This document shows positions 1-64,000 of a DNA stretch of 64,000 nt, piece by piece. The translations under genes were made by a program, and so were the position numbers. The stretch lies in contig WFSG01000040.1 of the NCBI GenBank assembly GCA_015486075.1, forward strand, positions 4,647 through 68,646. The letters are read 5' to 3'. How positions within the stretch are numbered: the first letter of the stretch is position 1; each line of letters begins with the position of its first letter. Under the pieces are notes generated by a model that ran no database searches, was not told where the DNA came from, and was given only the letters and a program-made list of their open reading frames with translations. This DNA is from Deltaproteobacteria bacterium. GTDB taxonomy: Bacteria > Desulfobacterota > Desulfomonilia > UBA1062.

Positions 1-72
1 TACTTGAACTGGTGGAGAAAGCCAAAAAATCAAAGACCTAGAACGTTACCCGGGCAATCCACCACCTTGAAG

Positions 73-1302
73 CTAAGAGACATCAGTACTACTTATAATT
101 GTGGACTCTTTCAAGACAGGGAACAAGACTAGGCCTAGGACCATGAGGCCAATTAGAATTAACATGGATGGCGTCATTGAGCCTGTTGCAGGTGACTTGA
201 ACCTATCCATGGCGAGTATAAATATTATGCCTGATATCTGGCCCATGAGTATGAGTAGCCCGTTTGACGTGCCTTCAGGCGCAGGATAGGTCACCTCGGC
301 CCCGTATTGAAATCCAATTGGTCCGGCACTCATGACAAAGAAACCAAAAATGAACCCGGACACAAGCAAGAGCCAGTAGCTCGTGGCAAAGGTAATCCCA
401 AGTAGCCCTGGTATTGCGCCTACCAGAGCCAAGAGTATAAAGGGCTTCCTTTTCCTGAAAAAGTCGGATAAAGGGGGCATCACAACAGCGCCTATTATGC
501 CCCCTATGATCATCAGTCCACCTAGGTTACCTGCCTGCACAACAGTAAAGCCCCTGGGCCTTATTATGTCCTCGATCCATGTGGTAACACCATTGAAGAT
601 ACCAAGGCCGATAAAGAATACAACCATGAGAATAATAAAGTCCCTCTGCCTTAGCATCTGCTTCAAACCGTCCAGCATCAGCGCCCTTTCCTCCTGGCCT
701 GGCAGGCATGGTGGTGTTGGAGGATTTTCCCTTGCAAGGACAATAAAGGTAAATGCCGATACCATGGCTACCACGCCGTAAATGTAGAGCATACCAGGTA
801 AGCCGTGCTTTATGGTGAGGTAAGGAGTGAGGGCCATTCCAGCTGCAATGCCAAGGTACATTGCAAGGGATCCAAGACCGGCGGCTGTTGCCCTCTCGTT
901 AATGGGAAACCACCTGGCTGCAACCTTTGTAATGGAGTTCAGTACAAATGGCTGGCCAACTGCGATGCCTATCTGTGATAGTAAAACAAGGTCGTAGTCC
1001 GATGCAAATATACCCCTGGTCAACGCGAAAACACCCGTCAGTACCGTGCCAATACCCACGCCTACCCTGAAACCATATGTATCAATGACCCAAGAGGCAG
1101 GGATGGACACGAATACATATACGACCATGAAGCTCATGGAGAATAGGCCTATCTTGAGATCAGATACCCCGTAGAACTGGGCTGCGTCCTTGGTGATAGG
1201 TGCAAAGGTTATCCATAGAAGCTGGGTCATCCCGAGTATGAACATGAATGCAGAAAGCACGACCCATCTGTACCCATAAACCTTTATCTCTGACTCTGCC
1301 AT
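73..1302 (-). CDS. MFS family transporter
   Basis: Twelve-TM-like hydrophobic profile across about 410 aa with MFS-type loops. The start was trimmed to the ATG at 1302 (MAESEIKVYGY), which is preceded by GGAGGT; the ORF track extends further 5' without an RBS. Confidence 0.7.
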   Translation of the reverse strand: MAESEIKVYGYRWVVLSAFMFILGMTQLLWITFAPITKDAAQFYGVSDLKIGLFSMSFMVVYVFVSIPASWVIDTYGFRVGVGIGTVLTGVFALTRGIFASDYDLVLLSQIGIAVGQPFVLNSITKVAARWFPINERATAAGLGSLAMYLGIAAGMALTPYLTIKHGLPGMLYIYGVVAMVSAFTFIVLARENPPTPPCLPGQEERALMLDGLKQMLRQRDFIILMVVFFIGLGIFNGVTTWIEDIIRPRGFTVVQAGNLGGLMIIGGIIGAVVMPPLSDFFRKRKPFILLALVGAIPGLLGITFATSYWLLLVSGFIFGFFVMSAGPIGFQYGAEVTYPAPEGTSNGLLILMGQISGIIFILAMDRFKSPATGSMTPSMLILIGLMVLGLVLFPVLKESTIISSTDVS

Positions 1303-1453
1303 TAAAGTGACCTCCTTCCAAGAAGTTACAATACAGATGACACTTATATATCGCATTCTCTGATAAATCCAGAAAAAACCACTGCAGCCTTGACCCTTGC
1401 CATGCCTATAGAGTAATAATAAGCTTACCACAAAATTGAAAGGAGGTTTATCC

Positions 1454-3097
1454 ATGTCAAAGAGAGTCTATCAACCAGGGGAGGCCTACGACTACCAGCT
1501 TACAATAGGTCAACTATTGGAAACACCAAAGTTCTATGCACCTAACCAGGAAATCGTCTACAGGGATAAGCTTAGGTACACATACAAAGACCTCTTCGTG
1601 AGAATCAACCAGCTTGCTAATGTACTGACAGACCTAGGTATAAAACAAGGGGATACGGTATGCGTTTTCGATTTCGACTCTCACCGATATCTTGAGAGTT
1701 TCTTTGCCATACCCATGATAGGTGCTGTCATGCACACCATGAACTGGAGGCTTTCCCCTGAACAGATAATATACACAATGAACCACGCAGAGGATGATCT
1801 TGTAATCATACACAAGGAATTCCTACCCATACTCGAACAAATAAAGGATAAACTCACCACGCTTAAGAAGATAGTTGTAATAGCCGACGATGGCAAGATG
1901 CCAGAGACCAAGTTAAACATTGAAGGGGAATATGAAGATCTTCTGGGCAAGGCCTCCCCAGACTTTGATTTCCCTGACCTCGACGAGAATACAAAGGCAA
2001 GCACTTTTTACACAACCGGGACAACAGGCCTCCCAAAGGGGGTATATTTTTCCCACAGGCAGCTCGTTTTACACACCCTGGGCCTCATCTCAATAGGTGG
2101 ATGCTATGACTCCCCAACTGGCCTTTCTGTAAGAGACGTCTACATGCCACTTACACCGATGTTCCACGTGCATGCCTGGGGTGTACCTTACGCAGCTACC
2201 ATGCTAGGCATAAAGCAGGTGTACCCAGGCAAATACGAACCTGCCATGCTGCTCAAGCTGTTGCTGGAAGAAAAGGTGACATTCTCCCATTGCGTTCCCA
2301 CTATACTCCAGATGCTTGTAGGCAGCCCTGTTGCAAAGCAGGTTGATCTTTCCCACTGGAAAGTAATAATTGGCGGCGCAAGACTCCCCAAGGGCCTTGC
2401 AAAGGCTGCAACTGAACTTGGGATAACTGTGCAGGCTGCATACGGTATGTCAGAAACCTGTCCACTGGTGAGCATATCTAATTTCAAGCCACACATGTTC
2501 GAATGGGACAAAGAAAAACAGCTCGACATACTGGTAAAAACAGGCATACCTGCACCTATGGTAAAGGTTGAGATTGTGGACCCAAGTGGCAATCCACTAC
2601 CCCACGACGGAAAGGTAACAGGAGAGCTGGTAATAAGAGCACCATGGCTAACGCCAGGATATTTCAAGGATCCAGAGAAATCCAAGGATCTCTGGAGGAA
2701 TGGTTGGTTGCACACAGGCGACGTTGCATACATAGACGAGGAGGGCTATATCCAGATCACGGACAGGATAAAGGACGTGATCAAGAGCGGTGGAGAATGG
2801 GTATCATCCCTTGACCTGGAGAACCTTATGAGTATGCACGAAGCCGTACTCGAGGCGGCTGCAATCGGCATTCCCGACGAGAAATGGGGGGAAAGACCCA
2901 TGATGCTGGTCACACTTAAGCCTGGATTCGAGGACAAGGTAAAGGAAGAGGACTTCAAGGAATACATGAAGAAATGTGCTGAAGATGGCAAGATACCCAA
3001 GTACGGAGTACCTGACAAGTACGTTATTGTAGACCAGATCCCCAAGACAAGTGTAGGCAAGATAGACAAAAAAGAACTCAGAAAGATGTATCACTAG
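1454..3097 (+). CDS. AMP-dependent acyl-CoA synthetase/ligase (fatty-acid--CoA ligase family)
   Basis: Adenylate-forming motifs are present: TTGTTGLPKGV (A3 P-loop-like), YGMSET, and GWLHTGDVAYIDEEGYIQITDRIKDVIKSGGEWVSS (A8), with a C-terminal K. AAAGGAGG lies upstream of the ATG at 1454. Confidence 0.85.
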   Translation: MSKRVYQPGEAYDYQLTIGQLLETPKFYAPNQEIVYRDKLRYTYKDLFVRINQLANVLTDLGIKQGDTVCVFDFDSHRYLESFFAIPMIGAVMHTMNWRLSPEQIIYTMNHAEDDLVIIHKEFLPILEQIKDKLTTLKKIVVIADDGKMPETKLNIEGEYEDLLGKASPDFDFPDLDENTKASTFYTTGTTGLPKGVYFSHRQLVLHTLGLISIGGCYDSPTGLSVRDVYMPLTPMFHVHAWGVPYAATMLGIKQVYPGKYEPAMLLKLLLEEKVTFSHCVPTILQMLVGSPVAKQVDLSHWKVIIGGARLPKGLAKAATELGITVQAAYGMSETCPLVSISNFKPHMFEWDKEKQLDILVKTGIPAPMVKVEIVDPSGNPLPHDGKVTGELVIRAPWLTPGYFKDPEKSKDLWRNGWLHTGDVAYIDEEGYIQITDRIKDVIKSGGEWVSSLDLENLMSMHEAVLEAAAIGIPDEKWGERPMMLVTLKPGFEDKVKEEDFKEYMKKCAEDGKIPKYGVPDKYVIVDQIPKTSVGKIDKKELRKMYH

Positions 3098-3105
3098 AAG
3101 ATAAG

Positions 3106-3155
3106 GGGTCGGGCCTGTTAAGCTAGAGAAGTCCCTGCGAATCAAGGCCCGGCCC
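3106..3155. terminator. candidate bidirectional stem-loop between convergent genes
   Basis: GGGTCGGGCC at 3106-3115 can pair with GGCCCGGCCC at 3146-3155, giving a 10-bp stem with one G-T wobble and a large loop. It sits between the converging acyl-CoA ligase and ADH 3' ends. The T-tract is weak. Confidence 0.25.
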
Positions 3156-3182
3156 TGTTGTAGCTTCCTGGTTACCTAGGCC

Positions 3183-4190
3183 TCATGCTACTCTGATCAC
3201 AGCGTTCTGAGTCTCAAGCTCACCCTTCTTCGCTGCAATAAGCACATCACACAGGTCCTCGAGGGGATATACCTTTATAGAGGGCTTCAGGTTGAGCCTA
3301 TCTGCAATCTCAAGGAAGGCAGTTGCATCCTTCCTGTTCACGTTGTATAGTGTCTTTATATCCTTCCCCCACAGGTTTTTACTGTAATCATTGATAACTA
3401 TTTCAGATGAGCTAACCGGTGCAAGGACTAGAGTGCCACCCCTTTCAATAGATGCCAGGGCCAGCTCAACCAGGTTACCTGCCGGGGGAAAGATTATGGC
3501 GGAATCAAGACTATTTGGCATGGTTTCCTTTGTGGCGTCTGCCACCCATGAGGCCCCTGAAAGCCTCGCAGCCTGGATATTCTTCTCAGACCTTGTACTT
3601 ACGTACACTTCAATACCCAGGTATTTAGCCACCTCGAGCACGTAATAGGCGGTCGGCCCAAATCCAAAGATGCCGAGCCTGTCACCCTTTTTAGCACCTG
3701 TCAACACCAGTGAGCAGTATCCTGCTATACCAGGGCACATGAGTGGAGCAATGATCTCCGGTTCCAGGTGCATGTCTCTTAGGGAAAGAGCAAATTGCTC
3801 TTTTATAACCATATACTCGGCATAACCACCATCCGCGTCCCAGCCCGTTGCCTTAAACTCAGGGCAGTAGTTCTCTCTACCTGATGTACAGTACTTACAC
3901 CTGCCGCAAGTACTGTTTAACCAGCTCACACCCACCATGTCGCCCTTCTTGTGATTCATCACGCCTTCACCCAGCTCGTCTACTATGCCCACAACCTCAT
4001 GACCCAGGATTACAGGTGACCTCTTCAGGTCGAGGTCACCTTCTGCAATGTGCAGATCTGTCCTGCAGACCCCGCAGAACAGGTTTTTTATCCTGATTTC
4101 ACCCCTTGATGCATGTGGCTCAGGAACCTCGGCGAGCCTTAGGGGCCTGTTTTCTATCTTGTCCTGCGACTCAAGTAACCATGCTTTCAT
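3183..4190 (-). CDS. zinc-dependent alcohol dehydrogenase (MDR family)
   Basis: Zn-ligand region GHEVVGIV plus CGVCRTDLH; structural Zn cysteines C..CKYC; GxGxxG Rossmann motif; 335 aa. Confidence 0.85.
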   Translation of the reverse strand: MKAWLLESQDKIENRPLRLAEVPEPHASRGEIRIKNLFCGVCRTDLHIAEGDLDLKRSPVILGHEVVGIVDELGEGVMNHKKGDMVGVSWLNSTCGRCKYCTSGRENYCPEFKATGWDADGGYAEYMVIKEQFALSLRDMHLEPEIIAPLMCPGIAGYCSLVLTGAKKGDRLGIFGFGPTAYYVLEVAKYLGIEVYVSTRSEKNIQAARLSGASWVADATKETMPNSLDSAIIFPPAGNLVELALASIERGGTLVLAPVSSSEIVINDYSKNLWGKDIKTLYNVNRKDATAFLEIADRLNLKPSIKVYPLEDLCDVLIAAKKGELETQNAVIRVA

Positions 4191-4194
4191 AGTT

Positions 4195-4700
4195 CAACTC
4201 CTGTATAGGAACATGGCATAAGGCGTAGGGCACAAGGTATAAGGTGTAGGGTATAAGGTTTATGATTCAGGTTCCAGGTGCCAGGTACCAGGCAAATAAC
4301 CTGAAGGCTGACAGCAGAAAGCTGAAAGTTAATCTAAAACTTTGTGCCTTTGTGCCTCTGTGCCTTTGTCCCTATCTTTTAATCTTTGTCCCTTTTCTAT
4401 GCTTTAGCCTAATGCTTTTTGCCTTCCGCCTTAAACCTTATACCCTATACCTTCTATTATTTTTTACCTGACACCCGGTACCTGATACCTGGCACCCTGT
4501 CTTTCCCTACGCCTTCCGCCTTCCGCCTTCCGCCTTAAACCTTGTACCCTACACCTTGTACCTTAAACCTTTTATTATTATATCTTTTCTTTTACTTGGC
4601 ACCTGATACCTGGCACCCGAGACCTTGTCTTCTTTACCTTAAACCCTATACCTTGTACCTTGTACCCTGTACCCCATACCTTGTACCATCTCTTTATACC
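4195..4700. repeat. intergenic heptamer-repeat palindromic element, copy A
   Basis: A purine-rich heptamer array (GGCATAA/GGTATAA/GGTGTAG...) at about 4215-4260, a conserved core at about 4270-4420 (GGTGCCAGGTACCAGGCAAATAACCTGAAGGCTGA...CTTTGTGCC...), and pyrimidine-rich heptamers (CCTTATA/CCCTATA/CCTTCCG/CCTTGTA) out to 4700. An internal inverted repeat pairs GGTGCCAGGTACCAGG at about 4278 with CCTGATACCTGGCACC at about 4480 and 4600. A second copy lies at 7665-8040. Confidence 0.8.
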
Positions 4701-6280
4701 ATCTCTACCCCATACTTTTTATCATCAACTTGCCCACGTCTTAAAACCTTCATGGCCTCTGGAAGGAAATCCATTATGTCCCTGGCAGTCATGCCGTCTT
4801 CACCTTTCTTGCTTGCAGCAAGGTCGCCTGAGAGGCCGTGCATGAATACACCCATCCTTGCTGCGTCCTCAAGTTTCAGTCCAAGTCCAAACATGGCTGC
4901 AATTGTGCCTGTGAGCACGTCACCTGAACCTGCCGTTGCCATGCCTGGATTCCCGGTCATGTTTATGAACATGCTTCCGTCCGGGTAGCCTACAAGGGAA
5001 TGTGCACCCTTTAGCACTATTATGCTATCAAACCTTGAACACGCATCTTTAAGCACCTGTATCCTGTTACCTGTAACCTCACGTATGCCCAGGCCTACCA
5101 GCCTTGACATCTCGCCTGGATGAGGGGTGAGTATGGTCTTTGCCTTTCTCTGCTTCAGGATCTCTGGCTTACTGGATACGGCTGTTATCCCGTCCCCGTC
5201 AACAAGTATTGGTTTTTCAATCTTTAGGACCAGGTCCCTTACAAGTTGCTGTGTCTCCTCATTTAGAGAAATACCAGGACCTATAACCACCATGTCAACC
5301 TTCTCCGAAAGTTCTAAGAGGAAGCTCATGTTTTCCATGGATATGCTACCAGAAGCTGTCTCCTTCAAGGGGACGAAAACAATTTCGCTACCCCTAGTAG
5401 CAACGGAAGATACCATGGAGGCAGGTAGGGCAAGTCTCGAATATCCTCCCCCTGCTCTTAGAAATGACATGGCAGCAAAATACGGCGCACCAAAATAGGT
5501 TGATGCACCTGCTATAAAAAGCACGTCCCCGAAGTCACCCTTGTGTCCGTCGGTAGCCCTTGAAACAAGGCCTACGGGTTCATTTGTCTCCACCTTAAGG
5601 GAATCAGAGTCGTAGAGCGAGGGCGGGAAGGATATGTGAGACACGTAGAGTCTACCGCATAGTTCGTACCCAGGAAAGAGCATGTTACCTATCTTGGGAA
5701 GTCCAAAGGTAACGGTATGATCTGCCCTTACAGCAGTACCCATGACGCTACCTGTATTGCCGTTTACCCCGGAAGGTATGTCTACGCTAAAGACCTTTTT
5801 TCTGCTCTCGTTTATGAGATCTATGGCATCTCTATATATGCCTTCAACATCTCTTGACAGGCCAGTACCAAATATCGCATCAACGATGGCATCCGAGTGC
5901 ATGGTCTCCTTTCTTGCGTCTTCCATGGTAGACTTAGTGCCAACCCTTACAATGTCGATCGCTAGCCTGGATACGATCTCGAAGTTCCTTTTTGCTGCAC
6001 CCTGGTACTTGCCTGGATCTCCAAGCATGAACACCTTGACCCTGCCGCCAGCCGAGTGTATCTTCCTGGCAACAACCAGGCCATCCCCGCCGTTGTTACC
6101 TATCCCAGAAAAGACAACAAACCTCTTTTCCTTTATACCGAGTTCTCTTAGTATAACAAAGTAGACTGCCTGGCCCGCGTTTTCCATGAGTATCTCGTCA
6201 GGTATGCCTAGGTTTTCAATTGCATGCCTGTCCATGGCCCTCATCTGTTCGACCGTGCTTATTTTCATGTCACCCTCCAA
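4694..6280 (-). CDS. nnr: bifunctional NAD(P)H-hydrate epimerase / ADP-dependent dehydratase (Nnr; YjeF-N + YjeF-C)
   Basis: The N-terminal YjeF_N domain carries GIGNNGGDGLVVAR. The C-terminal carbohydrate-kinase-like domain carries GPGISLNEE and a GSGDVLTG motif; 528 aa. Confidence 0.85.
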   Translation of the reverse strand: MEGDMKISTVEQMRAMDRHAIENLGIPDEILMENAGQAVYFVILRELGIKEKRFVVFSGIGNNGGDGLVVARKIHSAGGRVKVFMLGDPGKYQGAAKRNFEIVSRLAIDIVRVGTKSTMEDARKETMHSDAIVDAIFGTGLSRDVEGIYRDAIDLINESRKKVFSVDIPSGVNGNTGSVMGTAVRADHTVTFGLPKIGNMLFPGYELCGRLYVSHISFPPSLYDSDSLKVETNEPVGLVSRATDGHKGDFGDVLFIAGASTYFGAPYFAAMSFLRAGGGYSRLALPASMVSSVATRGSEIVFVPLKETASGSISMENMSFLLELSEKVDMVVIGPGISLNEETQQLVRDLVLKIEKPILVDGDGITAVSSKPEILKQRKAKTILTPHPGEMSRLVGLGIREVTGNRIQVLKDACSRFDSIIVLKGAHSLVGYPDGSMFINMTGNPGMATAGSGDVLTGTIAAMFGLGLKLEDAARMGVFMHGLSGDLAASKKGEDGMTARDIMDFLPEAMKVLRRGQVDDKKYGVEMV

Positions 6281-6319
6281 GATAAGTACTTCATGAAACC
6301 GAATGCTAGATTAAATACA

Positions 6320-6351
6320 CGTTGCATTCAAGAACTTATACGTATGCAACG
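6320..6351 (-). terminator. candidate hairpin downstream of ycaO
   Basis: CGTTGCAT at 6320-6327 pairs with ATGCAACG at 6344-6351 (8-bp stem, 16-nt loop), 66 nt past the ycaO stop. On the minus-strand RNA it is followed by GUGUAUUUAAUCU, which is only moderately U-rich. Confidence 0.25.
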
Positions 6352-6416
6352 ATGGTGTTGTATTTTCGTATCTTACTATTGTCGTGGCAAAGATAAATCT
6401 TAAAAGCCTTAACCAC

Positions 6417-7655
6417 CTAAGGTGTTGTATCAAATGTAACCACAGGCCTATAAAAAAGGTAGCCGTTTTTCATGCCGGACATGATGACGCGCACCACGGG
6501 TATACCCAGGTCCGGGTGCGTCAGGTCAAAGGCGAACACATCGTGACTTAAAGATAGCCTGTCCAGTATGCTTGTAAGATCACACGGATATGGATCCCCC
6601 GCATCTTTTATGGCCACAGGCCCCTTGCACCTGTTTATCCAGAAGTCTTCAGGCACGTATGCACTGTACCTCTCGGGTGGCACCCTGGTCTTTATGTACC
6701 TTACAATGGGCAAATACTGTCTCCTCGTCCTCCACTCGTAGAAGAAAGTGAATGCCCTTTGCTGGACGAGTTCCAGTATTGCCTGGTTAAGGGCTACTCT
6801 CAGGTCTACATGGGAAGCCGTACCCATGAAGAACGTGCGGCAGTACTCATCCCAGGCAGTTGCAGCAACCGAGTAGAATCCTTCGTCAAGGGAGGTATAA
6901 TAGAAGGCCCTCAGACCAAGCCCCTGGTCTTTGAACAGCTCCAGCCAGGTCTCGAAAAAATCGTCACCTTCTAAAGATAACTCAGTCGGTAGAGGTTCAA
7001 TTCCCCTAGAGATCGTGAACTGGAAATCCCTCTCTATCACCTCGCATATACCAGATATTATGGCATCATCCAGCGTGTTACCAGCTGCAAGCCCGTTGGA
7101 AAAGAAGAAACCCAGCCTCCTAGTCTCAAAGCCTTCAAAGGGATAGGCAGAGTCAGGTATATCCATGAGAACAAAGTCAACGGGTATGAATACCTGCCTT
7201 TCATGAAGGAGATCCGTGGCATAATACCACGTGAGTTCCTTGTCCTTTGAATATTCCACCCCTGGTGGCAGATACAATGTCTCTGGGTCCAGGGCATCTG
7301 GCGCAAATTCATTGTACGTCCCAACCTTGATGCGGCCCTCTAGAGGTGTGTAGGATGCAGTGTACCTCTCTATTGCCTCCATGATACAGGAAAGTCTTGA
7401 CTGGTCAGGGCTAAGCCCTTTACCCGAGTGCACGTAGGAGAAGTCTAGGTTACCCCACTCTTTAAGATTGCTGAAATCTACTGAGCCAAGCATGGAGGGC
7501 CTCAAGGTAAGGTGAACAGGGATACCAAGGCTGTCCACAAAGCTTATATCAATGGGATCCACTGCATTTATAACACCTAAGAGGGGCTCCACCCGGCCAA
7601 GGGTAGTTCCGACATCAGCTTTTCTCCAGTATAGTTTGGAATCGAGATTATTCAT
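6417..7655 (-). CDS. ycaO: YcaO-domain protein (standalone; no TfuA or E1-like partner in the window)
   Basis: YcaO ATP-binding signature region GKGLSPDQSRLSCIMEAIERY and a C-terminal ...GIPVVRVIMSG. The start was set at the ATG at 7655 (MNNLDSKLYWRK); the longer ORF-track N-terminus (MYLKPCTLYLVPWALCL) is an in-frame translation of the heptamer repeats. No clear RBS. Confidence 0.75.
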   Translation of the reverse strand: MNNLDSKLYWRKADVGTTLGRVEPLLGVINAVDPIDISFVDSLGIPVHLTLRPSMLGSVDFSNLKEWGNLDFSYVHSGKGLSPDQSRLSCIMEAIERYTASYTPLEGRIKVGTYNEFAPDALDPETLYLPPGVEYSKDKELTWYYATDLLHERQVFIPVDFVLMDIPDSAYPFEGFETRRLGFFFSNGLAAGNTLDDAIISGICEVIERDFQFTISRGIEPLPTELSLEGDDFFETWLELFKDQGLGLRAFYYTSLDEGFYSVAATAWDEYCRTFFMGTASHVDLRVALNQAILELVQQRAFTFFYEWRTRRQYLPIVRYIKTRVPPERYSAYVPEDFWINRCKGPVAIKDAGDPYPCDLTSILDRLSLSHDVFAFDLTHPDLGIPVVRVIMSGMKNGYLFYRPVVTFDTTP

Positions 7656-7664
7656 ATTATAAAA

Positions 7665-8040
7665 GCAGGACATAAGGCACAGGGCCCAGGGTACAAGGTA
7701 TAAGGTACAGGGTTTAAGGTACAAGGTGCAAGGTGTAAGGTACAGAAGACAAGGTTTCGGGTGCCGGGTATCAGGTACCAGGCAAATGACCTGGAGGCTG
7801 AGAGCTAATCTAACCCTTTGTCCCTTTGTGCCTTTTCTATCCTTGCGCCTTCTGCCCTACGCCTTCCGCCTTAAACCTTATACCTGGAACCCGGCACCTG
7901 AAACCCGATATCTGATACCTGTATCTTTTACCTTAAACCCTATACCTTAAACCCTATACCCTATACCTTAAACCCTATACCCTGTACCTTATACCTTGTA
8001 CCCTATGCCTTCCGCCTTATGCCTTATGCCTCTAACCTTA
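7665..8040. repeat. intergenic heptamer-repeat palindromic element, copy B
   Basis: A purine-rich heptamer array (GTACAAG/GTATAAG/GTTTAAG/GTGCAAG) at about 7690-7750. The core at about 7755-7870 is about 85% identical to the core of copy A (GGTGCCGGGTATCAGGTACCAGGCAAATGACCTGGAGGCTGAGAG...CTTTGTCCCTTTGTGCC...GCCTTCCGCCTTAAACCTTATACC). An inverted segment CCTGGAACCCGGCACC lies at about 7883. More than 15 CCYTRYA heptamers follow at about 7930-8040. Confidence 0.8.
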
Positions 8041-8892
8041 CACCCCAAAGTCCCTTACAGGCTTTAATTCTTCCATGGGATAGACCTGACCCTGCTTTGG
8101 AGGCATGGAGTTGTACACCCATTCAATATCAACACTACTAAGATTTATGCCCAAGTGCTTTTCTTCCTTTCTGTAAACACCCCTTACCAGCACGTCCTCC
8201 ATGTCAAGGCTCAGTGCAAAGATCGCGACCTCTGAACCATCGGGTATCCTGGATAGTTCCTCTGAATAGGCAAGTGGAGAGAAAACAAGTCTCGTGCTAT
8301 CTGCAGCCTGGCACTGGAGAACGGGTATTATGGCAGGGAAACCATCGTCATCCACGTACGATAGGAATTTCAATGCGTTCAGGCGGTTGAAAAGGCCTTC
8401 AGCCCAGGGTTTAAGGATGGTCCCGTTGCCATGGGAAGAGAAGGCGCCCTTTGCTAGTTTTGTCATGAGCAATGACAAGGCTATGCTTCCAAGGGGGAGT
8501 TTTTCTTTTCCATAAGTCTCTACCAGGTCCATGTAGTGTATGGTATGGATACCCATGTAGGCATTGTAGCGAAACATTGGTTTCTTATTAAACATCTCGT
8601 ATTCCTTGCCCTCTTTCTCCTCGTGGGTCCATCTGGCTTTGCCGCGCCACAGGTCACGCTTTAACGTCATTATCAAGAAACCTGTGTTAGGGTTAGTCTT
8701 CACGTTCTTCTTGCTCTGGCCCTCTGTAAACTGCCCCCATACGACTTCTGTTGGGGTCCTTGCCTGTAATGCCGTTATAAGCGTTACATGTGGTAGTCCC
8801 TGGGGATTTATTGTTGCCAACAGTCCTACCTTTACCTCAGGTTCGAATTCCTTCATGTCCTCTGGTTCAAACTCCCTTAGTATCTTTTTCAT
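8038..8892 (-). CDS. pyridoxamine 5'-phosphate oxidase-like FMN-binding split-barrel protein (two PNPOx-like halves)
   Basis: About 284 aa with two repeats of a PNPOx-like core (VGLLATINPQGLPHVTLI... / FLSYVDDDGFPAIIPV...). GGAGGATACC lies upstream of the ATG at 8892. Only the fold family is recognisable. Confidence 0.5.
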   Translation of the reverse strand: MKKILREFEPEDMKEFEPEVKVGLLATINPQGLPHVTLITALQARTPTEVVWGQFTEGQSKKNVKTNPNTGFLIMTLKRDLWRGKARWTHEEKEGKEYEMFNKKPMFRYNAYMGIHTIHYMDLVETYGKEKLPLGSIALSLLMTKLAKGAFSSHGNGTILKPWAEGLFNRLNALKFLSYVDDDGFPAIIPVLQCQAADSTRLVFSPLAYSEELSRIPDGSEVAIFALSLDMEDVLVRGVYRKEEKHLGINLSSVDIEWVYNSMPPKQGQVYPMEELKPVRDFGV

Positions 8893-8920
8893 GGTATCCT
8901 CCTTCGCTCTTTAGGGTATT

Positions 8921-9967
8921 TCAAGGAAGATTGCAGCTCTTCACCAGGCGTAGTTTTGGCCCGCTTTCTTCTTTTTCCTTCTCACCCTCCAGCTTTGTAA
9001 GACCTGTCCATACTATTATCGCAGAATTTACTCCGCTTTGCTTGGCCACATGGGCCATAGAATTCATGAAGTCCTTGGTGAGAAGTTCTTTTCCCTTGAA
9101 TTTCCAGTCAATACCAAGCCTTTCGTACTTGTCAACACACATGTTGTTGAAAGAGCATAGTTCCCAGCGGCTCACAACATCTTCCAGATTACTTTTTATA
9201 AACCTGCCTATGCCCTCTATGTTCTCAGGGGTTGCCGTGGCATCCGGTATTATGGGTGTTCTTATCCACATCTCTGAAGGTCTATCATGGTCTTTCATGT
9301 ATTCCCGTACGTATAGTACGTTCTCTAGGATCCTGGCATTGGAATGGCCCGTAAATTCCTGGTGTTTCTTTTCATCTATCTCCTTTATGTCAAATAGTAC
9401 GAGGTCAGTATAGGGCAGCACCATATCAAGTGCCTGCTTAGAGCACATGCCACATGTATCCAATGTTGTATGGAGACCCTTTTCCTTTAGAGCCCTGAAG
9501 AAAGCTGCCACGAACGGCGCCTGTAAAGTGGGCTCACCACCGGAGGCAGTGATCCCACCGCCAGAGTTATCAAAATATGCACGGTCCTTTATCACCTCGT
9601 CCAGCAGATCATCAAGCTTCCATTCCTTGCCTATCATCTCCATTGCCGTCGAAGGACATTCCTCAGTGCATATACCACATGCATCGCAGAGCTCCCTATC
9701 TATAACCATGCCGTCCTTTGTTAGCGTAAGTGCCTGCCTAGGACAGACATTAACGCATGTCATGCAACCTATGCACCTGTTACCCATCCACTGTATCTGG
9801 GGCATGGGAGAAATGGTCTCAGGGTTATGGCACCAGGTGCACTTCAAGGAGCAACCTTTAAAAAACACAGTTGTCCTTATACCTGGCCCGTCTTCAGTGG
9901 ACATGCGCTGTATGTTTGCGACCAAAGCACTCGGTATTCCAGCACTCTTATCCTTTGCCTTTACCAT
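8921..9967 (-). CDS. glycyl-radical enzyme activating enzyme (radical SAM, with two extra ferredoxin-type 4Fe-4S motifs)
   Basis: DGPGIRTTVFFKGCSLKCTWCHNPE (CxxxCxxC), plus CIGCMTCVNVCP and CDACGICTEECP inserts typical of non-PFL GRE activases. It lies immediately downstream of the GRE. Confidence 0.85.
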   Translation of the reverse strand: MVKAKDKSAGIPSALVANIQRMSTEDGPGIRTTVFFKGCSLKCTWCHNPETISPMPQIQWMGNRCIGCMTCVNVCPRQALTLTKDGMVIDRELCDACGICTEECPSTAMEMIGKEWKLDDLLDEVIKDRAYFDNSGGGITASGGEPTLQAPFVAAFFRALKEKGLHTTLDTCGMCSKQALDMVLPYTDLVLFDIKEIDEKKHQEFTGHSNARILENVLYVREYMKDHDRPSEMWIRTPIIPDATATPENIEGIGRFIKSNLEDVVSRWELCSFNNMCVDKYERLGIDWKFKGKELLTKDFMNSMAHVAKQSGVNSAIIVWTGLTKLEGEKEKEESGPKLRLVKSCNLP

Positions 9968-9980
9968 CTACAGATCTCCT

Positions 9981-12503
9981 TTAAAACTTGCTGTGACTTT
10001 CCCTGGCGATTATCTCGTCCTGGAGTTCGCGGCCTATACTTGTGAAGTATGCGTTGTAACCCGTTACCCTAACGAGGAGATTCCTGTAATTCTGGGGGTG
10101 TTCCTGTGCCTCCTTTAACATGCCTGCATCAACCATGTTTATCTGCAGAGATGAGCCACCGTTCTCAGCATATCCTCTCAGGAAGGCCTTAAATTTCTCC
10201 TTGTGATCCGGATCCCTTATAAGGGATGGGTTGAAGGTAATAGTGTGGCTTGCACCGTTGGGAAGGTTACTCAGGTATTCATTCCAGTCACCCTTGCCAT
10301 CCATGACCTTTCCACCAAGTGCCTTACCTACCGAGTTTGCATTGGCCGTGGGTCCATTTATGTCTGCCCCGTTGGATGGGCATATGGCATTGGATAAAAA
10401 CTCGCCTTTTCTCCTTCCATCTGGACTTGCAGGGAGTATAAAGCTATCTGCTATCCAGTAGTTCCAGCTTAGCATGCCTGGCCTGAACTGCCTGTTATTG
10501 CAGTGCGTCTTGTACTTCCATACCTCTCCTGACCACAGGTCCATTACCTTTGTTGCCATCTCGTCTGCCTCGTCGTCATCCCTTCCGTACTTAGGTGCCC
10601 TGTTCTTTGCCTTGGCCTGAAGTACCTCGTGGCCTTCCCAGTTATCTTTAAGTGCATTGATAAGTTCAGCCATGGTGCACTCTTTCTTGTCAAACACCAG
10701 GTACTTTATGGCAAGGAGAGAATCCACTGTGCTTGCAAATGTTACACCCTCAACCGTGGTAAAGAAGAGCTCCGGGCCTCCGCGAGTTACGTCAAGCGCC
10801 TTTTCAGCACAGCCCTTAACAAGGCAGGAAAGATAGGGAGTAGGCGAAAACTTTGTCCTTGCGGCTTCTGATGCCTCAAACAAATCCACGCATTTCTTTA
10901 CTATATATCTAGTTTGTTCCACGTAAGCATCCCAGAATTCTTCCCATGACCTGAACTTAGTTGCATCACCCGTGTCCGGACCATCCTGCCTTATACGATC
11001 CTTTTTACCAGTTATAGGATCAACAAAGGCCACCAGATCCTTGCCACCTGTCAGCGCAAGTTCAACTGCCTTCAGGAGGTTAAGATTGTTATCAACCGTG
11101 CCTGAGCGGTCATTACCTACCATGGTGTTCTCAAGGCAACCAACAGAGGCGTAGTCGTAAACATTATCCTCGTTTATGAGATCCTCTTTACCTGCCATCC
11201 TTGCCTCGCGTAGCATACCTGCCATAGAGCGCTCATCAAAATTCAATAGGAAAGGTGATCCCTGGCTGGTTGATATCATATCAACAACCTTGTCCAAGAG
11301 TTCGTCGGGACTGTTCCTGTGCAGACGTATATTCGGCTTTGGCTCAAGTATGGGAGAGAGCTCGTCTATTACTTCCAGCATTGCAAACGTAAGCTCATTG
11401 GTCATGTCCTTACCGCCTCTACCCAAGCCGGAAAGGCTTATAAGCTGGCCGTAGCCAGACGTGATTCCCTGGTTACCCCCGAGCTTCATCATGGCATCGT
11501 AGGCGGTATTGGCGTGTATCCAGAAACACTTGAGTATCTCCTTACCGAACTCCCTTGTCATGCCATGCTCTATCGAGTGCCTCCAGTAGGGGAGCAAATA
11601 CTGGTCTATTCTACCAAAGGACACGCCAGGTCCAGGATAGTTCTCGTCGCTCATTATAAGCATGTGGTTGAGCCACAGTGCCTGGACCGCCTCCCAGAAT
11701 GTCTCGGCAGGCTCCCATGGAACTTTATCCAGGTTCTTGGCCATTTGTATGAGTTCTTGCTTTCTTTGTTGATCTGTCTCCTTTTCACTGAGCTCCCTGC
11801 ACAGGTCAGCATACTTCTTTGCAAGGTCCCTTGGCATGGTAGCTGCTGTCATCATTGCCCTTAGCTGCTCACCCTTAGGGCCTCTTTTCTCCTCTTCTGT
11901 CAGATTCTCGTATCTCTCCTTAAGGTCAGCGTATATACCCTTGAATCCTATTTTCAGTGCATTTTCGTGGTCTGGTATAATATGGCCTGAAGTGGCACCT
12001 GCATTTCCGTATCCATGGTTATGAAACCACATCAGCTTTGCTCGGGCACCCTGTTTACCATCATATATCATCCTGTCTCGTTCCTTTGCCTCCTGCTCTG
12101 TCCAGCACCTTGATGCCAAGATGTTAAAGCGTGCACCTGCTATGAGATCACCTGGGAGTATCTCCTGCGGCACGTAGTTAACCATGACCTCTTTTATGAA
12201 CCAGGCCCTTCTCTCAGGAAGACTCCACTTCCAAAAATCTTCGTGGAGCTTTACCGGCCTTGCTGCCTGGTATGAAGACGACCTGAATGTCTGAAAAAAG
12301 GTATATGTCTCGGGAACCACGTACCAGCCAATCTCATCAAATAGTACATCCCAAGGTGTGCCTGTTGTCCACGTGGTGAATTCATTGTTCCACTCGCGCT
12401 CAACACCCTTGAAGTAATAATCCCTGAGCCACTTGATCCTCTCGGATAAAGGTCCTGGCTCCTTTAACTTATACATAGGTCTCTTGGCCGTGCTCGTATC
12501 CAT
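9981..12503 (-). CDS. glycyl radical enzyme, PFL2/glycerol-dehydratase-like family, substrate unknown
   Basis: 840 aa. C-terminal glycine-radical motif LLVRVTGYNAYFT; catalytic cysteine region YASVGCLENTM; N-terminal ...ERIKWLRDYY... typical of the DhaB1/CutC/HypD-class of GREs. Confidence 0.85.
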   Translation of the reverse strand: MDTSTAKRPMYKLKEPGPLSERIKWLRDYYFKGVEREWNNEFTTWTTGTPWDVLFDEIGWYVVPETYTFFQTFRSSSYQAARPVKLHEDFWKWSLPERRAWFIKEVMVNYVPQEILPGDLIAGARFNILASRCWTEQEAKERDRMIYDGKQGARAKLMWFHNHGYGNAGATSGHIIPDHENALKIGFKGIYADLKERYENLTEEEKRGPKGEQLRAMMTAATMPRDLAKKYADLCRELSEKETDQQRKQELIQMAKNLDKVPWEPAETFWEAVQALWLNHMLIMSDENYPGPGVSFGRIDQYLLPYWRHSIEHGMTREFGKEILKCFWIHANTAYDAMMKLGGNQGITSGYGQLISLSGLGRGGKDMTNELTFAMLEVIDELSPILEPKPNIRLHRNSPDELLDKVVDMISTSQGSPFLLNFDERSMAGMLREARMAGKEDLINEDNVYDYASVGCLENTMVGNDRSGTVDNNLNLLKAVELALTGGKDLVAFVDPITGKKDRIRQDGPDTGDATKFRSWEEFWDAYVEQTRYIVKKCVDLFEASEAARTKFSPTPYLSCLVKGCAEKALDVTRGGPELFFTTVEGVTFASTVDSLLAIKYLVFDKKECTMAELINALKDNWEGHEVLQAKAKNRAPKYGRDDDEADEMATKVMDLWSGEVWKYKTHCNNRQFRPGMLSWNYWIADSFILPASPDGRRKGEFLSNAICPSNGADINGPTANANSVGKALGGKVMDGKGDWNEYLSNLPNGASHTITFNPSLIRDPDHKEKFKAFLRGYAENGGSSLQINMVDAGMLKEAQEHPQNYRNLLVRVTGYNAYFTSIGRELQDEIIARESHSKF

Positions 12504-12538
12504 AACCCACCTCCCCTTTTGTTTCTACTTGTATTTTT

Positions 12539-13300
12539 CTAAGGCAAGGCTCGGCCTTGTTCGTGTTGGCCAGCCTTCTGTATCGCCTTCTTTAGATACC
12601 TTCTACCATGCTCGAGAAGTTCCTCCATTATGCCAAGTGCCCCGGGCGTATCCTTACATGCTATGGCCAAGACAATGTCTCTGTGATACCCGAATACCCG
12701 GGGTATAACAGATGAATCCTGAAAGAAGCGCCCGGATAGATTCGTGTACACGGGCTTGAAGGACCTAATAAGAAAAGGATAAACTATATTTCCTGAGGCA
12801 AGTGCGATCAGGTGATGAAACTCAAAGTCTATCTCTGTAACTGAATCCACGTCTGTTTTATCAAGCTCCTTTTCTCTCTCTATGATATCATTTAACGAGA
12901 CCATATCTTTTTTTGTCCGGTTCTGGGTAGCAAGCCTCAGCGTCTCCATCTCTACCAGGTACCTCATGTCCAAGAGACTGTCTAAAAGACCGGGCTCGAG
13001 GTCTCCCCTGTAATAATTAACAAGGGAATTGAGTAGCACGAGGGATCCCTCCATCCTGTAATCATTTACCACTGTACCTACCCTGGGCTTCATGGTGACA
13101 AGTCCCTTTGATGCAAGCTCCAACAGACCCTCGTGCACCACTGGCCTGCTCACCCCGAGTTGCAATGCAAGCTCCCTCTCTGATGGCAGCTTTTGACCTA
13201 TCGAGAGCTTCCCAGATAGTATGAGCTCTTCAAAACGTGTTACAAAGACGTCCTTTAGACTCGACCTCTCAATCGGCCTTAACATGTCTTTCATATGCAT
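12539..13300 (-). CDS. GntR-family transcriptional regulator (FadR-like, wHTH + FCD domain)
   Basis: N-terminal GntR HTH (LPSERELALQLGVSRPVVHEGLLELASKGLV) and a C-terminal FCD-like helical domain. It is the first gene of the minus-strand gntR-GRE-AE block. Confidence 0.8.
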   Translation of the reverse strand: MHMKDMLRPIERSSLKDVFVTRFEELILSGKLSIGQKLPSERELALQLGVSRPVVHEGLLELASKGLVTMKPRVGTVVNDYRMEGSLVLLNSLVNYYRGDLEPGLLDSLLDMRYLVEMETLRLATQNRTKKDMVSLNDIIEREKELDKTDVDSVTEIDFEFHHLIALASGNIVYPFLIRSFKPVYTNLSGRFFQDSSVIPRVFGYHRDIVLAIACKDTPGALGIMEELLEHGRRYLKKAIQKAGQHEQGRALP

Positions 13301-13305
13301 CTCCT

Positions 13306-13334
13306 ACTGGCTGGTGGTATTACCACCAGCCAGT
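13306..13334. promoter_or_regulatory. 29-bp near-perfect palindrome with a TGGT-N3-ACCA core; candidate GntR operator
   Basis: ACTGGCTGGTGGTA-T-TACCACCAGCCAGT is read directly at 13306-13334, 6 nt upstream of the gntR ATG and overlapping its RBS. The core TGGTATTACCA matches the GntR/FadR-type consensus (GT-Nx-AC). Confidence 0.5.
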
Positions 13335-13556
13335 ATGCACAATCAGAATTATTATTGCAAGCAAAAAATTGTGATGAGCCTATAAAAACATTAACGCTTG
13401 GCAGTCTTTATGTGCTATAAATAGTCACACTTACTAACATCAGGAAGACTAGTTGACCAGAATACCGTTCACACCATTAGAAAGAAAGATAGTGGGTCAG
13501 CTTCTGTTGCTACAATGTAATTTATCAAACGCACATTCATGCCTGAGGAATATTAT

Positions 13557-16325
13557 ATGAAGCGTAAAAAGAGCATGGCAGGCACGTTCACCTGGATTAT
13601 GTTCATCATGACCCTGGTTCCGGTTGCTATATTCGGTATCGCCTCGATAAGTGTGGAGTATCTCATGGGAGAACGTGAATGTCATGCACTGAGAGAGAGG
13701 TACATAGACTATCAGGAATCTATTGTCAAAAAAGAAGTTCAAGAGGCGGTAAAATACATAGAGTGGCGCAGGGCAAATTCAAGGATACCTCAAGAAGATC
13801 TCAAGAAAGAGATACTAAGATGGCTTTCCATGAAAAGGTACCGATCCCTTGGTAAAGAGGATGGCATCTTCTTTGTAAGAAATTTTGACGGTATACAGCT
13901 GATGAGTGTAAGCAAGCCAGAGATTGTTGGAAAGGACACGTCCAAGCTCACCGATCCTCACGGTATAAACACGCATAGACTTTTCATGGAGGTGATAAAA
14001 AATCCAGACGGTGGTTTTGCCGACTATTCCTGGTACGACCCGTACGAGAAAAGGATTACCCCTAAAAGGACCTTTGTTATGGCTGTTCCCGAGTGGAGAT
14101 GGTACATAGGCTCGGGATTTTGGTTTAACGACATCAATTCTGTTATCAACAAAGAAAAAAGCCGTATAGCACACACCCTAAGTATACAGGCCCTTGCAGC
14201 AATGGGGATAATACTTTTACTTGTGCCCTTTATATATGCGTTGTCCCGCTACATGGCAAAAAGCATTGACAAGAGCATGGCGAGCTTTACAGGCTTCTTC
14301 GATAGGGCCGCGACAGAGCTCACCCGTATTGACGAAAAAGCCATGGATTTCAGAGAGTTTGAGAGGCTGGCAACAAGTGCAAACCGTATGATAAAAGAAC
14401 TAAAGGTTGCCAGGCAGGGGATGGAAGACCTGCAAAGGATAGTAGACCTTAGTCCAATGGTGGCATTTCTGTGCCGTGCAGAGCAGGGATGGCCTGTAGA
14501 GCTTGTATCTAGGAACATCTCCAGCTTTGGGTACAGTCCTGAAGATTTTTATACCGGTAAACTCAACTACGCATCAATCATTCACCCTGACGATCTGGAC
14601 CGTGTCAATGACGAGGTCTCAAGGTTCAGCTCAGAAAAAGGCCGAAAGAGTTTCAGCCACGAATACAGGATACTTACTTCGTCAGGTGAGACACGCTGGG
14701 TGGATGATAGGACGCGTATAAGGAGAGATGCCACTGGCAAGGTTACCCATTACCAGGGCATAATACTGGACGTAACAGAGAGCAGGACAGCACAGCAAAG
14801 GCTGGTGGAAAGCGAGGAAAGGTACCGTACAGTGGTAGAAAACACGCACGATGGCTTGCTCATTGCAGATAATGAGTACCATATAACCTTTGCTAACAAA
14901 CAGCTCCTGAAAATCCTCGGCCGTACCGAAGAAGAGGTAATCGGCCATGACTTCAGGGACTTCTTGGACGAAGAAAGTGTTGGTATAGTTGCAGACCACT
15001 ACATGAGAAGGCAGATGGGTGAGAAAGTAGAGCCAAGGTACGAGTTCAATGTTGAAAGGAAAGATGGAGAGAGAAGGCGGGTCGAGATAAGCTCATCCAT
15101 TGTCCGGGATACGCAGGGTCATATTACGACCGTTGCCCAGCTAATAGACATAACTGACAAAAAACGGCTGGAGGAACAGCTGTTACTGGCACAGAAGATG
15201 GAGGCCGTTGGTACACTTGCAGGCGGTATTGCCCACGATTTTAACAACCTGCTTATGGGTATACTGGGCAATACCTCGCTCATGCTCATGGACATGGATC
15301 CCGACGATCCCCGTTACCAGAGGCTTAAGAACATCGAGCAGGCTGTGCACAGCGGGGCAGAGCTCACCAAGCAGCTCCTTGGCTATGCGAGAGGCGGAAA
15401 GTACGAGGTGAAATCAGCCGATCCTAACGATCTTGTAAAGGGCGCCCTTAACATGTTCGGCAGGACAAAGAAAGAGATAAGCATACATACCATGCTCCAA
15501 GAAGACGTGTGGAATATCGAGGTTGACAAATCGCAGATTGAACAGGTGTTGTTAAATATCTGTGTGAATGCCTGGCAGGCCATGCCAGAGGGCGGCGACC
15601 TCTACATACAGACACAAAACACGGTACTCGACGAGAACTACACCCGGGCCTACAACACGCAAGCAGGTAGATACGTGAAGATATCCTTTACCGATACAGG
15701 CCATGGCATGGATGACGAGACAAGAAAAAGGATCTTCGAACCCTTCTTCACCACAAAGCCAAAGGGGACAGGTACTGGCCTTGGCTTGGCCTCTGCTTAT
15801 GGGATTGTAAAGAATCATGGGGGCATTATAAACGTGTACAGCGAAAAAGGTAAGGGCTCTACATTCAACATATACCTACCTGCCTCGCAAAAGAAGGCAG
15901 TCAAGGAAAGGCTTATTGGAGATGCTATCACGACCATGGGATCAGCTACAATACTCATGGTAGACGACGAGGAGATGATACTAAAGGTTGGTTCTGATCT
16001 ACTCGCCAAGCTCGGCTACAAGGTACTTACAGCAACCAGCGGAGAGCAGGCAATAAACATATACAAGGGCAGGATGAACGAAATAGACCTGGTTATACTG
16101 GACATGATCATGCCCGGAATGAGCGGGCGGGATACATACAAGCGCCTCAAGAAGTTAAATGAAAATGTCAAGGTGCTACTTTCCAGCGGATATAGCGTAA
16201 ACGGCGAGGCAGAGGAATTATTGAGACTCGGCTGCAATGGTTTTATCCAGAAACCCTTCAGTGTAAGGGAGTTGCATGCAAAGACAAGCGAGCTAATAAA
16301 GGGAAAGAAAACCACCAAACCTTAG
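13557..16325 (+). CDS. hybrid sensor histidine kinase / response regulator with periplasmic sensor and PAS domains
   Basis: N-terminal TM segment, a Cache-like extracytoplasmic region and a second TM. Two PAS segments (...HPDDLDRV..., ...[19 protein letters not shown]...). HisKA H-box [13 protein letters not shown]; HATPase N/G boxes ([24 protein letters not shown]). A C-terminal REC domain ([10 protein letters not shown]...[14 protein letters not shown]). The alternative ATG at 13539 lacks an RBS. Confidence 0.85.
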
Positions 16326-16608
16326 CACACATGAGAGATGCATAGTAACAACCATGATATTGCCTCTATCCTGCCCAATCATCCCACCATCTACCAGTCA
16401 TATTTACCATTTATAAGTCAAAGTTTTGACTAAGAATACCCATATCTTGGTCTAATGTATTGATATCACTAGTCCTTCATTCAGGCACGCATATTGCTGT
16501 TTCCTGCAAGTAGGATAGTTGATTGGCATGTACTACATTAACCATTGCTGCTTTTAGCTTAGGGGTAAACATTTCACCCCAATGGGCGGAGCCTAATCTG
16601 TTATCAAT

Positions 16609-17580
16609 ATGCTAGATAATAAAACAGGAAGGATATTTTACATATGCCCTGACTTTGCACCACCATCAGGCGGTGTAAAGAGATTATACACGCATGTCCA
16701 GATACTAAGGGATAACGGTTATGAGGCGTATATAGTGCATTTTAACAAGGGCTTCAGGCCGAACTGGTTCGAGCACTCGGTTCCCATTATATATTTCTCT
16801 GATAACCCGAGCTTTTCTTCAACCGATGTCCTGGTAATCCCCGAGGTGTTCCCCGGATTGATGAAGACACTCAAGGATGTACCCAAAAAGGTAGTAATAG
16901 CGCTAAATCCCCATTCCATATTTCAGAACATGGACACGGGTGAAAACTGGAAAGACTACGGTGTCAGCTGGGTCATGACAAATTCCAGCACCATAAAAAG
17001 GTTTATAGAATGGAGCATGGGCATTGAGAACGTGCTTTTAATAGACACGGCCATTGACCGCCGCATGTTCTACTATTCTCCCGGGTTAAAGGAACTGAGG
17101 GTATCCTACATAAAGAGAAAGGATTCACTCTCTCCAGTTGTTGTGAAGATACTGAGTTCAAGAAAAGATGGTATGCCTCCCGTGGAATACATTAAGATAG
17201 AGAACCTAAGAGTCGAGGACTATGCAGCAATTCTCAGGCAGTCCGAGATATACCTTACCACATCAAGCTTTGAGGGATTCCCCAGGGCCATCATGGAGGC
17301 CATGGCATGTGGATGTATATGTATTGGCTCGGATGGCATATGCGGCAAAGACTATATCATTCCCTCAGGCGACACACAGAACTTCATAAAGGTGGAGTCC
17401 ATGAATTTCATTGAACTCGCAGAACGCATGGAGGAGCTGATCAAGAGAATAGCTAGAAAAGACCCTCTTGTGGAAAGAATCAGGAAAAACGCCATTATTA
17501 CTTCATCAAGGTTCACCGAAGAGGCCGAGAAAGAAAGCGTGCTCAGGTTCTGGAAAACATACTTTGAAGCCATTCAATAA
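16609..17580 (+). CDS. glycosyltransferase (GT4-like retaining fold)
   Basis: C-terminal EX7E-type region SSFEGFPRAIMEAMACGCICIGSDG; 323 aa; first gene of the glycan operon. Confidence 0.65.
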   Translation: MLDNKTGRIFYICPDFAPPSGGVKRLYTHVQILRDNGYEAYIVHFNKGFRPNWFEHSVPIIYFSDNPSFSSTDVLVIPEVFPGLMKTLKDVPKKVVIALNPHSIFQNMDTGENWKDYGVSWVMTNSSTIKRFIEWSMGIENVLLIDTAIDRRMFYYSPGLKELRVSYIKRKDSLSPVVVKILSSRKDGMPPVEYIKIENLRVEDYAAILRQSEIYLTTSSFEGFPRAIMEAMACGCICIGSDGICGKDYIIPSGDTQNFIKVESMNFIELAERMEELIKRIARKDPLVERIRKNAIITSSRFTEEAEKESVLRFWKTYFEAIQ

Positions 17581-17590
17581 GGAGGAAAAA

Positions 17591-18373
17591 ATGAAGGTAG
17601 TGATCCTTTGCGGCGGCATGGGAACAAGGCTCAAGGAAGAGACAAACTACCGTCCCAAGCCAATGGTAAACATAGGAAGCCGCCCTATCCTCTGGCACAT
17701 AATGAAGATATACGCCCATTATGGATTTAAACAATTTGTACTAAGCCTGGGATACAAGGGGGAAATGATCAAGGAATTCTTCTATAACTACGATCTCTTA
17801 AACAATGATGCAACCCTCAAGCTAGGCCATCCCGAAGAGACGCACATTCACCGAAACCAGGACAACGAAGACGGCTGGGAGATAACACTGGCCGACACAG
17901 GAGAAAAGGCGTTAAAAGGTGCCCGCCTGAAAAGGATTGAGAAATACATTGATGATGTTGAATTCATGGCGACCTATGGGGACGGCGTTGCAAACATCGA
18001 TATAAGAAGCCTCTTATCGTTCCACCACAGCCACGGCAAGCTAGCCACTGTCACGGGTATCAACCCGGCTTCACGTTTTGGAGAGCTGAAGATAAGTGGC
18101 GACAAGGTGGAATCTTTCAACGAAAAACCCAATAACGGTTCGGGCCTGATAAACGGCGGTTTCTTTGTCTTTAACAGGGCCATATTCAACTACCTCTATG
18201 ATGGGGATGACTGCGATCTCGAAGTCGGTGCCCTGGAACAGATTGCACGTGAGGGCCAGCTAATGGTCTATAAACACAGGGGATTCTGGGCTTGCATGGA
18301 TACAATAAGGGATATGGACTATCTGAATAAACTCTGGGCTGAAGGCAAGGCCCTATGGAAGGTATGGGATTAG
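17591..18373 (+). CDS. rfbF: glucose-1-phosphate cytidylyltransferase
   Basis: N-terminal MKVVILCGGMGTRL nucleotidyltransferase motif with CDP-glucose pyrophosphorylase-type architecture. The start was trimmed to the ATG at 17591, which is preceded by GGAGGAAAAA. Confidence 0.85.
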   Translation: MKVVILCGGMGTRLKEETNYRPKPMVNIGSRPILWHIMKIYAHYGFKQFVLSLGYKGEMIKEFFYNYDLLNNDATLKLGHPEETHIHRNQDNEDGWEITLADTGEKALKGARLKRIEKYIDDVEFMATYGDGVANIDIRSLLSFHHSHGKLATVTGINPASRFGELKISGDKVESFNEKPNNGSGLINGGFFVFNRAIFNYLYDGDDCDLEVGALEQIAREGQLMVYKHRGFWACMDTIRDMDYLNKLWAEGKALWKVWD

Positions 18374-18442
18374 CTTAGACTCTAGTTATAACCTGGGTAT
18401 GACATCCTAATCTAGAAATCTAGAATCAAATTAATAGCAGAT

Positions 18443-19540
18443 ATGTTCGGCAATATTTACAGAGGCAAGAGAGTACTCGTCACAGGTGATACCGGGTTCA
18501 AGGGGTCATGGCTTGCCCTCTGGCTTCTAGACCAGGGGGCAGATATTGTGGGTTATTCAAAAGACATCCCAACACATCCTTCCCATCACCATATTCTAGC
18601 CCTAGATTACGAGACAGTCTCGGGTGATATATGTGACCTAGAGAAACTCCAAAAGGTTATCAAATCTTTTAACCCGGACATTGTATTCCATCTGGCGGCC
18701 CAATCCATAGTTCGGAAATCCTACATAAGGCCCGTAGAGACGTTTGAAACCAATGTCATTGGTACTGTTAATGTCCTTGAGGCCTGTAGGGATACAGAAT
18801 CTGTAAGGGCTATTGTGAACGTCACGAGCGATAAATGTTACGAAAACAGGGAGTGGCCCTGGGGTTACAGGGAAAACGACAGGCTAGGTGGACATGATCC
18901 ATACAGCGCATCAAAAGGGTGCGCTGAGTTGGTAACAACATGCTTTCAAAAGTCGTTCTTTCCCCTTGAAGAGTACCAGAAAAGCCACCAGACACTTGTT
19001 GCAAGCGTTAGGGCCGGGAATGTTATAGGAGGCGGAGACTGGGCTGAAGACCGGCTTGTCCCGGATATCATGCGTGCCGCTAGCCAGAATAAAAGGGTTC
19101 AAATTCGCAACCCCCATGCAGTAAGACCATGGCAACATGTCCTTGAGCCCCTATCAGGATATCTGCTCCTAGGACAACTACTGCTCGAAGGAAACAAAGA
19201 GTTTTCCGGGGCATGGAATTTCGGTCCAATCGATTACGGGCATAGAGAGGTGCTTTCAGTTATCAGAGAGTTACAAGAACATTGGCCAGATATAGATTAC
19301 AATATAAAGGCAGATGAAGAAGATCTGCACGAAGCAAACCTATTAAAACTTGACTGCTCAAAGGCATATACAAGGCTAAAATGGAAACCGGTGTGGGATA
19401 GCTCCACAACATTTGCCAAGACCGCACAATGGTACAGGGCATACTATGAATCGGGGCTTGTTTTGAGCGAGGAACAATTGGCAGAGTATATAACTGAAGC
19501 CAAGCAGAGACAGGTATCGTGGTCTTCCGATGAGGGTTAA
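18443..19540 (+). CDS. rfbG: CDP-glucose 4,6-dehydratase
   Basis: Extended SDR: VLVTGDTGFKGSWL; catalytic YSASK; 365 aa. Typical RfbG length, located next to rfbF. Confidence 0.85.
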   Translation: MFGNIYRGKRVLVTGDTGFKGSWLALWLLDQGADIVGYSKDIPTHPSHHHILALDYETVSGDICDLEKLQKVIKSFNPDIVFHLAAQSIVRKSYIRPVETFETNVIGTVNVLEACRDTESVRAIVNVTSDKCYENREWPWGYRENDRLGGHDPYSASKGCAELVTTCFQKSFFPLEEYQKSHQTLVASVRAGNVIGGGDWAEDRLVPDIMRAASQNKRVQIRNPHAVRPWQHVLEPLSGYLLLGQLLLEGNKEFSGAWNFGPIDYGHREVLSVIRELQEHWPDIDYNIKADEEDLHEANLLKLDCSKAYTRLKWKPVWDSSTTFAKTAQWYRAYYESGLVLSEEQLAEYITEAKQRQVSWSSDEG

Positions 19541-20081
19541 ACTAGTCTCCATCCGGGATGCTTTTGTCATTGAACCGGAACCAATTGAGGATGACCGCGG
19601 ATTATTCACCCGCGTATTCTGCCAGAACGAGCTGAACGACATCCTTCATGGTGAAAACATAGTTCAGATAAACCACTCTGTTACCTGGCAGAAAGGGGCC
19701 ATACGCGGGATGCACTTTCAATATCCACCCAGAGCAGAGATCAAGATAGTCAAGTGCCTGCGCGGTAGCATATTTGATGTCATGATTGACCTGCGCAAGA
19801 AATCTCCCACCTTTCTGAAGTGGCATGGGGAGGTCTTAACCTCGGAAAACATGAAGATGATGTATATACCTGAAGGATTTGCGCATGGTTTCCAGACATT
19901 GGAAAAAGACTGCGAGATACTTTATCTTCATACCGAGTTTTATAGCCCAGAATACGAGGGAGGTGTACGTTACGACGATCCCATGATCGAGATCTCTTGG
20001 CCTCTCGCTGTAACGGATATATCGAAGAAAGACCAGAACTATCCTTTACTATCCCCGGCCTTCGAGGGCATCTCCTTATGA
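19530..20081 (+). CDS. NDP-4-keto-6-deoxyhexose 3,5-epimerase (RmlC/cupin family)
   Basis: RmlC-like cupin of 183 aa (IRGMHFQ..., ...HGFQTL...). It overlaps the rfbG stop by 11 nt. Confidence 0.75.
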   Translation: MRVKLVSIRDAFVIEPEPIEDDRGLFTRVFCQNELNDILHGENIVQINHSVTWQKGAIRGMHFQYPPRAEIKIVKCLRGSIFDVMIDLRKKSPTFLKWHGEVLTSENMKMMYIPEGFAHGFQTLEKDCEILYLHTEFYSPEYEGGVRYDDPMIEISWPLAVTDISKKDQNYPLLSPAFEGISL

Positions 20082-21304
20082 AATGCAGGTTCTGCGGCAA
20101 TTATCTTAAACATCAATTCATCGATATGGTTAGCGCTCCACCATCCAATTCATTCTTAACAAAAGAACAACTAGATAAGCCCGAAGTCTTTTACCCCTTA
20201 AGACTAATGGTCTGCGAGAAATGTTGGCTTGTACAGATCGATGAATACAAGAAGTCGGAAGAAATCTTTAATAAGGATTATACCTACTTTTCCTCATACT
20301 CAAAGACATGGCTCAGGCATGCAAAGAAATATGTGGACATGATCATCTCCAGGTTAAGTCTTAATGCCACCTCCCTGGTTATGGAGATCGCATCCAATGA
20401 TGGATACCTACTGCAATATTTTAAAGAAAAAGGGATCCCATGCATGGGCATTGAACCTAGCGTCAGTACCGCCCAAGAAGCAAGAAAGAAAGGGATTGAG
20501 ACATTGGAGGAATTCTTTGGCGTAGGACTCGCGGAGAAACTTTCCAATGAGGGCAGAAAGCCGGACCTGATCATAGGCAACAATGTACTTGCCCATGTCC
20601 CAAATATAAATGACTTCGTCAAGGGGCTAAAGATTATCCTGAAACCTGGTGGTGTTATAACCATGGAATTTCCTCACTTAATGCGCCTAGTTGAGGGAAA
20701 CCAGTTCGATACAATCTACCACGAGCACTTCTCGTATTTCTCATTACACACGGTAAACCGGATATTCTCAAGTCACGACCTTGTTATCTTCGATGTGGAG
20801 GAGCTCCCAACGCATGGCGGGTCCTTGAGGATCTATGCCAGGCATGTTGAAGACAACTCAAAACCTGTAGAGCAAAGAGTTGCTGCACTATTGGAAAAAG
20901 AGAAAACACGAGGGATGCTTGCGATAGATTATTATCTTGGTTTTCAGCATAAGGCGGACAAAGTGAAATATGCGTTTCTTTCATTTCTGGTGGAGCAGAA
21001 AAAACGTGGGAAGAAAGTGGTTGCTTACGGGGCTGCGGCTAAAGGCAACACCTTGCTAAATTACTGCGGGGTTAAAAAAGACTTGATAGAGTTTGTTGTG
21101 GATGCATCTCCTTATAAACAGGGCAAATATCTGCCTGGTAGCCACATACCAGTGGTTGCAGAAAAAGAGATCAAAAGGACAAAGCCGGATTATGTACTTA
21201 TCCTACCTTGGAATATCAAGGATGAGATCATGGAACAGCTAGGTTATATCCACGAATGGGACGGAAGGTTTGTGGTACCTATTCCAGAAATCGAGATATC
21301 TTGA
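20078..21304 (+). CDS. NDP-hexose C-methyltransferase (TylCIII-like; N-terminal Zn ribbon + class I SAM MTase + C-MT C-terminal domain)
   Basis: N-terminal CRFCGN...CEKC zinc ribbon; methyltransferase motif I VMEIASNDGYLL; C-terminal C-methyltransferase domain (VAYGAAAKGNTLLNYCG). The ATG at 20078 overlaps the preceding stop (ATGA). Confidence 0.8.
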   Translation: MKCRFCGNYLKHQFIDMVSAPPSNSFLTKEQLDKPEVFYPLRLMVCEKCWLVQIDEYKKSEEIFNKDYTYFSSYSKTWLRHAKKYVDMIISRLSLNATSLVMEIASNDGYLLQYFKEKGIPCMGIEPSVSTAQEARKKGIETLEEFFGVGLAEKLSNEGRKPDLIIGNNVLAHVPNINDFVKGLKIILKPGGVITMEFPHLMRLVEGNQFDTIYHEHFSYFSLHTVNRIFSSHDLVIFDVEELPTHGGSLRIYARHVEDNSKPVEQRVAALLEKEKTRGMLAIDYYLGFQHKADKVKYAFLSFLVEQKKRGKKVVAYGAAAKGNTLLNYCGVKKDLIEFVVDASPYKQGKYLPGSHIPVVAEKEIKRTKPDYVLILPWNIKDEIMEQLGYIHEWDGRFVVPIPEIEIS

Positions 21305-21321
21305 TTAAGGAAGGCGATGAT

Positions 21322-22215
21322 ATGAAGGTATTGGTTACTGGAGCAACTGGTTTTATTGGAGGTTATGTTGTTCGACAATTAATTAATCAAGGATATCGAG
21401 TTGTTGCAACTTCAAGAAATCCTGAAAAGGCAAAGGCCTTCGAATGGATTTCTCAGGTACAATACATTCCCTGTGATCTCAATGTGATGCGGAATGACTT
21501 CTTCCAATTTTTTCATCAACCTGATTTACTGATTCATTTGGCATGGGAAGGTTTGCCAAATTACGAAGACTTGTTTCATTTTGAGAAGAACCTGTTTTCC
21601 AATTACTCGTTTCTGAAAAACATAATCGAACATGGACTAAAACGCTTGGTGGTAACAGGTACATGCCTTGAATATGGAATGCAAAACGGAGCTTTAAGTG
21701 AGGACATGGAGGCTAGACCTGATAATCCTTATGGTTTGGCAAAGGATACCTTGCGAAGGTTCCTGGAACAACTGCAGAAAAAGATCAATTTTGATCTAAA
21801 ATGGATACGTCTATTTTATATGTATGGAAAAGGTCAGAGTCCCAATTCAATCCTATCTCAACTTGATAGATCGTTGGAAAATGGAGAAACCAACTTTAAC
21901 ATGTCGGGCGGAGAACAATTAAGAGATTATTTGCCGGTTGAAAGGGCTGCTACATACATAATTAGAATCGCGATGCAAGATAAGGTAAACGGAATTATCA
22001 ACTGTTGCAGCGGTAAACCTATCTCTATTAGAAAACTCGTGGAAAATTATTTAGAGAGGAAGCAAAAAAGTATCCATCTGAATTTAGGGTTTTATTCATA
22101 CACCGACTATGAACCAATGGCTTTTTGGGGAGATGCAACAAAGCTTAACATTGCTTTATCCAGTTTTGATCTTGATAAAGGTGATAGATCTTATGAACCA
22201 GATAGAACAATTTAA
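21322..22215 (+). CDS. NAD-dependent sugar epimerase/reductase (extended SDR; likely NDP-4-ketohexose reductase)
   Basis: MKVLVTGATGFIGGYV Rossmann motif; catalytic Y in YGLAKD; 298 aa. The start was trimmed to the ATG at 21322. Confidence 0.75.
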   Translation: MKVLVTGATGFIGGYVVRQLINQGYRVVATSRNPEKAKAFEWISQVQYIPCDLNVMRNDFFQFFHQPDLLIHLAWEGLPNYEDLFHFEKNLFSNYSFLKNIIEHGLKRLVVTGTCLEYGMQNGALSEDMEARPDNPYGLAKDTLRRFLEQLQKKINFDLKWIRLFYMYGKGQSPNSILSQLDRSLENGETNFNMSGGEQLRDYLPVERAATYIIRIAMQDKVNGIINCCSGKPISIRKLVENYLERKQKSIHLNLGFYSYTDYEPMAFWGDATKLNIALSSFDLDKGDRSYEPDRTI

Positions 22216-22927
22216 ACGTGAATGTATGAGGCGTATCAGGCAGTATGGAAAGAACAAGAAATTACTAGATGCGGCGAGACTTTTTGTACAAGAATCTACC
22301 ATACCCAAATACTCCTACAACTTCACCTGGCTTGGCCGTCCAATAATTCAGTATCCACAGGACATCATCGCAATGCAGGAGATTATATGGCAGGTAAAAC
22401 CCAACCTTATTATAGAAACAGGGATTGCACATGGTGGAGGACTTATCTTCTACGCGTCCATGCTTGAACTTCTGGGTGGAGATGGCCAGGTGCTTGGTAT
22501 CGACATTGATATCAGGGAACACAACAGGGTTGAGATAGAAAGACACCCCATGTTCAAACGAATTACAATGATAGAAGGTTCGTCTATTGATGAAGATGTT
22601 GTCCAGAAGGTCCGTGACTTTGCAAAGGATAAAAAGAGGGTTCTAGTTGCACTTGATTCCATGCATACACACGAACACGTGCTAAAAGAGCTTGAACTTT
22701 ATTCTCCCCTGGTAACAAAAGGTAGCTACCTTGTTGTCTTTGACACCATCATTGAAGACATGCCAGATGGCTTCTTTCCCGACCGACCATGGGGAAAGGG
22801 TAACAATCCCAAGACAGCGGTATGGGAATTCATGAAAAACAATGACCGTTTTGAGATCGACAAGGAGATTGAGAATAAATTGCTGATCACCGTTGCACCC
22901 GATGGATATCTAAGATGCATTAAGTAA
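22193..22927 (+). CDS. CmcI/cephalosporin-hydroxylase-family sugar O-methyltransferase
   Basis: CmcI-family motif IIETGIAHGGGLIFYA, of the rhamnosyl-O-methyltransferase-like family. The start at 22193 overlaps the preceding gene's 3' end. Confidence 0.7.
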   Translation: MNQIEQFKRECMRRIRQYGKNKKLLDAARLFVQESTIPKYSYNFTWLGRPIIQYPQDIIAMQEIIWQVKPNLIIETGIAHGGGLIFYASMLELLGGDGQVLGIDIDIREHNRVEIERHPMFKRITMIEGSSIDEDVVQKVRDFAKDKKRVLVALDSMHTHEHVLKELELYSPLVTKGSYLVVFDTIIEDMPDGFFPDRPWGKGNNPKTAVWEFMKNNDRFEIDKEIENKLLITVAPDGYLRCIK

Positions 22928-22958
22928 TGCCTATACTAAAATACAAAGGGGATAATCA

Positions 22959-25900
22959 ATGAGAACAAACAAGACACCATTTGTCAGCATAGGTATGCCT
23001 GTATACAATGGCGAGCGTTACATAAAGCAGGCACTGGATTCTTTACTATCCCAGGACTACGACAACTTTGAGTTAATAATCTCTGATAATGCTTCTACCG
23101 ATAGTTCGCCAGATATCTGTCTTGAGTATAAAAATAAGGATGGCCGTGTCAAGTTTTACCGCAATGATAAGAATATTGGACCTAATGATAACTTCAATCG
23201 TGTCTTTGAACTATCATCAGGCCAATATTTCATGTGGGCAGCGTGTGATGACCTATGGACACCTAATTACATATCATCACTTGTAAAAGCTTTAGCCTCT
23301 GATAAAAATGCAGTTCTAGCATTTTCACAACTGAACAATATTGACGAAAACGGTAATATATGCCGTGAATACCCGAACCTCCATCTTCTATCATCAAAGG
23401 CCCCCCTGCCTGACAGGCTAAATAATATAATATGGTTCAGGGAAGAGGATGGGAAGGCAAACCTAGTATACGGCCTCATCAGGAGTGATATCTTAAAGAA
23501 GATTGACATATTCAAATCTTACGGTTTTGGAAACTGGGGTGTTGATTATCTTTTAGTATTTAGACTGGCGTTGTTCGGCAAATTTTTATTTGTAAATGAT
23601 TCTTGTTTTTACAAGAGACTGACAGAAGAAAACATCTCGAGATGGGCAAACACTTCTCCTGAAGAGTACTGCCACCTTATTCAGGGTTACTTCCAGGGCT
23701 ACAGAACCATTATCAAAGAAAGCAATCTACGAGACATTGAGAAAGATACACTACTGATGTCCATCTCTGCAAGGGAAGGCCATTGGTACTCCCGCATCCT
23801 AGGTTCGAATACTATTGAAGATACAGCTTCCAAAATAAGATCCATGGTTGAGAAAACTCACGATTATACAGCTCCATCCATCATAAATAATAAACAACAT
23901 CAGCACACACCCAACATGGACAGGCAGGATACCAACACAAATAAGCCTTCCCAGATAATAGATAAGACAATACTATTTCTGAGTGTTGGTAGTATCAATT
24001 ACGATTGTAATATCAACTTTTATGAACCCCTAAAGGCCATCTTCAAGAAAGCAATAAACTACAACTACATGGAAAGGCTAGAAATCTTAGGTAAAAAAGC
24101 GATGAATGAAGAGATTATCCACATAGTAAAAAGCAAAAAGCCCGACTATGTATTCATTCACACCTATCAGGATCAAATAGAACTATCCACTTTGGACAAG
24201 ATAAACATGCTTGGTGTAAAAACAATTGCATGGTTTTCAGATGATCACTGGCGCTTTGATGATTATTCAAGATTCCTGGCACCGCATGTCTTTTGCTCAA
24301 TAACAACCGACAAATACGCGGTGGATAAATATAAGAGTCTGGGATTTAACGTCATAAAATCACAATGGGCCTCAAATCAACACCATTATAGAAAGACCAA
24401 TACTCCTCTATTGTATGACGTTACCTTTGTGGGACAAAACTATGGCAAAAGAAAAGATAACTTATTTTATCTAAAAACCAAGAATGTCCCACTTAGCGTA
24501 TTTGGAAGAGGTTTTGGGACATTCCTTGAGTTCGATGAGATCATCAAGATATTCAATGCCAGCAAGATCAATCTTAACTTTAGCGGCAGCTCCCGGGACG
24601 ATAACATCAAGCAAATAAAGGGAAGGATTTTTGAAGTCCCTATGTGTAAAGGCTTCCTGTTAACCGAGTACGCCGAAGGCATAGAGGAGTATTTCGAAAT
24701 AGGCAAGGAAATAGAGTGTTTTGATGATATAAAGGATGCCCTTGATAAGATCCAATACTACCTAAAACACGAAGACAGGCGTCTAGAGATAGCCGAGAAA
24801 GGCCATATACGTGCACTAAGGGATCACACATGGGAAAAGAGATTAAGGGATTTGTTCCTCGAAGTGGAAAGACTTGAGAAAAGCTCAAGCGTGCCTCACG
24901 GGCATGACTGGATAACTACCCAGAAAGACATGCAAAAAGAAATCAGCGATCACAAGAAACATAATATCCCTTACAGGAAAAAGTATGAGATGGGTTTTCA
25001 TGGCGACAGTTACCTGCTTACGCTCATAGACCATGTGCTTACAAGGTGTGATGCATTTATAGAAACAGGGACATACATGGGTGATTCCCTTGAATATGTA
25101 GCTCGAAACTTCAGCCATCTCCATATATTCTCATGCGAACCAAAGACAGAACACATAACAGTTGCCAGAAACAAACTCCGTCCTTACCTACATAATATTA
25201 CACTCGACCAGGTTAAGTCACCAGATTTCTTATATAAAATAGTGGAAGATCACCCCGATCTTGTCAACAAGGATGTGGCCTTCTGGCTTGATGCTCACTC
25301 ATTTGGATATAAATGGCCATTGAAAGATGAGATAAGGTTTATAACAGGGACATTCAAGAAGGCATACATCTTTATAGATGACTTCAAGATACCAGGCAGG
25401 CCTGAATTTCAGTATGACATCTACGATGGTCAAGAGTGTTCCTGGGAATTTATCCATGATGAGATGTGTACGGATAAGGAATATTTAATATATCTACCCA
25501 AATACAAAGAGAAAACATCCAGGCATCATCCCCTTGTAGGGTGGGCCCTTATAGAATTTGGCCACGCAACTATGCAAATACCAGACTCACTAAAAGATCA
25601 CCTCATCCAAACATCTGCCTATAGACTGCCAGCCGAGGGCAAGTTTGATGAAGAACATCATGATCATGATGTATACAATGAATCAGTGTCATACGGGGAG
25701 AACTCCAACAGTTATATGGCAGATCACTGGTCAGATAAATCCGTCCACCCTGGTAGCGAAAAGAATAAGAACGCTAAACACCCGATTCGTCCATCAGGGG
25801 GTAAAAAGTATGTGTCAAGAGAGCATATAAAGCATGTTCTTCTAACTACCTCGGCTGCACCTAACCAGTCTCCTTTCTCAACGACAGAGAAAAGACCTCC

Positions 25901-28900
25901 CATAGGTTTAGGCTTCCTCATATCGGTGTTAAGAAACGCCGGGCACAAAGTATTCTTCATAGACAATTACCTCAGGCCAGACAATTTCCTTGAAACAGAT
26001 TTTCTCCAGAGAAACAGGATTGATTACGTGGGGATATATGCAAACACCATCTGCTATAGGGATACGCTGAGGATGCTTTACAGGCTTGAATACCTCAGGC
26101 GCACCGGCAGATGGGGAGGTAAAATCATCGTGGGTGGCCCTCATACAACCGTTGCCTTGGATACAATACCTGATTTTGTAGATTACATAGTCCAGGGTGA
26201 AGGAGAGAAGGCCATCCTTGATATTGTGGAAGAAAGGATATCTGAACGTATTGTAAAGTACCCACGTATTAAAGACCTGGATAAACTTCCCATGCCTGCC
26301 TGGGATTACTTTGTCAGAATGCCGTATAACTGGGGGGTAGACTGGTTTCGGGAACAACCTGTGTTCACTATGAATACGAGTAGAGGTTGTCCATTCAGAT
26401 GCACTTTCTGCTCAGTTGGCTCTATCTGGGGAAAACAGTATACCTATTTCAGTGCTGAACGCATCGTCTCTGATATCGAATACCTAACCAGGGAATACGG
26501 TGCAAAGGGGATATATTTCAGGGAAGACAACTTTACCCTAAACAAAAAAAGACTCGTAGAGTTCTGCGAGTTGTTGCTCAAGAAAGGAATAAACATACCA
26601 TGGGCATGCGAGACAAGGGTCTCCAACCTCAACAAGGACATCGTTGAACTAATGTCTCGTGCAGGGGCATGTGGTTTTTATTTTGGCGTGGAGAGCGGTT
26701 CTCAAAGGATACTGGATTTCCTGAAAAAGGATATCAAGGTGGATCAAACAAGAAAGACCTTTGAGCTATGCCACAGGTTTGGTATCAATACAGCCGCAAG
26801 TGTGATAGTTGGAGTCCCAACTGAGACAGAGGATGACCTAAGGCAGACTTACTCACTGTTGAATGACATAAAACCAACAGTTACCTGGTTCAACGTTTTT
26901 GTAGGTATACCGAACAGCGAGCTGTACAAGTATACTATAAAGAATAGGCTTTATGAGTTCATCGATGATAGAGGCCTAGTCTACTTAAAAGGTCACAATG
27001 AACGGGTTAAAAGATTCTATGGTGGGCATATCAATGCAAGTATACCAGCAATACTGGACAATAACGAAAAAACGGCAAATCCAGAGATCACTGTTGTCAT
27101 GCCTGTGTACAACGCTGAGAGATACATAGATAAGGCCATAAAGAGTGTGCTGGCACAAACATATCAAGATTTCGAATTTATAATCATAGATGACGCATCA
27201 ACGGACAACACTAGTGAGATCCTAAAAAGATTTGACGATCCAAGGATTAGGACAATTAAGAACCCTAATAATCTTGGGTTAACAAAATCCCTCAACAAAG
27301 CCATACGTGAAGCAAAAGGTACGTACATAGCTAGAATGGATGCAGATGATATCTCTATACCGCACAGGCTTGAAACCCAGCTCAACTTCCTAAAAAAGAA
27401 CACGGATCATGCACTTGTTGGAAGTTCTTATTACCAGATAGATGATACTGGAAGGATAATCTCCCTGGTCAGGGTACTAAGCGATGATAACGAAATACGT
27501 GCTGGTTTAAAAAAACAGAACTGGTTTGGCCATGGTAGCATAATGATGCTGAAAAGCGCGTTCCTCCAATGCGGAGGTTATGATGAATCTTTTAAATACG
27601 CACAGGATTATGACCTCTGGCTAAGGATCTCAGAGAAGTACAAGGTGGCCAATATAGGAGAGCCTCTTTATCAGTGGAGATCTACTGCTGGAAATATCTC
27701 AAATGCGAGGATTCAAGAGCAGAAATATTTTGCCAGCCTCGCTGTCAAGAAAGCAGAGGAAAGGAAAAAGGCACGTATTATAGACAAAACAGATAAACCC
27801 TTGGTCTCTGTTATTGTCCCTACGTATAACCGTCCTGACATGCTTAGAGAGGCCTTAACGAGCATATTGAACCAGAGCTATCAGAACTATGAGATCATAG
27901 TGGTAAACGATGGAGGTATAAACATAGAAAGCATTATACACCAGCTAAACAGCAAAGGTAATATCACATATGTCAAACATAACATAAACAAGGGTCTTGC
28001 TGCATCAAGGAACAGTGGAATCAGCCTTGCAAAAGGCAAGTATATTGCTTACCTGGATGACGATGATGTGTTCTATCCCGATCACCTGGAGACCTTGGTA
28101 AACCTCCTGGAAGAAACCGACTACAAGGTAGCCTACACTGATGCCTACAGGGCTCACCAGGTATTGTATGACAATTCATATAAGATAACTGCAAGGGATA
28201 TCCCGTACTCGGTGGATTTCTCCAAGGACCTAATACTAATACGTAACCTCTCTCCTGTAAACTGCTTCATGCATGAAAAAAAATGCCTTGAAAAGGTTGG
28301 CCTTTTTGACGAGGCACTCACAACCCACGAGGACTGGGATCTCTGGATCAGGCTATCCAGGAGTTATGACTTCAAACATATAAAAAAGGTTACCACAGAG
28401 TTCAGGGACAGGAGAGACGGTTCAACAATGACAAGTTCCAAACTCCCAGACTTCCTTAGAACAACGCGTATCATATATAAAAGATACAGCAGCTATACAA
28501 TGGGTAGGCAAGATATTCAAAGGGCACAAGAACAAAATATCCATCTACTAGAAAACGAGATATCAAAATATAGTATTTCAGTCTCAATGAAATGCTCCAT
28601 CATCATCCCTGTTTTCAACCAGGTTGAATACACGAAGAAATGCCTCGAGGCACTCGTGGAAAACACGCCAGATGATCTCTACGAAGTGATTATCGTGGAT
28701 AACGGTTCAACCGACGGCACAAAAGAGTTTCTTAAATGCCTTGAAGGCGATGTAAAAATCATCACCAATCAAGAAAACCTAGGTTTTGCAAAGGCATGTA
28801 ACCAGGGCGCAAGAGAGGCAAGCGGCAAATACCTGGTCTTTCTGAATAATGATACCATACCCCAAAAAGGATGGCTGGAAGAGCTGGTCAGGGTAGCCGA

Positions 28901-31268
28901 TGCGGATGAAGACATTGCAGTGGTAGGCAGCAAGTTAATGTTCCCGGATGGTACCATCCAGCATGCAGGCGTTGGAATCGCTGATAGCAAGTTATTAGCT
29001 GGACACCTCTACAGGGGATATCCTTCTGACTTTCCTCCTGCAAACAAGCCAAGGGATTTCCAGGTAGTAACCGGTGCATGCATGCTCGTAAAAAAAGACA
29101 TATTCTTTAGCATAGGTGGCTTTGACGAAGCATACGTAAACGGGTGCGAGGACATCGACCTCTGCTTCAAGATTAGAGAGGAAGGCAAAAGGGTCTTCTA
29201 CAACCCCAGGAGTGTACTCACCCATTTCGAGGGAAAGACCGAGGGCAGACAGAATAAGATGGATGATAATGCAAAGATCCTGTTTGAGAGATGGGGAGGC
29301 AGGGTAAAACCTGACTACGAGAGATATCTTATGGATGATGGGTTCAGGATCGAGGAGACACCCGAAGGAGAGAAAAAATGGGTATACCACGAAGAACTAT
29401 CCAAGCCTGTGCTTAGTGTCGTGATAGTAACCTACAATTCCCTTGGCTATATTGGAAAGTGTCTTGACAGCATAAAGACTCAAACCCCTATTCCATACGA
29501 AGTCGTAGTAATAGACAACAACTCAAGTGACGGGACAAGGGACTTTCTTAAGGGCATGAAAGGTATAAAAATTATACTGAACGATGAGAACAGGGGCTTC
29601 TCAAAGGCCACGAACCAGGGAATTAAAGCAGCAAGAGGCGAACACATAGTGTTCTTGAACCCAGATACCGTCGTCACCTGGGACTGGGCATGGCACATGA
29701 TGCTCCACCTCAAAAAGGGTGTTGGGGCAGTGGGACCCGTGTCCAACTACGCGGCAGGCCTGCAGAGGTACGAGCTTTACATGAAGGAGAAAAACATGGG
29801 CAATATCGATGTAAACAAGCTCGCTGAAAAGCTGTACACCTGGAACATGGGTAAGGCCATGGATACAAGGCTACTCACGGGCTTTTGCATGATGACAAAG
29901 AAAGAGATAATAGACGAGGTGGGCATGCTCGATGAAGACCTGTTCCTAGGGAGCGACGACCTGGAATTCTCCTGGAGGCTAAAGGAGAAGGGATATAGGC
30001 TTGTTGTAGCCACTGATACCTTCATATACCACAAGGCACAGGCGAGCTTTGCCACCGAGCCCGAGGAAAAGATGAAGAGACTCACCCAGGAAAGCCAGGA
30101 CACGCTTTACCTGAAGCTAGAGAAGTACTACGGCAAGGGCAGGGTACCTTCCAGCAAGGAGCTATGGGGCATGGACTGGTTCAGGCCTTCCAGAAAATTA
30201 ACGCGTCCATCCCTTCCCCTCACGTCCATTATCATGCTCACGTTCAACCAGCTTGACTACACCAGGAAATGCCTGGAGAGCATAGAGAAACACACCAAGG
30301 CAAGGTACGAGCTCATAATCGTGGACAACGGGTCAACGGATGGCACGGTTGAGTTCTTAAAGGATTATGCAAAAACCCGCGCGAATGCAGAGCTCATTCT
30401 CAATAAAGAGAACCTGGGCTTTGCAAGAGGTAATAACCAGGGCATTGAGAAGTCAAAGGGCGACTACATAGTCCTTTTAAACAACGACGTTGTGGTGACT
30501 AAAGGCTGGCTGGATAAAATGGTCTCGTACATGGAGGAGAACCCTGATATCGGCATGGCAGGACCTGTATCAAACAATGTCTCTGGACCACAGAAGGTAG
30601 AGGATGCACCATCGGGCGAGGACATGGACAAGATACATGCCTTTGCAAGGCATATCTCAGAAGAGAATGCAGGTAAGGTCGAGGATGTCTTGAGGCTCGT
30701 TGGTTTTTGCCTGCTTATCAGAAAAGAAGTAATAGACCTCATAGGTCCCCTGGACGAGAACTACGGCAGCGGTAACTTTGAAGACGACGACCTGTGCCTT
30801 AGGTCTTCCATAGCAGGCTTCAGGCATGTAATCTTAAAAGACGTATTCGTACACCACTTTGGCAGCAAGACCTTTGAAGGGAACAACATAGATTACAACT
30901 CAAGCCTTGACAAAAACAGGGAATACTTTGCCAGGAAATGGGACGGCATAGTAGAGATGCAAGAAGGCAGCTACAAGGTAAGGCTCGAGCCCAAGGACAG
31001 GTTAAATGCACTCGTACGGATGGGAGAGATGGAACACGAAAAGGGTAGGATCAATACAGCTGTAAACATATTCAAGAAGGCACTCATGCTCGAACCCTTA
31101 AACAGCCGCGTTATGAATGATCTTGGTGCAATACAATGGGAACTGGGAGAAAGGGAGTCTGCTATCAGGACCTTCCAGAAGGCACTTAGTATAAACCCGG
31201 ACGACGAGGATGCGAGGTTCAACCTTGAGCAGGCACTTTCAACCGGCAAAAGGCCAGGGGCCATCTGA
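22959..31268 (+). CDS. 2769-aa multi-domain glycan-assembly mega-enzyme: GT2 - CgeB-like GT - MTase-like - B12-binding radical SAM - five further GT2 domains - TPR
   Basis: A single uninterrupted ORF with RBS AAAGGGGA. Approximate domain positions by nucleotide are as follows. GT2 #1, about 22990-23700 (MPVYNGERYI...ISDNASTDSS). CgeB-like glycosyltransferase domain, about 23965-24880 (...VTFVGQNYGKRKDNL...DHTWEKRL). Class I methyltransferase-like domain, about 24982-25510 (FIETGTYMGDSLEY). B12-binding radical SAM domain, about 25810-27000, with RGCPFRCTFCS at 26388-26412. GT2 #2, 27085-27760. GT2 #3, 27795-28560. GT2 #4, 28587-29390. GT2 #5, 29406-30200. GT2 #6, 30214-30960. TPR repeats, 30990-31268. 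Each GT2 domain carries D..DD/DxD-type motifs (e.g. IIVDNGSTDGT). Confidence 0.8.
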   Translation: MRTNKTPFVSIGMPVYNGERYIKQALDSLLSQDYDNFELIISDNASTDSSPDICLEYKNKDGRVKFYRNDKNIGPNDNFNRVFELSSGQYFMWAACDDLWTPNYISSLVKALASDKNAVLAFSQLNNIDENGNICREYPNLHLLSSKAPLPDRLNNIIWFREEDGKANLVYGLIRSDILKKIDIFKSYGFGNWGVDYLLVFRLALFGKFLFVNDSCFYKRLTEENISRWANTSPEEYCHLIQGYFQGYRTIIKESNLRDIEKDTLLMSISAREGHWYSRILGSNTIEDTASKIRSMVEKTHDYTAPSIINNKQHQHTPNMDRQDTNTNKPSQIIDKTILFLSVGSINYDCNINFYEPLKAIFKKAINYNYMERLEILGKKAMNEEIIHIVKSKKPDYVFIHTYQDQIELSTLDKINMLGVKTIAWFSDDHWRFDDYSRFLAPHVFCSITTDKYAVDKYKSLGFNVIKSQWASNQHHYRKTNTPLLYDVTFVGQNYGKRKDNLFYLKTKNVPLSVFGRGFGTFLEFDEIIKIFNASKINLNFSGSSRDDNIKQIKGRIFEVPMCKGFLLTEYAEGIEEYFEIGKEIECFDDIKDALDKIQYYLKHEDRRLEIAEKGHIRALRDHTWEKRLRDLFLEVERLEKSSSVPHGHDWITTQKDMQKEISDHKKHNIPYRKKYEMGFHGDSYLLTLIDHVLTRCDAFIETGTYMGDSLEYVARNFSHLHIFSCEPKTEHITVARNKLRPYLHNITLDQVKSPDFLYKIVEDHPDLVNKDVAFWLDAHSFGYKWPLKDEIRFITGTFKKAYIFIDDFKIPGRPEFQYDIYDGQECSWEFIHDEMCTDKEYLIYLPKYKEKTSRHHPLVGWALIEFGHATMQIPDSLKDHLIQTSAYRLPAEGKFDEEHHDHDVYNESVSYGENSNSYMADHWSDKSVHPGSEKNKNAKHPIRPSGGKKYVSREHIKHVLLTTSAAPNQSPFSTTEKRPPIGLGFLISVLRNAGHKVFFIDNYLRPDNFLETDFLQRNRIDYVGIYANTICYRDTLRMLYRLEYLRRTGRWGGKIIVGGPHTTVALDTIPDFVDYIVQGEGEKAILDIVEERISERIVKYPRIKDLDKLPMPAWDYFVRMPYNWGVDWFREQPVFTMNTSRGCPFRCTFCSVGSIWGKQYTYFSAERIVSDIEYLTREYGAKGIYFREDNFTLNKKRLVEFCELLLKKGINIPWACETRVSNLNKDIVELMSRAGACGFYFGVESGSQRILDFLKKDIKVDQTRKTFELCHRFGINTAASVIVGVPTETEDDLRQTYSLLNDIKPTVTWFNVFVGIPNSELYKYTIKNRLYEFIDDRGLVYLKGHNERVKRFYGGHINASIPAILDNNEKTANPEITVVMPVYNAERYIDKAIKSVLAQTYQDFEFIIIDDASTDNTSEILKRFDDPRIRTIKNPNNLGLTKSLNKAIREAKGTYIARMDADDISIPHRLETQLNFLKKNTDHALVGSSYYQIDDTGRIISLVRVLSDDNEIRAGLKKQNWFGHGSIMMLKSAFLQCGGYDESFKYAQDYDLWLRISEKYKVANIGEPLYQWRSTAGNISNARIQEQKYFASLAVKKAEERKKARIIDKTDKPLVSVIVPTYNRPDMLREALTSILNQSYQNYEIIVVNDGGINIESIIHQLNSKGNITYVKHNINKGLAASRNSGISLAKGKYIAYLDDDDVFYPDHLETLVNLLEETDYKVAYTDAYRAHQVLYDNSYKITARDIPYSVDFSKDLILIRNLSPVNCFMHEKKCLEKVGLFDEALTTHEDWDLWIRLSRSYDFKHIKKVTTEFRDRRDGSTMTSSKLPDFLRTTRIIYKRYSSYTMGRQDIQRAQEQNIHLLENEISKYSISVSMKCSIIIPVFNQVEYTKKCLEALVENTPDDLYEVIIVDNGSTDGTKEFLKCLEGDVKIITNQENLGFAKACNQGAREASGKYLVFLNNDTIPQKGWLEELVRVADADEDIAVVGSKLMFPDGTIQHAGVGIADSKLLAGHLYRGYPSDFPPANKPRDFQVVTGACMLVKKDIFFSIGGFDEAYVNGCEDIDLCFKIREEGKRVFYNPRSVLTHFEGKTEGRQNKMDDNAKILFERWGGRVKPDYERYLMDDGFRIEETPEGEKKWVYHEELSKPVLSVVIVTYNSLGYIGKCLDSIKTQTPIPYEVVVIDNNSSDGTRDFLKGMKGIKIILNDENRGFSKATNQGIKAARGEHIVFLNPDTVVTWDWAWHMMLHLKKGVGAVGPVSNYAAGLQRYELYMKEKNMGNIDVNKLAEKLYTWNMGKAMDTRLLTGFCMMTKKEIIDEVGMLDEDLFLGSDDLEFSWRLKEKGYRLVVATDTFIYHKAQASFATEPEEKMKRLTQESQDTLYLKLEKYYGKGRVPSSKELWGMDWFRPSRKLTRPSLPLTSIIMLTFNQLDYTRKCLESIEKHTKARYELIIVDNGSTDGTVEFLKDYAKTRANAELILNKENLGFARGNNQGIEKSKGDYIVLLNNDVVVTKGWLDKMVSYMEENPDIGMAGPVSNNVSGPQKVEDAPSGEDMDKIHAFARHISEENAGKVEDVLRLVGFCLLIRKEVIDLIGPLDENYGSGNFEDDDLCLRSSIAGFRHVILKDVFVHHFGSKTFEGNNIDYNSSLDKNREYFARKWDGIVEMQEGSYKVRLEPKDRLNALVRMGEMEHEKGRINTAVNIFKKALMLEPLNSRVMNDLGAIQWELGERESAIRTFQKALSINPDDEDARFNLEQALSTGKRPGAI

Positions 31269-31282
31269 CCCTGCCCCATTGC

Positions 31283-32590
31283 ATGGAGCCAGGATATACT
31301 TTCCCTGATCAAATGAAGTTTCTTACAGCAAAGGACAATATTGTGCTTACCTTTTTTGGCCAGGACTATGCACTTGGGCCCATATCCTACCCGGACGTGG
31401 ATATATCGAGGATACTCGTTGTGACAGATGACCTTGCAAAGGCCTTGTACAGGATATACCCCGAGTTCCTAGAGCCCGTGAGTTTCGATGCAACGAGGAT
31501 CCCATCTTTTCCCGAGCCACTGGTGGGTTCTCCATCAGGCATACCCGAAGGCAAGAGACTCATGATCATAAGGGATGCAGGCATAGGGGACATGATCATG
31601 CTGATACCTGCACTTAGAAAACTTAAGCAAATGGTAGGGCATAAGGTCGAGATAGGACTATCCACCTTGAAAGACAGGCACCCGCTGGTTGAAGGCCTTG
31701 GATACGTGGACAGGTTATATCCCCTCCCCTTGAGGCTCTCCGAGCTGGTCAGTGAGACAGATTACTTCGTGGGTTTCCCTGACATAAAGGGCATATACAA
31801 TAGGGTAAACATGACTGACTTCTACTTGGATTCAATGTGCATGGATCCAGGTTCCATACCTTCTGCAGACAAGTTACCCAAGATACCGGAAAGCCTACTG
31901 TTGCATGAGGATACAATCAGGAAGATAAGAAAACTCGCTGGCTATAGGTCTCTTAAGGTCTTTTATTCGCCGGGAGCAAGCGATCCCATAAGGCGACTGC
32001 CACCCTGTATACTATTGACACTTGCCACGTCTTTTACCGACATGATCTTCCTCACGCCCGAGAAGATCCCTGAAGAGGCAAAGGGGCTTGATAATGTTAC
32101 TGGTATAGATACGTCATCAGGCCTTGCATCCTTTGCAACAGCAATAAGTGAATGTGACATCCTGGTCTCATCGGATAGCGGTGCATACCACATAGCCGCT
32201 GCAATAGGTAAACCTTCCCTTGTATTCTTCGGGCCCATACCATCCATGCTCAGGTCAACCTATTATCCATATGTGATCAGCCTGGACCCCTTTGATTACA
32301 TGGGCGAGACATGCGTGCCACCCTGCGGTATACATGCCAGGACGCAGATGGCATCCTTAAAGCCCATTGGTGCGAACATGGTAAGGGATTTGAGGCAGGG
32401 CACCGAGATAATCACCTTCTCGGGCCAGATGTTCACTTACGATCCCTCACTGGGTTGTCCTGAGGCACAGGCCAAGGGCACTAGGTTTAGCCCTTGCCTG
32501 GAATCATTTTCTGATGAATCCATTTTACAAGGTTTTGAGAGGGTCTTAGAACTAAGCAATCAAATAGCACCCATAACGCACGCTAGCTGA
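31283..32590 (+). CDS. GT9-family glycosyltransferase (heptosyltransferase-like), paralog 1
   Basis: ADP-heptose:LPS heptosyltransferase-like fold (RLMIIRDAGIGDMIMLIPAL..., ...SSDSGAYHIAAAIGKPSLVFFGP). About 45% identical to the downstream paralog. The alternative start is at 31313. Confidence 0.65.
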   Translation: MEPGYTFPDQMKFLTAKDNIVLTFFGQDYALGPISYPDVDISRILVVTDDLAKALYRIYPEFLEPVSFDATRIPSFPEPLVGSPSGIPEGKRLMIIRDAGIGDMIMLIPALRKLKQMVGHKVEIGLSTLKDRHPLVEGLGYVDRLYPLPLRLSELVSETDYFVGFPDIKGIYNRVNMTDFYLDSMCMDPGSIPSADKLPKIPESLLLHEDTIRKIRKLAGYRSLKVFYSPGASDPIRRLPPCILLTLATSFTDMIFLTPEKIPEEAKGLDNVTGIDTSSGLASFATAISECDILVSSDSGAYHIAAAIGKPSLVFFGPIPSMLRSTYYPYVISLDPFDYMGETCVPPCGIHARTQMASLKPIGANMVRDLRQGTEIITFSGQMFTYDPSLGCPEAQAKGTRFSPCLESFSDESILQGFERVLELSNQIAPITHAS

Positions 32591-32615
32591 TACCTTCTGT
32601 AATTATGGATAAAAG

Positions 32616-33905
32616 ATGACATTAGCATACCTTGCATCAACAGCTGAGGGCCGTTTTTTCTACCACGGCCATTCATACAAGCTCTCCCCCATTACCTATC
32701 CAGACGTAAATATCCATAACATACTTGTTATGGGAGGCCCTAGCCTGGCAAGGTCAATATGCAAGGAAAACAGTGGGCTCATGACCGGTCTGAATTTCGA
32801 TGCCTCCTTGATTCCAGGTTTCCCCGAGCCACTTGGCATGGCCGTGTCCGAGATACCATGCGGGAAAAGGCTCATGCTTCTGAGGGCAGGAGGCATAGGG
32901 GACCTGATAATGCTCACCCCTGCATTGAGGCAGCTCAGATCAAGGTGCAGATCAGGGGTAAAGATAGCGCTTTCAACTCTCCAGGACAGAAAGGCATTGT
33001 TCGAGGACCTGGGCTTTGTAGATGATTTTTATCCACATCCCATAAGGCTATCAGACCTCGTGGACTCGGCTGATTTCTACGTTGACTTCTCAGACAAAAG
33101 GGGCATCTTCAACCACGTTGACATGATAGACTTCCACCTTGACTGCCTGGGTATAGACCCATCAAGTGTGCCCAAAGAACAGAAAATACCCGAGATATCC
33201 AAGGGACTTTCAAGAAACCATGCAATAAGGGAAGAGATGAAAAGGCTATCAAGGCATGGCCGCCCGCTTGTGATCTATTCACCTGGCGCAAGCGACAGGA
33301 TAAGGTACCTACCAGACGACATACTCGGGCTTCTTGCAACAAGTTTCAAGGGCATCGACTACGTTGTACCCGGTAGCATGCCTAAGACCTGTGAGGGCAT
33401 GGAGAACGTATTCAGTATTGATACGTCTTCTGGCCTGGATGCCTTTGTGACCGCAATCGCAGCATCACACGCTGTCATCACCACGGACAGCTCTGCTTAC
33501 CACATAGCATCGGCACTAAGCAAGCCATGCCTTGTTTTCTTTGGCCCTATCTCGTCGAGTATACGGAGCAAATACTATCCAACGATCGTGGCACTTGATG
33601 CTTGCTATTTCGGCAAGACATGTGCAAGTCCGTGCGGGATAAGTGCACTTACAGAGACACCACCTGTGATACCCATTGGAGCAAACAGGGTAAGGGCACT
33701 TGAAAAAGGGGTAAAGATAACTACTTACTCGGGCGAGTCATTCACCTTTGATCCTGGTAAAGGATGTCCCGAGGCACAGTACCTGGGCAGTAGCACAAGC
33801 CCTTGCCTCATGTCATTTAGCCCGGAAGACATAATAAAGGGATTCGAGAGAGTGATGGATATGGTGGAAAGCCCGGAGAGGGAAAGAAAGAGAGAATCGC
33901 TGTGA
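32616..33905 (+). CDS. GT9-family glycosyltransferase (heptosyltransferase-like), paralog 2
   Basis: Same architecture as 31283-32590 (RLMLLRAGGIGDLIMLTPAL, TTDSSAYHIASALSKPCLVFFGP). Tandem duplicate. Confidence 0.65.
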   Translation: MTLAYLASTAEGRFFYHGHSYKLSPITYPDVNIHNILVMGGPSLARSICKENSGLMTGLNFDASLIPGFPEPLGMAVSEIPCGKRLMLLRAGGIGDLIMLTPALRQLRSRCRSGVKIALSTLQDRKALFEDLGFVDDFYPHPIRLSDLVDSADFYVDFSDKRGIFNHVDMIDFHLDCLGIDPSSVPKEQKIPEISKGLSRNHAIREEMKRLSRHGRPLVIYSPGASDRIRYLPDDILGLLATSFKGIDYVVPGSMPKTCEGMENVFSIDTSSGLDAFVTAIAASHAVITTDSSAYHIASALSKPCLVFFGPISSSIRSKYYPTIVALDACYFGKTCASPCGISALTETPPVIPIGANRVRALEKGVKITTYSGESFTFDPGKGCPEAQYLGSSTSPCLMSFSPEDIIKGFERVMDMVESPERERKRESL

Positions 33906-36433
33906 GTACCATATCGTTCTGCATGATCGTAAAGAATGCCCAGGATGATCTGGGTGAAATCCTTCCTATAATGGCAAAGGTCTCGGACGAGGTCATAGTT
34001 GTAGACACCGGGTCAACAGATAACACCCCTGATGTTGCCAGGACACTCGGTGCAAGCGTTATTGAAATAACATGGAAGGATTCCTTTGCTGAGGCCAGGA
34101 ACACTTACATAGATGCTGCAAGGGGAGACTGGATCATATCCATAGACGCGGACGAGAGGATTGCAGAGAAAGACCTTCACCACATAGCAGAAGCAAAGCA
34201 AAAGCCCCCCCATGGTTTCCTTATGACTACGAGGAATTATGGCAATGATCATGGGGTTGAAGGCTTCAGGCCCTGCACTGGCGAATATCCTGAGTTTGAA
34301 AATGGCTTCAAGGGATGGAGCCCATCCACAAAGGTAAGGATGTTTCCCAGGGTAAAAGGGCTCTACTACACCGGGGAGGTGAGGGAGCTCATAGAGCCCG
34401 GGCTTAAAAGGCTTGGCATACCCTTGGGTGAGGTGCTCACGCCAATACACCATTTTGGAACGCAATCCAGATCAAAGCGCCTATACTACAGGCAACTACT
34501 AGAGAAAAAGGTGCGATCCACGCCCAAGGACCCCAGGGCCATGATAGAGCTCGCAGTTGAGGATTTTCACCTGGGGAGACTGGACAAGGCCATAAGCGAG
34601 GCGGAAAGAGCCATATCCCTCCATGAGGAGGGATATAGAGGCCTTTACTTTGACCTGGCAAGTGCCTATAACCTCCTGGGCGCTGCATACATGAAGGTAG
34701 GGAAGAAGGATAAAGCACTTGAGGCATTCGACGCAGGCATAAAGTCAGGCGGTAGAAACAAGGACGTGCTTAAAAAAAATAAAGGTATATTGCTCTCACA
34801 AGGTATGCGCCCCTCTCTGGGCGTGGTGATGATAGTAAAGGACGAGGAGAAAGACCTGCCGAATATACTGGGCGATATAAAAGATGTGGTAGACGAGATA
34901 GTGGTCGTTGACACGGGTTCCAAAGACCACACGGTAGACGTGGCAAAAGATTTCGGGGCAAAGGTGGGTTACTTCGAGTGGTGTGACGACTTTTCAAAGG
35001 CAAGGAATGCATCCATAGACATGGCTGACTCAGACTATTTACTTTGGCTGGATGCAGACGACAGGATACCTCCAGAGGAGGCGGCCAAGCTACTGAGATT
35101 AAAGAAGAGCCTAAAACCAGGCAAAGATGCTGCATGGATGCTAAAGATAGTCAACACGGACAGGCAAGGTGGAGATACAGTAAGCTACCAGCTGAGGATA
35201 TTCCCGAGAAGGGATGACATGAGGTTTGTAAACAGGGTGCACGAGCAGATATTAGAAGTGGTCCAGAAGGCCGGGATTAAGATAGAATCAGCGGATATCA
35301 CCATAAGGCACACAGGCTACGATGATGAGGCGTCAAGGCTCTTAAAGGCAAGGAGAAACCTAAGGATATTACTCGACGAGGTAGGCCAGGGTAATGTCTC
35401 AAGCTCCAGGTATTTCTTCATAGCTTCATCGTACTTTGCCCTGCACGAATACGAGAGATCCCTTGAATACATCGGGAAGGCAAGGAAGAATTCATTTGGA
35501 AGCGAAAACTGGCTAAAGTACAGTTACTCTCTTGCCGCTGACTGTTACCTGAGGCTGGGCAACAAAGAAAGGGCAGTCCAGGAGTTTGGAGAGGCCACCA
35601 GTATCTACGAAAAGAGCGGGCTCATGCATTATTTCCTAGCAATGACATGCCTTAATGCAGGAATGTTCGAGGATGCTGTAAAGGCCTTTGAAAAAACTGC
35701 ATCCCTTGGCATAGAGATAGAGACATACCCTGTTCCACCAGACATACAGGAGAGTGCACCCTATTACTATGGTGTTGCCTTGGAAAGGCTTGGCAGGACC
35801 AATGAGGCCATGAAGGCATTCAGGACAGCCATAAAGATAAATCCATCACACTTTTTGGCCACCAGGGATCTTGGACTCAGCCTTCTCAAGGCAGGAGATA
35901 TGGACCAATCCCTTTCCTTCCTCGAGAAGGCAAAGAGGCTTGCCCAGGGATACGACCGCGTGCTCTGGCTTAGCATGGCAAAGATATACGATAGGCTTGG
36001 GATGACATCAAGGGCACTTGAAATCTACAGGGAGTCCGTGGGAATAGACCCCTATGACACGGATGCCCTTACTGGCCTGGTGGAGGCAAGCATGAAGGTG
36101 GACGACGTGGAGAGCCTTGTCCTCGGCATGGAGGGTCTCATGAATAACCTTGGAATGGATACGAACATGGTACTAGAGACCGTGGAGGACATAGCAGGTA
36201 CATGCTCTGACATAGCCAGGCGTCTCTTTGAGTCCCAAGATACCTTTAATGCCGAGAAACTCGTCAACTGCGCTTTGAAGCTGGACAAGAAATGTGCCAA
36301 GGCATACCTACTCGCGGCCGATATAAAGATCGCATCAGGGCAAAGAGAAGCAGGTGCCGACTGGCTCGAGAAGGCATTAAGGGCGGGAACACCTACCGAC
36401 GAGATAAAAAAAAGGATGCAGGGACTTTCCTAG
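33902..36433 (+). CDS. tandem GT2 glycosyltransferase with TPR repeat regions (GT2-TPR-GT2-TPR)
   Basis: Two GT2 cores (FCMIVKNAQDDL...VDTGSTDNT at about 33902-34560; GVVMIVKDEEKDL...VDTGSKDHT at about 34810-35330). Each is followed by TPR-like helical repeats, with a long TPR region at 35330-36433. Its start overlaps the preceding stop. Confidence 0.75.
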   Translation: MSTISFCMIVKNAQDDLGEILPIMAKVSDEVIVVDTGSTDNTPDVARTLGASVIEITWKDSFAEARNTYIDAARGDWIISIDADERIAEKDLHHIAEAKQKPPHGFLMTTRNYGNDHGVEGFRPCTGEYPEFENGFKGWSPSTKVRMFPRVKGLYYTGEVRELIEPGLKRLGIPLGEVLTPIHHFGTQSRSKRLYYRQLLEKKVRSTPKDPRAMIELAVEDFHLGRLDKAISEAERAISLHEEGYRGLYFDLASAYNLLGAAYMKVGKKDKALEAFDAGIKSGGRNKDVLKKNKGILLSQGMRPSLGVVMIVKDEEKDLPNILGDIKDVVDEIVVVDTGSKDHTVDVAKDFGAKVGYFEWCDDFSKARNASIDMADSDYLLWLDADDRIPPEEAAKLLRLKKSLKPGKDAAWMLKIVNTDRQGGDTVSYQLRIFPRRDDMRFVNRVHEQILEVVQKAGIKIESADITIRHTGYDDEASRLLKARRNLRILLDEVGQGNVSSSRYFFIASSYFALHEYERSLEYIGKARKNSFGSENWLKYSYSLAADCYLRLGNKERAVQEFGEATSIYEKSGLMHYFLAMTCLNAGMFEDAVKAFEKTASLGIEIETYPVPPDIQESAPYYYGVALERLGRTNEAMKAFRTAIKINPSHFLATRDLGLSLLKAGDMDQSLSFLEKAKRLAQGYDRVLWLSMAKIYDRLGMTSRALEIYRESVGIDPYDTDALTGLVEASMKVDDVESLVLGMEGLMNNLGMDTNMVLETVEDIAGTCSDIARRLFESQDTFNAEKLVNCALKLDKKCAKAYLLAADIKIASGQREAGADWLEKALRAGTPTDEIKKRMQGLS

Positions 36434-38857
36434 ATGAGGATACTGTACTTCAGGTTTGACCTGACCCTGGTGGATGACGACATCATGGAGGGATTCAAGT
36501 CCCTTGGTGCATCCGTAGAGACGGTTGACGTAATAACCCGCGGCAAGAGCAAGTCAAGCCCCATCTACCTGGACGAGCTTGTGCACAGGGTGCATAGGTT
36601 TAGGCCGGATATCATCATGTGCTCAAACGAGAATGCCTTGGACGACGAGGGCCTGTTCTCCAGGGTATTCGCATATTACCACGTGCCCCTTGTCACCTGG
36701 TTCGTGGACAGGCCAGTGGTCTCGCCTGCCGCAAGGCAGAAGAAATTCCTTAAGCATGCAAGTATCATATTCGTTATAGACAGATCCCACATGCAAGGCC
36801 TGAAAAATGAAGGCTTCGACAATGTGCACCTTTTGCCACTTGCTGCAAACCCGAGGAGATCAAGGGAACCTATAGAGAAATGGAGCATGCCACCAGTGTT
36901 TGTTGGAAAGCTTGACCTGGCCAGGTCAAGAGAGGCACTATCAAGGCTCAGGGAAGAGTGGCCCAGCATGAACAGGCTGGACATGGAATTTATAGAGGGT
37001 GCCATTGAATACTACAGGCTCAAGTATTCAATGCATGTAGCAGCCGCAATAAAAGAGCTTATAGAAGAAACTGGCTTCAGGCCTGGCATACCCCCTGGTG
37101 CCATGAATGAGCTAGAGAGGTTCATGGAATACGAGGCAGGGCTCAGGAACAGGGTTGAGATTATATCAGGCATAAAGGACCTAGGCGTGACAACCGTAGG
37201 AGAGAGGGACTGGAGGCTTGTGGTGGGAGAGAACAACGCCCGGGGATACGTGGCCTACGGTTCAGACGAGCTTACAGACATATACAACAGGAGTCTTGCA
37301 ACCATAAACATAACCAGGCCACAGCTTAAAGACGCTGTTAACCAGAGGGCCTTTGACGTGCCCCTTGCTGGTGGCCTTCTACTAACCGATGCAAGGGAGC
37401 AGGTCTTCGAACTATTCGATGTGCCAGAAGAAATGGAGGTCTACACATCCATACAGGACTTGAGGCAGAAGATAATGCACTTCAAGGATAATCCTGGTGA
37501 GCGCCTGGCCAGGATAACAAGGGGCAAGAAAAGGATCATGGGAGAGCACCTCTACAGGCACAGGCTTGAAGACATGCTGGATATCATAGGTGCTACCAGG
37601 CTAAGCTTTGACATCCCGGAACATGACATGGCCTTTAAGAGGATAGAGCCCTACCTGCCGGGACCTGCCATGGAGATCCACGTGAACGAAAGACATGGAT
37701 GCATACTCTTTACGAGGCCCGGAGACCTGGTGTGCGAGGACATAGCCTGGGGCATGAGAAAGGCTGGCATTGCCTGCTCCCTGTACAACACATCCTTAAC
37801 AGACGGGCCAGGCGGGAGAACAGTCACCTTTGACATGGAAAAAATAAAGGCCATGCTGGAAGAACTCAAGCCTGACTTTGTTATATCCAATAATGGCCTC
37901 GGCGCTGATGCAAATGGGGCCATACAGGAATTACTGGCCATAATGGGTATACCCTTTGTAACGTGGTACACGGACGAGCCTAGCCTGGTGGAATCCGAAG
38001 GCATATTACCTTACCATGCGAAAAATACCATTGTCTTCAGCGTCGAGGGCACATATATCCCCATGCTCGAGAAAAGAGGGTTTGTACACGTGGGCCAGCT
38101 AGACCTGGCCGTGAACACGGATAGGTTCTACCCTCTAGAAGGAGAGGCCCCTATATCTGACATCGTGTTTGTCGGGTCCTCGGGCAAGAAACAGATAGAT
38201 GCAATAAAGGCAAGTCTAAAACGCATGGATGTAGATGTAGACAGCCTATCCTCCCACATTGAGCGCATTGTGCCTATTTACATGGCCAATTGGCAATCCC
38301 CGGTAGAAGAAGTGTTTGAACAGGCATGGGAAGGTGAAACATTGGAAGAAACCATAAGACGACCTGTACTTGCATGGATAGAGCACAGGGCCGGCCAGGA
38401 GCTGAGGCTTAAGGTGCTAAACAGCATAAGAGGACTGGACCTCAAGGTCATAGGCGAAGAACACTGGGCAGTACTCATTGGCCATGAGTACTATGGAGGG
38501 GAAATTGTTTATACAAAAGACAACCTTGCAAGGATCTACTCGACCACCCCGATAATTTTAAACATCTCGAGGCCACAGTTGAAGACCGCACTGAACCAGA
38601 GGATATACGATGTACCTGCATGCAATGGTTTCCTTGTGACTGATAAAAGGGAAAGATTACAACAGGTGTTCGGCGAGGACGAGATGGCAAGCTACGAGTA
38701 TTCATCCAACATATCCTCCCTGCTAAGGTACTACCTTGAGAGGCCTGGGCTCAGAAAGGAAATGGCCCAGAGTGCAAGGAAGAGAGTTCTAGATAGCCAC
38801 ACCTATGTCCACAGGGCAAAAGAAATACTCGACGTAGTAATCAGGATTATATCTTAG
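36434..38857 (+). CDS. internally duplicated CgeB-like (DUF3880 + Glyco_trans_1_2) glycosyltransferase
   Basis: Two homologous halves (about 36434-37625 and 37630-38857), e.g. ...VPLVTWFVDRP / ...IPFVTWYTDEP and ...NITRPQLKDAVNQRAFDVPLAGGLLLTD / ...NISRPQLKTALNQRIYDVPACNGFLVTD. The same family as the CgeB-like domain inside the 2769-aa protein. Confidence 0.7.
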   Translation: MRILYFRFDLTLVDDDIMEGFKSLGASVETVDVITRGKSKSSPIYLDELVHRVHRFRPDIIMCSNENALDDEGLFSRVFAYYHVPLVTWFVDRPVVSPAARQKKFLKHASIIFVIDRSHMQGLKNEGFDNVHLLPLAANPRRSREPIEKWSMPPVFVGKLDLARSREALSRLREEWPSMNRLDMEFIEGAIEYYRLKYSMHVAAAIKELIEETGFRPGIPPGAMNELERFMEYEAGLRNRVEIISGIKDLGVTTVGERDWRLVVGENNARGYVAYGSDELTDIYNRSLATINITRPQLKDAVNQRAFDVPLAGGLLLTDAREQVFELFDVPEEMEVYTSIQDLRQKIMHFKDNPGERLARITRGKKRIMGEHLYRHRLEDMLDIIGATRLSFDIPEHDMAFKRIEPYLPGPAMEIHVNERHGCILFTRPGDLVCEDIAWGMRKAGIACSLYNTSLTDGPGGRTVTFDMEKIKAMLEELKPDFVISNNGLGADANGAIQELLAIMGIPFVTWYTDEPSLVESEGILPYHAKNTIVFSVEGTYIPMLEKRGFVHVGQLDLAVNTDRFYPLEGEAPISDIVFVGSSGKKQIDAIKASLKRMDVDVDSLSSHIERIVPIYMANWQSPVEEVFEQAWEGETLEETIRRPVLAWIEHRAGQELRLKVLNSIRGLDLKVIGEEHWAVLIGHEYYGGEIVYTKDNLARIYSTTPIILNISRPQLKTALNQRIYDVPACNGFLVTDKRERLQQVFGEDEMASYEYSSNISSLLRYYLERPGLRKEMAQSARKRVLDSHTYVHRAKEILDVVIRIIS

Positions 38858-39077
38858 ATATCTAGGTTATTTCTATCCACCTATCATACCATCTTCTCAC
38901 CACTCGTAACACTCCATCCCTTACCTCGTTGTCTAAAAAGATCTAAAAAATCCATTGTATGTCATATAGTAACAGCTGAGCCTAGTGTCCCACCAAAGAA
39001 CTTAGCGACCTACCCTAGTTAGGTGTGCTAGGAATACGACTTTTTCACATCTTTGGTGAATTCCCTTTAAATGGTTA

Positions 39078-40433
39078 CTATTTAAGATATGACCCTGATG
39101 CAACGAGGACAAGATGTATGTCCATCACGTTTGTAAGAGTTGGACCTGTTTTTACGAGGTCTCCAGTAGTAGAAAGATAATGGTACGAATCATTAGTATC
39201 GAGGTAATGGTTAAGATCCAATCCTCTCTTCCTACCCCTTGATTCAGTAAGGGGATCCACTATGCCACCTGCGGCATCTGTTGGACCATCCGTACCATCT
39301 GTACCCAAACTTGCAATAACGACATCATCCTCAAGTCCAGATATTAAGCCTGCACTATAAAGGGCAAATTCCTGGTTCCTTCCCCCAAGTCCGTCACCTC
39401 TCACAACCACTGTGGTTTCACCACCACTTATAATACAGGCAGGTGCCTCCACAGGCATTGATGACCTGATAATTTCCCTTGCAATGGCAACATGTACTCC
39501 TGCCACGTCTACTGTATTCCCCTCTATCATGGAAGACAAAACAAGGGTATTGTAACCCATATCCTTTGCCTTTTCCAAGGCTGCCCTGCATGCAGTAATA
39601 TTACTGGCTATCACCATGTTTACCACGCGGTCAAAGACGGGATCTCCCAGCCCAGGTGTCTCCTCGATAGCGCCATCGGTACCCATCTCCAAATGTTTTA
39701 TAACGACTTCAGGCATGTCTTGCTCTATGTTGTACCTTTCTATTACCTTGAGAGCATCTGCAAATGTTGACCTATCTGGCACAAACGGTCCTGATGCTAT
39801 CACGTCAATGTCATCTCCAACCACGTCAGAAAGCATAAGGTTTACAACCGTTGCAGGGTAGGCAGCACGGGCAAGAAGCCCTCCCTTTGTCTTGGACAGG
39901 TGCTTCCTTACTGCGTTCATCTCGTGTATGTCTGCTCCACATGCAAGTAGTATTCTTGAAACCTTCTGCTTCTCTTCTAGGCTTATACCATTCGCAGGCA
40001 TAGGTAACAGTGCCGAGCCCCCGCCGGATATAAGCGATATAACCAGGTCTCCCTCTCCACAACCATCAAGCATGGATAGCACTTCCTCGGCCCCTTTAAG
40101 TCCTTCAATGTCAGGCACAGGGTGACCCGCCTCTTTTATCCTTACCTTCTTTAGATCCACTGAGTGGCCGTATTTAACCACAACAAGACCGTCAGAGATC
40201 CTGTCACCTAGTTCATGCTCAACCGCCCTTGCCATTGCAGCGGAGGCCTTACCCGCTCCCACGACTACTATCCTCCTGAAACGGGTAATATCCAGCTCGT
40301 GTTCACCGGCACACAGGATGTTTTTCTTAAGCCGTAGATTCCTTTTTACCGCGCTTTCCGGGGCAACCGCTGATATAGCCGCATCCATTATCTCCAGTGC
40401 ATGCCTTCTTAATCTTTGTATTGATCGCAACAT
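39078..40433 (-). CDS. glycerate kinase (MOFRL / glycerate 2-kinase family)
   Basis: 451 aa; VVVGAGKASAAMARAVE; C-terminal MOFRL-type domain. Confidence 0.8.
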   Translation of the reverse strand: MLRSIQRLRRHALEIMDAAISAVAPESAVKRNLRLKKNILCAGEHELDITRFRRIVVVGAGKASAAMARAVEHELGDRISDGLVVVKYGHSVDLKKVRIKEAGHPVPDIEGLKGAEEVLSMLDGCGEGDLVISLISGGGSALLPMPANGISLEEKQKVSRILLACGADIHEMNAVRKHLSKTKGGLLARAAYPATVVNLMLSDVVGDDIDVIASGPFVPDRSTFADALKVIERYNIEQDMPEVVIKHLEMGTDGAIEETPGLGDPVFDRVVNMVIASNITACRAALEKAKDMGYNTLVLSSMIEGNTVDVAGVHVAIAREIIRSSMPVEAPACIISGGETTVVVRGDGLGGRNQEFALYSAGLISGLEDDVVIASLGTDGTDGPTDAAGGIVDPLTESRGRKRGLDLNHYLDTNDSYHYLSTTGDLVKTGPTLTNVMDIHLVLVASGSYLK

Positions 40434-40600
40434 CGTTATCCTCCTCCTGAGATAACGCTCTGTAACAAGATCTACAACCTAGAACTGACAATACATAAAT
40501 AGCACCTACCACTAAACACCTAGAAAATATTGATTATATGGTCCCATCATCTTTAGATACCAATACAAAATCTCGTAGCATTAAGCCACCATGTTTTTAT

Positions 40601-40627
40601 CTAAAGAAAAAAAATCCATCTCCGATA
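40601..40627 (+). promoter_or_regulatory. sigma28 (FliA)-like promoter upstream of fliS
   Basis: TAAA at 40601-40604, then 15 nt, then TCCGATAA at 40620-40627, against the consensus TAAA-N15-GCCGATAA. It lies 35 nt upstream of the fliS ATG. Confidence 0.5.
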
Positions 40628-40661
40628 AATAACTTAAGTATCAAGTCGGGGGTATCTAAGA

Positions 40662-41033
40662 ATGAACACTACCGGGTATCAAGCGTACAAGAAGGCTCAG
40701 ATTCAAACCGCAGACCAGGGAAGACTTATAATCATGTGTTACGAAGGAACCATTGCGTTTCTTAAGCAGGGGAAGATGGCCATGCTGAACAAAGACGTAA
40801 AGGCATCTTCCGAGCTCTTCACAAAGGCACAGAACGTGCTGTGGGAACTCACCAACAGCCTCAACTTTGAAGCAGGAGAAATAGCCTATAACCTAGAAGC
40901 ACTTTATAACTACATGATAAGACGTATCATAGAGGCCCATTATCACAGCAAGTCAGAGCTAATAGACGAAGTCGTTAATTTTCTAGAGGAATTGAAGGAA
41001 TCATGGGAGAAGATCGTATACAAGAGCAGGTGA
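40662..41033 (+). CDS. fliS: flagellar export chaperone FliS
   Basis: 123 aa with an N-terminus typical of FliS (YQAYKKAQIQTADQGRLIIMCYEGTIAFLKQG) and a four-helix-bundle-type sequence. Confidence 0.75.
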   Translation: MNTTGYQAYKKAQIQTADQGRLIIMCYEGTIAFLKQGKMAMLNKDVKASSELFTKAQNVLWELTNSLNFEAGEIAYNLEALYNYMIRRIIEAHYHSKSELIDEVVNFLEELKESWEKIVYKSR

Positions 41034-41374
41034 TGCGTGATCTCGTGTCCTGGAGGTCTACCCTCAAGGAAGGTATAAAGGCACTTTCCCAGGGAAACAG
41101 CCAGGAACTGGAGAAAATAATCGAGAGAACTGGTATTATCCAGGCTCGCCTTGACATATCCTTACCACTAGCAAGAAAAGAATCAACGACCAAGGATTAC
41201 AGAAAGATTATGCTAGAGATAAAGGGCATAGAGGATACCCTGATACAGGAGCTAACAAAGGCTAAAGGCATTGTAAAACAAAAGCTGGACACATTGGCAA
41301 AGAACAAATCCCTCCTACAGGGTTACAGAAATTCGAGCAAGACCTTGCCCAGGTTCTTGAACAGGCTCACTTGA
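41033..41374 (+). CDS. hypothetical coiled-coil protein, FliT-like by position
   Basis: Start is translationally coupled to the fliS stop (TGATG); about 113 aa, helical and charged. A gene at this position after fliS is commonly fliT, but no sequence motif was recognised. Confidence 0.35.
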   Translation: MRDLVSWRSTLKEGIKALSQGNSQELEKIIERTGIIQARLDISLPLARKESTTKDYRKIMLEIKGIEDTLIQELTKAKGIVKQKLDTLAKNKSLLQGYRNSSKTLPRFLNRLT

Positions 41375-41565
41375 GATCTCCTGAACATTGCTTTGCCCCT
41401 TCCTTTCCATGCATGTAATTACACAGACCCTACCGTAGCATCATGCCCCCTGTGAATATCAGAACTTGCTTAATAGGGAAGATCTTTTTGCTTAGACTTA
41501 CCCTAAAGCCTTGTTATAGACTCATTGCAATAATCAACTATTTCTACAAAAAGGAGGTTCTGAAG

Positions 41566-41886
41566 ATGAGGCGCAGGCCACATGCTTTAAGGTGTATCAT
41601 GGTAATCCTAATAGCCATAACCATGTACTTCCCATCATCCTTGTTTGGCTTCGACAATACAGCTCCACAGGTGGCAAGCCTGGATCCAAAGACAATTGTC
41701 ATAGCAAAGGAGTGGGCAAGCGAGATAAGAGTATACCTGATCAAGGTGGAGAACAACAAGATGGTATTAAAAGATTCATACTCTATAGATTACATGACAC
41801 TCAAGACCAGGCATACAGGGAGCATCAATAAACACGAAAACAACGGCCCACTCGAGACATCCCCCATAATAGAGAAGACTAAATAG
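41566..41886 (+). CDS. hypothetical small exported/membrane-anchored protein
   Basis: AAGGAGG RBS 8 nt upstream of the ATG at 41566. N-terminal basic stretch plus a hydrophobic segment (MRRRPHALRCIMVILIAITMYFPSSLFG); 106 aa. No recognisable family. Confidence 0.45.
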   Translation: MRRRPHALRCIMVILIAITMYFPSSLFGFDNTAPQVASLDPKTIVIAKEWASEIRVYLIKVENNKMVLKDSYSIDYMTLKTRHTGSINKHENNGPLETSPIIEKTK

Positions 41887-41968
41887 GATTTGCGAATTAA
41901 ATTCAAACCAGAACAACATGCCCGGGCAGTGTTGACATGTGATATTATTTACCTTAATCATATCTACC

Positions 41969-42577
41969 ATGCAGATAATACTCGCCTCCTCATCGCCAAG
42001 GCGAAGGGAATTGCTTTCCCTCACTGGGCTGCAGTTTGACACCAGGGAACCGGATATCGATGAAATACCTCTAGAAGGTGAGAGCCCCCCTACATTTTGC
42101 CGTCGGGCAAGCCATGCAAAGGCCATGGCAATCGCCCCTGTCTTCAAGGATGCGCTCGTCATAGCCGCGGACACGATAGTGTCTATAAGAAACCAAATCC
42201 TGGGCAAACCAGAGGATAGCAGACAGGCATACAGGTATATAGAGTTCCTCAGGGGCAAGACACACAATGTATACAGCTCTTACACAATAGTACACCTTAC
42301 AGAAGGCATCGATATTACGCGTCTAGTGCAAACAAGAGTGCACTTCAAGGACATATCAGATTCCGAGATATCGTGGTACGTATCAACTGGAGAGCCCATG
42401 GGCAAGGCAGGGGGCTATGCCGTACAGGGCAAGGCATCTGTCTTCATAGACAGGATTGATGGATCTTATACAAATGTGATAGGCTTACCGCTTGCTGAGT
42501 TGTACGAAGACTTGCTTAGACTTGGGATTATCCACCTAACTGGACCGGGTAGAATGGAGGAAAGAAATGAATCGTAG
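41969..42577 (+). CDS. maf: Maf-like nucleoside triphosphate pyrophosphatase
   Basis: MQIILASSSPRRRELL N-terminus; Maf fold of about 200 aa. The alternative upstream ATG at 41939 would add a hydrophobic extension. Confidence 0.8.
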   Translation: MQIILASSSPRRRELLSLTGLQFDTREPDIDEIPLEGESPPTFCRRASHAKAMAIAPVFKDALVIAADTIVSIRNQILGKPEDSRQAYRYIEFLRGKTHNVYSSYTIVHLTEGIDITRLVQTRVHFKDISDSEISWYVSTGEPMGKAGGYAVQGKASVFIDRIDGSYTNVIGLPLAELYEDLLRLGIIHLTGPGRMEERNES

Positions 42578-44063
42578 ATACATTTTGGCAATAGACCAAG
42601 GTACCACGGGAAGCAGGGCAATGATAGTCGATGCCAAGGGAAAGATCTTATCAAGTGCATACAAGGAATTTCCACAGATATACCCCATGCCTGGATGGGT
42701 GGAACATGATCCGGACGTAATATGGGATACCACGCTAGATGTAATGAAACAGGCCATGGACAAGGCTGGTACAGGTGGCGATAACATAAAAGCCATAGGG
42801 ATAACAAACCAGAGAGAGACCACCGTGCTATGGGACAGGAACACCTTAAGGCCAATTGGCAATGCCATTGTGTGGCAATGCAGGAGGAGTTCCAGCATAT
42901 GTGATGACCTAAAGAGGCAAGGTCTTAGCCCCCTATTCCAGGAAAAGACAGGGCTCGTGATAGATGCCTATTTCTCTGCAACAAAGATAAAATGGATGCT
43001 GGATAACATCCCTGGTGCAAGAAAAAGGGCAAGGACCGGAGAGATAGCATTTGGCACTATAGACTCATGGCTCATAACGAAACTTACACGGGGCAAGGTA
43101 CATGTGACCGACTACACGAATGCATCAAGAACACTTATTTTTAATATACACGAAAAGCAATGGGATTCGGAACTGTTGAGGGTCTTCGACATACCCATTG
43201 AGATGCTGCCTAGGGTGGTGCCCTCGTCAGGTGTGGTCGGGCAGACTGACCCGGGTTTACTTGGTTCTGCAATACCCATTGCGGGTATTGCCGGGGATCA
43301 GCAGGCAGCCTTGTTTGGTCAGGCCTGCTTTGACCAAGGACAGGTTAAAAATACTTACGGTACAGGCTGTTTCATGCTACTAAACCTAGGAGACAAAAAG
43401 GTAGTCCCCAAGAATGGCCTGTTGTTGACACTTGCCTGTAACATAGAGGGAAAACCCTGCTATGCCCTCGAAGGATCGGTGTTTATAGCTGGGGCAGTGG
43501 TACAATGGCTAAGAGACGCCCTGGGACTGATCGAGTCTGCACCACAGAGCCAGGAAATAGCCATGCTTGTAGAAGACACCGGGGGAGTCTACCTTGTTCC
43601 CGCGTTTGCAGGACTCGGTGCACCTTACTGGGACATGTATGCAAGGGGCGCAATAACAGGCATAACAAGGAGCACAACAAAGGCCCACATAGTAAGGGCA
43701 GCACTTGAAGGCATAGCATACCAAGTAAAGGATCTGGTACAGGCATTCGAAGAGACAACAGGGGATACACTCACCGAGCTCAGGGTAGACGGGGGTGCAT
43801 CCAGGAATAATCTGCTCATGCAGTTTCAGTCTGACATACTGGGAATCCCCGTTGAGAGGTCAAGCTACATAGAATCAACGGGTATGGGCGCTGCGTTTCT
43901 GGCTGGCCTAGCCACTGGTATGTGGGAATCTGGCTATGACATAAATGCGCTGAGGACTGCAGAGAGCAGGTTTGAGCCATCGATAACCCAGGGTAAAAGA
44001 GATCAACTGTACGCAGGCTGGCTAGACGCCGTGGAAAGGGTTAGATCGGGCAGGGATATCTGA
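42567..44063 (+). CDS. glpK: glycerol kinase
   Basis: FGGY kinase: ILAIDQGTTGSRA, ...GTGCFML..., C-terminal ...LRVDGGASRNNLLMQFQSDILG; 498 aa. The start overlaps the maf 3' end. Confidence 0.9.
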   Translation: MNRRYILAIDQGTTGSRAMIVDAKGKILSSAYKEFPQIYPMPGWVEHDPDVIWDTTLDVMKQAMDKAGTGGDNIKAIGITNQRETTVLWDRNTLRPIGNAIVWQCRRSSSICDDLKRQGLSPLFQEKTGLVIDAYFSATKIKWMLDNIPGARKRARTGEIAFGTIDSWLITKLTRGKVHVTDYTNASRTLIFNIHEKQWDSELLRVFDIPIEMLPRVVPSSGVVGQTDPGLLGSAIPIAGIAGDQQAALFGQACFDQGQVKNTYGTGCFMLLNLGDKKVVPKNGLLLTLACNIEGKPCYALEGSVFIAGAVVQWLRDALGLIESAPQSQEIAMLVEDTGGVYLVPAFAGLGAPYWDMYARGAITGITRSTTKAHIVRAALEGIAYQVKDLVQAFEETTGDTLTELRVDGGASRNNLLMQFQSDILGIPVERSSYIESTGMGAAFLAGLATGMWESGYDINALRTAESRFEPSITQGKRDQLYAGWLDAVERVRSGRDI

Positions 44064-44065
44064 CA

Positions 44066-44833
44066 ATGGAATTCTTCGAGTATATAGGTACGGAGACCGT
44101 AAAGTTCTTTGAAGCACTAGGCACCATGACTGTCTTCGTGGTCAAAACCATGTACTGGTCTGTGAGAAGACCGGTATTTATCAAGGAAACGGTCAAGCAA
44201 ATGGACATAATAGGCGTGAAGTCGAGCCTGGTGATAGTCCTTACCGGAATGTTTACCGGCATGGTTACCGCCTTGCAGGCAGATTACGGTTTCAGGATGT
44301 TCAGCGCCGAGTCCATGGTAGGATCTGTAACCGCGCTGGGGCTTCTAAGGGAACTAGGGCCTGTTCTTGCCTCCCTCATGGTCACCGCAAGGGCTGGCTC
44401 TGCAATGACAGCAGAGCTAGGCACAATGCGCGTTACAGAACAGATAGACGCACTCACTGTCATGGGTGTGAACCCATACCAGTACTTGATATTACCCAGG
44501 ATTGTAGGCACCACAATAATGATGCCTCTTCTAACCCTGGTCTTTTGTGGTCTTGGAATGTTGGGATCTTACATAGTGGGAGTCGACCTCCTTGGAATAG
44601 ACAAGGGCCTGTTTATGTCCAGGATTGCCCAGTACGTGGACTACTCCGACCTCAATTCAGGACTTATAAAGGCGGTTTGCTTTGGTATCATACTATCCTT
44701 CGTGGGGTGTTTCAAGGGCTTCACAACAACTGGAGGTGCCGAGGGGGTTGGTAAGGCCACCACGTACTCGGTAGTAATCTCGTCGGTGAGTATACTGGTC
44801 GCAGACTACGTGCTTACGGCCATAATGTTTTAA
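44066..44833 (+). CDS. mlaE: MlaE-family ABC transporter permease
   Basis: 255 aa with a YrbE/MlaE profile (LGPVLASLMVTARAGSAMTAELGTMRVTEQIDAL). No adjacent mlaF or mlaD. Confidence 0.75.
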   Translation: MEFFEYIGTETVKFFEALGTMTVFVVKTMYWSVRRPVFIKETVKQMDIIGVKSSLVIVLTGMFTGMVTALQADYGFRMFSAESMVGSVTALGLLRELGPVLASLMVTARAGSAMTAELGTMRVTEQIDALTVMGVNPYQYLILPRIVGTTIMMPLLTLVFCGLGMLGSYIVGVDLLGIDKGLFMSRIAQYVDYSDLNSGLIKAVCFGIILSFVGCFKGFTTTGGAEGVGKATTYSVVISSVSILVADYVLTAIMF

Positions 44834-45096
44834 GCCGGGCCTCGGGCAACAAGTCAAAAACGCAATACCTTATGCCTTGTCTACTAGCTGACCACTAAGA
44901 GTCGAAAGCTAGTTAATAAAGACTTGATTTTCTCAACCCGGGGATTAAACTTACTATATTGATATCCTGGTTGAATAGGGTTTATAATAGCCAGACTTTG
45001 TAGGGCTTTTGTATTGGATTTTTGTTACATGTATGTTTAAGTGGCAATAAAAATGGGTAATATCTATTATACACATTAGCTGAAAAGGAGGGTTAT

Positions 45097-47061
45097 ATGG
45101 GTAAGGGTTACATGGGTAAAATCCTGTTCGTGGACCTGGGCAAAGGCACGTTCCAGGAAGAGGTCGTACCCGACGAGGTTTACGAGAAATACCTTTCAGG
45201 GCAAGGTCTTGGAGCCTACATCCTATACGACAGAATCCCAAAGGATGCCGATCCACTGGGCCCGGATAATATACTGGGCTTTGTCTCGGGGCTTCTCACA
45301 GGGACGGGGAGTCTTTTCACTGGCAGGTGGATGGTTGTAGGCAAGTCTCCCATTACGGGCGGCTGGGGAGATGCCAACTGCGGTGGAACTCTCTCCCCCG
45401 CAATAAAACGATGCGGATACGATGGCATATTCATAAAGGGCGTAAGCAAAAAGCCGGTATACCTCTTCGTTGACAATGGCAAGCCAGAGATCAGGGATGC
45501 ATCCCATCTTTGGGGCAAGGACACGGTTGAAACAGAAGAACTGCTGATAAAGGAGATTGGCAAGAAGAATACCCGCGTTGCATGCATAGGCCCAGCAGGC
45601 GAACGCCTATCACTGATAGCCGGTATAGCAAACGACAAGGGTAGGATTGCAGCGCGCTCTGGCCTAGGGGCTGTCATGGGTTCAAAGAAACTGAAGGCAA
45701 TAGTCCTGTCAGGGGCCAAGCGAATAACGCCAAGAAACAGGGATGAAATAAAGAGGTTAAGCTCAAAGCTCAACAAGATCGTCCAGTTGAAGCTCCCGTT
45801 CCCATCTGGTCCAATGACTGCGTACGTCGGAACCCTCATTGGAAAGATGCCAACACAAATGGTACAGGATGGCCTACTCTACAAGTCATTGTTACAGAAA
45901 TGGGGTACGGGGAGTATGAACCAGATGTCCATAGAGATGGGTGATTCACCAATAAAGAACTGGAAGGGAAGCAACGAGGACTTTGGGCTAAGCATCTCAA
46001 AGGCCACGAACCCGGACGTATTCAAAGAGAGAGAGATGGTGAAATACCACTGCTATTCATGCCCGCTAGGTTGCGGAGGCATATGTACCATGCCGAGCAA
46101 GTACGACAGTTATGAAGAGACTCACAAGCCCGAATACGAGACAGTACTTGTATTCGGAGGGCTTGTCATGAACAAGGACGCGGACAGCATCTTTTACCTT
46201 AACGAGCTTATGAACAGGGCAGGCATGGATAGTATATCAGCGGGTGGTAGCATTGCATTTGCAATCGAGTGCTTCGAAAACGGCATACTCACAAAGGATG
46301 ACACAGATGGACTTGAACTCACTTGGGGTAATACAGAGGCCATAATAGCACTTGCAAAAAAGATCATTGCAAGGGAGGGGATCGGTGACCTGCTTGCCGA
46401 CGGCCCAAAGGTAGCAGCAGAAAAAATAGGCAAGGATTCAATCAATTACGCAATACAGGCAGGCGGACAGGCACTTCCTATGCACGACGGCAGGAACGAC
46501 CCAGGCTTTGCACTTCATTATAGTGTGGAACCCACGCCCGGTAGACATACCATAGGTGCACAGCTCTACTACGAGATGTACCAGCTGTGGAAGAAGGTAA
46601 AGAGCCTGCCAAAGCCAAAGTTTATCTACCACAAGGATACCAAGTACGTGGCTGACAAGCAGAAAGCCATCATGGCGGCTGCGTGCAGCAAGTATAATCA
46701 ACTATACAACGGGGCTGGCCTGTGTCTATTTGGGGCATTTATCGGTGCGTCCAGGTTACCCATATTTGAGTGGCTGAATGCGGCAACTGGCTGGAGCAAG
46801 TCACCAGAGGAATACATGGAGATAGGGGAACGCATACAGACATTAAGGCAGGCATTCAACATAAAACATGGTGTTGACCCGAAGAACTTCAAGGCAAGCG
46901 AACGTGCCTTGGGAAGACCGCCTCTGGAAAAGGGTGTCAACAAGGGTAGATCGGTAGACATTGAGAAAATGATGGCTGACTACTGGGAGACCTTTGGCTG
47001 GGACGCGGAATCTGGGAAACCCACAAAGGAAACAATGGATAGGCTTGGCCTTAACCAATAA
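45097..47061 (+). CDS. aldehyde:ferredoxin oxidoreductase (tungsten/molybdopterin AOR family)
   Basis: 654 aa; N-terminal AFOR_N (ILFVDLGKGTF...); C-terminal AFOR_C with conserved cysteines (CYSCPLGCGGIC). Confidence 0.85.
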   Translation: MGKGYMGKILFVDLGKGTFQEEVVPDEVYEKYLSGQGLGAYILYDRIPKDADPLGPDNILGFVSGLLTGTGSLFTGRWMVVGKSPITGGWGDANCGGTLSPAIKRCGYDGIFIKGVSKKPVYLFVDNGKPEIRDASHLWGKDTVETEELLIKEIGKKNTRVACIGPAGERLSLIAGIANDKGRIAARSGLGAVMGSKKLKAIVLSGAKRITPRNRDEIKRLSSKLNKIVQLKLPFPSGPMTAYVGTLIGKMPTQMVQDGLLYKSLLQKWGTGSMNQMSIEMGDSPIKNWKGSNEDFGLSISKATNPDVFKEREMVKYHCYSCPLGCGGICTMPSKYDSYEETHKPEYETVLVFGGLVMNKDADSIFYLNELMNRAGMDSISAGGSIAFAIECFENGILTKDDTDGLELTWGNTEAIIALAKKIIAREGIGDLLADGPKVAAEKIGKDSINYAIQAGGQALPMHDGRNDPGFALHYSVEPTPGRHTIGAQLYYEMYQLWKKVKSLPKPKFIYHKDTKYVADKQKAIMAAACSKYNQLYNGAGLCLFGAFIGASRLPIFEWLNAATGWSKSPEEYMEIGERIQTLRQAFNIKHGVDPKNFKASERALGRPPLEKGVNKGRSVDIEKMMADYWETFGWDAESGKPTKETMDRLGLNQ

Positions 47062-47093
47062 CAAACTGATAAACATATGCGTGGAGGAGAAAC

Positions 47094-47519
47094 ATGCCAT
47101 ATACTATAACCGATGCCTGCACAGGCTGCACCGCCTGCGTGAGAAAATGCCCCGTAGGGGCAATCACTGGGGAAAGAAAAAAGGTACACAAGATAGACCC
47201 GGACCTTTGCATAGAATGTGGTGTATGCGGCAGGACATGCCCTGTAAACGGTGCTATCCTAGACCAGCTGGGTAATGCATGTACATTTGTCAAACCTGCA
47301 CTATGGCCAAAACCCATGATAAGCATAAAGGACTGCATGTCCTGCAACATTTGCATAGATGCATGCCCTGTGGGATGTCTTTCCCTTTCCAAGGGAGCTG
47401 GTCCTGGAAACAATCATGGCTACCCTTACCTCAGCGATGAAAAGGCATGTATAGGATGTAGTTTCTGTGCCGTTGAATGTCCTGTTGATGCAATAACCAT
47501 GACAGCTCCAATGGAATAG
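47094..47519 (+). CDS. polyferredoxin (four CxxCxxCxxxCP motifs; up to four 4Fe-4S clusters)
   Basis: CTGCTACVRKCP, CIECGVCGRTCP, CMSCNICIDACP, CIGCSFCAVECP. It sits immediately downstream of AOR, its likely electron acceptor. Confidence 0.85.
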   Translation: MPYTITDACTGCTACVRKCPVGAITGERKKVHKIDPDLCIECGVCGRTCPVNGAILDQLGNACTFVKPALWPKPMISIKDCMSCNICIDACPVGCLSLSKGAGPGNNHGYPYLSDEKACIGCSFCAVECPVDAITMTAPME

Positions 47520-47662
47520 TTCTATACACGGGCATCTAGTTTAAACACAAATGTCAGGTGCCAAAGAGGCCTTACAGGGGCGCCACTTGTTCCCATGTGC
47601 AAGTCTCAGGGTATAAGGCTATAACCCTGGTAACCAGTAAGGTAGGCAAGGGAGAGATATCT

Positions 47663-48871
47663 ATGAAGGCTATCTACTTTGACAACAACATACTAAAGAT
47701 AGCCATGTTGAACCTTACTTCTAAATTCAACAGGTATGCCGCACTAGGGAGTTTCTCTCCTACCAGGTATACTGACGTACCTGAGCCAGAGATTCCTAAT
47801 CCAAGGTGGATCAAGGTAAAGAATAAGAGCTGCGGTATTTGCGGGACTGACATACATTTCATATTCATGGAGATGGACCCAAGGTGTTTTCCGGCAGGCG
47901 TGCCAGGGATAGCAAGAAAGTACCTTGGACATGAGATGGTGGGTGAGGTTATCCAGGCGGGATCAGAGGTAGAGAACGTAAGACCTGGGGACAGGGTTGC
48001 ACTCAGGATTGACTGGCCTTCCTGCTTCCAGATGGAAATAGATCCCCCATGTGACCAGTGCAAGAAAGGGAACTACATGCTGTGCGAAAACCTAGGCAAG
48101 GGGCAGCTACCTATACTGGACACGGGTGGCGGGTTTTCGCCGTTCATGGTAATGCACAAAACCCAGCCTTATAAGATTCCTGACACAATAGATGATGATG
48201 ATGCCCTATTACTCGAGCCAACTGCATGTGCCGTGCACGGGGTATTCAAGCATAAACCAGAAAGAGGGGACAGGGTTCTGGTTATAGGCTGTGGCACCAT
48301 CGGGCTTATAACCATAGCAGTGGCAAGGGTAGAGCAAGAGGATGCCAAGATATTTGCACTGGCGCGCTATCCATTCCAGGGAGAGATGGCCAAAAGGCTG
48401 GGTGCAGACGAGGTACTTTTCGAAAATAAAAACATATACAGGGACATAGCAACCAAGACCAATGCAAGCTACTGGAAGGGACATCTTGGAAACGAGATAT
48501 TGCTGGGTGGTTTCGATGTAATATATGACAGCATAGGCAATGACAGGACAATAAATAATTCTCTCAGGTGGACAAAGGCTGGAGGCAATATAGTTATAGT
48601 AGGCATAAACTTTAAACCTGGCCGTATTGACTATACCCCTGTGTGGTATCAGGAAGTCAAGCTTACAGGTATGAATTGTCATGCCAACGAATTTGACGGT
48701 GAAACATCCTTTGACATTGCGGCAAGGCTTATCTCGGAGAAGAAAATAAACCTGAAGGGGCTTATAACCCATAGGTTCCCCCTATCAGAATACAAGGAGG
48801 CAATAAAAACCTTTCTCAACAAAGGGAATACTAAGGCTATTAAGGTGGTGCTTGACCATACAGCACCATGA
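47663..48871 (+). CDS. zinc-dependent alcohol/polyol dehydrogenase (MDR family)
   Basis: CGICGTDIH, GHEMVGEV, a CDQCKKGNYMLC structural Zn site, and VLVIGCGTIGL Rossmann motif. The start was trimmed to the ATG at 47663, which is preceded by GGGAGAG. Confidence 0.8.
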   Translation: MKAIYFDNNILKIAMLNLTSKFNRYAALGSFSPTRYTDVPEPEIPNPRWIKVKNKSCGICGTDIHFIFMEMDPRCFPAGVPGIARKYLGHEMVGEVIQAGSEVENVRPGDRVALRIDWPSCFQMEIDPPCDQCKKGNYMLCENLGKGQLPILDTGGGFSPFMVMHKTQPYKIPDTIDDDDALLLEPTACAVHGVFKHKPERGDRVLVIGCGTIGLITIAVARVEQEDAKIFALARYPFQGEMAKRLGADEVLFENKNIYRDIATKTNASYWKGHLGNEILLGGFDVIYDSIGNDRTINNSLRWTKAGGNIVIVGINFKPGRIDYTPVWYQEVKLTGMNCHANEFDGETSFDIAARLISEKKINLKGLITHRFPLSEYKEAIKTFLNKGNTKAIKVVLDHTAP

Positions 48872-48886
48872 TGATAGACCTTTTCC

Positions 48887-50164
48887 ATGCTTGATATTAA
48901 GACCATAAGACAGAACCCTGCCAAGGTGGAACTGGCACTTAAGACCAGGGGCGAGGTTATAGACATAAGGGGATTACTCAGTCTCGACAAGAAAAGAAGA
49001 GAACTCATCCAAAAGGCAGATGTCCTAAAGGCAAAAAGAAATACCTTCTCCCAGAAAATAGCAAGGTCCAAGGCAGAAGGCAAGGACTACCCCACTATGG
49101 ATACCAAACAAATGAGAGAAATATCCGAGACCATAAAGGATATCGATAGTGAAATACGACAACTCGAGGAAAAAATTAAACTGGTTCTTCTTGAAATACC
49201 TAACATACCACACGAAAGCGTACCCATAGGTGAAAATGAGGAACAGAACAAGATAAAAAGACACTGGGGCGATAAACCAGGGTTTGACTTTATACCAAGA
49301 CCACACTGGGAAATCGGCGAATCACTGGGTATGCTCGATTTTAAAAGGGCTGCAAAGCTATCTGGAGCCAGGTTTTGCCTTTACTGGGGCACTGGCGCAA
49401 GGCTTGAGAGGGCGCTCATAAGCTTCATGTTGGACGTGCATACGAGGGAACACGGCTATACAGAAGTGCTTCCCCCTTTTATGGTAAGTAAGGAGACCAT
49501 GACTGCAACTGGTCAACTCCCCAAGTTCGAGGATGACCTCTTCTCAACCAGAGACCAGTATTACCTAATACCAACAGCTGAGGTGCCGGTGACAAATATT
49601 TACAGAGCCGAGACCATCGACGAAGAGGACCTACCAGTAAAGCTGGTGGCCTACACGCCCTGTTTCAGGAGGGAGGCAGGATCCTACGGCAAAGATACCA
49701 GGGGGCTGACGCGACAACACCAGTTCAACAAGGTAGAGCTAGTGCGCTTTGCACATCCGTCGCACTCCTACGAAGACCTAGAGGAATTAACCTCTGAGGC
49801 AGAGGAGATACTCAGGAGGCTTGGCCTTCATTACAGGGTTGTTACACTATGCACTGGAGACCTCGGCTTCTCAGCGTCCAAAACCTATGACCTCGAGGTA
49901 TGGATGCCAGGTCAGAACAGGTACGTGGAGATATCATCGTGCTCTAACTTCGAGGACTTCCAGGCAAGAAGGGCAAGGATAAGGTATACATCGAGGAAGG
50001 CCAAGAAAAACGGGCTTTGTCATACCCTCAACGGCAGTGGCCTTGCGGTTGGTAGGACCCTTGCGGCCATACTTGAGAACTACCAGTTATCGGACGGCTC
50101 CGTGGAGGTTCCGGATGTGCTTAAGGGTTACATGGGTCTTGACCGAATAGAGGCTATAAGCTAG
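48887..50164 (+). CDS. serS: seryl-tRNA synthetase
   Basis: N-terminal coiled-coil arm plus a class II aaRS core (...FRREAGS..., ...[18 protein letters not shown]); 425 aa. Confidence 0.9.
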
Positions 50165-50182
50165 TTTATAGCACTAGTACTG

Positions 50183-50270
50183 GGAGGGATGGCCGAGTGG
50201 CTTAAGGCGGCGGTCTTGAAAACCGCTGTACCGTAAGGTACCGTGGGTTCGAATCCTACTCCCTCCGCCA
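50183..50270 (+). tRNA. tRNA-Ser (anticodon TGA)
   Basis: GGAGGGATGGCCGAGTGG...CTTGAAA anticodon loop...long variable arm...GGTTCGAATCC...TCCCTCC-G-CCA. The 7-bp acceptor stem is complementary, and the long extra arm is typical of tRNA-Ser. Confidence 0.85.
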
Positions 50271-50277
50271 ATATCAT

Positions 50278-50369
50278 GGAGAGATGGCCGAGTGGCTTAA
50301 GGCGCTCGCCTGCTAAGCGAGTGTGGGGCGAAAGCTCCACCGAGGGTTCAAATCCCTCTCTCTCCGCCA
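50278..50369 (+). tRNA. tRNA-Ser (anticodon GCT)
   Basis: GGAGAGATGGCCGAGTGG...CTGCTAA anticodon loop...long variable arm...GGTTCAAATCC...TCTCTCC-G-CCA. Confidence 0.85.
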
Positions 50370-50453
50370 GCAGAGAAGAACCGGGGTTATCTTCTGACTT
50401 AGTATAATAGACCAGAAATAATCCCGGTTTATCGTTATTGAAAGGAAGGATAG

Positions 50454-51530
50454 ATGAAGCTAGGAATAGTGGGACTGCCACTATCAGGTAAAACCACCAT
50501 ATTTAGAGCCCTCTCAGGCAAATCAAAACTGGCAAATACAGACGCGGGCAAAAAAGGGGTTGACATTGCATCTGTGGAAGTAATGGACCAAAGGGTGGAC
50601 AGGCTTTCTTCCATATATGAGCCCCACAAGGTGACTCGTGCCAGGTTCGAGGTGGTTGACTTCCCAGCCGTTGAAACAAAGAAAGACAAAAAAGAACTAT
50701 TCACTCCATCGGAGTTGGGCCTCATAAGAACCATTGATGCGTTGTGCATTGTTGTCAGGAACTTCAGGGATCCTCTAGTAGAAGGCTTGTACGGGATACC
50801 AAGGCCCGTTGACGACCTTGAGAGTCTGTACTCGGAGATCGTGCTATCCGACCTGGTTGTTATAGAAAACAGGCTATCTAGCCTTAATAATAAGAGGGAC
50901 AGGGGCAAGAACCAGCCGGACAGGACTACGGAGATGGAGTTACTTGAAAGGATAAGGCATAGCCTTGAGCTGGGCTTGGACCTAAATAACCTCGGACTCC
51001 AGGAAAAAGAAAGAAAAATCGTTTCAGGCTACCAGTTCCTGACCCTGAAGCCCACCATGGTCTTACTTAACTCGGACGAGGCCAACTTTGGCACTAACAG
51101 TGACCTTATAAAGGAAATAGAAAAGAGGTTCAGGACCATGGAGATAGCCGGAAGGTTCGAGATGGAGCTCTCAGACCTGGACAGTGATGATATCTCAGAG
51201 TTAATGGAAGAGTTGGGCCTTGATTTCTCTGCACTGGACAGGCTTACCACCCTGGCGTACGAGGTGCTGGGCTACATAAGCTTCTTCACCGTTGGAAAGG
51301 ACGAGGTAAGGGCATGGACAATAAAGAAAGGTGCCACTGCAGTAGATGCAGCAGGAGTGATACACTCGGACATCGCAAAGGGATTCATAAGGGCTGAGTG
51401 CTTCAGTTACGATGACCTAGTGGCAGCAGGATCGGAGAAAGAGTTGAGAAGAAAAGGTCTCATCCGGTTGGAGGGAAAGGATTACAAGGTAAAAGACGGG
51501 GACATTCTGAATATAAGGTTCAATGTATAG
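50454..51530 (+). CDS. Obg/YchF-family P-loop GTPase/ATPase with C-terminal TGS domain
   Basis: Walker A GLPLSGKTT at the N-terminus and a C-terminal TGS-like beta-grasp (GKDYKVKDGDILNIRFNV). Divergent from canonical YchF (GLPNVGKST). Confidence 0.6.
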   Translation: MKLGIVGLPLSGKTTIFRALSGKSKLANTDAGKKGVDIASVEVMDQRVDRLSSIYEPHKVTRARFEVVDFPAVETKKDKKELFTPSELGLIRTIDALCIVVRNFRDPLVEGLYGIPRPVDDLESLYSEIVLSDLVVIENRLSSLNNKRDRGKNQPDRTTEMELLERIRHSLELGLDLNNLGLQEKERKIVSGYQFLTLKPTMVLLNSDEANFGTNSDLIKEIEKRFRTMEIAGRFEMELSDLDSDDISELMEELGLDFSALDRLTTLAYEVLGYISFFTVGKDEVRAWTIKKGATAVDAAGVIHSDIAKGFIRAECFSYDDLVAAGSEKELRRKGLIRLEGKDYKVKDGDILNIRFNV

Positions 51531-51559
51531 ACCATTTAATAGAGTACTAACCTAGCTTC

Positions 51560-54109
51560 CTAGTGGGCATGGTACCAGCTCCCACCCATACCCATGTCTA
51601 CCTTGATAGGAACAGATAGTGGATATGCCCCCTCCATCTCCTCTTTTACCATGGAGGAAACTCTTTCTACCTCGCTTTCCTCTACTTCAAACACGAGTTC
51701 ATCGTGCACTTGGATTATCATCTTGCTCTTTAGCCCCTTAAGCCTGGAATGTATCCTTACCATAGCCATTTTTATTATATCGGCTGCACTACCCTGTACC
51801 GGGGTATTCACGGCTATCCTCTTGGCCGCTTCTCTCTCGTTGAAGTTCACGGAGTTTATACCGGGTATAGAGCGTCTCCTCCCTGCTATGGTGGTGACAA
51901 AACCCTCTTTCTTAGCTGTATCAACTATGCCATCTATATAGGATCTGACCCCTGGATACTTGTCGAGGTAGTTTTCTATGTAGCGCCTTGCCATGTCTCT
52001 TGGTATGCCGAGTTCTCCGGCCAGCCTGTGTGCACTCATTCCGTATATAATGCCAAAGTTTATCGTCTTTGCCTTTCTCCTCTCGTCCTCGTTTACCTGG
52101 TCCAGCGAGACGCCAAATATCTCTGATGCTGTCCTTGCATGAATATCAATATCATTTAGAAAAGAGTCCACTAGTGCCTTATCACCTGTTATATGGGCAA
52201 GCACCCTCAGCTCTATCTGTGAGTAATCAGCACTCAGTATCCTGAACCCAGCAGGTGCAACAAAGGCTTTCCTTATACGCTTACCTGTCTCTGTTCTCAC
52301 CGGGATGTTCTGAAGGTTGGGTTCAGACGATGATATGCGTCCTGTTGCCGTTACACACTGGTTGAATTTTGCATGAATCCTTCCTGTACGCGGGTTAACC
52401 ATACCGGCAAGCGCATCTATATAGGTATTCTTAAACTTCGTCAGCATCCTGTAATCAAGCACCAGTCCGGGTAATTCATGCCTATACCTTAAGGCCTCCA
52501 GCACTCCGCTATCCGTGGAATAGCCGGTCTTCGTCTTCTTCACGGCTGGAAGGCCCAGTTCTTCAAACAGGATATGTCCAAGCTGACGTGTCGAATTTAT
52601 GTTGAACTTTCTACCGCACATGGAATAGATTTCCTGCTCCAGCCGCTCTATGTCAGCCCTTGTCTCCTCGGATAGACGTGCAAGGATCTCTCTATCAACA
52701 AGTACGCCCCTTGTCTCCATAGCAGCTAGCACGTGCACCAGTGGCATCTCTATGTCCCTGTACACCTTCTCCACACCGAGCCTTTGCATGCATTCTTCAA
52801 GCCTTGACCTCAGAGGTAGCAGTACCTCGGCATGTGATGCAAGGAACACGGCAACATCTTCATTGGAGAGGTCCCTCAAGGAACGTGCGTCTCTCCCACT
52901 GCCCAATATGTCCCTTTTACTGTCGAGGCCAATGCCTAGGTATGCCTTGGATAGGTCTTCAATCTTTGTAACGTTCGAGGTCGCATCGCAGCAGTAAGAA
53001 CTTATCATTGTATCAAAAAACCTCGCCCTTGATTCAATGCCTGAACTCTTTGCCTCGACAATAGCCTGTTTTGCATCGTGGATGGTTATCTCCATGCCTT
53101 CTTCCCCGAGCAGGGCCAAGTACTTGCTAGCATCCAAGCATACAACGTTCTCTTGCCCGTTGTTCAGGGCCGATCCAAGCCCAGACACCACGTACATGCC
53201 TGCAGGCTTGGACACGTCCCACTGGCAATCGTATCTAAAGGTTGTCTCAATGCTTTCAGGCCGGTAGACAGATTTTAACTCCCTGAGTAATTCCTTGAAC
53301 TCGAGCTCCCTGAAAACATCTGCAAGTACATTCTCATCTCTCTTTCCCACCTGTAAATCATCAAGCCCAACATCAAGTTCAATGTCTCTATCAAGCCTTA
53401 CAAGCTCCAGCCCGGAGAGTGCCTTTTCTGCGCCTGCCTTCATCAATTCCCTGAGCCTGTCCTGTTTTATATTGTCAACACTATTCAGGATTTCGTCAAG
53501 GTGTCCAATCCCGTTTATAAGGGTTATAGCGCCCTTGGCACCTACACCGCTTACGCCAGGTATATTATCCGAGCTGTCTCCCATGATGGCTAGAAGGTCG
53601 GGTATGTACTCTGGATACACTCCGAACTTCTCCTTTACGGCATCGGCATCGTAGAACCTGTTCTTCAGCGTGTCCCACACCTTCACCCCATCTCCAACGA
53701 GCTGCATCAGATCCTTGTCCCCTGATACGATTATTATTTCAGCCCTATGCCTGAATCTCCTCGCAAGCGTGGCTATTATATCGTCTGCCTCGTACCCTTC
53801 TTTCTGTATGATAGGTATACCAAGGGCGCCGACGATCTTGAGTATAAAGGAAAATTGAGCCTCAAGATCTTCGGGCATCTTGTGTCTCGTTGCCTTGTAT
53901 TCCTTGTATACAAGGTGCCTAAGTGTGGGGCCCACGGAGTCAAGGACAAACGCCATGTGTGATGGATTCCTCTCCCTTTGTATCTTTAAAAGCATGCGAG
54001 TCAGGATATAGATGGCATTGGTGGGCAACCCACTAGAGGTGCTAAGCCCCCTCATGGCATAGAAAGCCCTGTATATGTAGGAACTACCATCCAGCAGATA
54101 TATTTCCAT
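51560..54109 (-). CDS. polA: DNA polymerase I
   Basis: 849 aa. N-terminal 5'-3' exonuclease (MEIYLLDGSSYIYRAFYA), a central 3'-5' exo-like region, and polymerase motifs (...RRRSIPGINSVN..., ...IIQVHDELVFEV). Confidence 0.9.
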   Translation of the reverse strand: MEIYLLDGSSYIYRAFYAMRGLSTSSGLPTNAIYILTRMLLKIQRERNPSHMAFVLDSVGPTLRHLVYKEYKATRHKMPEDLEAQFSFILKIVGALGIPIIQKEGYEADDIIATLARRFRHRAEIIIVSGDKDLMQLVGDGVKVWDTLKNRFYDADAVKEKFGVYPEYIPDLLAIMGDSSDNIPGVSGVGAKGAITLINGIGHLDEILNSVDNIKQDRLRELMKAGAEKALSGLELVRLDRDIELDVGLDDLQVGKRDENVLADVFRELEFKELLRELKSVYRPESIETTFRYDCQWDVSKPAGMYVVSGLGSALNNGQENVVCLDASKYLALLGEEGMEITIHDAKQAIVEAKSSGIESRARFFDTMISSYCCDATSNVTKIEDLSKAYLGIGLDSKRDILGSGRDARSLRDLSNEDVAVFLASHAEVLLPLRSRLEECMQRLGVEKVYRDIEMPLVHVLAAMETRGVLVDREILARLSEETRADIERLEQEIYSMCGRKFNINSTRQLGHILFEELGLPAVKKTKTGYSTDSGVLEALRYRHELPGLVLDYRMLTKFKNTYIDALAGMVNPRTGRIHAKFNQCVTATGRISSSEPNLQNIPVRTETGKRIRKAFVAPAGFRILSADYSQIELRVLAHITGDKALVDSFLNDIDIHARTASEIFGVSLDQVNEDERRKAKTINFGIIYGMSAHRLAGELGIPRDMARRYIENYLDKYPGVRSYIDGIVDTAKKEGFVTTIAGRRRSIPGINSVNFNEREAAKRIAVNTPVQGSAADIIKMAMVRIHSRLKGLKSKMIIQVHDELVFEVEESEVERVSSMVKEEMEGAYPLSVPIKVDMGMGGSWYHAH

Positions 54110-54120
54110 GTCAGACTATC

Positions 54121-54591
54121 TCATTTGTACAGGAGGCCCTTGTCCTCACCCTTTCTCCAACTAGAATAATCACCTATTATAATCGCATGGTCAAAGGCTA
54201 CATCCTGTGGAAGATTGTCCAAGGAAAAGATCCCTGCATTTGCAGCATCGTCACCTGCCGCTAGCCTACCCCGGCCCTGGGCCACGAATACGGTAGTAAT
54301 GGTATGTCCCCTCGGGTCCCTGTCCGGTGATGAATACACATGAAACATGCGCAAGTTCTCAAGCCTAAGTCCTGTCTCTTCCCTTGCCTCACGGATTGCT
54401 GCATGTTCAACGCTCTCACCGTAATCCACGAATCCCCCTGGAAGTGCCCAGCCCGCGGGTGGATTCTTCCTATATACCATAACGATGCCACCTTTGTACT
54501 CTATTATTATGTCAACCGTTGGTACAGGGTTACTGTAAACTACTATGCCATGCCCGCAATTCGGGCAAGTGATGGTCTTTGTCGCTGACAT
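54121..54591 (-). CDS. NUDIX hydrolase with N-terminal zinc ribbon
   Basis: CPNCGH N-terminus and Nudix box [24 protein letters not shown]; 156 aa. Confidence 0.8.
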
Positions 54592-55244
54592 CAGCCTTCA
54601 CTCATCCGAATGGACACGGAGATACCCTGGGAGTCATCTACGTATACATCTGCAATGGAGGCCAGGTCTCTGAAAATATTACCCAGTGCATCCTTGATCC
54701 TGGTTTCAGTCCCTGCATCAGGACACGTTATCTTCACGGTACACCCATCCAGGATAATCCTTATCACCCTACCCTTGTCCGTATTGTCTATTATAGTCTC
54801 TATCGCCTCCACAACAGCGGATGAGAGTACATTGTAATCTATCTTTACATAGCATGAACCCTGGGTGTCTATCTGTAGCTCCATCTTTGTATCGTGCTTG
54901 AACCTCATATCGGACATCAGGAAATCGGTCTCCATCCTTAGATATTCCCTCAGGTCTATTGCATCAATATCGCCCTGTGCCATCTGGATCTTGTAGCTAA
55001 TCGCCTTCAATATAGAGTTTATCCTCTCGGCCCCTTCAAGTATGGATGCCAGATCCTCGCTGTTCTTTTTTACTATCTTCTTTATCTCCTGGGCTTGCAT
55101 GCCGTCCATCTCCCCAAGCATGTCATTCCTTGCCTCTATGAGCTGCGACCTGCCCATTATCCACATGAGGGGTGTATTGAGGTTGTGTACCATCCCACCG
55201 AGAAGTGAGCCAGCCTGGTTGAGCACCCTCTGTTTCGGGTTCAT
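54591..55244 (-). CDS. histidine-kinase-like protein (HisKA-like H-box with short/degenerate ATPase domain)
   Basis: H-box-like [20 protein letters not shown], followed by an about 150-aa region with N-box-like ([18 protein letters not shown]) and D-box-like (VKITCPDAG) elements but no recognisable G2 box. The start overlaps the aminopeptidase stop. Confidence 0.4.
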
Positions 55245-56596
55245 TTCTCCTCCATGAATGCACGGTAAGCCAGGTATGTAGAGTATAGATCAACCTTTGA
55301 CGCTACCTCGAAGGGCGCATGCATGGATAGCAGCGCAGGACCCATGTCCACTATCTCCATGCCGTACTCAGCAAGGTACTTTGCAACCGTACCACCACCT
55401 CCCTCGTCAACCTTACCCAGCTCCCCTGTCTGCCAGGGTATGCTTCTCCTGTTAAGAATGGATCTAATCCAGGCCATGTACTCGGCCCTTGCCTCGCTTG
55501 AACCTGACTTACCCCTAGAGCCTGTGAACTTGGTAACGCAGACCCCATAACCAAGCTTGGCCGCATTTGTCTTCTCGTGCACTTCTGGATAATCAGGATC
55601 AAGGGCACCGTTCACGTCGGCCGAGATGGCAAGGCTCTTGAATAATACCCTGGAGGGCACAATATTCGACCCTAGTCGCTCCCCTATATCCCAGACAACC
55701 TCTTCCAAGAACCTGCTCTTTGCACCAGTGTTGCCCTCACTACCTATCTCTTCCTTGTCCACGAGCAGGACCACTGTGGTGTAAGGCAGATCCTTTGCCT
55801 CAATCAATGCCTTAAGCGCAGCCCATGCACATGACCTGTCATCATGACCGTAGGCCCCTATCATGGAAGAATCCAGACCTACCTCCCTGGCAGGTCCAGC
55901 AGGTACGATCTCCAGGTCAGCAGACACAAAGTCTTCTTCCACCATGTTGTACTTCCTTTTCAACAGATCCAATATTGCTTTTTTTACCTTGTCTTCCTTT
56001 GCGCCGGTATCTGGCCTGGACCCCACAATAAGGTTGAGCCTCTCCCCCTCAAAGGCATCGCTTACCTTTTTGTTGTACTGCTTCTGGGCAAGGTGCGGAA
56101 GCAGGTCTTCTATGGTAAAACATACATCTTTATCTCTCTCTCCTATAACAAGGTCTACAACGCTGCCATCTTCTTTGGCAATCCTACCATGCATCGCCAG
56201 TGGTCTTGCGAGCCACTGGTACTTTTTTATGCCACCGTAATAATGGGTCTTTAGCATAGCGATCTCTGTGTCCTCATATAGAGGGTTTACCTTAAGGTCA
56301 AGCCTGGGAGAATCAATGTGCGCAACCACTATACGTATGCCATCCATTGGGGTTATCTTGCCCTCTTTCCAGAGTGCTATGGCCTTTCCTCTGTTCTCAA
56401 GGTACACAATACCCTCCAAGGTATCCACCACCTTCTTGACGTAATCAACGGCCTCTCTCTCTGTCTTAACACCTGAGATAAATTTCATATACTCCTTGCA
56501 ATAGGCATCTATCTCTTTATACTTACCCTTGAGTTTCTCCCAGCCAGACATCTTCTCTTGCTTGGCTTTACTCTTGCTTGTCCTTTTCTCCACCAT
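55241..56596 (-). CDS. M18-family aminopeptidase (aspartyl/peptidase M18-like)
   Basis: VVAHIDSPRLDLK metal-binding motif; 451 aa; M18/M42-type dinuclear zinc aminopeptidase architecture. Confidence 0.7.
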   Translation of the reverse strand: MVEKRTSKSKAKQEKMSGWEKLKGKYKEIDAYCKEYMKFISGVKTEREAVDYVKKVVDTLEGIVYLENRGKAIALWKEGKITPMDGIRIVVAHIDSPRLDLKVNPLYEDTEIAMLKTHYYGGIKKYQWLARPLAMHGRIAKEDGSVVDLVIGERDKDVCFTIEDLLPHLAQKQYNKKVSDAFEGERLNLIVGSRPDTGAKEDKVKKAILDLLKRKYNMVEEDFVSADLEIVPAGPAREVGLDSSMIGAYGHDDRSCAWAALKALIEAKDLPYTTVVLLVDKEEIGSEGNTGAKSRFLEEVVWDIGERLGSNIVPSRVLFKSLAISADVNGALDPDYPEVHEKTNAAKLGYGVCVTKFTGSRGKSGSSEARAEYMAWIRSILNRRSIPWQTGELGKVDEGGGGTVAKYLAEYGMEIVDMGPALLSMHAPFEVASKVDLYSTYLAYRAFMEEK

Positions 56597-56726
56597 GCTC
56601 TTCCCCTATCTTCTCTGAGTAAACCTCGGTTATGGCCCTTACCTGTATGCCGGCAGCCTTGAGGGCTTTCCGCACATCTGCCTTGCTTGCATCGCTCACT
56701 TTAAGGATAAAACTCGAGTTCTTCAT
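56568..56726 (-). CDS. 52-aa small ORF translationally coupled to the radical SAM gene
   Basis: Hand-translated as MKNSSFILKVSDASKADVRKALKAAGIQVRAITEVYSEKIGEEHGGEKDKQE. Its ATG overlaps the upstream stop as ATGA, it is preceded by GGAGGT, and it overlaps the aminopeptidase start by 29 nt. Below the ORF-track size cutoff. Confidence 0.35.
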   Translation of the reverse strand: MKNSSFILKVSDASKADVRKALKAAGIQVRAITEVYSEKIGEEHGGEKDKQE

Positions 56727-57751
56727 AGAAACCTCCCTGGTATTAGCTTGTTACACTTGGTACACCTACCCTCTGTTATATTGTTTTGCCTTACAAAAAA
56801 ACCATTCCTTGAGATAAGAAGCGCCCCGCATTCAGGACAGTACGTGTCTTCACCCTTGCTTGACGCAATATTACCCGTATACACGAATTTAAGCCCTTCA
56901 GAAAGACCTATCTCGCGTGCCATCTCCACGGTTGACAAGGGTGTGGGTGGTGCCTTGTCATAGAGATATCTCGGGAAGTACCTGCTCACATGCCAGGGAA
57001 TGTCAGGGCTTACGGAGTATATGAACCTGGCGATATCCTTTAGTTCCTCCTTGGAGTCGTTCTCTCCAGGTATCACAAGGGTCGTTATTTCCAGCCAGAC
57101 ACCGCTATCATGGTATGCCTTTATTGAATCAAGAACGTGTTGCAGCCGACCAGCACATAGCCTTCTATAAAAACGATCAGAGAACGACTTGAGATCAATG
57201 TTTGCCGCATCTATAAGACCTTTCAGGTCTTTCCTTATGATGTCCGTGCTTACGTAGCCGTTTGTCACGAGTAGATTGAGCATGTGCTCCCTTGCTGCCA
57301 GCCTTGCCGTATCAATGACATACTCCATGAAAATAGTGGGTTCGGTATAGGTGTAAGCAATGCTTGAACAGCCACTTTCCCTTGCCAGCCTTACCACCTC
57401 CTTGGGTGGTAAGTCATCTCCCACTATCCTGCCCGTCAGTATGGGGTATTGCGATATGTCACTGTTCTGGCAGAACCTGCACCTGAAGTTGCACCCGACC
57501 GTTGCAATAGAATAGGCAAGGGTGCCGGGTAGGACGTGAAAAAATGGTTTTTTCTCTATGGGATCCACGTTTGCGGCAACTGCCTTGGGCCATACAAGGG
57601 TATAGAGTTCACCTCCAATGTTCTTCCTAACGCCACAAACGCCCACGCCACCTTCCTTGATTATGCACCTGTGGGGACACAGCTCGCACCTTACATCATT
57701 ACCCTTAAGCCTTCTCCAATAGCTTGCCTTCTTCACGCGTAGACCCCGCAA
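56723..57751 (-). CDS. AmmeMemoRadiSam-system radical SAM enzyme (PflA-like)
   Basis: CNFRCRFCQN CxxxCxxC motif after an N-terminal cysteine-rich CELCPHRC...GVCGVR region and a C-terminal CPECG...C..C zinc ribbon. These match the radical SAM member of the AMMECR1/MEMO1/radical-SAM triad. Confidence 0.75.
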   Translation of the reverse strand: MRGLRVKKASYWRRLKGNDVRCELCPHRCIIKEGGVGVCGVRKNIGGELYTLVWPKAVAANVDPIEKKPFFHVLPGTLAYSIATVGCNFRCRFCQNSDISQYPILTGRIVGDDLPPKEVVRLARESGCSSIAYTYTEPTIFMEYVIDTARLAAREHMLNLLVTNGYVSTDIIRKDLKGLIDAANIDLKSFSDRFYRRLCAGRLQHVLDSIKAYHDSGVWLEITTLVIPGENDSKEELKDIARFIYSVSPDIPWHVSRYFPRYLYDKAPPTPLSTVEMAREIGLSEGLKFVYTGNIASSKGEDTYCPECGALLISRNGFFVRQNNITEGRCTKCNKLIPGRFL

Positions 57752-57766
57752 ACCCTTAACATGTCC

Positions 57767-59425
57767 TTAGTCCCTGTACCTTGCCCCCTTGTCCGCAGAG
57801 AGACTCATACTTGCATATCTTTTTAGAACACCAGTGAGCGTTCTCTCCGGTTGCCTCCAGTTCTCACTCCTCTTCTGTATCTCTTCATCGCTCACCAGCA
57901 GATCTATTCTCCTCCCTGGGATATCTATCTCTATCACGTCACCTTCCTTTACAAGGGCTATGGGCCCACCCTCTGCTGCCTCTGGCGAGCAATGGCCAAC
58001 CGCTGCTCCTCTTGTTCCACCGCTGAACCTGCCGTCCGTTATAAGCGCAACATCAGTATCCAGCCCCATGCCAGCTATGGCAGAGGTAGGGGTAAGCATT
58101 TCCCTCATGCCAGGACCGCCCTTTGGTCCCTCGTAACGTATTACCACTGCATCTCCCTTCTCTATCTTGCCAGACATTATGGCCTCGGTTGCATCTTCTT
58201 CCGAGTCAAATACCCTTGCCCTTGCCTTTACCTTCATCATCTCCGGAAGTACGCCAGACTGCTTGACAACTGCACCGTCCGGGGCAAGACTACCCCTAAG
58301 GATGGCAATGCCACCCTCTTCGTGGTACGGGGAGGTGGTAGGCCTTATCACCTCTGAATTTGTTATCCTAGCTTGTTCAAGGTTTTTCTCAAGCCTTGAT
58401 CCTGTTACTGTCATGACCGAAGTGTCAAGCACTCCCAGACCTGAGAGGCGTTTCATGACGCCCATTACCCCACCCGCATAGTACAGGTCCTCTATGTGAT
58501 AGGGTCCAGCCGGTGACATGTTGCACAGGTGAGGGACCTTCCGACTCATGCGGTCAAAGTCATCAAGTTCGAGCTCAATACCAGCTTCGTATGCTATGGC
58601 AGGAACGTGAAGCACCGTGTTGGTGGAACAGCCGAGTGCCATGTCCACGGCTATGGCATTCATGAAGGACTCCTTCGTTGCTATGTCTCTCGGCCTTATA
58701 TCCTTTTCTAGCAGTTCCATGACCTTCATACCAGCGTGTTTTGCAAGCCTCAACCTTATAGATAACGGGGCAGGAATGGTACCGTTTCCTGGCAGGCCCA
58801 GACCAAGTGCCTCGGTTAGGCAGTTCATAGAGTTGGCAGTGAACATGCCAGAGCATGAACCACATGATGGACACGCTGCATCTTCCAGTTCCTTCAGGTC
58901 TTGCTCGGTTATTTTTCCCGCCTTGAGCTCGCCAACACCCTCGAAAACGCTTATAAGATCAACTGTCCTCCCATCAAGCCTGCCAGCGAGCATTGGACCA
59001 CCAGACACAACTATGGATGGTATGTTGAGCCTGAGACATGCCATGAGCATACCCGGGACTATCTTGTCGCAGTTTGGCACGAACACCATTGCGTCAAAGG
59101 CATGGCCCATTGCTATAAGCTCTATGGAATCCGCTATGATTTCCCTCGTGGGCAAGGAATACTTCATTCCCTCGTGGTTCATGGCGATACCATCACACAT
59201 GCCTATGACCGAGAATTCCATGGGCGTCCCCCCTGCGAGTCTCACTCCTGCCTTTACAGCAGATACTACCTGGTTCAGGTGCATGTGCCCTGGTATCAGT
59301 TCGTTTGCCGAGTTCACTATACCCACGAAAGGCCTAGCTATCTCCTCATCCGTAAGGCCCAACGCCTTCATTAAAGACCTGTGCGGTGCCTTTTCTACTG
59401 ATTTCTTGGTTTTGTCACTCCTCAT
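57767..59425 (-). CDS. ilvD: dihydroxy-acid dehydratase
   Basis: ILVD/EDD motifs ([47 protein letters not shown]); 552 aa. Confidence 0.9.
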
Positions 59426-59510
59426 CTAATATCACCTCTCAACTTGTGTTTTAGGCCGAAGTATTGCACCAAACATCTCTGTTTTCAAGGCCAGGTTGTC
59501 CTAACAAGGA

Positions 59511-59936
59511 TTACACGATGGTTATCACCACTTCTCTCTTTGACCTCGGGCCGTCGAACTCACAAAAAAATATGTTCTGCCACGTGCTGAGCAGTAGCTC
59601 ACCATTCCTTATGGGTATAACCTCGGAAGGACCAACTATCCCTGCCTTTATGTGGGCATCGGCATTGCCATCGACCCTATCGTGTAACCACTTACCTCTA
59701 GGTGCAATATTTCTAAGGCAGTTCAACACGTCAGTCTGTATGTTAGGATCCCAGTTTTCCTGTATCATGATGGCAGCTGTTGCACCCCTAGCGTAAAGAG
59801 CACACAGATCTTTCCCTTGTCCATGTTCTCTAACAATTCCCCTTATCTTTTCGGTGATATCAACCAGTTCCTCTCTGTGGGTTGTGGAAAACGTTATGGT
59901 TAACTGCATGGTATATCCATATAACACCTGGGGCAC
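59511..59936 (-). CDS. yjbQ: YjbQ/UPF0047-family secondary thiamine-phosphate synthase
   Basis: 141 aa; conserved DGNADAH...IPI..G.L.LGTWQ motif (DRVDGNADAHIKAGIVGPSEVIPIRNGELLLSTWQNIFFCEFDGPR). Confidence 0.8.
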   Translation of the reverse strand: MPQVLYGYTMQLTITFSTTHREELVDITEKIRGIVREHGQGKDLCALYARGATAAIMIQENWDPNIQTDVLNCLRNIAPRGKWLHDRVDGNADAHIKAGIVGPSEVIPIRNGELLLSTWQNIFFCEFDGPRSKREVVITIV

Positions 59937-60072
59937 ACCTGTATCAATATCTCAGTAACCTCTGCCATGTAGCCACGAGAGCGTGACACCTCGATATTAC
60001 TGGATTGCAACAAGATTATTAGGCTAACGATTAATCTTGCCTTGCCTTGAAAGATTCAGATGAGATAGATAC

Positions 60073-60708
60073 TTGAGAATGACGTTGACCTTGTTTTTCC
60101 TTAGTGCTGCATTGATAAGCCTTTCCGGGGTAATGGCACCCGGCCCTCTCACTGCTGCCACGGTTGCATACGGTAACAGAAACCCTAGCGCAGGTGCACT
60201 TGTTGCATTGGGTCACGGCATAGCGGAATTTCCCATCATGGCAATCATAGCACTCGGCCTTGGCAATATACTTAAAAACCCTGGAACGAGCATCTTGATA
60301 GGCTTAGCAGGAGGCATTCTCCTTATCTACATGGGTCTCAACATGCTGAGAAGTCATGCCAACAAAGACATTACACACGTAAAGGAGCCATCTAGAAATC
60401 CTGTCGTTGGTGGTATTGTACTAAGCCTTGGTAATCCATATTTCCTCGTCTGGTGGGCAACGGTAGGTGCCGCCTTGATAGCGACTTCCCTAAAGTTCGG
60501 CATCTTGGTCTTTTTCCTGTTTGCCGTCGTGCATTGGTCAATGGATCTATTCTGGTGTTACATCCTCTCTTTTACAACCTTCAGGGCAGGTAATATCTGG
60601 GGGGATAAGTTCTCAAGGGCCATTATCGCTTTCTGTAGTATCACCCTGGTATTCTTTGGAGGAATGTTTGTCTATCTTGCATTCAAGTCTATAATCTTTA
60701 ATACATAG
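60073..60708 (+). CDS. LysE/RhtB-family amino-acid exporter
   Basis: Six-TM protein of 211 aa with LysE-type N-terminal GPxxxxxxG (MAPGPLTAATVAYG) and NPYFLVWW motifs. Confidence 0.65.
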   Translation: MRMTLTLFFLSAALISLSGVMAPGPLTAATVAYGNRNPSAGALVALGHGIAEFPIMAIIALGLGNILKNPGTSILIGLAGGILLIYMGLNMLRSHANKDITHVKEPSRNPVVGGIVLSLGNPYFLVWWATVGAALIATSLKFGILVFFLFAVVHWSMDLFWCYILSFTTFRAGNIWGDKFSRAIIAFCSITLVFFGGMFVYLAFKSIIFNT

Positions 60709-60714
60709 TGGACA

Positions 60715-61548
60715 TCACCATGCATGTAGCATCACAGGTTCGCCTCTTTGGTCTTCAATACCCTTCATCCTGAAGTGGTATCCAGGGTTGAGATCTTTCA
60801 GCATTTGCATCAGGGCAGTAGCATCGCCTGGTTTGTGGTAAGTTGTAATAGCAATCCTTGGTTTTAATCTACTTATCGTATCCCTTGCACCTTCCAAAAG
60901 CTTCATCTCATACCCCTCCAGGTCTGCCTTTATATAAGAAGGCCTTGTTCTGGTCCTGCTACAGAAGTTATCAATGGTATCCAGCTCTATCTTGTAAGGG
61001 GTCTTTTCTTCTGTCACAGCCGAGACAATTCCGTCTTCCTTGAGGTACGCAATGCCAGTGCTGTTTCCCAGTGCACTTGCTATTATGGTAACATTGTCCA
61101 CGTTTCCGAATGTTTTCTCAAGGCAGGGGTGGAAATCTACCAGGGGCTCGAAACAGTATACATGTCTTGCCCTTTTGTAGACAAGGTATGCGAACAAGCC
61201 CTCGGCAGCACCGCAATCAAGAACAACGTCGCCATTTACCCTTGTCTGCTCTACCTCGTAGTAGTGCCATGTCCAAGGATAGAACTGCTCGGCAATTATC
61301 TGGTGCAGCATTAGCATGTCCATTTTAGAGGGAAAGAAGAAAGGCTCTGTGTATCCCTTGAAAAATATCTTGTGGCAGTCGCCTTCCTTGTTCATACCTT
61401 CTATGCGTCTTGAAGCCAGCACGCTGCACGTTGGGGCAAAAACGTTCATTATAAAATCAAAAAAGGAACCACCTAGTGTCTTTTTCGTCACGGCATGAGC
61501 AAGTATCCTTGTTCTTCTGTTGTTAAGGAGATTTACCATGACGCACAT
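60715..61548 (-). CDS. FkbM-family SAM-dependent methyltransferase
   Basis: VVLDCGAAEGLFAYLV motif I; about 270-aa FkbM-type fold. Confidence 0.65.
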   Translation of the reverse strand: MCVMVNLLNNRRTRILAHAVTKKTLGGSFFDFIMNVFAPTCSVLASRRIEGMNKEGDCHKIFFKGYTEPFFFPSKMDMLMLHQIIAEQFYPWTWHYYEVEQTRVNGDVVLDCGAAEGLFAYLVYKRARHVYCFEPLVDFHPCLEKTFGNVDNVTIIASALGNSTGIAYLKEDGIVSAVTEEKTPYKIELDTIDNFCSRTRTRPSYIKADLEGYEMKLLEGARDTISRLKPRIAITTYHKPGDATALMQMLKDLNPGYHFRMKGIEDQRGEPVMLHAW

Positions 61549-61609
61549 GTTACAACACTAGTCAGCTAACTACCACAGGAAATTCTTACTCCTAGGACGT
61601 CTCCAGGAT

Positions 61610-62500
61610 TTACACCTCGTGCTTGAGGCCCAGCCTCCTCCATAGGAACATTACTATCCAGTCACGCATGCGTTCCGGGGCAAACTTTGCTATCATGTAA
61701 GTGAGTTTTGCATCCCAGCCTACTATGTAATGATACCTTGGCCTCTCTGATGTAAGTGCATGTTCCACTGCCCTCGCAACCTTGGCTGCAGGGGTTGCGA
61801 CCCTCTCGATCCTTCGCGGATGATCAAGTACATTGAGCACAGCCCTTATGGCAGGACCGTAAAGGTCATGGGCATCCCTGGGAAAGTTCTCCACTGTCCT
61901 ATGGGCAGCATCCCTTGCCTTGTCCCACATGGGTGTCTTGACTATGCTTGGTTCTATTATGGATACCGAGATGTCCCACGGCCGAAGTTCCAGCCGAAGG
62001 GAATCAGTTATTGCCTCAAGGCCTGCCTTGGATGCCGAGTATAAACTTAAGAAAGGCTGAGGCATGACACCCGTTATCGAGCCCATAAACACTATACGGC
62101 CCCTACCCTCCCTTATCATGGGGAGAAATGTCTGCGTAACCCTTGTATGTCCAATAACATTCACTTCAAGCTGCCTGCGCACATCCCCCACGGTAAGAAA
62201 CTCGAAGAGCCCTCCAACACTTATACCTGCATTGTTTACAAGCCCCTGTATGCCTGCACCTCCAACCTTGGCACTTATCTCCCTTGAAGCTGACTTTATT
62301 GATCTCCCATTTGTTATATCGATGTGTATAGGTATCAGATTCCCAGACGATTCCTTTTCAAGTGCCAGGGCATCTGATTCCTTACGTACACCGGCAAAGA
62401 CCCTGAACCCCATCCTATCGAGGTGCAGGGCACAAACCCTTCCTATACCCGTTGACGAGCCTGTTATGAAGACGGCTCTTGAATCGCTGAAGTCATTCAT
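61610..62500 (-). CDS. short-chain dehydrogenase/reductase (classical SDR)
   Basis: VFITGSSTGIGR Rossmann motif, NNAG, and catalytic YSASKAGLE; 296 aa. Confidence 0.85.
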   Translation of the reverse strand: MNDFSDSRAVFITGSSTGIGRVCALHLDRMGFRVFAGVRKESDALALEKESSGNLIPIHIDITNGRSIKSASREISAKVGGAGIQGLVNNAGISVGGLFEFLTVGDVRRQLEVNVIGHTRVTQTFLPMIREGRGRIVFMGSITGVMPQPFLSLYSASKAGLEAITDSLRLELRPWDISVSIIEPSIVKTPMWDKARDAAHRTVENFPRDAHDLYGPAIRAVLNVLDHPRRIERVATPAAKVARAVEHALTSERPRYHYIVGWDAKLTYMIAKFAPERMRDWIVMFLWRRLGLKHEV

Positions 62501-62982
62501 GCTTACCTAGCTAACCTCCTTCTGCTTGATACATCAGGCATATATTTAATATACGGCATTATTATTAATAAATCATAACACACGTTAAGGGTATCTTTAT
62601 TACCACAGGTATCTTGTAATTTTAAACATCTCTCTATCCAGCCAGTCAATCTCCCGTCTCATAGGTATCGTCCATATGAACAAATTTAGACACTGTATGA
62701 AAAACTTTTCAGATAAATGGTAAATCTTTTCATACCCAGAAAACTATGCAAATTATTTCATAAATATTAACTAATTAATTATATTAATTATCTCCTCAGA
62801 AATACTAGATTATTAACTGGTAGTCTGCTCGTATTTATCCCGTGCTTTAGGCAACATTATCTGGCACAAATTGTGAAATGTCCATTTATCGTGTTTGGAC
62901 AGGGTATATTTCGTTCCATTTGGGCTAGGGACAAAACAATTTACCTACTTAACATTGAGACTAAAGGATGGAGGAGAGCATC

Positions 62983-64000
62983 ATGGTAAGAGGTTCAGTT
63001 ATTGAGAGTCTAGGCGTGTACATACCAGAGGGCAGGCTTACAACCAAGGAGTTACTCGAGGGTTGCAGGAACAAGCCTAATATAGACCTTGAGGGCATAA
63101 CAGGTATCAAGGAAAGGCCAGTGGTCGGCGAGAACGAGTATGTCCTCGATCTATCCAGGAAGGCTGTCTCAAAGTGCTTCGAGATATCTAGGTACTCTCC
63201 TGAAGACATGGATATGGTTATCTGTGCCAACATTTCAAGATATAATGGTCCAGATTACAAGGCCAACTTCGAGCCTTCAAACGCGGCGATCCTTGCAAAA
63301 GACTTTGATTTTTCCAATGCCATACTCTTTGACGAGCCGAATGCGTGCGCAGGCATGTTTACTGCCATATACGTGATGGACTCCTTCATCAGGGCTGGCA
63401 TAATAAGGAGGGGAATAATAATAAGCGGTGAGTACCTGACCTGCCTTTCACGCACGGCACAGAAAGAGATCAGCCAACCAATAGATCCGCAGTTTGCTAG
63501 CATGACGGTCGGTGATTCCGGTGCAGCACTCATACTTGATGGGACAAATAGCAAGGATATCGGTTTCCACGATCTTGACGTGTTCACCATTGCAAAGCAC
63601 TGCGACCTGTGCATAGGAACATGGAGCAAGCAGGAACACGGTGGTTTTGTCATGTATACTGATTCGGTTCGTATCCACTCGGTAGCTATTGGTCTTACTG
63701 CAGAGCACGTGGCCAGAAATGTTAAGGGGACAAAGTGGGAGCAGAGTAGCAATCACCATTACATCATGCACCAGACCGCTGTCAGAGCAATAGAGACCAC
63801 TACAAATAGCATAAACTCCAGTGCCGGAACCGAGGTATGCTCACCTGATAATACTATAGTCAACGTGATCCATAGGGGAAACAGTGCATCAACTGCTCAT
63901 TTCGTTGCACTCTGGGATCACATAAAGAACAGGACAATAAGAAAGGGCGAGAACATACTCTTTGCTGTACAATCGTCAGGGATAAACCTAGGTGTTGCAA
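62983..64000 (+). CDS. FabH-like 3-oxoacyl-ACP synthase III (KAS III) homolog, 3' end outside window
   Basis: Hand-translated from the ATG at 62983 (GGAGGAGAGCATC upstream). Cys in DEPNACAGMFTAIYVMD, His in IMHQTAVRAIE, and Asn in IHRGNSASTAHFVAL give a FabH-type triad. The ORF runs off the window end. Confidence 0.65.
   Translation, partial: MVRGSVIESLGVYIPEGRLTTKELLEGCRNKPNIDLEGITGIKERPVVGENEYVLDLSRKAVSKCFEISRYSPEDMDMVICANISRYNGPDYKANFEPSNAAILAKDFDFSNAILFDEPNACAGMFTAIYVMDSFIRAGIIRRGIIISGEYLTCLSRTAQKEISQPIDPQFASMTVGDSGAALILDGTNSKDIGFHDLDVFTIAKHCDLCIGTWSKQEHGGFVMYTDSVRIHSVAIGLTAEHVARNVKGTKWEQSSNHHYIMHQTAVRAIETTTNSINSSAGTEVCSPDNTIVNVIHRGNSASTAHFVALWDHIKNRTIRKGENILFAVQSSGINLGVA

Follow-up and report, generated by a model that had tools for sequence, protein, structure and literature searches.

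We found that the window (the whole stretch of 64,000 nucleotides that was analysed) encodes, within one giant glycan-assembly protein, a module of residues 958-1370 in which a B12-binding-type Rossmann domain precedes a radical SAM (rSAM) core, and which, judged by its sequence, looks intact and functional. Together with its relatives, this module represents a proposed new family, namely a variant of the B12-type radical SAM enzymes coupled to one particular glycosyltransferase (GT2b), and the link between rSAM and glycosyl transfer is a conserved evolutionary coupling and no accident of one gene. Since the family lies nearly always directly before this glycosyltransferase, the rSAM domain probably performs radical chemistry on sugars during glycan building, and this chemistry would most likely be methylation of a glycan sugar. 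Our favoured reading, which we hold tentatively and at somewhat less than an even chance, is that the module is a working class B-type tailoring unit that evolved together with GT2b, and usually with an upstream methyltransferase too, and that C-methylates a sugar of the glycan.

The 2769-residue chain comprises seven glycosyltransferase-type domains (six GT2 and one CgeB-like) and two SAM-utilising domains, arranged as listed in Table 1, and inspection of its sequence revealed no clear transmembrane segment. The label "polyprotein" given by the first-pass annotation was dropped in favour of multi-domain fusion, as nothing points to processing. A homologue of 2765 residues (P0124) is 87% identical with the same domain order, and the architecture is also found at locus L086; because such a protein with the same layout is present in independent JGI metagenomes (P0124, L086 and L087), the reading frame is no assembly artefact. 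In related mega-enzymes, the CgeB-like domain is also kept upstream of rSAM (57-69% identity), and in many relatives GT2b is followed by GT2c and often by GT2d as well.

Table 1. Features of the glycan-assembly locus, given as nucleotide positions in the window.
Feature	Position	Strand	Basis or remark
Operon for CDP-activated 6-deoxy, C-methyl, O-methyl hexose	17468..22927	+	Pfam, NCBIfam
ORF, 2769-aa multi-domain glycan-assembly enzyme	22959..31268	+	Single frame, stop codon included
GT2a, N-terminal family-2 glycosyltransferase, aa 1-300	22959..23858	+	Pfam PF00535, domain tiling
CgeB-like Glyco_trans_1_2 domain, aa 335-645	23961..24893	+	PF13524, 98.9 bits
Domain X, aa 660-905	24936..25673	+	Class I SAM-methyltransferase fold, directly upstream of rSAM
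Low-complexity His/Asn/Ser/Lys-rich linker, aa 906-957	25674..25829	+	Sequence; pLDDT <50
B12-binding-type Rossmann domain, aa 958-1101	25830..26261	+	PF02310; AF2 secondary structure
Radical SAM core (partial TIM barrel) with C-terminal cap, aa 1102-1370	26262..27068	+	
CPFRCTFC, CxxxCxxC motif for [4Fe-4S] cluster	26388..26411	+	
GT2b, aa 1371-1605, conserved partner of rSAM family	27069..27773	+	
GT2c, GT2d, GT2e and GT2f, aa 1606-2675	27774..30983	+	Pfam
C-terminal TPR repeats, aa 2676-2769	30984..31265	+	Pfam TPR_1, TPR_2, TPR_8, TPR_11

A B12-type Rossmann domain followed by a complete radical SAM core had been annotated within the mega-enzyme at 25810-27000. Pfam searches bore this out, with PF02310 at residues 980-1088 (44.6 bits, E 1.5e-11; gathering score 32.1) and PF04055 at residues 1138-1301 (88.3 bits, E 8e-25; gathering score 29.5). 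The position was right and the limits were slightly too narrow, as alignment with standalone homologues starting MNILLTTSAAP... placed the full module at nucleotides 25830-27068. The AF2 model of the module is confident (pLDDT 89), and its partial TIM-barrel fold, together with the PF04055 score above the gathering threshold, places the core in the radical SAM superfamily. The strings quoted in the annotation, CPFRCTFC, GIYFREDNF and PIGLGFLISVLRNAGHKVFFIDNY, are all located where it had put them. All 30 family members compared retain the cluster cysteines (C1144-x3-C1148-x2-C1151). GIYFREDNF (residues 1184-1192, nucleotides 26508-26534), which had been described as glycine-rich, corresponds instead to the beta-2 "GGE-position" motif and aligns to AVFRDPVF of the aminoglycoside enzyme AprD4. 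The SAM-binding motifs YFRED (FRDP in AprD4), GVESGS and VGVPTET are all invariant or nearly so.

Comparison of 30 members, among them the window protein, showed 71 invariant residues, which include the CxxxCxxC, YFRED, GVESGS and GxPTE motifs. When compared with the 87%-identical homologue, the rSAM domain showed a dN/dS of 0.077, the lowest among all domains of the protein, and the adjoining linker (residues 906-957) showed 0.405, indicative of relaxed selection; the radical SAM domain is under strong purifying selection. The idea of a degenerate passenger domain without activity, for which we see nothing beyond the general possibility that attends domains of very large fusions, is extremely improbable in view of the intact cluster and SAM motifs, the retention of every family-invariant residue, the low dN/dS and the unchanged location of rSAM across dozens of independent mega-enzymes.

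Classification with hidden Markov models, the check proposed by the annotation, gave PF02310 and PF04055 above gathering score, and no curated class-B model at its cut-off. Scores in bits against cut-off were 156/750 for ApyD, 144/481 for BchE, 136/360 for the ladderane-type and 129/600 for PhpK, and the models for HpnJ, HpnR, QCMT, KedN5 and TsrM-type enzymes, taken together, were likewise below cut-off (120/578, 70/650, 106/360, 75/700 and 36/500). The BchE-like/COG1032 families (TIGR02026 and TIGR04072, 144/481 and 136/360, and relatives), named "B12-binding domain-containing radical SAM protein", act as the general annotation bin for the domain, with alignments that span both of its parts, but their members act on tetrapyrroles or lipids and have no GT2 coupling. 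A MiaB/RimO methylthiotransferase was rejected: the N-terminal domain has one invariant Cys (C93 of the domain) instead of the three required, Pfam found no TRAM domain, and the model scores were 47/251 or lower. JGI labels relatives "YgiQ/UPF0313", and no NCBIfam model and no paper names this rSAM family.

Family members, 58-93% identical to the window rSAM, fall into more than 120 clusters. Among fused members, GT2b directly follows rSAM in 56 of 57, and among the approximately 23 standalone members it is encoded by the next gene in 13 and by the second gene downstream in 3 (16 of ~23 overall). In total, GT2b was fused or within two genes downstream at 72 of ~80 informative loci, in contrast to none of 68 controls; these controls, distant class-B relatives, had no GT2b-like neighbour, and any GT2 within two genes in 12 cases. 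The closest named models for GT2b itself are EpsE and TuaG, both far under cut-off. We propose that family membership be defined by at least ~58% identity, the signatures IYFREDNF and SPFST-EKRPP-G-G, and a GT2b that is fused or no more than two genes downstream; the window protein shows all of these features.

The top structural neighbours of the AF2 model are two-domain B12-type rSAM folds: AprD4, MgmA/QCMT, TsrM, CysS, OxsB and TokK. AprD4 (PDB 6FD2, NF033070) is the best match in both sequence and structure, at ~20% identity only; it has the two-domain layout of the window module, with the Rossmann domain at the N-terminus and the rSAM barrel after it, and its substrate is a carbohydrate, as is proposed for the module. 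It is a radical SAM 1,2-diol dehydratase of an aminoglycoside sugar that falls within the B12-rSAM similarity network and binds no cobalamin (PMC12931638). Unlike the window module, AprD4 is a standalone enzyme of apramycin biosynthesis that has the reductase AprD3 as its partner, takes a small aminoglycoside as substrate and has no GT2 fusion or pairing. Membership of the AprD4 family was discarded, as NF033070 scored 113.1 bits against a cut-off of 500 with an alignment limited to domain residues 107-383, and an AprD3-like NAD(P)H-dependent reductase was not among the conserved neighbours. The remaining solved enzymes, all class I B12-rSAM enzymes, QCMT/MgmA (9CCB), TsrM (6WTE), CysS (9N1B), OxsB (5UL2) and TokK (7KDX), are 15-24% identical to the window rSAM and act on peptides, a protein, a carbapenem, a nucleotide or an aromatic methoxy group; they differ from it in carrying extra C-terminal domains and in lacking its downstream motif G-x-Y-x-N.

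The Rossmann domain, modelled with five strands and five helices, was compared with the cobalamin motifs defined from the OxsB, TsrM and TokK structures (PMC9204698). Three of the four motifs were found, and the fourth is a variant. Gly-Gly on beta4, which forms a pocket for the dimethylbenzimidazole tail (PMC9204698), occurs in VGGPH (residues 1058-1062, nucleotides 26130-26144; model strand 116-120), of which G-G-P-H is invariant. The Gly-Glu motif found at the start of alpha5 in cobalamin-binding rSAM enzymes (PMC9204698) is present in the invariant GEGE (residues 1080-1083, nucleotides 26196-26207), and the model has this helix starting with the second G-E, at residue 143. The "His loop" between beta1 and alpha1, which lacks His and has 11 residues in TsrM and TokK (PMC9204698), comprises 17 highly conserved residues in the window protein (SAAPNQSPFSTTEKRPP), also without His; PIGLGFLISVLRNAGHKVFFIDNY covers residues 981-1004 (nucleotides 25899-25970). 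The downstream motif of the beta3-alpha3 loop, G/A-x-S/T-x-X, contacts the lower cobalamin face and reads G-x-S-x-N in OxsB (PMC9204698). Its counterpart is GIYANTIC (nucleotides 26031-26054), with G, N, T and C invariant or nearly so, and its third position is Tyr in most members, where the solved enzymes use Ser/Thr to contact dimethylbenzimidazole, and Ser in a few, which reproduces the OxsB pattern. The alignment proposed by the annotation gave intact SAM motifs and a putative cobalamin site that departs from the solved enzymes at one motif (G-x-Y/S-x-N).

The isolated N-terminal domain matched, weakly, only B12-rSAM families (ladderane-type, BchE, HpnR, PhpK and QCMT) and the B12 domain 4q37, and the AprD4 model gave no match to it. 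PF02310-like domains are present also in AprD4 and ArsL, neither of which binds cobalamin (PMC12931638), and the GG and GE motifs may not discriminate cobalamin binders from AprD4. A rather unlikely alternative is that the Rossmann domain, like that of AprD4, is a relic without cobalamin; SAM-only radical chemistry would then act on a glycan sugar, either dehydrating a 1,2-diol to give a deoxy-keto sugar or oxidising or epimerising the carbon that loses its hydrogen. The SDR reductase that would be the AprD4-type partner is not conserved beside family members, which instead keep GT2b and class I methyltransferases as neighbours. The cobalamin and C-methylation reading of the first-pass annotation is favoured by the largely preserved motifs, but AprD4 as best match and the absence of a class-B model at cut-off weigh against it. 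Cobalamin use and C-methylation by the module are plausible from its sequence, and are kept at that grade because the closest solved structure is that of a cobalamin non-binder; cobalamin binding, the sugar substrate and the methylation outcome are all putative. All class-B groups with a characterised member include C-methyltransferases, among them the sugar-acting GenK, GenD1 and Fms7 (PMC12931638). Compared by description only, GenK, GenD1/GntE and Fms7 resemble the window module in joining a B12 domain to rSAM, and they methylate unactivated sugar carbons after glycosylation (PMC12931638), as is proposed for the module, but they are standalone enzymes of antibiotic clusters and not modules of polysaccharide or glycoprotein assembly.

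The operon upstream of the giant reading frame encodes a CDP-based sugar pathway with a glucose-1-phosphate cytidylyltransferase, a CDP-glucose 4,6-dehydratase, a 3,5-epimerase, a TylCIII-type C-methyltransferase, an SDR reductase and a CmcI-type O-methyltransferase (TIGR02623, 341 bits, cut-off 300; TIGR02622, 490 bits, cut-off 278; NCBIfam). The C-methyltransferase, which had already been recognised, lies at 19997-21304 and carries PF08421, PF13489 and PF08484. The first-pass annotation had not noted the CDP basis of this pathway, the obligate pairing of rSAM with a single GT2 subtype or the methyltransferase-fold domain X. Loci of relatives are of polysaccharide or glycoprotein type, with Wza/Wzc/Wzx at one (L002), Wzm/Wzt with a carbohydrate-binding module at another (L004) and TPR-GT41 genes of a flagellar island at a third (L003). 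The window cluster was found to lack a flippase, a polymerase, an ABC exporter and a priming phosphoglycosyltransferase.

These contexts bear on what the rSAM acts upon. It is improbable, in our estimate, that its substrate is something other than a glycan sugar, either an acceptor (a protein side chain or a lipid later glycosylated by GT2b) or the nucleotide-sugar donor before transfer. Fusion shows only that the activities are consecutive and not their order, the TPR end and the missing export and priming genes would fit direct cytoplasmic protein modification, and one relative lies in the flagellar locus. However, polysaccharide loci of the Wzx/Wzy and ABC types also carry this module, and their acceptors are lipid-linked glycans. 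A sugar substrate shared by all is therefore a simpler assumption than a shared protein or lipid, and modification of the donor would gain no obvious advantage from physical fusion to a transferase.

Of 33 sampled cases, 23 have a class I methyltransferase as the element upstream of rSAM. In the window protein this place is occupied by domain X, which had no Pfam, NCBIfam or PDB sequence match; its AF2 model (pLDDT 82) gave MnmM, COMT and TrmR methyltransferases as best Foldseek matches, and on the strength of this modelled fold domain X takes the place of the usual methyltransferase. Most of its 227 homologues are standalone proteins of ~230 residues, and some carry a fused FkbM or Methyltransf_24. 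At 45 of 85 loci, rSAM had a methyltransferase or domain X fused to it or within two genes, so that with the models used the association was detected in only about half. Such a partner recalls the CysQ/CysS logic, in which the class I methyltransferase would first O-methylate the sugar, after which the cobalamin rSAM would methylate the methoxy carbon once or repeatedly, yielding O-ethyl or O-isopropyl-type ethers. We consider this quite improbable, as the methyltransferase association is not universal whereas that of GT2b is nearly so, and CysS is only weakly similar in sequence (E 6e-4). Bacterial glycans are, as far as we know, not reported to contain O-ethyl or branched alkoxy sugars, which also counts against it.

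According to the favoured C-methylation reading, the mega-enzyme would carry out cytoplasmic glycan assembly, drawing in part on the branched, CDP-activated deoxyhexose supplied by the upstream operon, with one sugar installed by GT2b. The rSAM would cleave SAM reductively at its [4Fe-4S] cluster, and the 5'-deoxyadenosyl radical would take a hydrogen from an unactivated carbon of the GT2b-added sugar or of a neighbour. Methylcobalamin bound in the Rossmann domain would most likely quench the sugar radical by donating a methyl group and so leave a C-methylated residue, a step for which GenK and GenD1 acting on already-glycosylated aminoglycosides may serve as analogy, and the flanking class I methyltransferase would add an O-methyl group.

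In the WbdA/WbdD system of E. coli O9a, glycan assembly combines a glycosyltransferase with terminating methyltransferase or kinase modules. The window protein resembles such systems in uniting several glycosyltransferase and tailoring domains in one or adjacent polypeptides, and one relative adjoins a Wzt transporter with a carbohydrate-binding module; we know of no multi-domain glycan-assembly system that includes a radical SAM domain. It is possible, if doubtful, that the module is the first example of a radical SAM enzyme, and also of a cobalamin-dependent one, that works in-line within a glycan assembly enzyme, radically altering an already-added sugar by C-methylation or, with the partner methyltransferase, by converting an O-methyl group into a larger alkyl ether. 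If so, the glycan altered would be a growing polysaccharide or a protein-linked one, and the family would stand for a widespread methyltransferase-rSAM-GT2 cassette that makes undescribed glycan structures.

The reading frame of the mega-enzyme, the multi-glycosyltransferase protein of 2769 residues encoded at 22959-31268 (+), was uninterrupted. Its Pfam domains, the positions of its motifs and an alignment with standalone homologues starting 'MNILLTTSAAP...' confirmed the domain call of a first-pass annotation, a B12-type radical SAM (rSAM) module inside a glycosyltransferase protein. The alignment set the limits of this module at aa 958-1370 (nt 25830-27068), and the strings quoted in that annotation were found where it had placed them. 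However, GIYFREDNF, which it described as glycine-rich, sits at the 'GGE' position in the radical SAM core, where it aligned to AVFRDPVF of AprD4, the radical SAM diol dehydratase with the closest solved structure, and its label 'polyprotein' should give way to domain fusion, since nothing suggestive of processing was observed. The domains of this unusual architecture are joined by low-complexity linkers in the sequence, and no clear transmembrane segment was found in the protein.

The window DNA matched an ENA metagenome scaffold, and a protein of 2765 residues, 87% identical to the mega-enzyme and with the same ten-part domain order, was present in independent JGI metagenomes (P0124, L086, L087). 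The nearest named relatives came from a Desulfobacteraceae MAG and a Thermodesulfobacteriota MAG, which makes Desulfobacterota the probable affiliation of the host. In a codon-by-codon alignment of the window gene with L086, dN/dS was 0.077 in the rSAM domain, the lowest among all domains of the mega-enzyme, and 0.405 in the linker N-terminal to it. The independent homologue and these dN/dS values ruled out an assembly chimera or a pseudogene. All 71 residues invariant in a 30-member family alignment, including the three cluster cysteines and the YFRED, GVESGS and VGVPTET motifs, were present in the window copy, which together with the low dN/dS excludes a degenerate passenger domain; the radical SAM active site is intact, and the chance that the domain is inactive is negligible. 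Synonymous divergence between window 22959-31265 and L086:1472-9742 was very uneven, with dS values of 0.26-0.30 in GT2a, CgeB and domain X, 0.53 in rSAM and 1.47 in GT2b, which suggests that recombination or domain swapping may have taken place inside the mega-gene.

When the excised rSAM domain was searched against 5.8 billion proteins, the matches formed a closely knit family, in which the 120 best clusters shared 58-76% identity with the query across no less than 71% of its length. Most members are standalone B12-plus-rSAM proteins of about 450 aa, many are fused to GT2, and in a few the fusion partner is a class I methyltransferase, the C-terminal domain of a sugar C-methyltransferase or TPR repeats. 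The family occurs in both bacteria and archaea and is abundant in metagenomes from sediments and other anoxic habitats, with Candidatus Ranarchaeia (archaea), Schekmanbacteria, Cloacimonetes, Desulfobacteraceae, Thermodesulfobacteriota and Planctomycetota as named hosts, and its source annotations are generic ('YgiQ/UPF0313', 'radical SAM protein'). An NCBIfam scan of the domain gave 32 matches, none of them at cut-off (best scores/cut-offs: ApyD 156/750, BchE 144/481, ladderane-type lipid rSAM 136/360, PhpK 129/600, HpnJ 120/578, AprD4 113/500), which leaves no basis for transferring a family name. The family is still uncharacterised, and no model is dedicated to it. The domain showed the generic radical SAM features and most of the cobalamin motifs. 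It is built like a class-B (B12-type) radical SAM enzyme and probably works like one, and it falls outside every named family, AprD4 included. Phosphonate-type P-methylation (PhpK, Sden_1168) was rejected on sub-threshold scores and the lack of phosphonate-biosynthesis genes among window ORFs of at least 150 aa (Pfam), and a methylthiotransferase-like auxiliary Fe-S cluster in the N-terminal domain was rejected because only one Cys is invariant there.

In one relative of the mega-enzyme, P0130 (1760 aa, ENA metagenome), an intein (Pfam PF14890) at residues ~743-1021 splits the cluster motif (...RGCPFR / CLTGNT...VLVHN / CSYCSVGS, slashes marking the junctions). The C-extein has the second cluster cysteine at its +1 position, so the [4Fe-4S] site of P0130 is predicted to form only after protein splicing.

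The window protein was also split at its domain boundaries, and every multi-domain relative was tiled against the resulting pieces. In all 25 first-search fusions extending into a glycosyltransferase domain, rSAM was followed immediately on its C-terminal side by a GT2b-type domain, 38-67% identical to the GT2b of the window (fifth domain, aa 1371-1605), and GT2c and GT2d often came after it. A metagenome scan added 80 true family loci (59-93% identity). A scan of genome contigs with the family alignment, for which the back-translated pattern GCPFxC[TSA]FC was too generic, held two true members among 80 loci (L006, L007). By simple ORF calling, 57 of 85 family genes were multi-domain, and in 56 of these GT2b directly followed rSAM at its C-terminal end. 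Among the standalone genes with downstream DNA (about 23), a GT2b-type gene was the next gene in 13 and the second in three; in L004, the one Pfam-annotated case of the latter, the intervening gene encodes a class I methyltransferase. In contrast, among 68 control loci of distant class-B relatives (26-36% identity) from the genome-contig scan, any GT2 lay within two genes in 12 and a GT2b-like one in none. Compared with this control, the fused and adjacent counts indicate that the coupling to GT2b is obligate and that the rSAM-GT2b pair is a conserved functional unit. The window mega-enzyme is one elaboration of this pair among many, others spanning 1572-3698 aa (P0125-P0135).

Regarding the N-terminal side, Pfam analysis of 33 upstream elements (the N-terminal fused domain if any, otherwise the preceding gene) identified 23 as class I SAM methyltransferases of the Methyltransf_11/25 type. 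With our own profiles, such a methyltransferase or domain X was fused or within two genes in at least 45 of 85 loci, a lower bound since the profiles are narrow. In the mega-enzyme the methyltransferase position is held by domain X (aa 660-905, window 24936-25673, +), which had no Pfam, NCBIfam or PDB sequence match. Its family comprises at least 227 proteins from bacteria and cyanobacteria, mostly 'hypothetical proteins' of about 230 aa, some fused to FkbM or Methyltransf_24, and its motifs are GFHGD, FIETGT..GST, SCEPD, FWLDAH, IDDFKVPG and YYP.Y.EKTS.HHPL.GW. The predicted structure (pLDDT 82) has a class I SAM-methyltransferase fold, with MnmM, catechol O-methyltransferases and TrmR as best Foldseek matches. 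With this modelled fold at the upstream position, the window protein conforms to a methyltransferase-rSAM-GT2b cassette.

As to cobalamin, PF02310 scored above threshold, and the model of the rSAM domain contained a Rossmann domain of five strands and five helices, as is typical of 'class I' B12-rSAM enzymes (PMC12931638). Of four cobalamin motifs derived from OxsB, TsrM and TokK structures (PMC9204698), three were present and invariant in the family: a 17-residue beta1-alpha1 loop without His (motif 1), Gly-Gly on beta4 (VGGPH, motif 2) and Gly-Glu at the start of alpha5 (GEGE, motif 3). The fourth, G-x-S/T-x-X in the beta3-alpha3 loop, reads G-I-Y-A-N here, and a Ser in some members restores the G-x-S-x-N of OxsB. 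This strictly conserved Rossmann domain, searched alone, had no matches outside the B12-rSAM families and the 4q37 B12 domain; these matches were weak (best E 4e-6), and AprD4 was not among them. A PDB search with its profile again lacked AprD4 and, apart from the 4q37 B12 domain, returned nothing but chance similarities to Rossmann folds. We regard cobalamin binding by the rSAM domain as a prediction somewhat better than even. AprD4 belongs to the B12-rSAM similarity network yet binds no cobalamin (PMC12931638), and it may itself carry the GG and GE motifs. An unlikely alternative is that the module, like AprD4, dispenses with cobalamin and dehydrates, oxidises or epimerises a sugar by radical chemistry.

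The reading that we favor, at a little short of an even chance, is C-methylation of a glycan sugar by the rSAM module via methylcobalamin, with O-methylation by the flanking methyltransferase. We infer that GT2b would add a sugar, after which the neighbouring rSAM domain would make a 5'-deoxyadenosyl radical and abstract H from an unactivated carbon of that or an adjacent residue. Methylcobalamin would then supply the methyl group, as with GenK and GenD1, which methylate already-glycosylated aminoglycosides (listed in PMC12931638), and the flanking methyltransferase would O-methylate. C-methylation is supported by the finding of no conserved reductase partner for the rSAM family and by the presence of C-methyltransferases in every class-B group having a characterised member (PMC12931638). 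A CysS-like methylation of the O-methyl group placed by the partner methyltransferase seems distinctly improbable to us.

Features of the window and of three other loci with family members
Feature	Position	Strand	Evidence or remark
GT2 domain, N-terminal in mega-enzyme	aa 1-300	+	Pfam
CgeB-like Glyco_trans_1_2 domain	best stretch aa 509-632	+	Pfam
B12-binding domain, PF02310	aa 980-1088	+	44.6 bits, gathering score 32.1
Radical_SAM domain, PF04055	aa 1138-1301	+	88.3 bits, gathering score 29.5
CPFRCTFC cluster motif	nt 26388-26411	+	sequence
Five more GT2 domains, C-terminal of Radical_SAM		+	Pfam
TPR repeats, C-terminal		+	Pfam
Glycan cluster	16609-38857 (~16.6-38.9 kb, 22 kb)		at least 12 glycosyltransferase-type domains
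GT1			in glycan cluster
CDP-sugar pathway, six genes	17468-22927	+	upstream of mega-enzyme
Glucose-1-phosphate cytidylyltransferase			CDP-sugar pathway; 341 bits, NCBIfam equivalog cut-off 300
CDP-glucose 4,6-dehydratase			CDP-sugar pathway; 490 bits, NCBIfam equivalog cut-off 278
3,5-epimerase, TylCIII-type C-methyltransferase, SDR reductase, CmcI-type O-methyltransferase			rest of CDP-sugar pathway
GT9-like protein, ~430 aa	31283-32590	+	adjacent to next ORF
GT9-like protein, ~430 aa	32616-33905	+	adjacent to previous ORF
GT2-TPR protein	33902-36433		in glycan cluster
CgeB-like/DUF3880 protein			in glycan cluster
YcaO-domain protein	6417-7724	-	
Radical SAM activase of the glycyl-radical enzyme, with ferredoxin-type clusters	8921-9967	-	
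Glycyl-radical enzyme, PFL-like, 839 aa	within 6417-12503	-	
GntR/FadR-type regulator	12539-13300		
Aldehyde:ferredoxin oxidoreductase	45097-47061		
L002			Wza/Wzc/Wzx exopolysaccharide locus; standalone or two-domain member
L003			flagellar island, FlaF/FlbT and TPR-GT41 proteins; standalone or two-domain member
L004			ABC-transporter O-polysaccharide locus, Wzt with carbohydrate-binding module; standalone member

The sugar pathway upstream of the mega-enzyme is CDP-based, not dTDP-based, and its predicted product is a CDP-6-deoxy-3-C-methyl-O-methyl-hexose, presumably similar to the CDP-vinelose of Azotobacter vinelandii, for which we know of no defined genes. The TylCIII-type enzyme named by the first-pass annotation is indeed part of it, which makes it reasonable to suppose, as that annotation did, that two or more C-methyl groups may be added by the pathway. 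The GT9 (heptosyltransferase) matches of the two adjacent GT9-like proteins were weak and partial (29 and 21 bits, over the same ~40 model residues), and both look like tandem divergent GT-B enzymes lacking a proper family model. TPR repeats occur in two cluster proteins, the mega-enzyme and the GT2-TPR protein. Among window ORFs of at least 150 aa, Pfam detected no flippase, polymerase, ABC exporter or priming phosphoglycosyltransferase. This, and the lack of a clear transmembrane segment in the mega-enzyme, suggests that the glycan is assembled in the cytoplasm, with a protein or another soluble molecule as acceptor, and the make-up of the cluster would fit cytoplasmic protein glycosylation. 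It is improbable that the rSAM module itself works on the acceptor, whether protein or lipid, or on the NDP-sugar that serves as donor. Immediately upstream of the cluster (13539-16325) lies a hybrid sensor kinase whose domains include Cache, PAS and receiver types, and an unrelated anaerobic gene set is found further upstream (6417-12503, -); this set and the aldehyde:ferredoxin oxidoreductase point to a strictly anaerobic host.

Other family members also lie in glycan biosynthesis loci, which, with the GT2b coupling, bears out the tie to glycan tailoring made at first pass. In L004 (ENA NODE_20, 80 kb; 1412-8782) the neighbours of the standalone rSAM gene encode Wzm, Wzt with a C-terminal carbohydrate-binding module, a sulfatase-family protein, a class I methyltransferase and two GT2 proteins. 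The Wzt module in such transporters recognises a chain-terminating modification, so by analogy the rSAM protein and methyltransferase of L004 could make a terminal cap.

B12-type radical SAM enzymes form a very large, mostly uncharacterised group with more than 100 sequence groups, and none of the characterised or named members in a 2026 review acts on polysaccharides or glycoprotein glycans (PMC12931638). Our full-text literature search retrieved no paper connecting O-antigen, capsule, exopolysaccharide, S-layer or flagellin glycans with any radical SAM enzyme that is cobalamin-dependent or carries a B12 domain. On both grounds this family, associated with glycans, coupled to GT2 and often fused to GT domains, is a new form within the known B12-type radical SAM enzymes. 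For annotation, it illustrates that a PF02310 match and 'class B' wording are not proof of cobalamin use, and domain X represents a methyltransferase-fold family currently without a model. Work on orphan radical SAM enzymes is held back chiefly by the search for their substrates. The rSAM-GT2b fusion narrows this search, since the expected substrate would be either what the neighbouring GT2b domain produces or its acceptor, and both domains can be expressed together as a single unit. The tie to one glycosyltransferase subtype would point to a class of radical sugar modification, one to which structural glycobiology has not yet assigned an enzyme, in cell-surface glycans.

Follow-up and report, generated by a model that had tools for sequence, protein, structure and literature searches.

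A conserved 52-residue protein encoded beside an AmmeMemoRadiSam-type radical SAM enzyme in a deltaproteobacterial operon

The 64-kb window, by which we mean the whole stretch of DNA analyzed here, carries an AmmeMemoRadiSam-type radical SAM gene whose stop codon is overlapped by a 52-codon open reading frame, and this short frame is a real, conserved protein-coding gene. We consider it likely that the two genes belong to a compact housekeeping operon and that the small protein, present in this operon in a single deltaproteobacterial clade, is independent of the enzyme and linked to it by position. In most other organisms the small gene lies beside unrelated genes, which argues that its product is probably not the substrate or a partner of the enzyme.

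Operon layout and the radical SAM enzyme

The operon is read in the order ilvD, radical SAM gene, small gene, M18 aminopeptidase, 217-aa protein, NUDIX hydrolase, polA (Table 1), and its junctions range from a 29-nt overlap, where the M18 start runs into the tail of the small gene, to gaps of at most 30 nt. The arrangement of the first four genes is as described in an earlier sequence-only reading of this DNA, and so is the start of the small ORF on the enzyme's stop codon (ATG on TGA, a 4-nt ATGA overlap); the 52-residue sequence quoted there is exact. The first operon gene, ilvD, is found upstream of the enzyme in every locus that shares the ilvD–radical SAM–small gene–M18 order (context A below), and the gene for the 217-aa protein is syntenic in loci L001 to L008 and in L178. 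A promoter and terminator scan gave no excess over shuffled sequences and no internal terminator of note, and an Rfam scan returned two tRNA-Ser genes only.

Table 1. Features of the operon and of the glycyl radical enzyme pair in the window.
Feature	Positions	Strand	Evidence and remarks
ilvD, dihydroxy-acid dehydratase	57767..59425	-	TIGR00110, 794 bits; PF00920/PF24877
AmmeMemoRadiSam-type radical SAM enzyme	56723..57751	-	TIGR04337, 345.1 bits (cutoff 220); PF04055
GGGAGG Shine-Dalgarno of the small gene	56732..56737	-	kept in 14/14 distinct context-A loci
52-aa conserved small protein	56568..56726	-	purifying selection, family, AlphaFold2 model
M18 family aminopeptidase	55241..56596	-	PF02127, 2e-84; NF002600, 634.6 bits (cutoff 529)
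217-aa conserved protein	54591..55244	-	HisKA 22.4 bits, below cutoff; 4-nt overlap with M18
NUDIX hydrolase	54121..54591	-	PF00293, called in identical and syntenic loci
DNA polymerase I (polA)	51560..54109	-	PF00476/PF02739/PF01367 in gene calls; last gene of the syntenic block
Glycyl radical enzyme	9981..12503
Activase of the glycyl radical enzyme	8921..9967

The sequence places the enzyme among the standard members of the AmmeMemoRadiSam family, an identity that the earlier reading had drawn from its cysteine motifs and that is borne out here. The match to TIGR04337 (AmmeMemoSam_rS) covers model positions 2–333 of 349. The CxxxCxxC motif CNFRCRFCQN (C82/C86/C89) is invariant in a 30-sequence alignment, and both the N-terminal cysteines (C17/C20/C24/C34) and the C-terminal ones (C300/C303/C325/C328) are likewise invariant among 30 homologues. 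The longest ORF opens with TTG at 57751, and relatives begin five codons later, at VKKASYW (GTG 57736); the latter is likely the true start, giving a protein of 337 aa, the same as in the relatives. Compared with other bacterial TIGR04337 members, the enzyme has no distinguishing feature. Homology to the PFL/glycyl-radical activases is distant and concerns the radical SAM core (TIGR02493, 49 bits; TIGR02494, 43 bits), and these scores fall far under the cutoffs; many relatives of the enzyme are labelled PFL activase by JGI. The window's actual glycyl radical enzyme has its own activase (Table 1).

Memo–AMMECR1 systems were reportedly described by Burroughs et al. in 2019 (JBC). To search for these two families, we built profiles from Pfam-verified neighbors, and neither profile matched any reading frame of the 64-kb window; Pfam scans of the larger ORFs in the window likewise revealed neither AMMECR1 nor Memo. 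The absence of both from the window, as claimed in the sequence-only reading, is thus upheld. The same reading took the "lone" position of the enzyme as a distinguishing trait, which it is not, because neither AMMECR1 nor Memo is nearby in 38 of 41 diverse enzyme loci whose flanks reach 4 kb or more on each side. In a wider set of diverse enzyme loci, one or the other lies within 8 kb in only 5 of 79. The enzyme gene stands apart from AMMECR1 and Memo, as it does for most bacterial members; the three-gene AmmeMemoRadiSam cassette of adjacent genes is missing from the window and atypical in the sample too, and missing AMMECR1/Memo neighbors should therefore not count as unusual for an AmmeMemoRadiSam enzyme. 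A role of this enzyme in RNA base modification was put forward in 2007 as a prediction only (PMC2034487), and the literature we reached held no functional study of AmmeMemoRadiSam, TIGR04337 or AMMECR1 with radical SAM.

Coding evidence and genomic contexts of the small gene

Between the window and locus L009, the small gene differs at 14 synonymous and 3 nonsynonymous sites over 33 codons. In comparisons between context-A loci, pS is at saturation (0.61–1.0) against a pN of 0.04–0.25, and dN/dS is 0.03–0.18 where dS can be estimated. Downstream of orthologous enzymes (59–88% identical), the small gene is conserved, the outcome that the sequence-only reading had asked for in its check of this ORF, and its 4-nt overlap with the enzyme gene is strictly kept across context A. 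A GGGAGG motif sits 5 nt before the small-gene ATG, inside the codons that specify Gly-Arg in PGRF at the enzyme's C terminus; these codons read GGG-AGG in all 14 distinct context-A loci and GGG-AGA in a Desulfomonilia locus that lacks the small gene. The small ORF would be translated with this motif as its Shine-Dalgarno sequence, within the last codons of the enzyme gene.

When the 52-aa sequence alone served as query, a word-indexed search returned nothing but that sequence, a misleading result, since later searches uncovered a family: 58 clusters at 90% identity by profile search and 103 representatives at 50% identity by exhaustive HMMER search. The family spans Thermodesulfobacteriota-like and Nitrospirota MAGs and occupies five genomic contexts. 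Metagenome loci were sampled as the best 80 of at least 600 pattern matches, with a narrower alignment, so that the sample is biased. Ten of these 80 loci, together with L001 to L009, have the arrangement of the window (context A), in which the small gene overlaps M18 by 25–49 nt. The other 70 of the best 80 (Thermodesulfovibrionales; a member was assigned to a Thermodesulfovibrionales MAG) have the order pyrH–frr–small gene–DksA-like zinc finger, with gaps of mostly 0–3 nt (context B): the small gene follows frr immediately, in an rpsB–tsf–pyrH–frr operon, and is itself followed at once by a DksA/TraR zinc-finger gene, the distance to which is mostly 0–4 nt (extremes, a 19-nt overlap and a 106-nt gap). 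In context C it lies between a DnaJ/HTH_25 gene and one for an 829-aa protein; in context D it is a stand-alone gene followed by one for an 82-aa protein and by Slp lipoproteins; and in context E, in Nitrospiria, it precedes a haem-oxygenase-like gene. In these last two contexts, it has intergenic regions of its own.

Viewed from the side of the enzyme, the association is equally restricted. A six-frame profile search found no small gene within 8 kb of 79 other diverse enzyme loci, a set that takes in the Thermodesulfovibrionales loci L043 and L076. In Desulfomonilia relatives, whose enzyme is 61% identical, the order ilvD–radical SAM–M18–NUDIX–polA is kept without the small gene, a 38-nt spacer taking its place. 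The earlier proposal that the small protein takes the place of AMMECR1 and MEMO1 is at odds with the main location of the family, flanked by frr and a DksA-like gene, and with its occurrence in three other contexts, and the proposal that it is the enzyme's substrate or partner does not fit the 79 enzyme loci or the Desulfomonilia block. In Thermodesulfovibrionales MAGs, the enzyme and the small protein are both encoded, at unlinked loci, and the two may therefore still co-occur at the genome level.

Family and predicted fold of the small protein

The small protein matched no family model in Pfam, NCBIfam, PHROGs or PADLOC, and a sequence profile search of the PDB gave nothing below E = 0.09. 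It consists of a basic core of ~40 residues and a variable, disordered and mostly acidic tail; across the family, the tails are acidic or Pro/Ala-rich, of low complexity, and not conserved. AlphaFold2 models residues 1–40 with a pLDDT of 88–94, as a helix (residues 15–24) between two extended segments. In the monomer model, these segments are unpaired and form no intramolecular sheet, which suggests that a second copy of the protein, or another protein, is probably needed to complete one. Small beta-alpha-beta subunits that form sheets by oligomerizing are known from 4-oxalocrotonate tautomerase-type proteins, dodecin and the half ferredoxin-like/RRM fold, and the small protein may oligomerize in a similar manner.

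Three specific assignments were considered and rejected. A tautomerase identity fails for want of Pro1. The PASTA domain (PF03793) scored 21.3 bits against a gathering threshold of 23.2 with half of the domain covered; its helix-strand portion gave a weak local match in 7 of 60 family members (E up to 0.01), and, in contrast to PASTA proteins, the small gene has no penicillin-binding protein or kinase context. The ribosomal L7/L12 C-terminal domain gave an hhalign probability of 7% over 15 columns and a PDB profile E of 1.4.

Relation of the small protein to its neighbors

On the reading that we favor, the small protein would be co-expressed with the enzyme in one clade and work independently of it. 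The main home of the family, between frr and a DksA/TraR gene, points to a role related to translation, the ribosome or RNA as the most likely one, gene neighborhood being the basis of this suggestion. One point counts against a link by position only: a functional pair, too, could be expected to keep the strict ATGA overlap seen across context A. What is observed is a strongly constrained small-protein family with a ~40-residue core that is uncatalogued in Pfam and NCBIfam. It is worth cataloguing, with a candidate translation-related role given its placement in the rpsB–tsf–pyrH–frr operon of Thermodesulfovibrionales.

The ATGA overlap in every context-A locus is also the first argument for the view that, in this clade, the small protein serves the enzyme as a dedicated substrate or an accessory subunit, for example in a RiPP-like set of enzyme, precursor and M18 peptidase, a view that we hold to be improbable. 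The order enzyme–peptide–peptidase does resemble RiPP clusters (radical SAM maturase, precursor, peptidase), as does the conserved N-terminal part of 40 residues followed by a variable C-terminal tail, and a related radical SAM domain has been reported in peptide-processing systems (PMC7159879). Unlike RiPP precursors, however, most members of the family have no radical SAM gene nearby (as in the 70 context-B loci among the best 80, and in three further contexts), and the 79 other enzyme loci are without the small gene. The aligned members shown contain no Cys, and the protein has neither a Cys/Ser/Thr-rich core nor a conserved target residue, its tails being acidic and of low complexity. A glycyl-radical-type site (RVxG) was rejected because G26, the only Gly that comes near to being conserved, gives way to N or D in many members. 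Furthermore, the conserved part is confidently modeled as folded, unlike a typical leader peptide, and M18 is here a syntenic housekeeping aminopeptidase whose adjacency to the enzyme gene persists in Desulfomonilia without the small gene.

A peptide both conserved and coupled to the enzyme would have offered a valuable clue to the substrate of the AmmeMemoRadiSam enzyme, and most of that hope is gone with the finding that the family lives mainly elsewhere. It is very unlikely that the small protein was recruited in this clade to serve the enzyme as its dedicated partner or substrate, e.g., by sheet completion or by modification followed by trimming through M18; if it was, the pair would offer the first experimental handle on the target of a widespread enzyme family.

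The small protein might instead serve as an adaptor or regulator for whichever gene follows, M18 here and the DksA-like gene elsewhere. Coupling to the downstream gene is as tight as to the upstream one, both in the M18 overlaps of context A and in the short gaps of context B. However, the downstream genes are unrelated to one another (M18, DksA/TraR zinc finger, 829-aa, 82-aa and haem-oxygenase-like), the gene stands alone in contexts D and E, and M18 holds its place without it in Desulfomonilia, which makes such a role quite improbable. Finally, we give almost no credence to a chance ORF, or a mere spacer that couples M18 translation to the enzyme: the frame is short, lacks a database model, matched only itself in the first word-based search and overlaps the M18 start with its tail, but strong purifying selection at saturated synonymous divergence effectively refutes this idea, and the amino acid sequence is conserved over two phyla and five contexts, with a confident AlphaFold2 model.

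Gene order and constraint on the small open reading frame

The radical SAM gene and the 52-aa ORF that follows it belong to seven tightly packed genes, ilvD through polA, on the minus strand (see the table). The junction between ilvD and the radical SAM gene is 15–30 nt; the radical SAM gene and the small ORF overlap by 4 nt, ATGA being common to the ORF's ATG and the enzyme's stop codon, an arrangement that bears out the sequence-only reading. The small ORF overlaps the M18 gene by 29 nt, M18 overlaps the 217-aa gene by 4 nt, the latter overlaps the NUDIX gene by 1 nt, and 11 nt separate NUDIX from polA. The 217-aa protein has no Pfam family, its sole match (HisKA, 22.4 bits) being below threshold; all relatives, even those lacking the small gene, keep it syntenic, with M18 and NUDIX on either side.

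Features of the window and their positions
Feature	Position	Strand
ilvD	59425..57767	minus
radical SAM gene	57751..56723	minus
52-aa ORF	56726..56568	minus
M18 aminopeptidase	56596..55241	minus
217-aa protein	55244..54591	minus
NUDIX hydrolase	54591..54121	minus
polA	54109..51560	minus
glycyl radical enzyme region	8038..13300	minus
PNPOx-like protein	8038..8892	
activase	8921..9967	
840-aa ORF	9981..12503	
GntR/FadR regulator	12539..13300	
listed with glycyl radical enzyme region	6417..7724	minus
dTDP-rhamnose epimerase	19530..20081	
CmcI-type O-methyltransferase	22109..22927	
2769-aa ORF	22959..31268	plus
further GT/TPR proteins	33902..38857	
fliS	40662..41033	
seryl-tRNA synthetase	48887..50164	
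two tRNA-Ser genes	50183..50369	plus

Conservation downstream of orthologous enzymes, proposed earlier as a check, was found: enzyme homologues at 59–88% identity are followed by a clearly homologous ORF of 47–57 aa that likewise overlaps the enzyme gene by 4 nt. The 33 core codons show saturation at synonymous sites (pS 0.61–1.0), with pN at 0.04–0.25; the window and the homologous locus L009 differ by 14 synonymous and 3 non-synonymous changes, and dN/dS is 0.03–0.18 for pairs in which dS could be estimated. GGG-AGG, encoding the enzyme's C-terminal Gly-Arg and placing GGGAGG 5 nt 5' of the small gene's start codon, is kept in 14/14 distinct loci of the enzyme–small ORF type, and a relative that lacks the small gene carries GGG-AGA at the equivalent codons. 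By these sequence comparisons the small ORF is a genuine, strongly constrained and uncatalogued small protein gene.

The radical SAM enzyme and its usual partners

The enzyme matches TIGR04337 (AmmeMemoRadiSam system radical SAM enzyme; cutoff 220) at 345.1 bits, with glycyl-radical activases as the runners-up at <60 bits. Across 30 homologues there is no variation in its CNFRCRFCQN motif or in its four N-terminal and four C-terminal Cys. It is an ordinary member of its family, and its true start is probably GTG 57736, since relatives begin at VKKASYW. AMMECR1, the dioxygenase-like Memo and the radical SAM enzyme have been predicted to act in one pathway, perhaps RNA base modification (PMC2034487), and a related radical SAM domain has been noted in peptide-processing systems (PMC7159879); no functional study of this family came up in literature searches.

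AMMECR1 and Memo profiles were built from neighbours of distant enzyme homologues (identities Pfam-confirmed as PF01871 and PF01875; one Memo-AMMECR1 fusion among them). Neither protein was found by six-frame profile search of the 64-kb window or by Pfam scans of its larger ORFs, so the description of the enzyme as lone stands locally. This is nothing out of the ordinary: of 79 diverse loci from bacteria and archaea, retrieved with the enzyme alignment, only 5 carry AMMECR1 or Memo within 8 kb, and 38 of the 41 flanked by at least 4 kb on each side have neither; a locally lone enzyme is thus the norm in the sampled loci. In a Candidatus Omnitrophota MAG, a 562-aa Memo-AMMECR1 fusion directly adjoins the radical SAM gene (L084:8845-10533).

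Distribution and possible role of the small-protein family

A profile search gave 58 family clusters at 90% identity, and an exhaustive HMMER search 103 representatives at 50% identity, mostly of 40–80 aa. Looked-up members are unnamed or "hypothetical protein", save for one seemingly spurious JGI label, and the MAG labels of named members are Deltaproteobacteria, Thermodesulfobacteriota, Thermodesulfovibrionales and Nitrospiria. Pfam, NCBIfam, PHROGs and PADLOC hold no model for the family; PASTA matches, all below threshold, occur in 7/60 members. AlphaFold2 gives pLDDT 88–94 over residues 1–40 and a disordered tail, with one helix (15–24) between two extended segments left unpaired with one another; we infer that these would form a strand-helix-strand unit whose sheet is completed only by another copy of the protein or by a partner. 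Two members (L136:4989-5156 and L138:4989-5156) lack an ATG, GTG or TTG where the start codon normally lies, the frame reading WRYKITNRNFILKV, which suggests a non-canonical (ATA or ATT) or otherwise unusual start.

Five distinct contexts were found. Among the best 80 of at least 600 metagenome pattern matches, 70 show pyrH-frr-small-DksA/TraR zinc-finger protein, with gaps mostly of 0–3 nt (context B; one such member is from a Thermodesulfovibrionales MAG), and 10 show the ilvD-rSAM-small-M18 order of the window and loci L001–L009 (context A). The others are DnaJ/HTH_25-small-829 aa (C) and stand-alone genes 5' of an 82-aa gene and Slp lipoproteins (D) or, in Nitrospiria, of a haem-oxygenase-like gene (E). 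In Thermodesulfovibrionales-type contigs (L091:5001-5770, L092, L104–L173) the small gene is wedged between frr and the DksA/TraR gene, whose product has 160–205 aa, and this conserved trio ends the rpsB-tsf-pyrH-frr operon; none of the libraries searched describes it. Because this operon, with its adjoining DksA-like gene, is the dominant context, our best guess, from neighbourhood alone, is a translation- or RNA-related role.

The earlier suggestion that the small protein could be the enzyme's substrate or partner is not supported, as contexts B–E lack the enzyme and a six-frame search of the 79 other enzyme loci (~1 Mb, Thermodesulfovibrionales MAGs included) found no family member; we consider such a role in the window's clade very improbable. 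The small protein lacks Cys and a conserved Gly-radical site, its tail is variable and acidic, and the model shows its conserved part folded; these features all speak against a substrate of RiPP-like or glycyl-radical type. In Desulfomonilia relatives, whose enzyme is 61% identical, the order ilvD-rSAM-M18-214aa-NUDIX-polA persists with a 38-nt spacer replacing the small gene, which was not found within 5 kb; the Desulfomonilia-type contigs L178 (6014-6053) and L179 thus differ from the window by clean absence of the gene within an otherwise conserved block. The family is not bound to the enzyme, and the small gene's place after it is peculiar to one clade's version of a housekeeping operon. 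The original observation is confirmed and its interpretation partly supported.

Other features of the window

The 2769-aa ORF combines about six GT2 glycosyltransferase domains and a GT1-like domain with an internal module (residues 980–1301) made up of B12-binding and radical SAM parts, and with C-terminal TPR repeats. The sugar-modification island around it, including the epimerase, the O-methyltransferase and further GT/TPR proteins, with fliS, may serve flagellin glycosylation, the fused enzyme in it being unusually large. The 840-aa ORF is the most likely candidate for a PFL-like glycyl radical enzyme, which is accompanied by a dedicated activase with an insert of two ferredoxin domains; the PNPOx-like protein, the GntR/FadR regulator and a YcaO protein lie nearby. 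Immediately downstream of a gene that Pfam assigns to seryl-tRNA synthetase in L001, a near-identical locus, come the two tRNA-Ser genes, with anticodons TGA and GCT.
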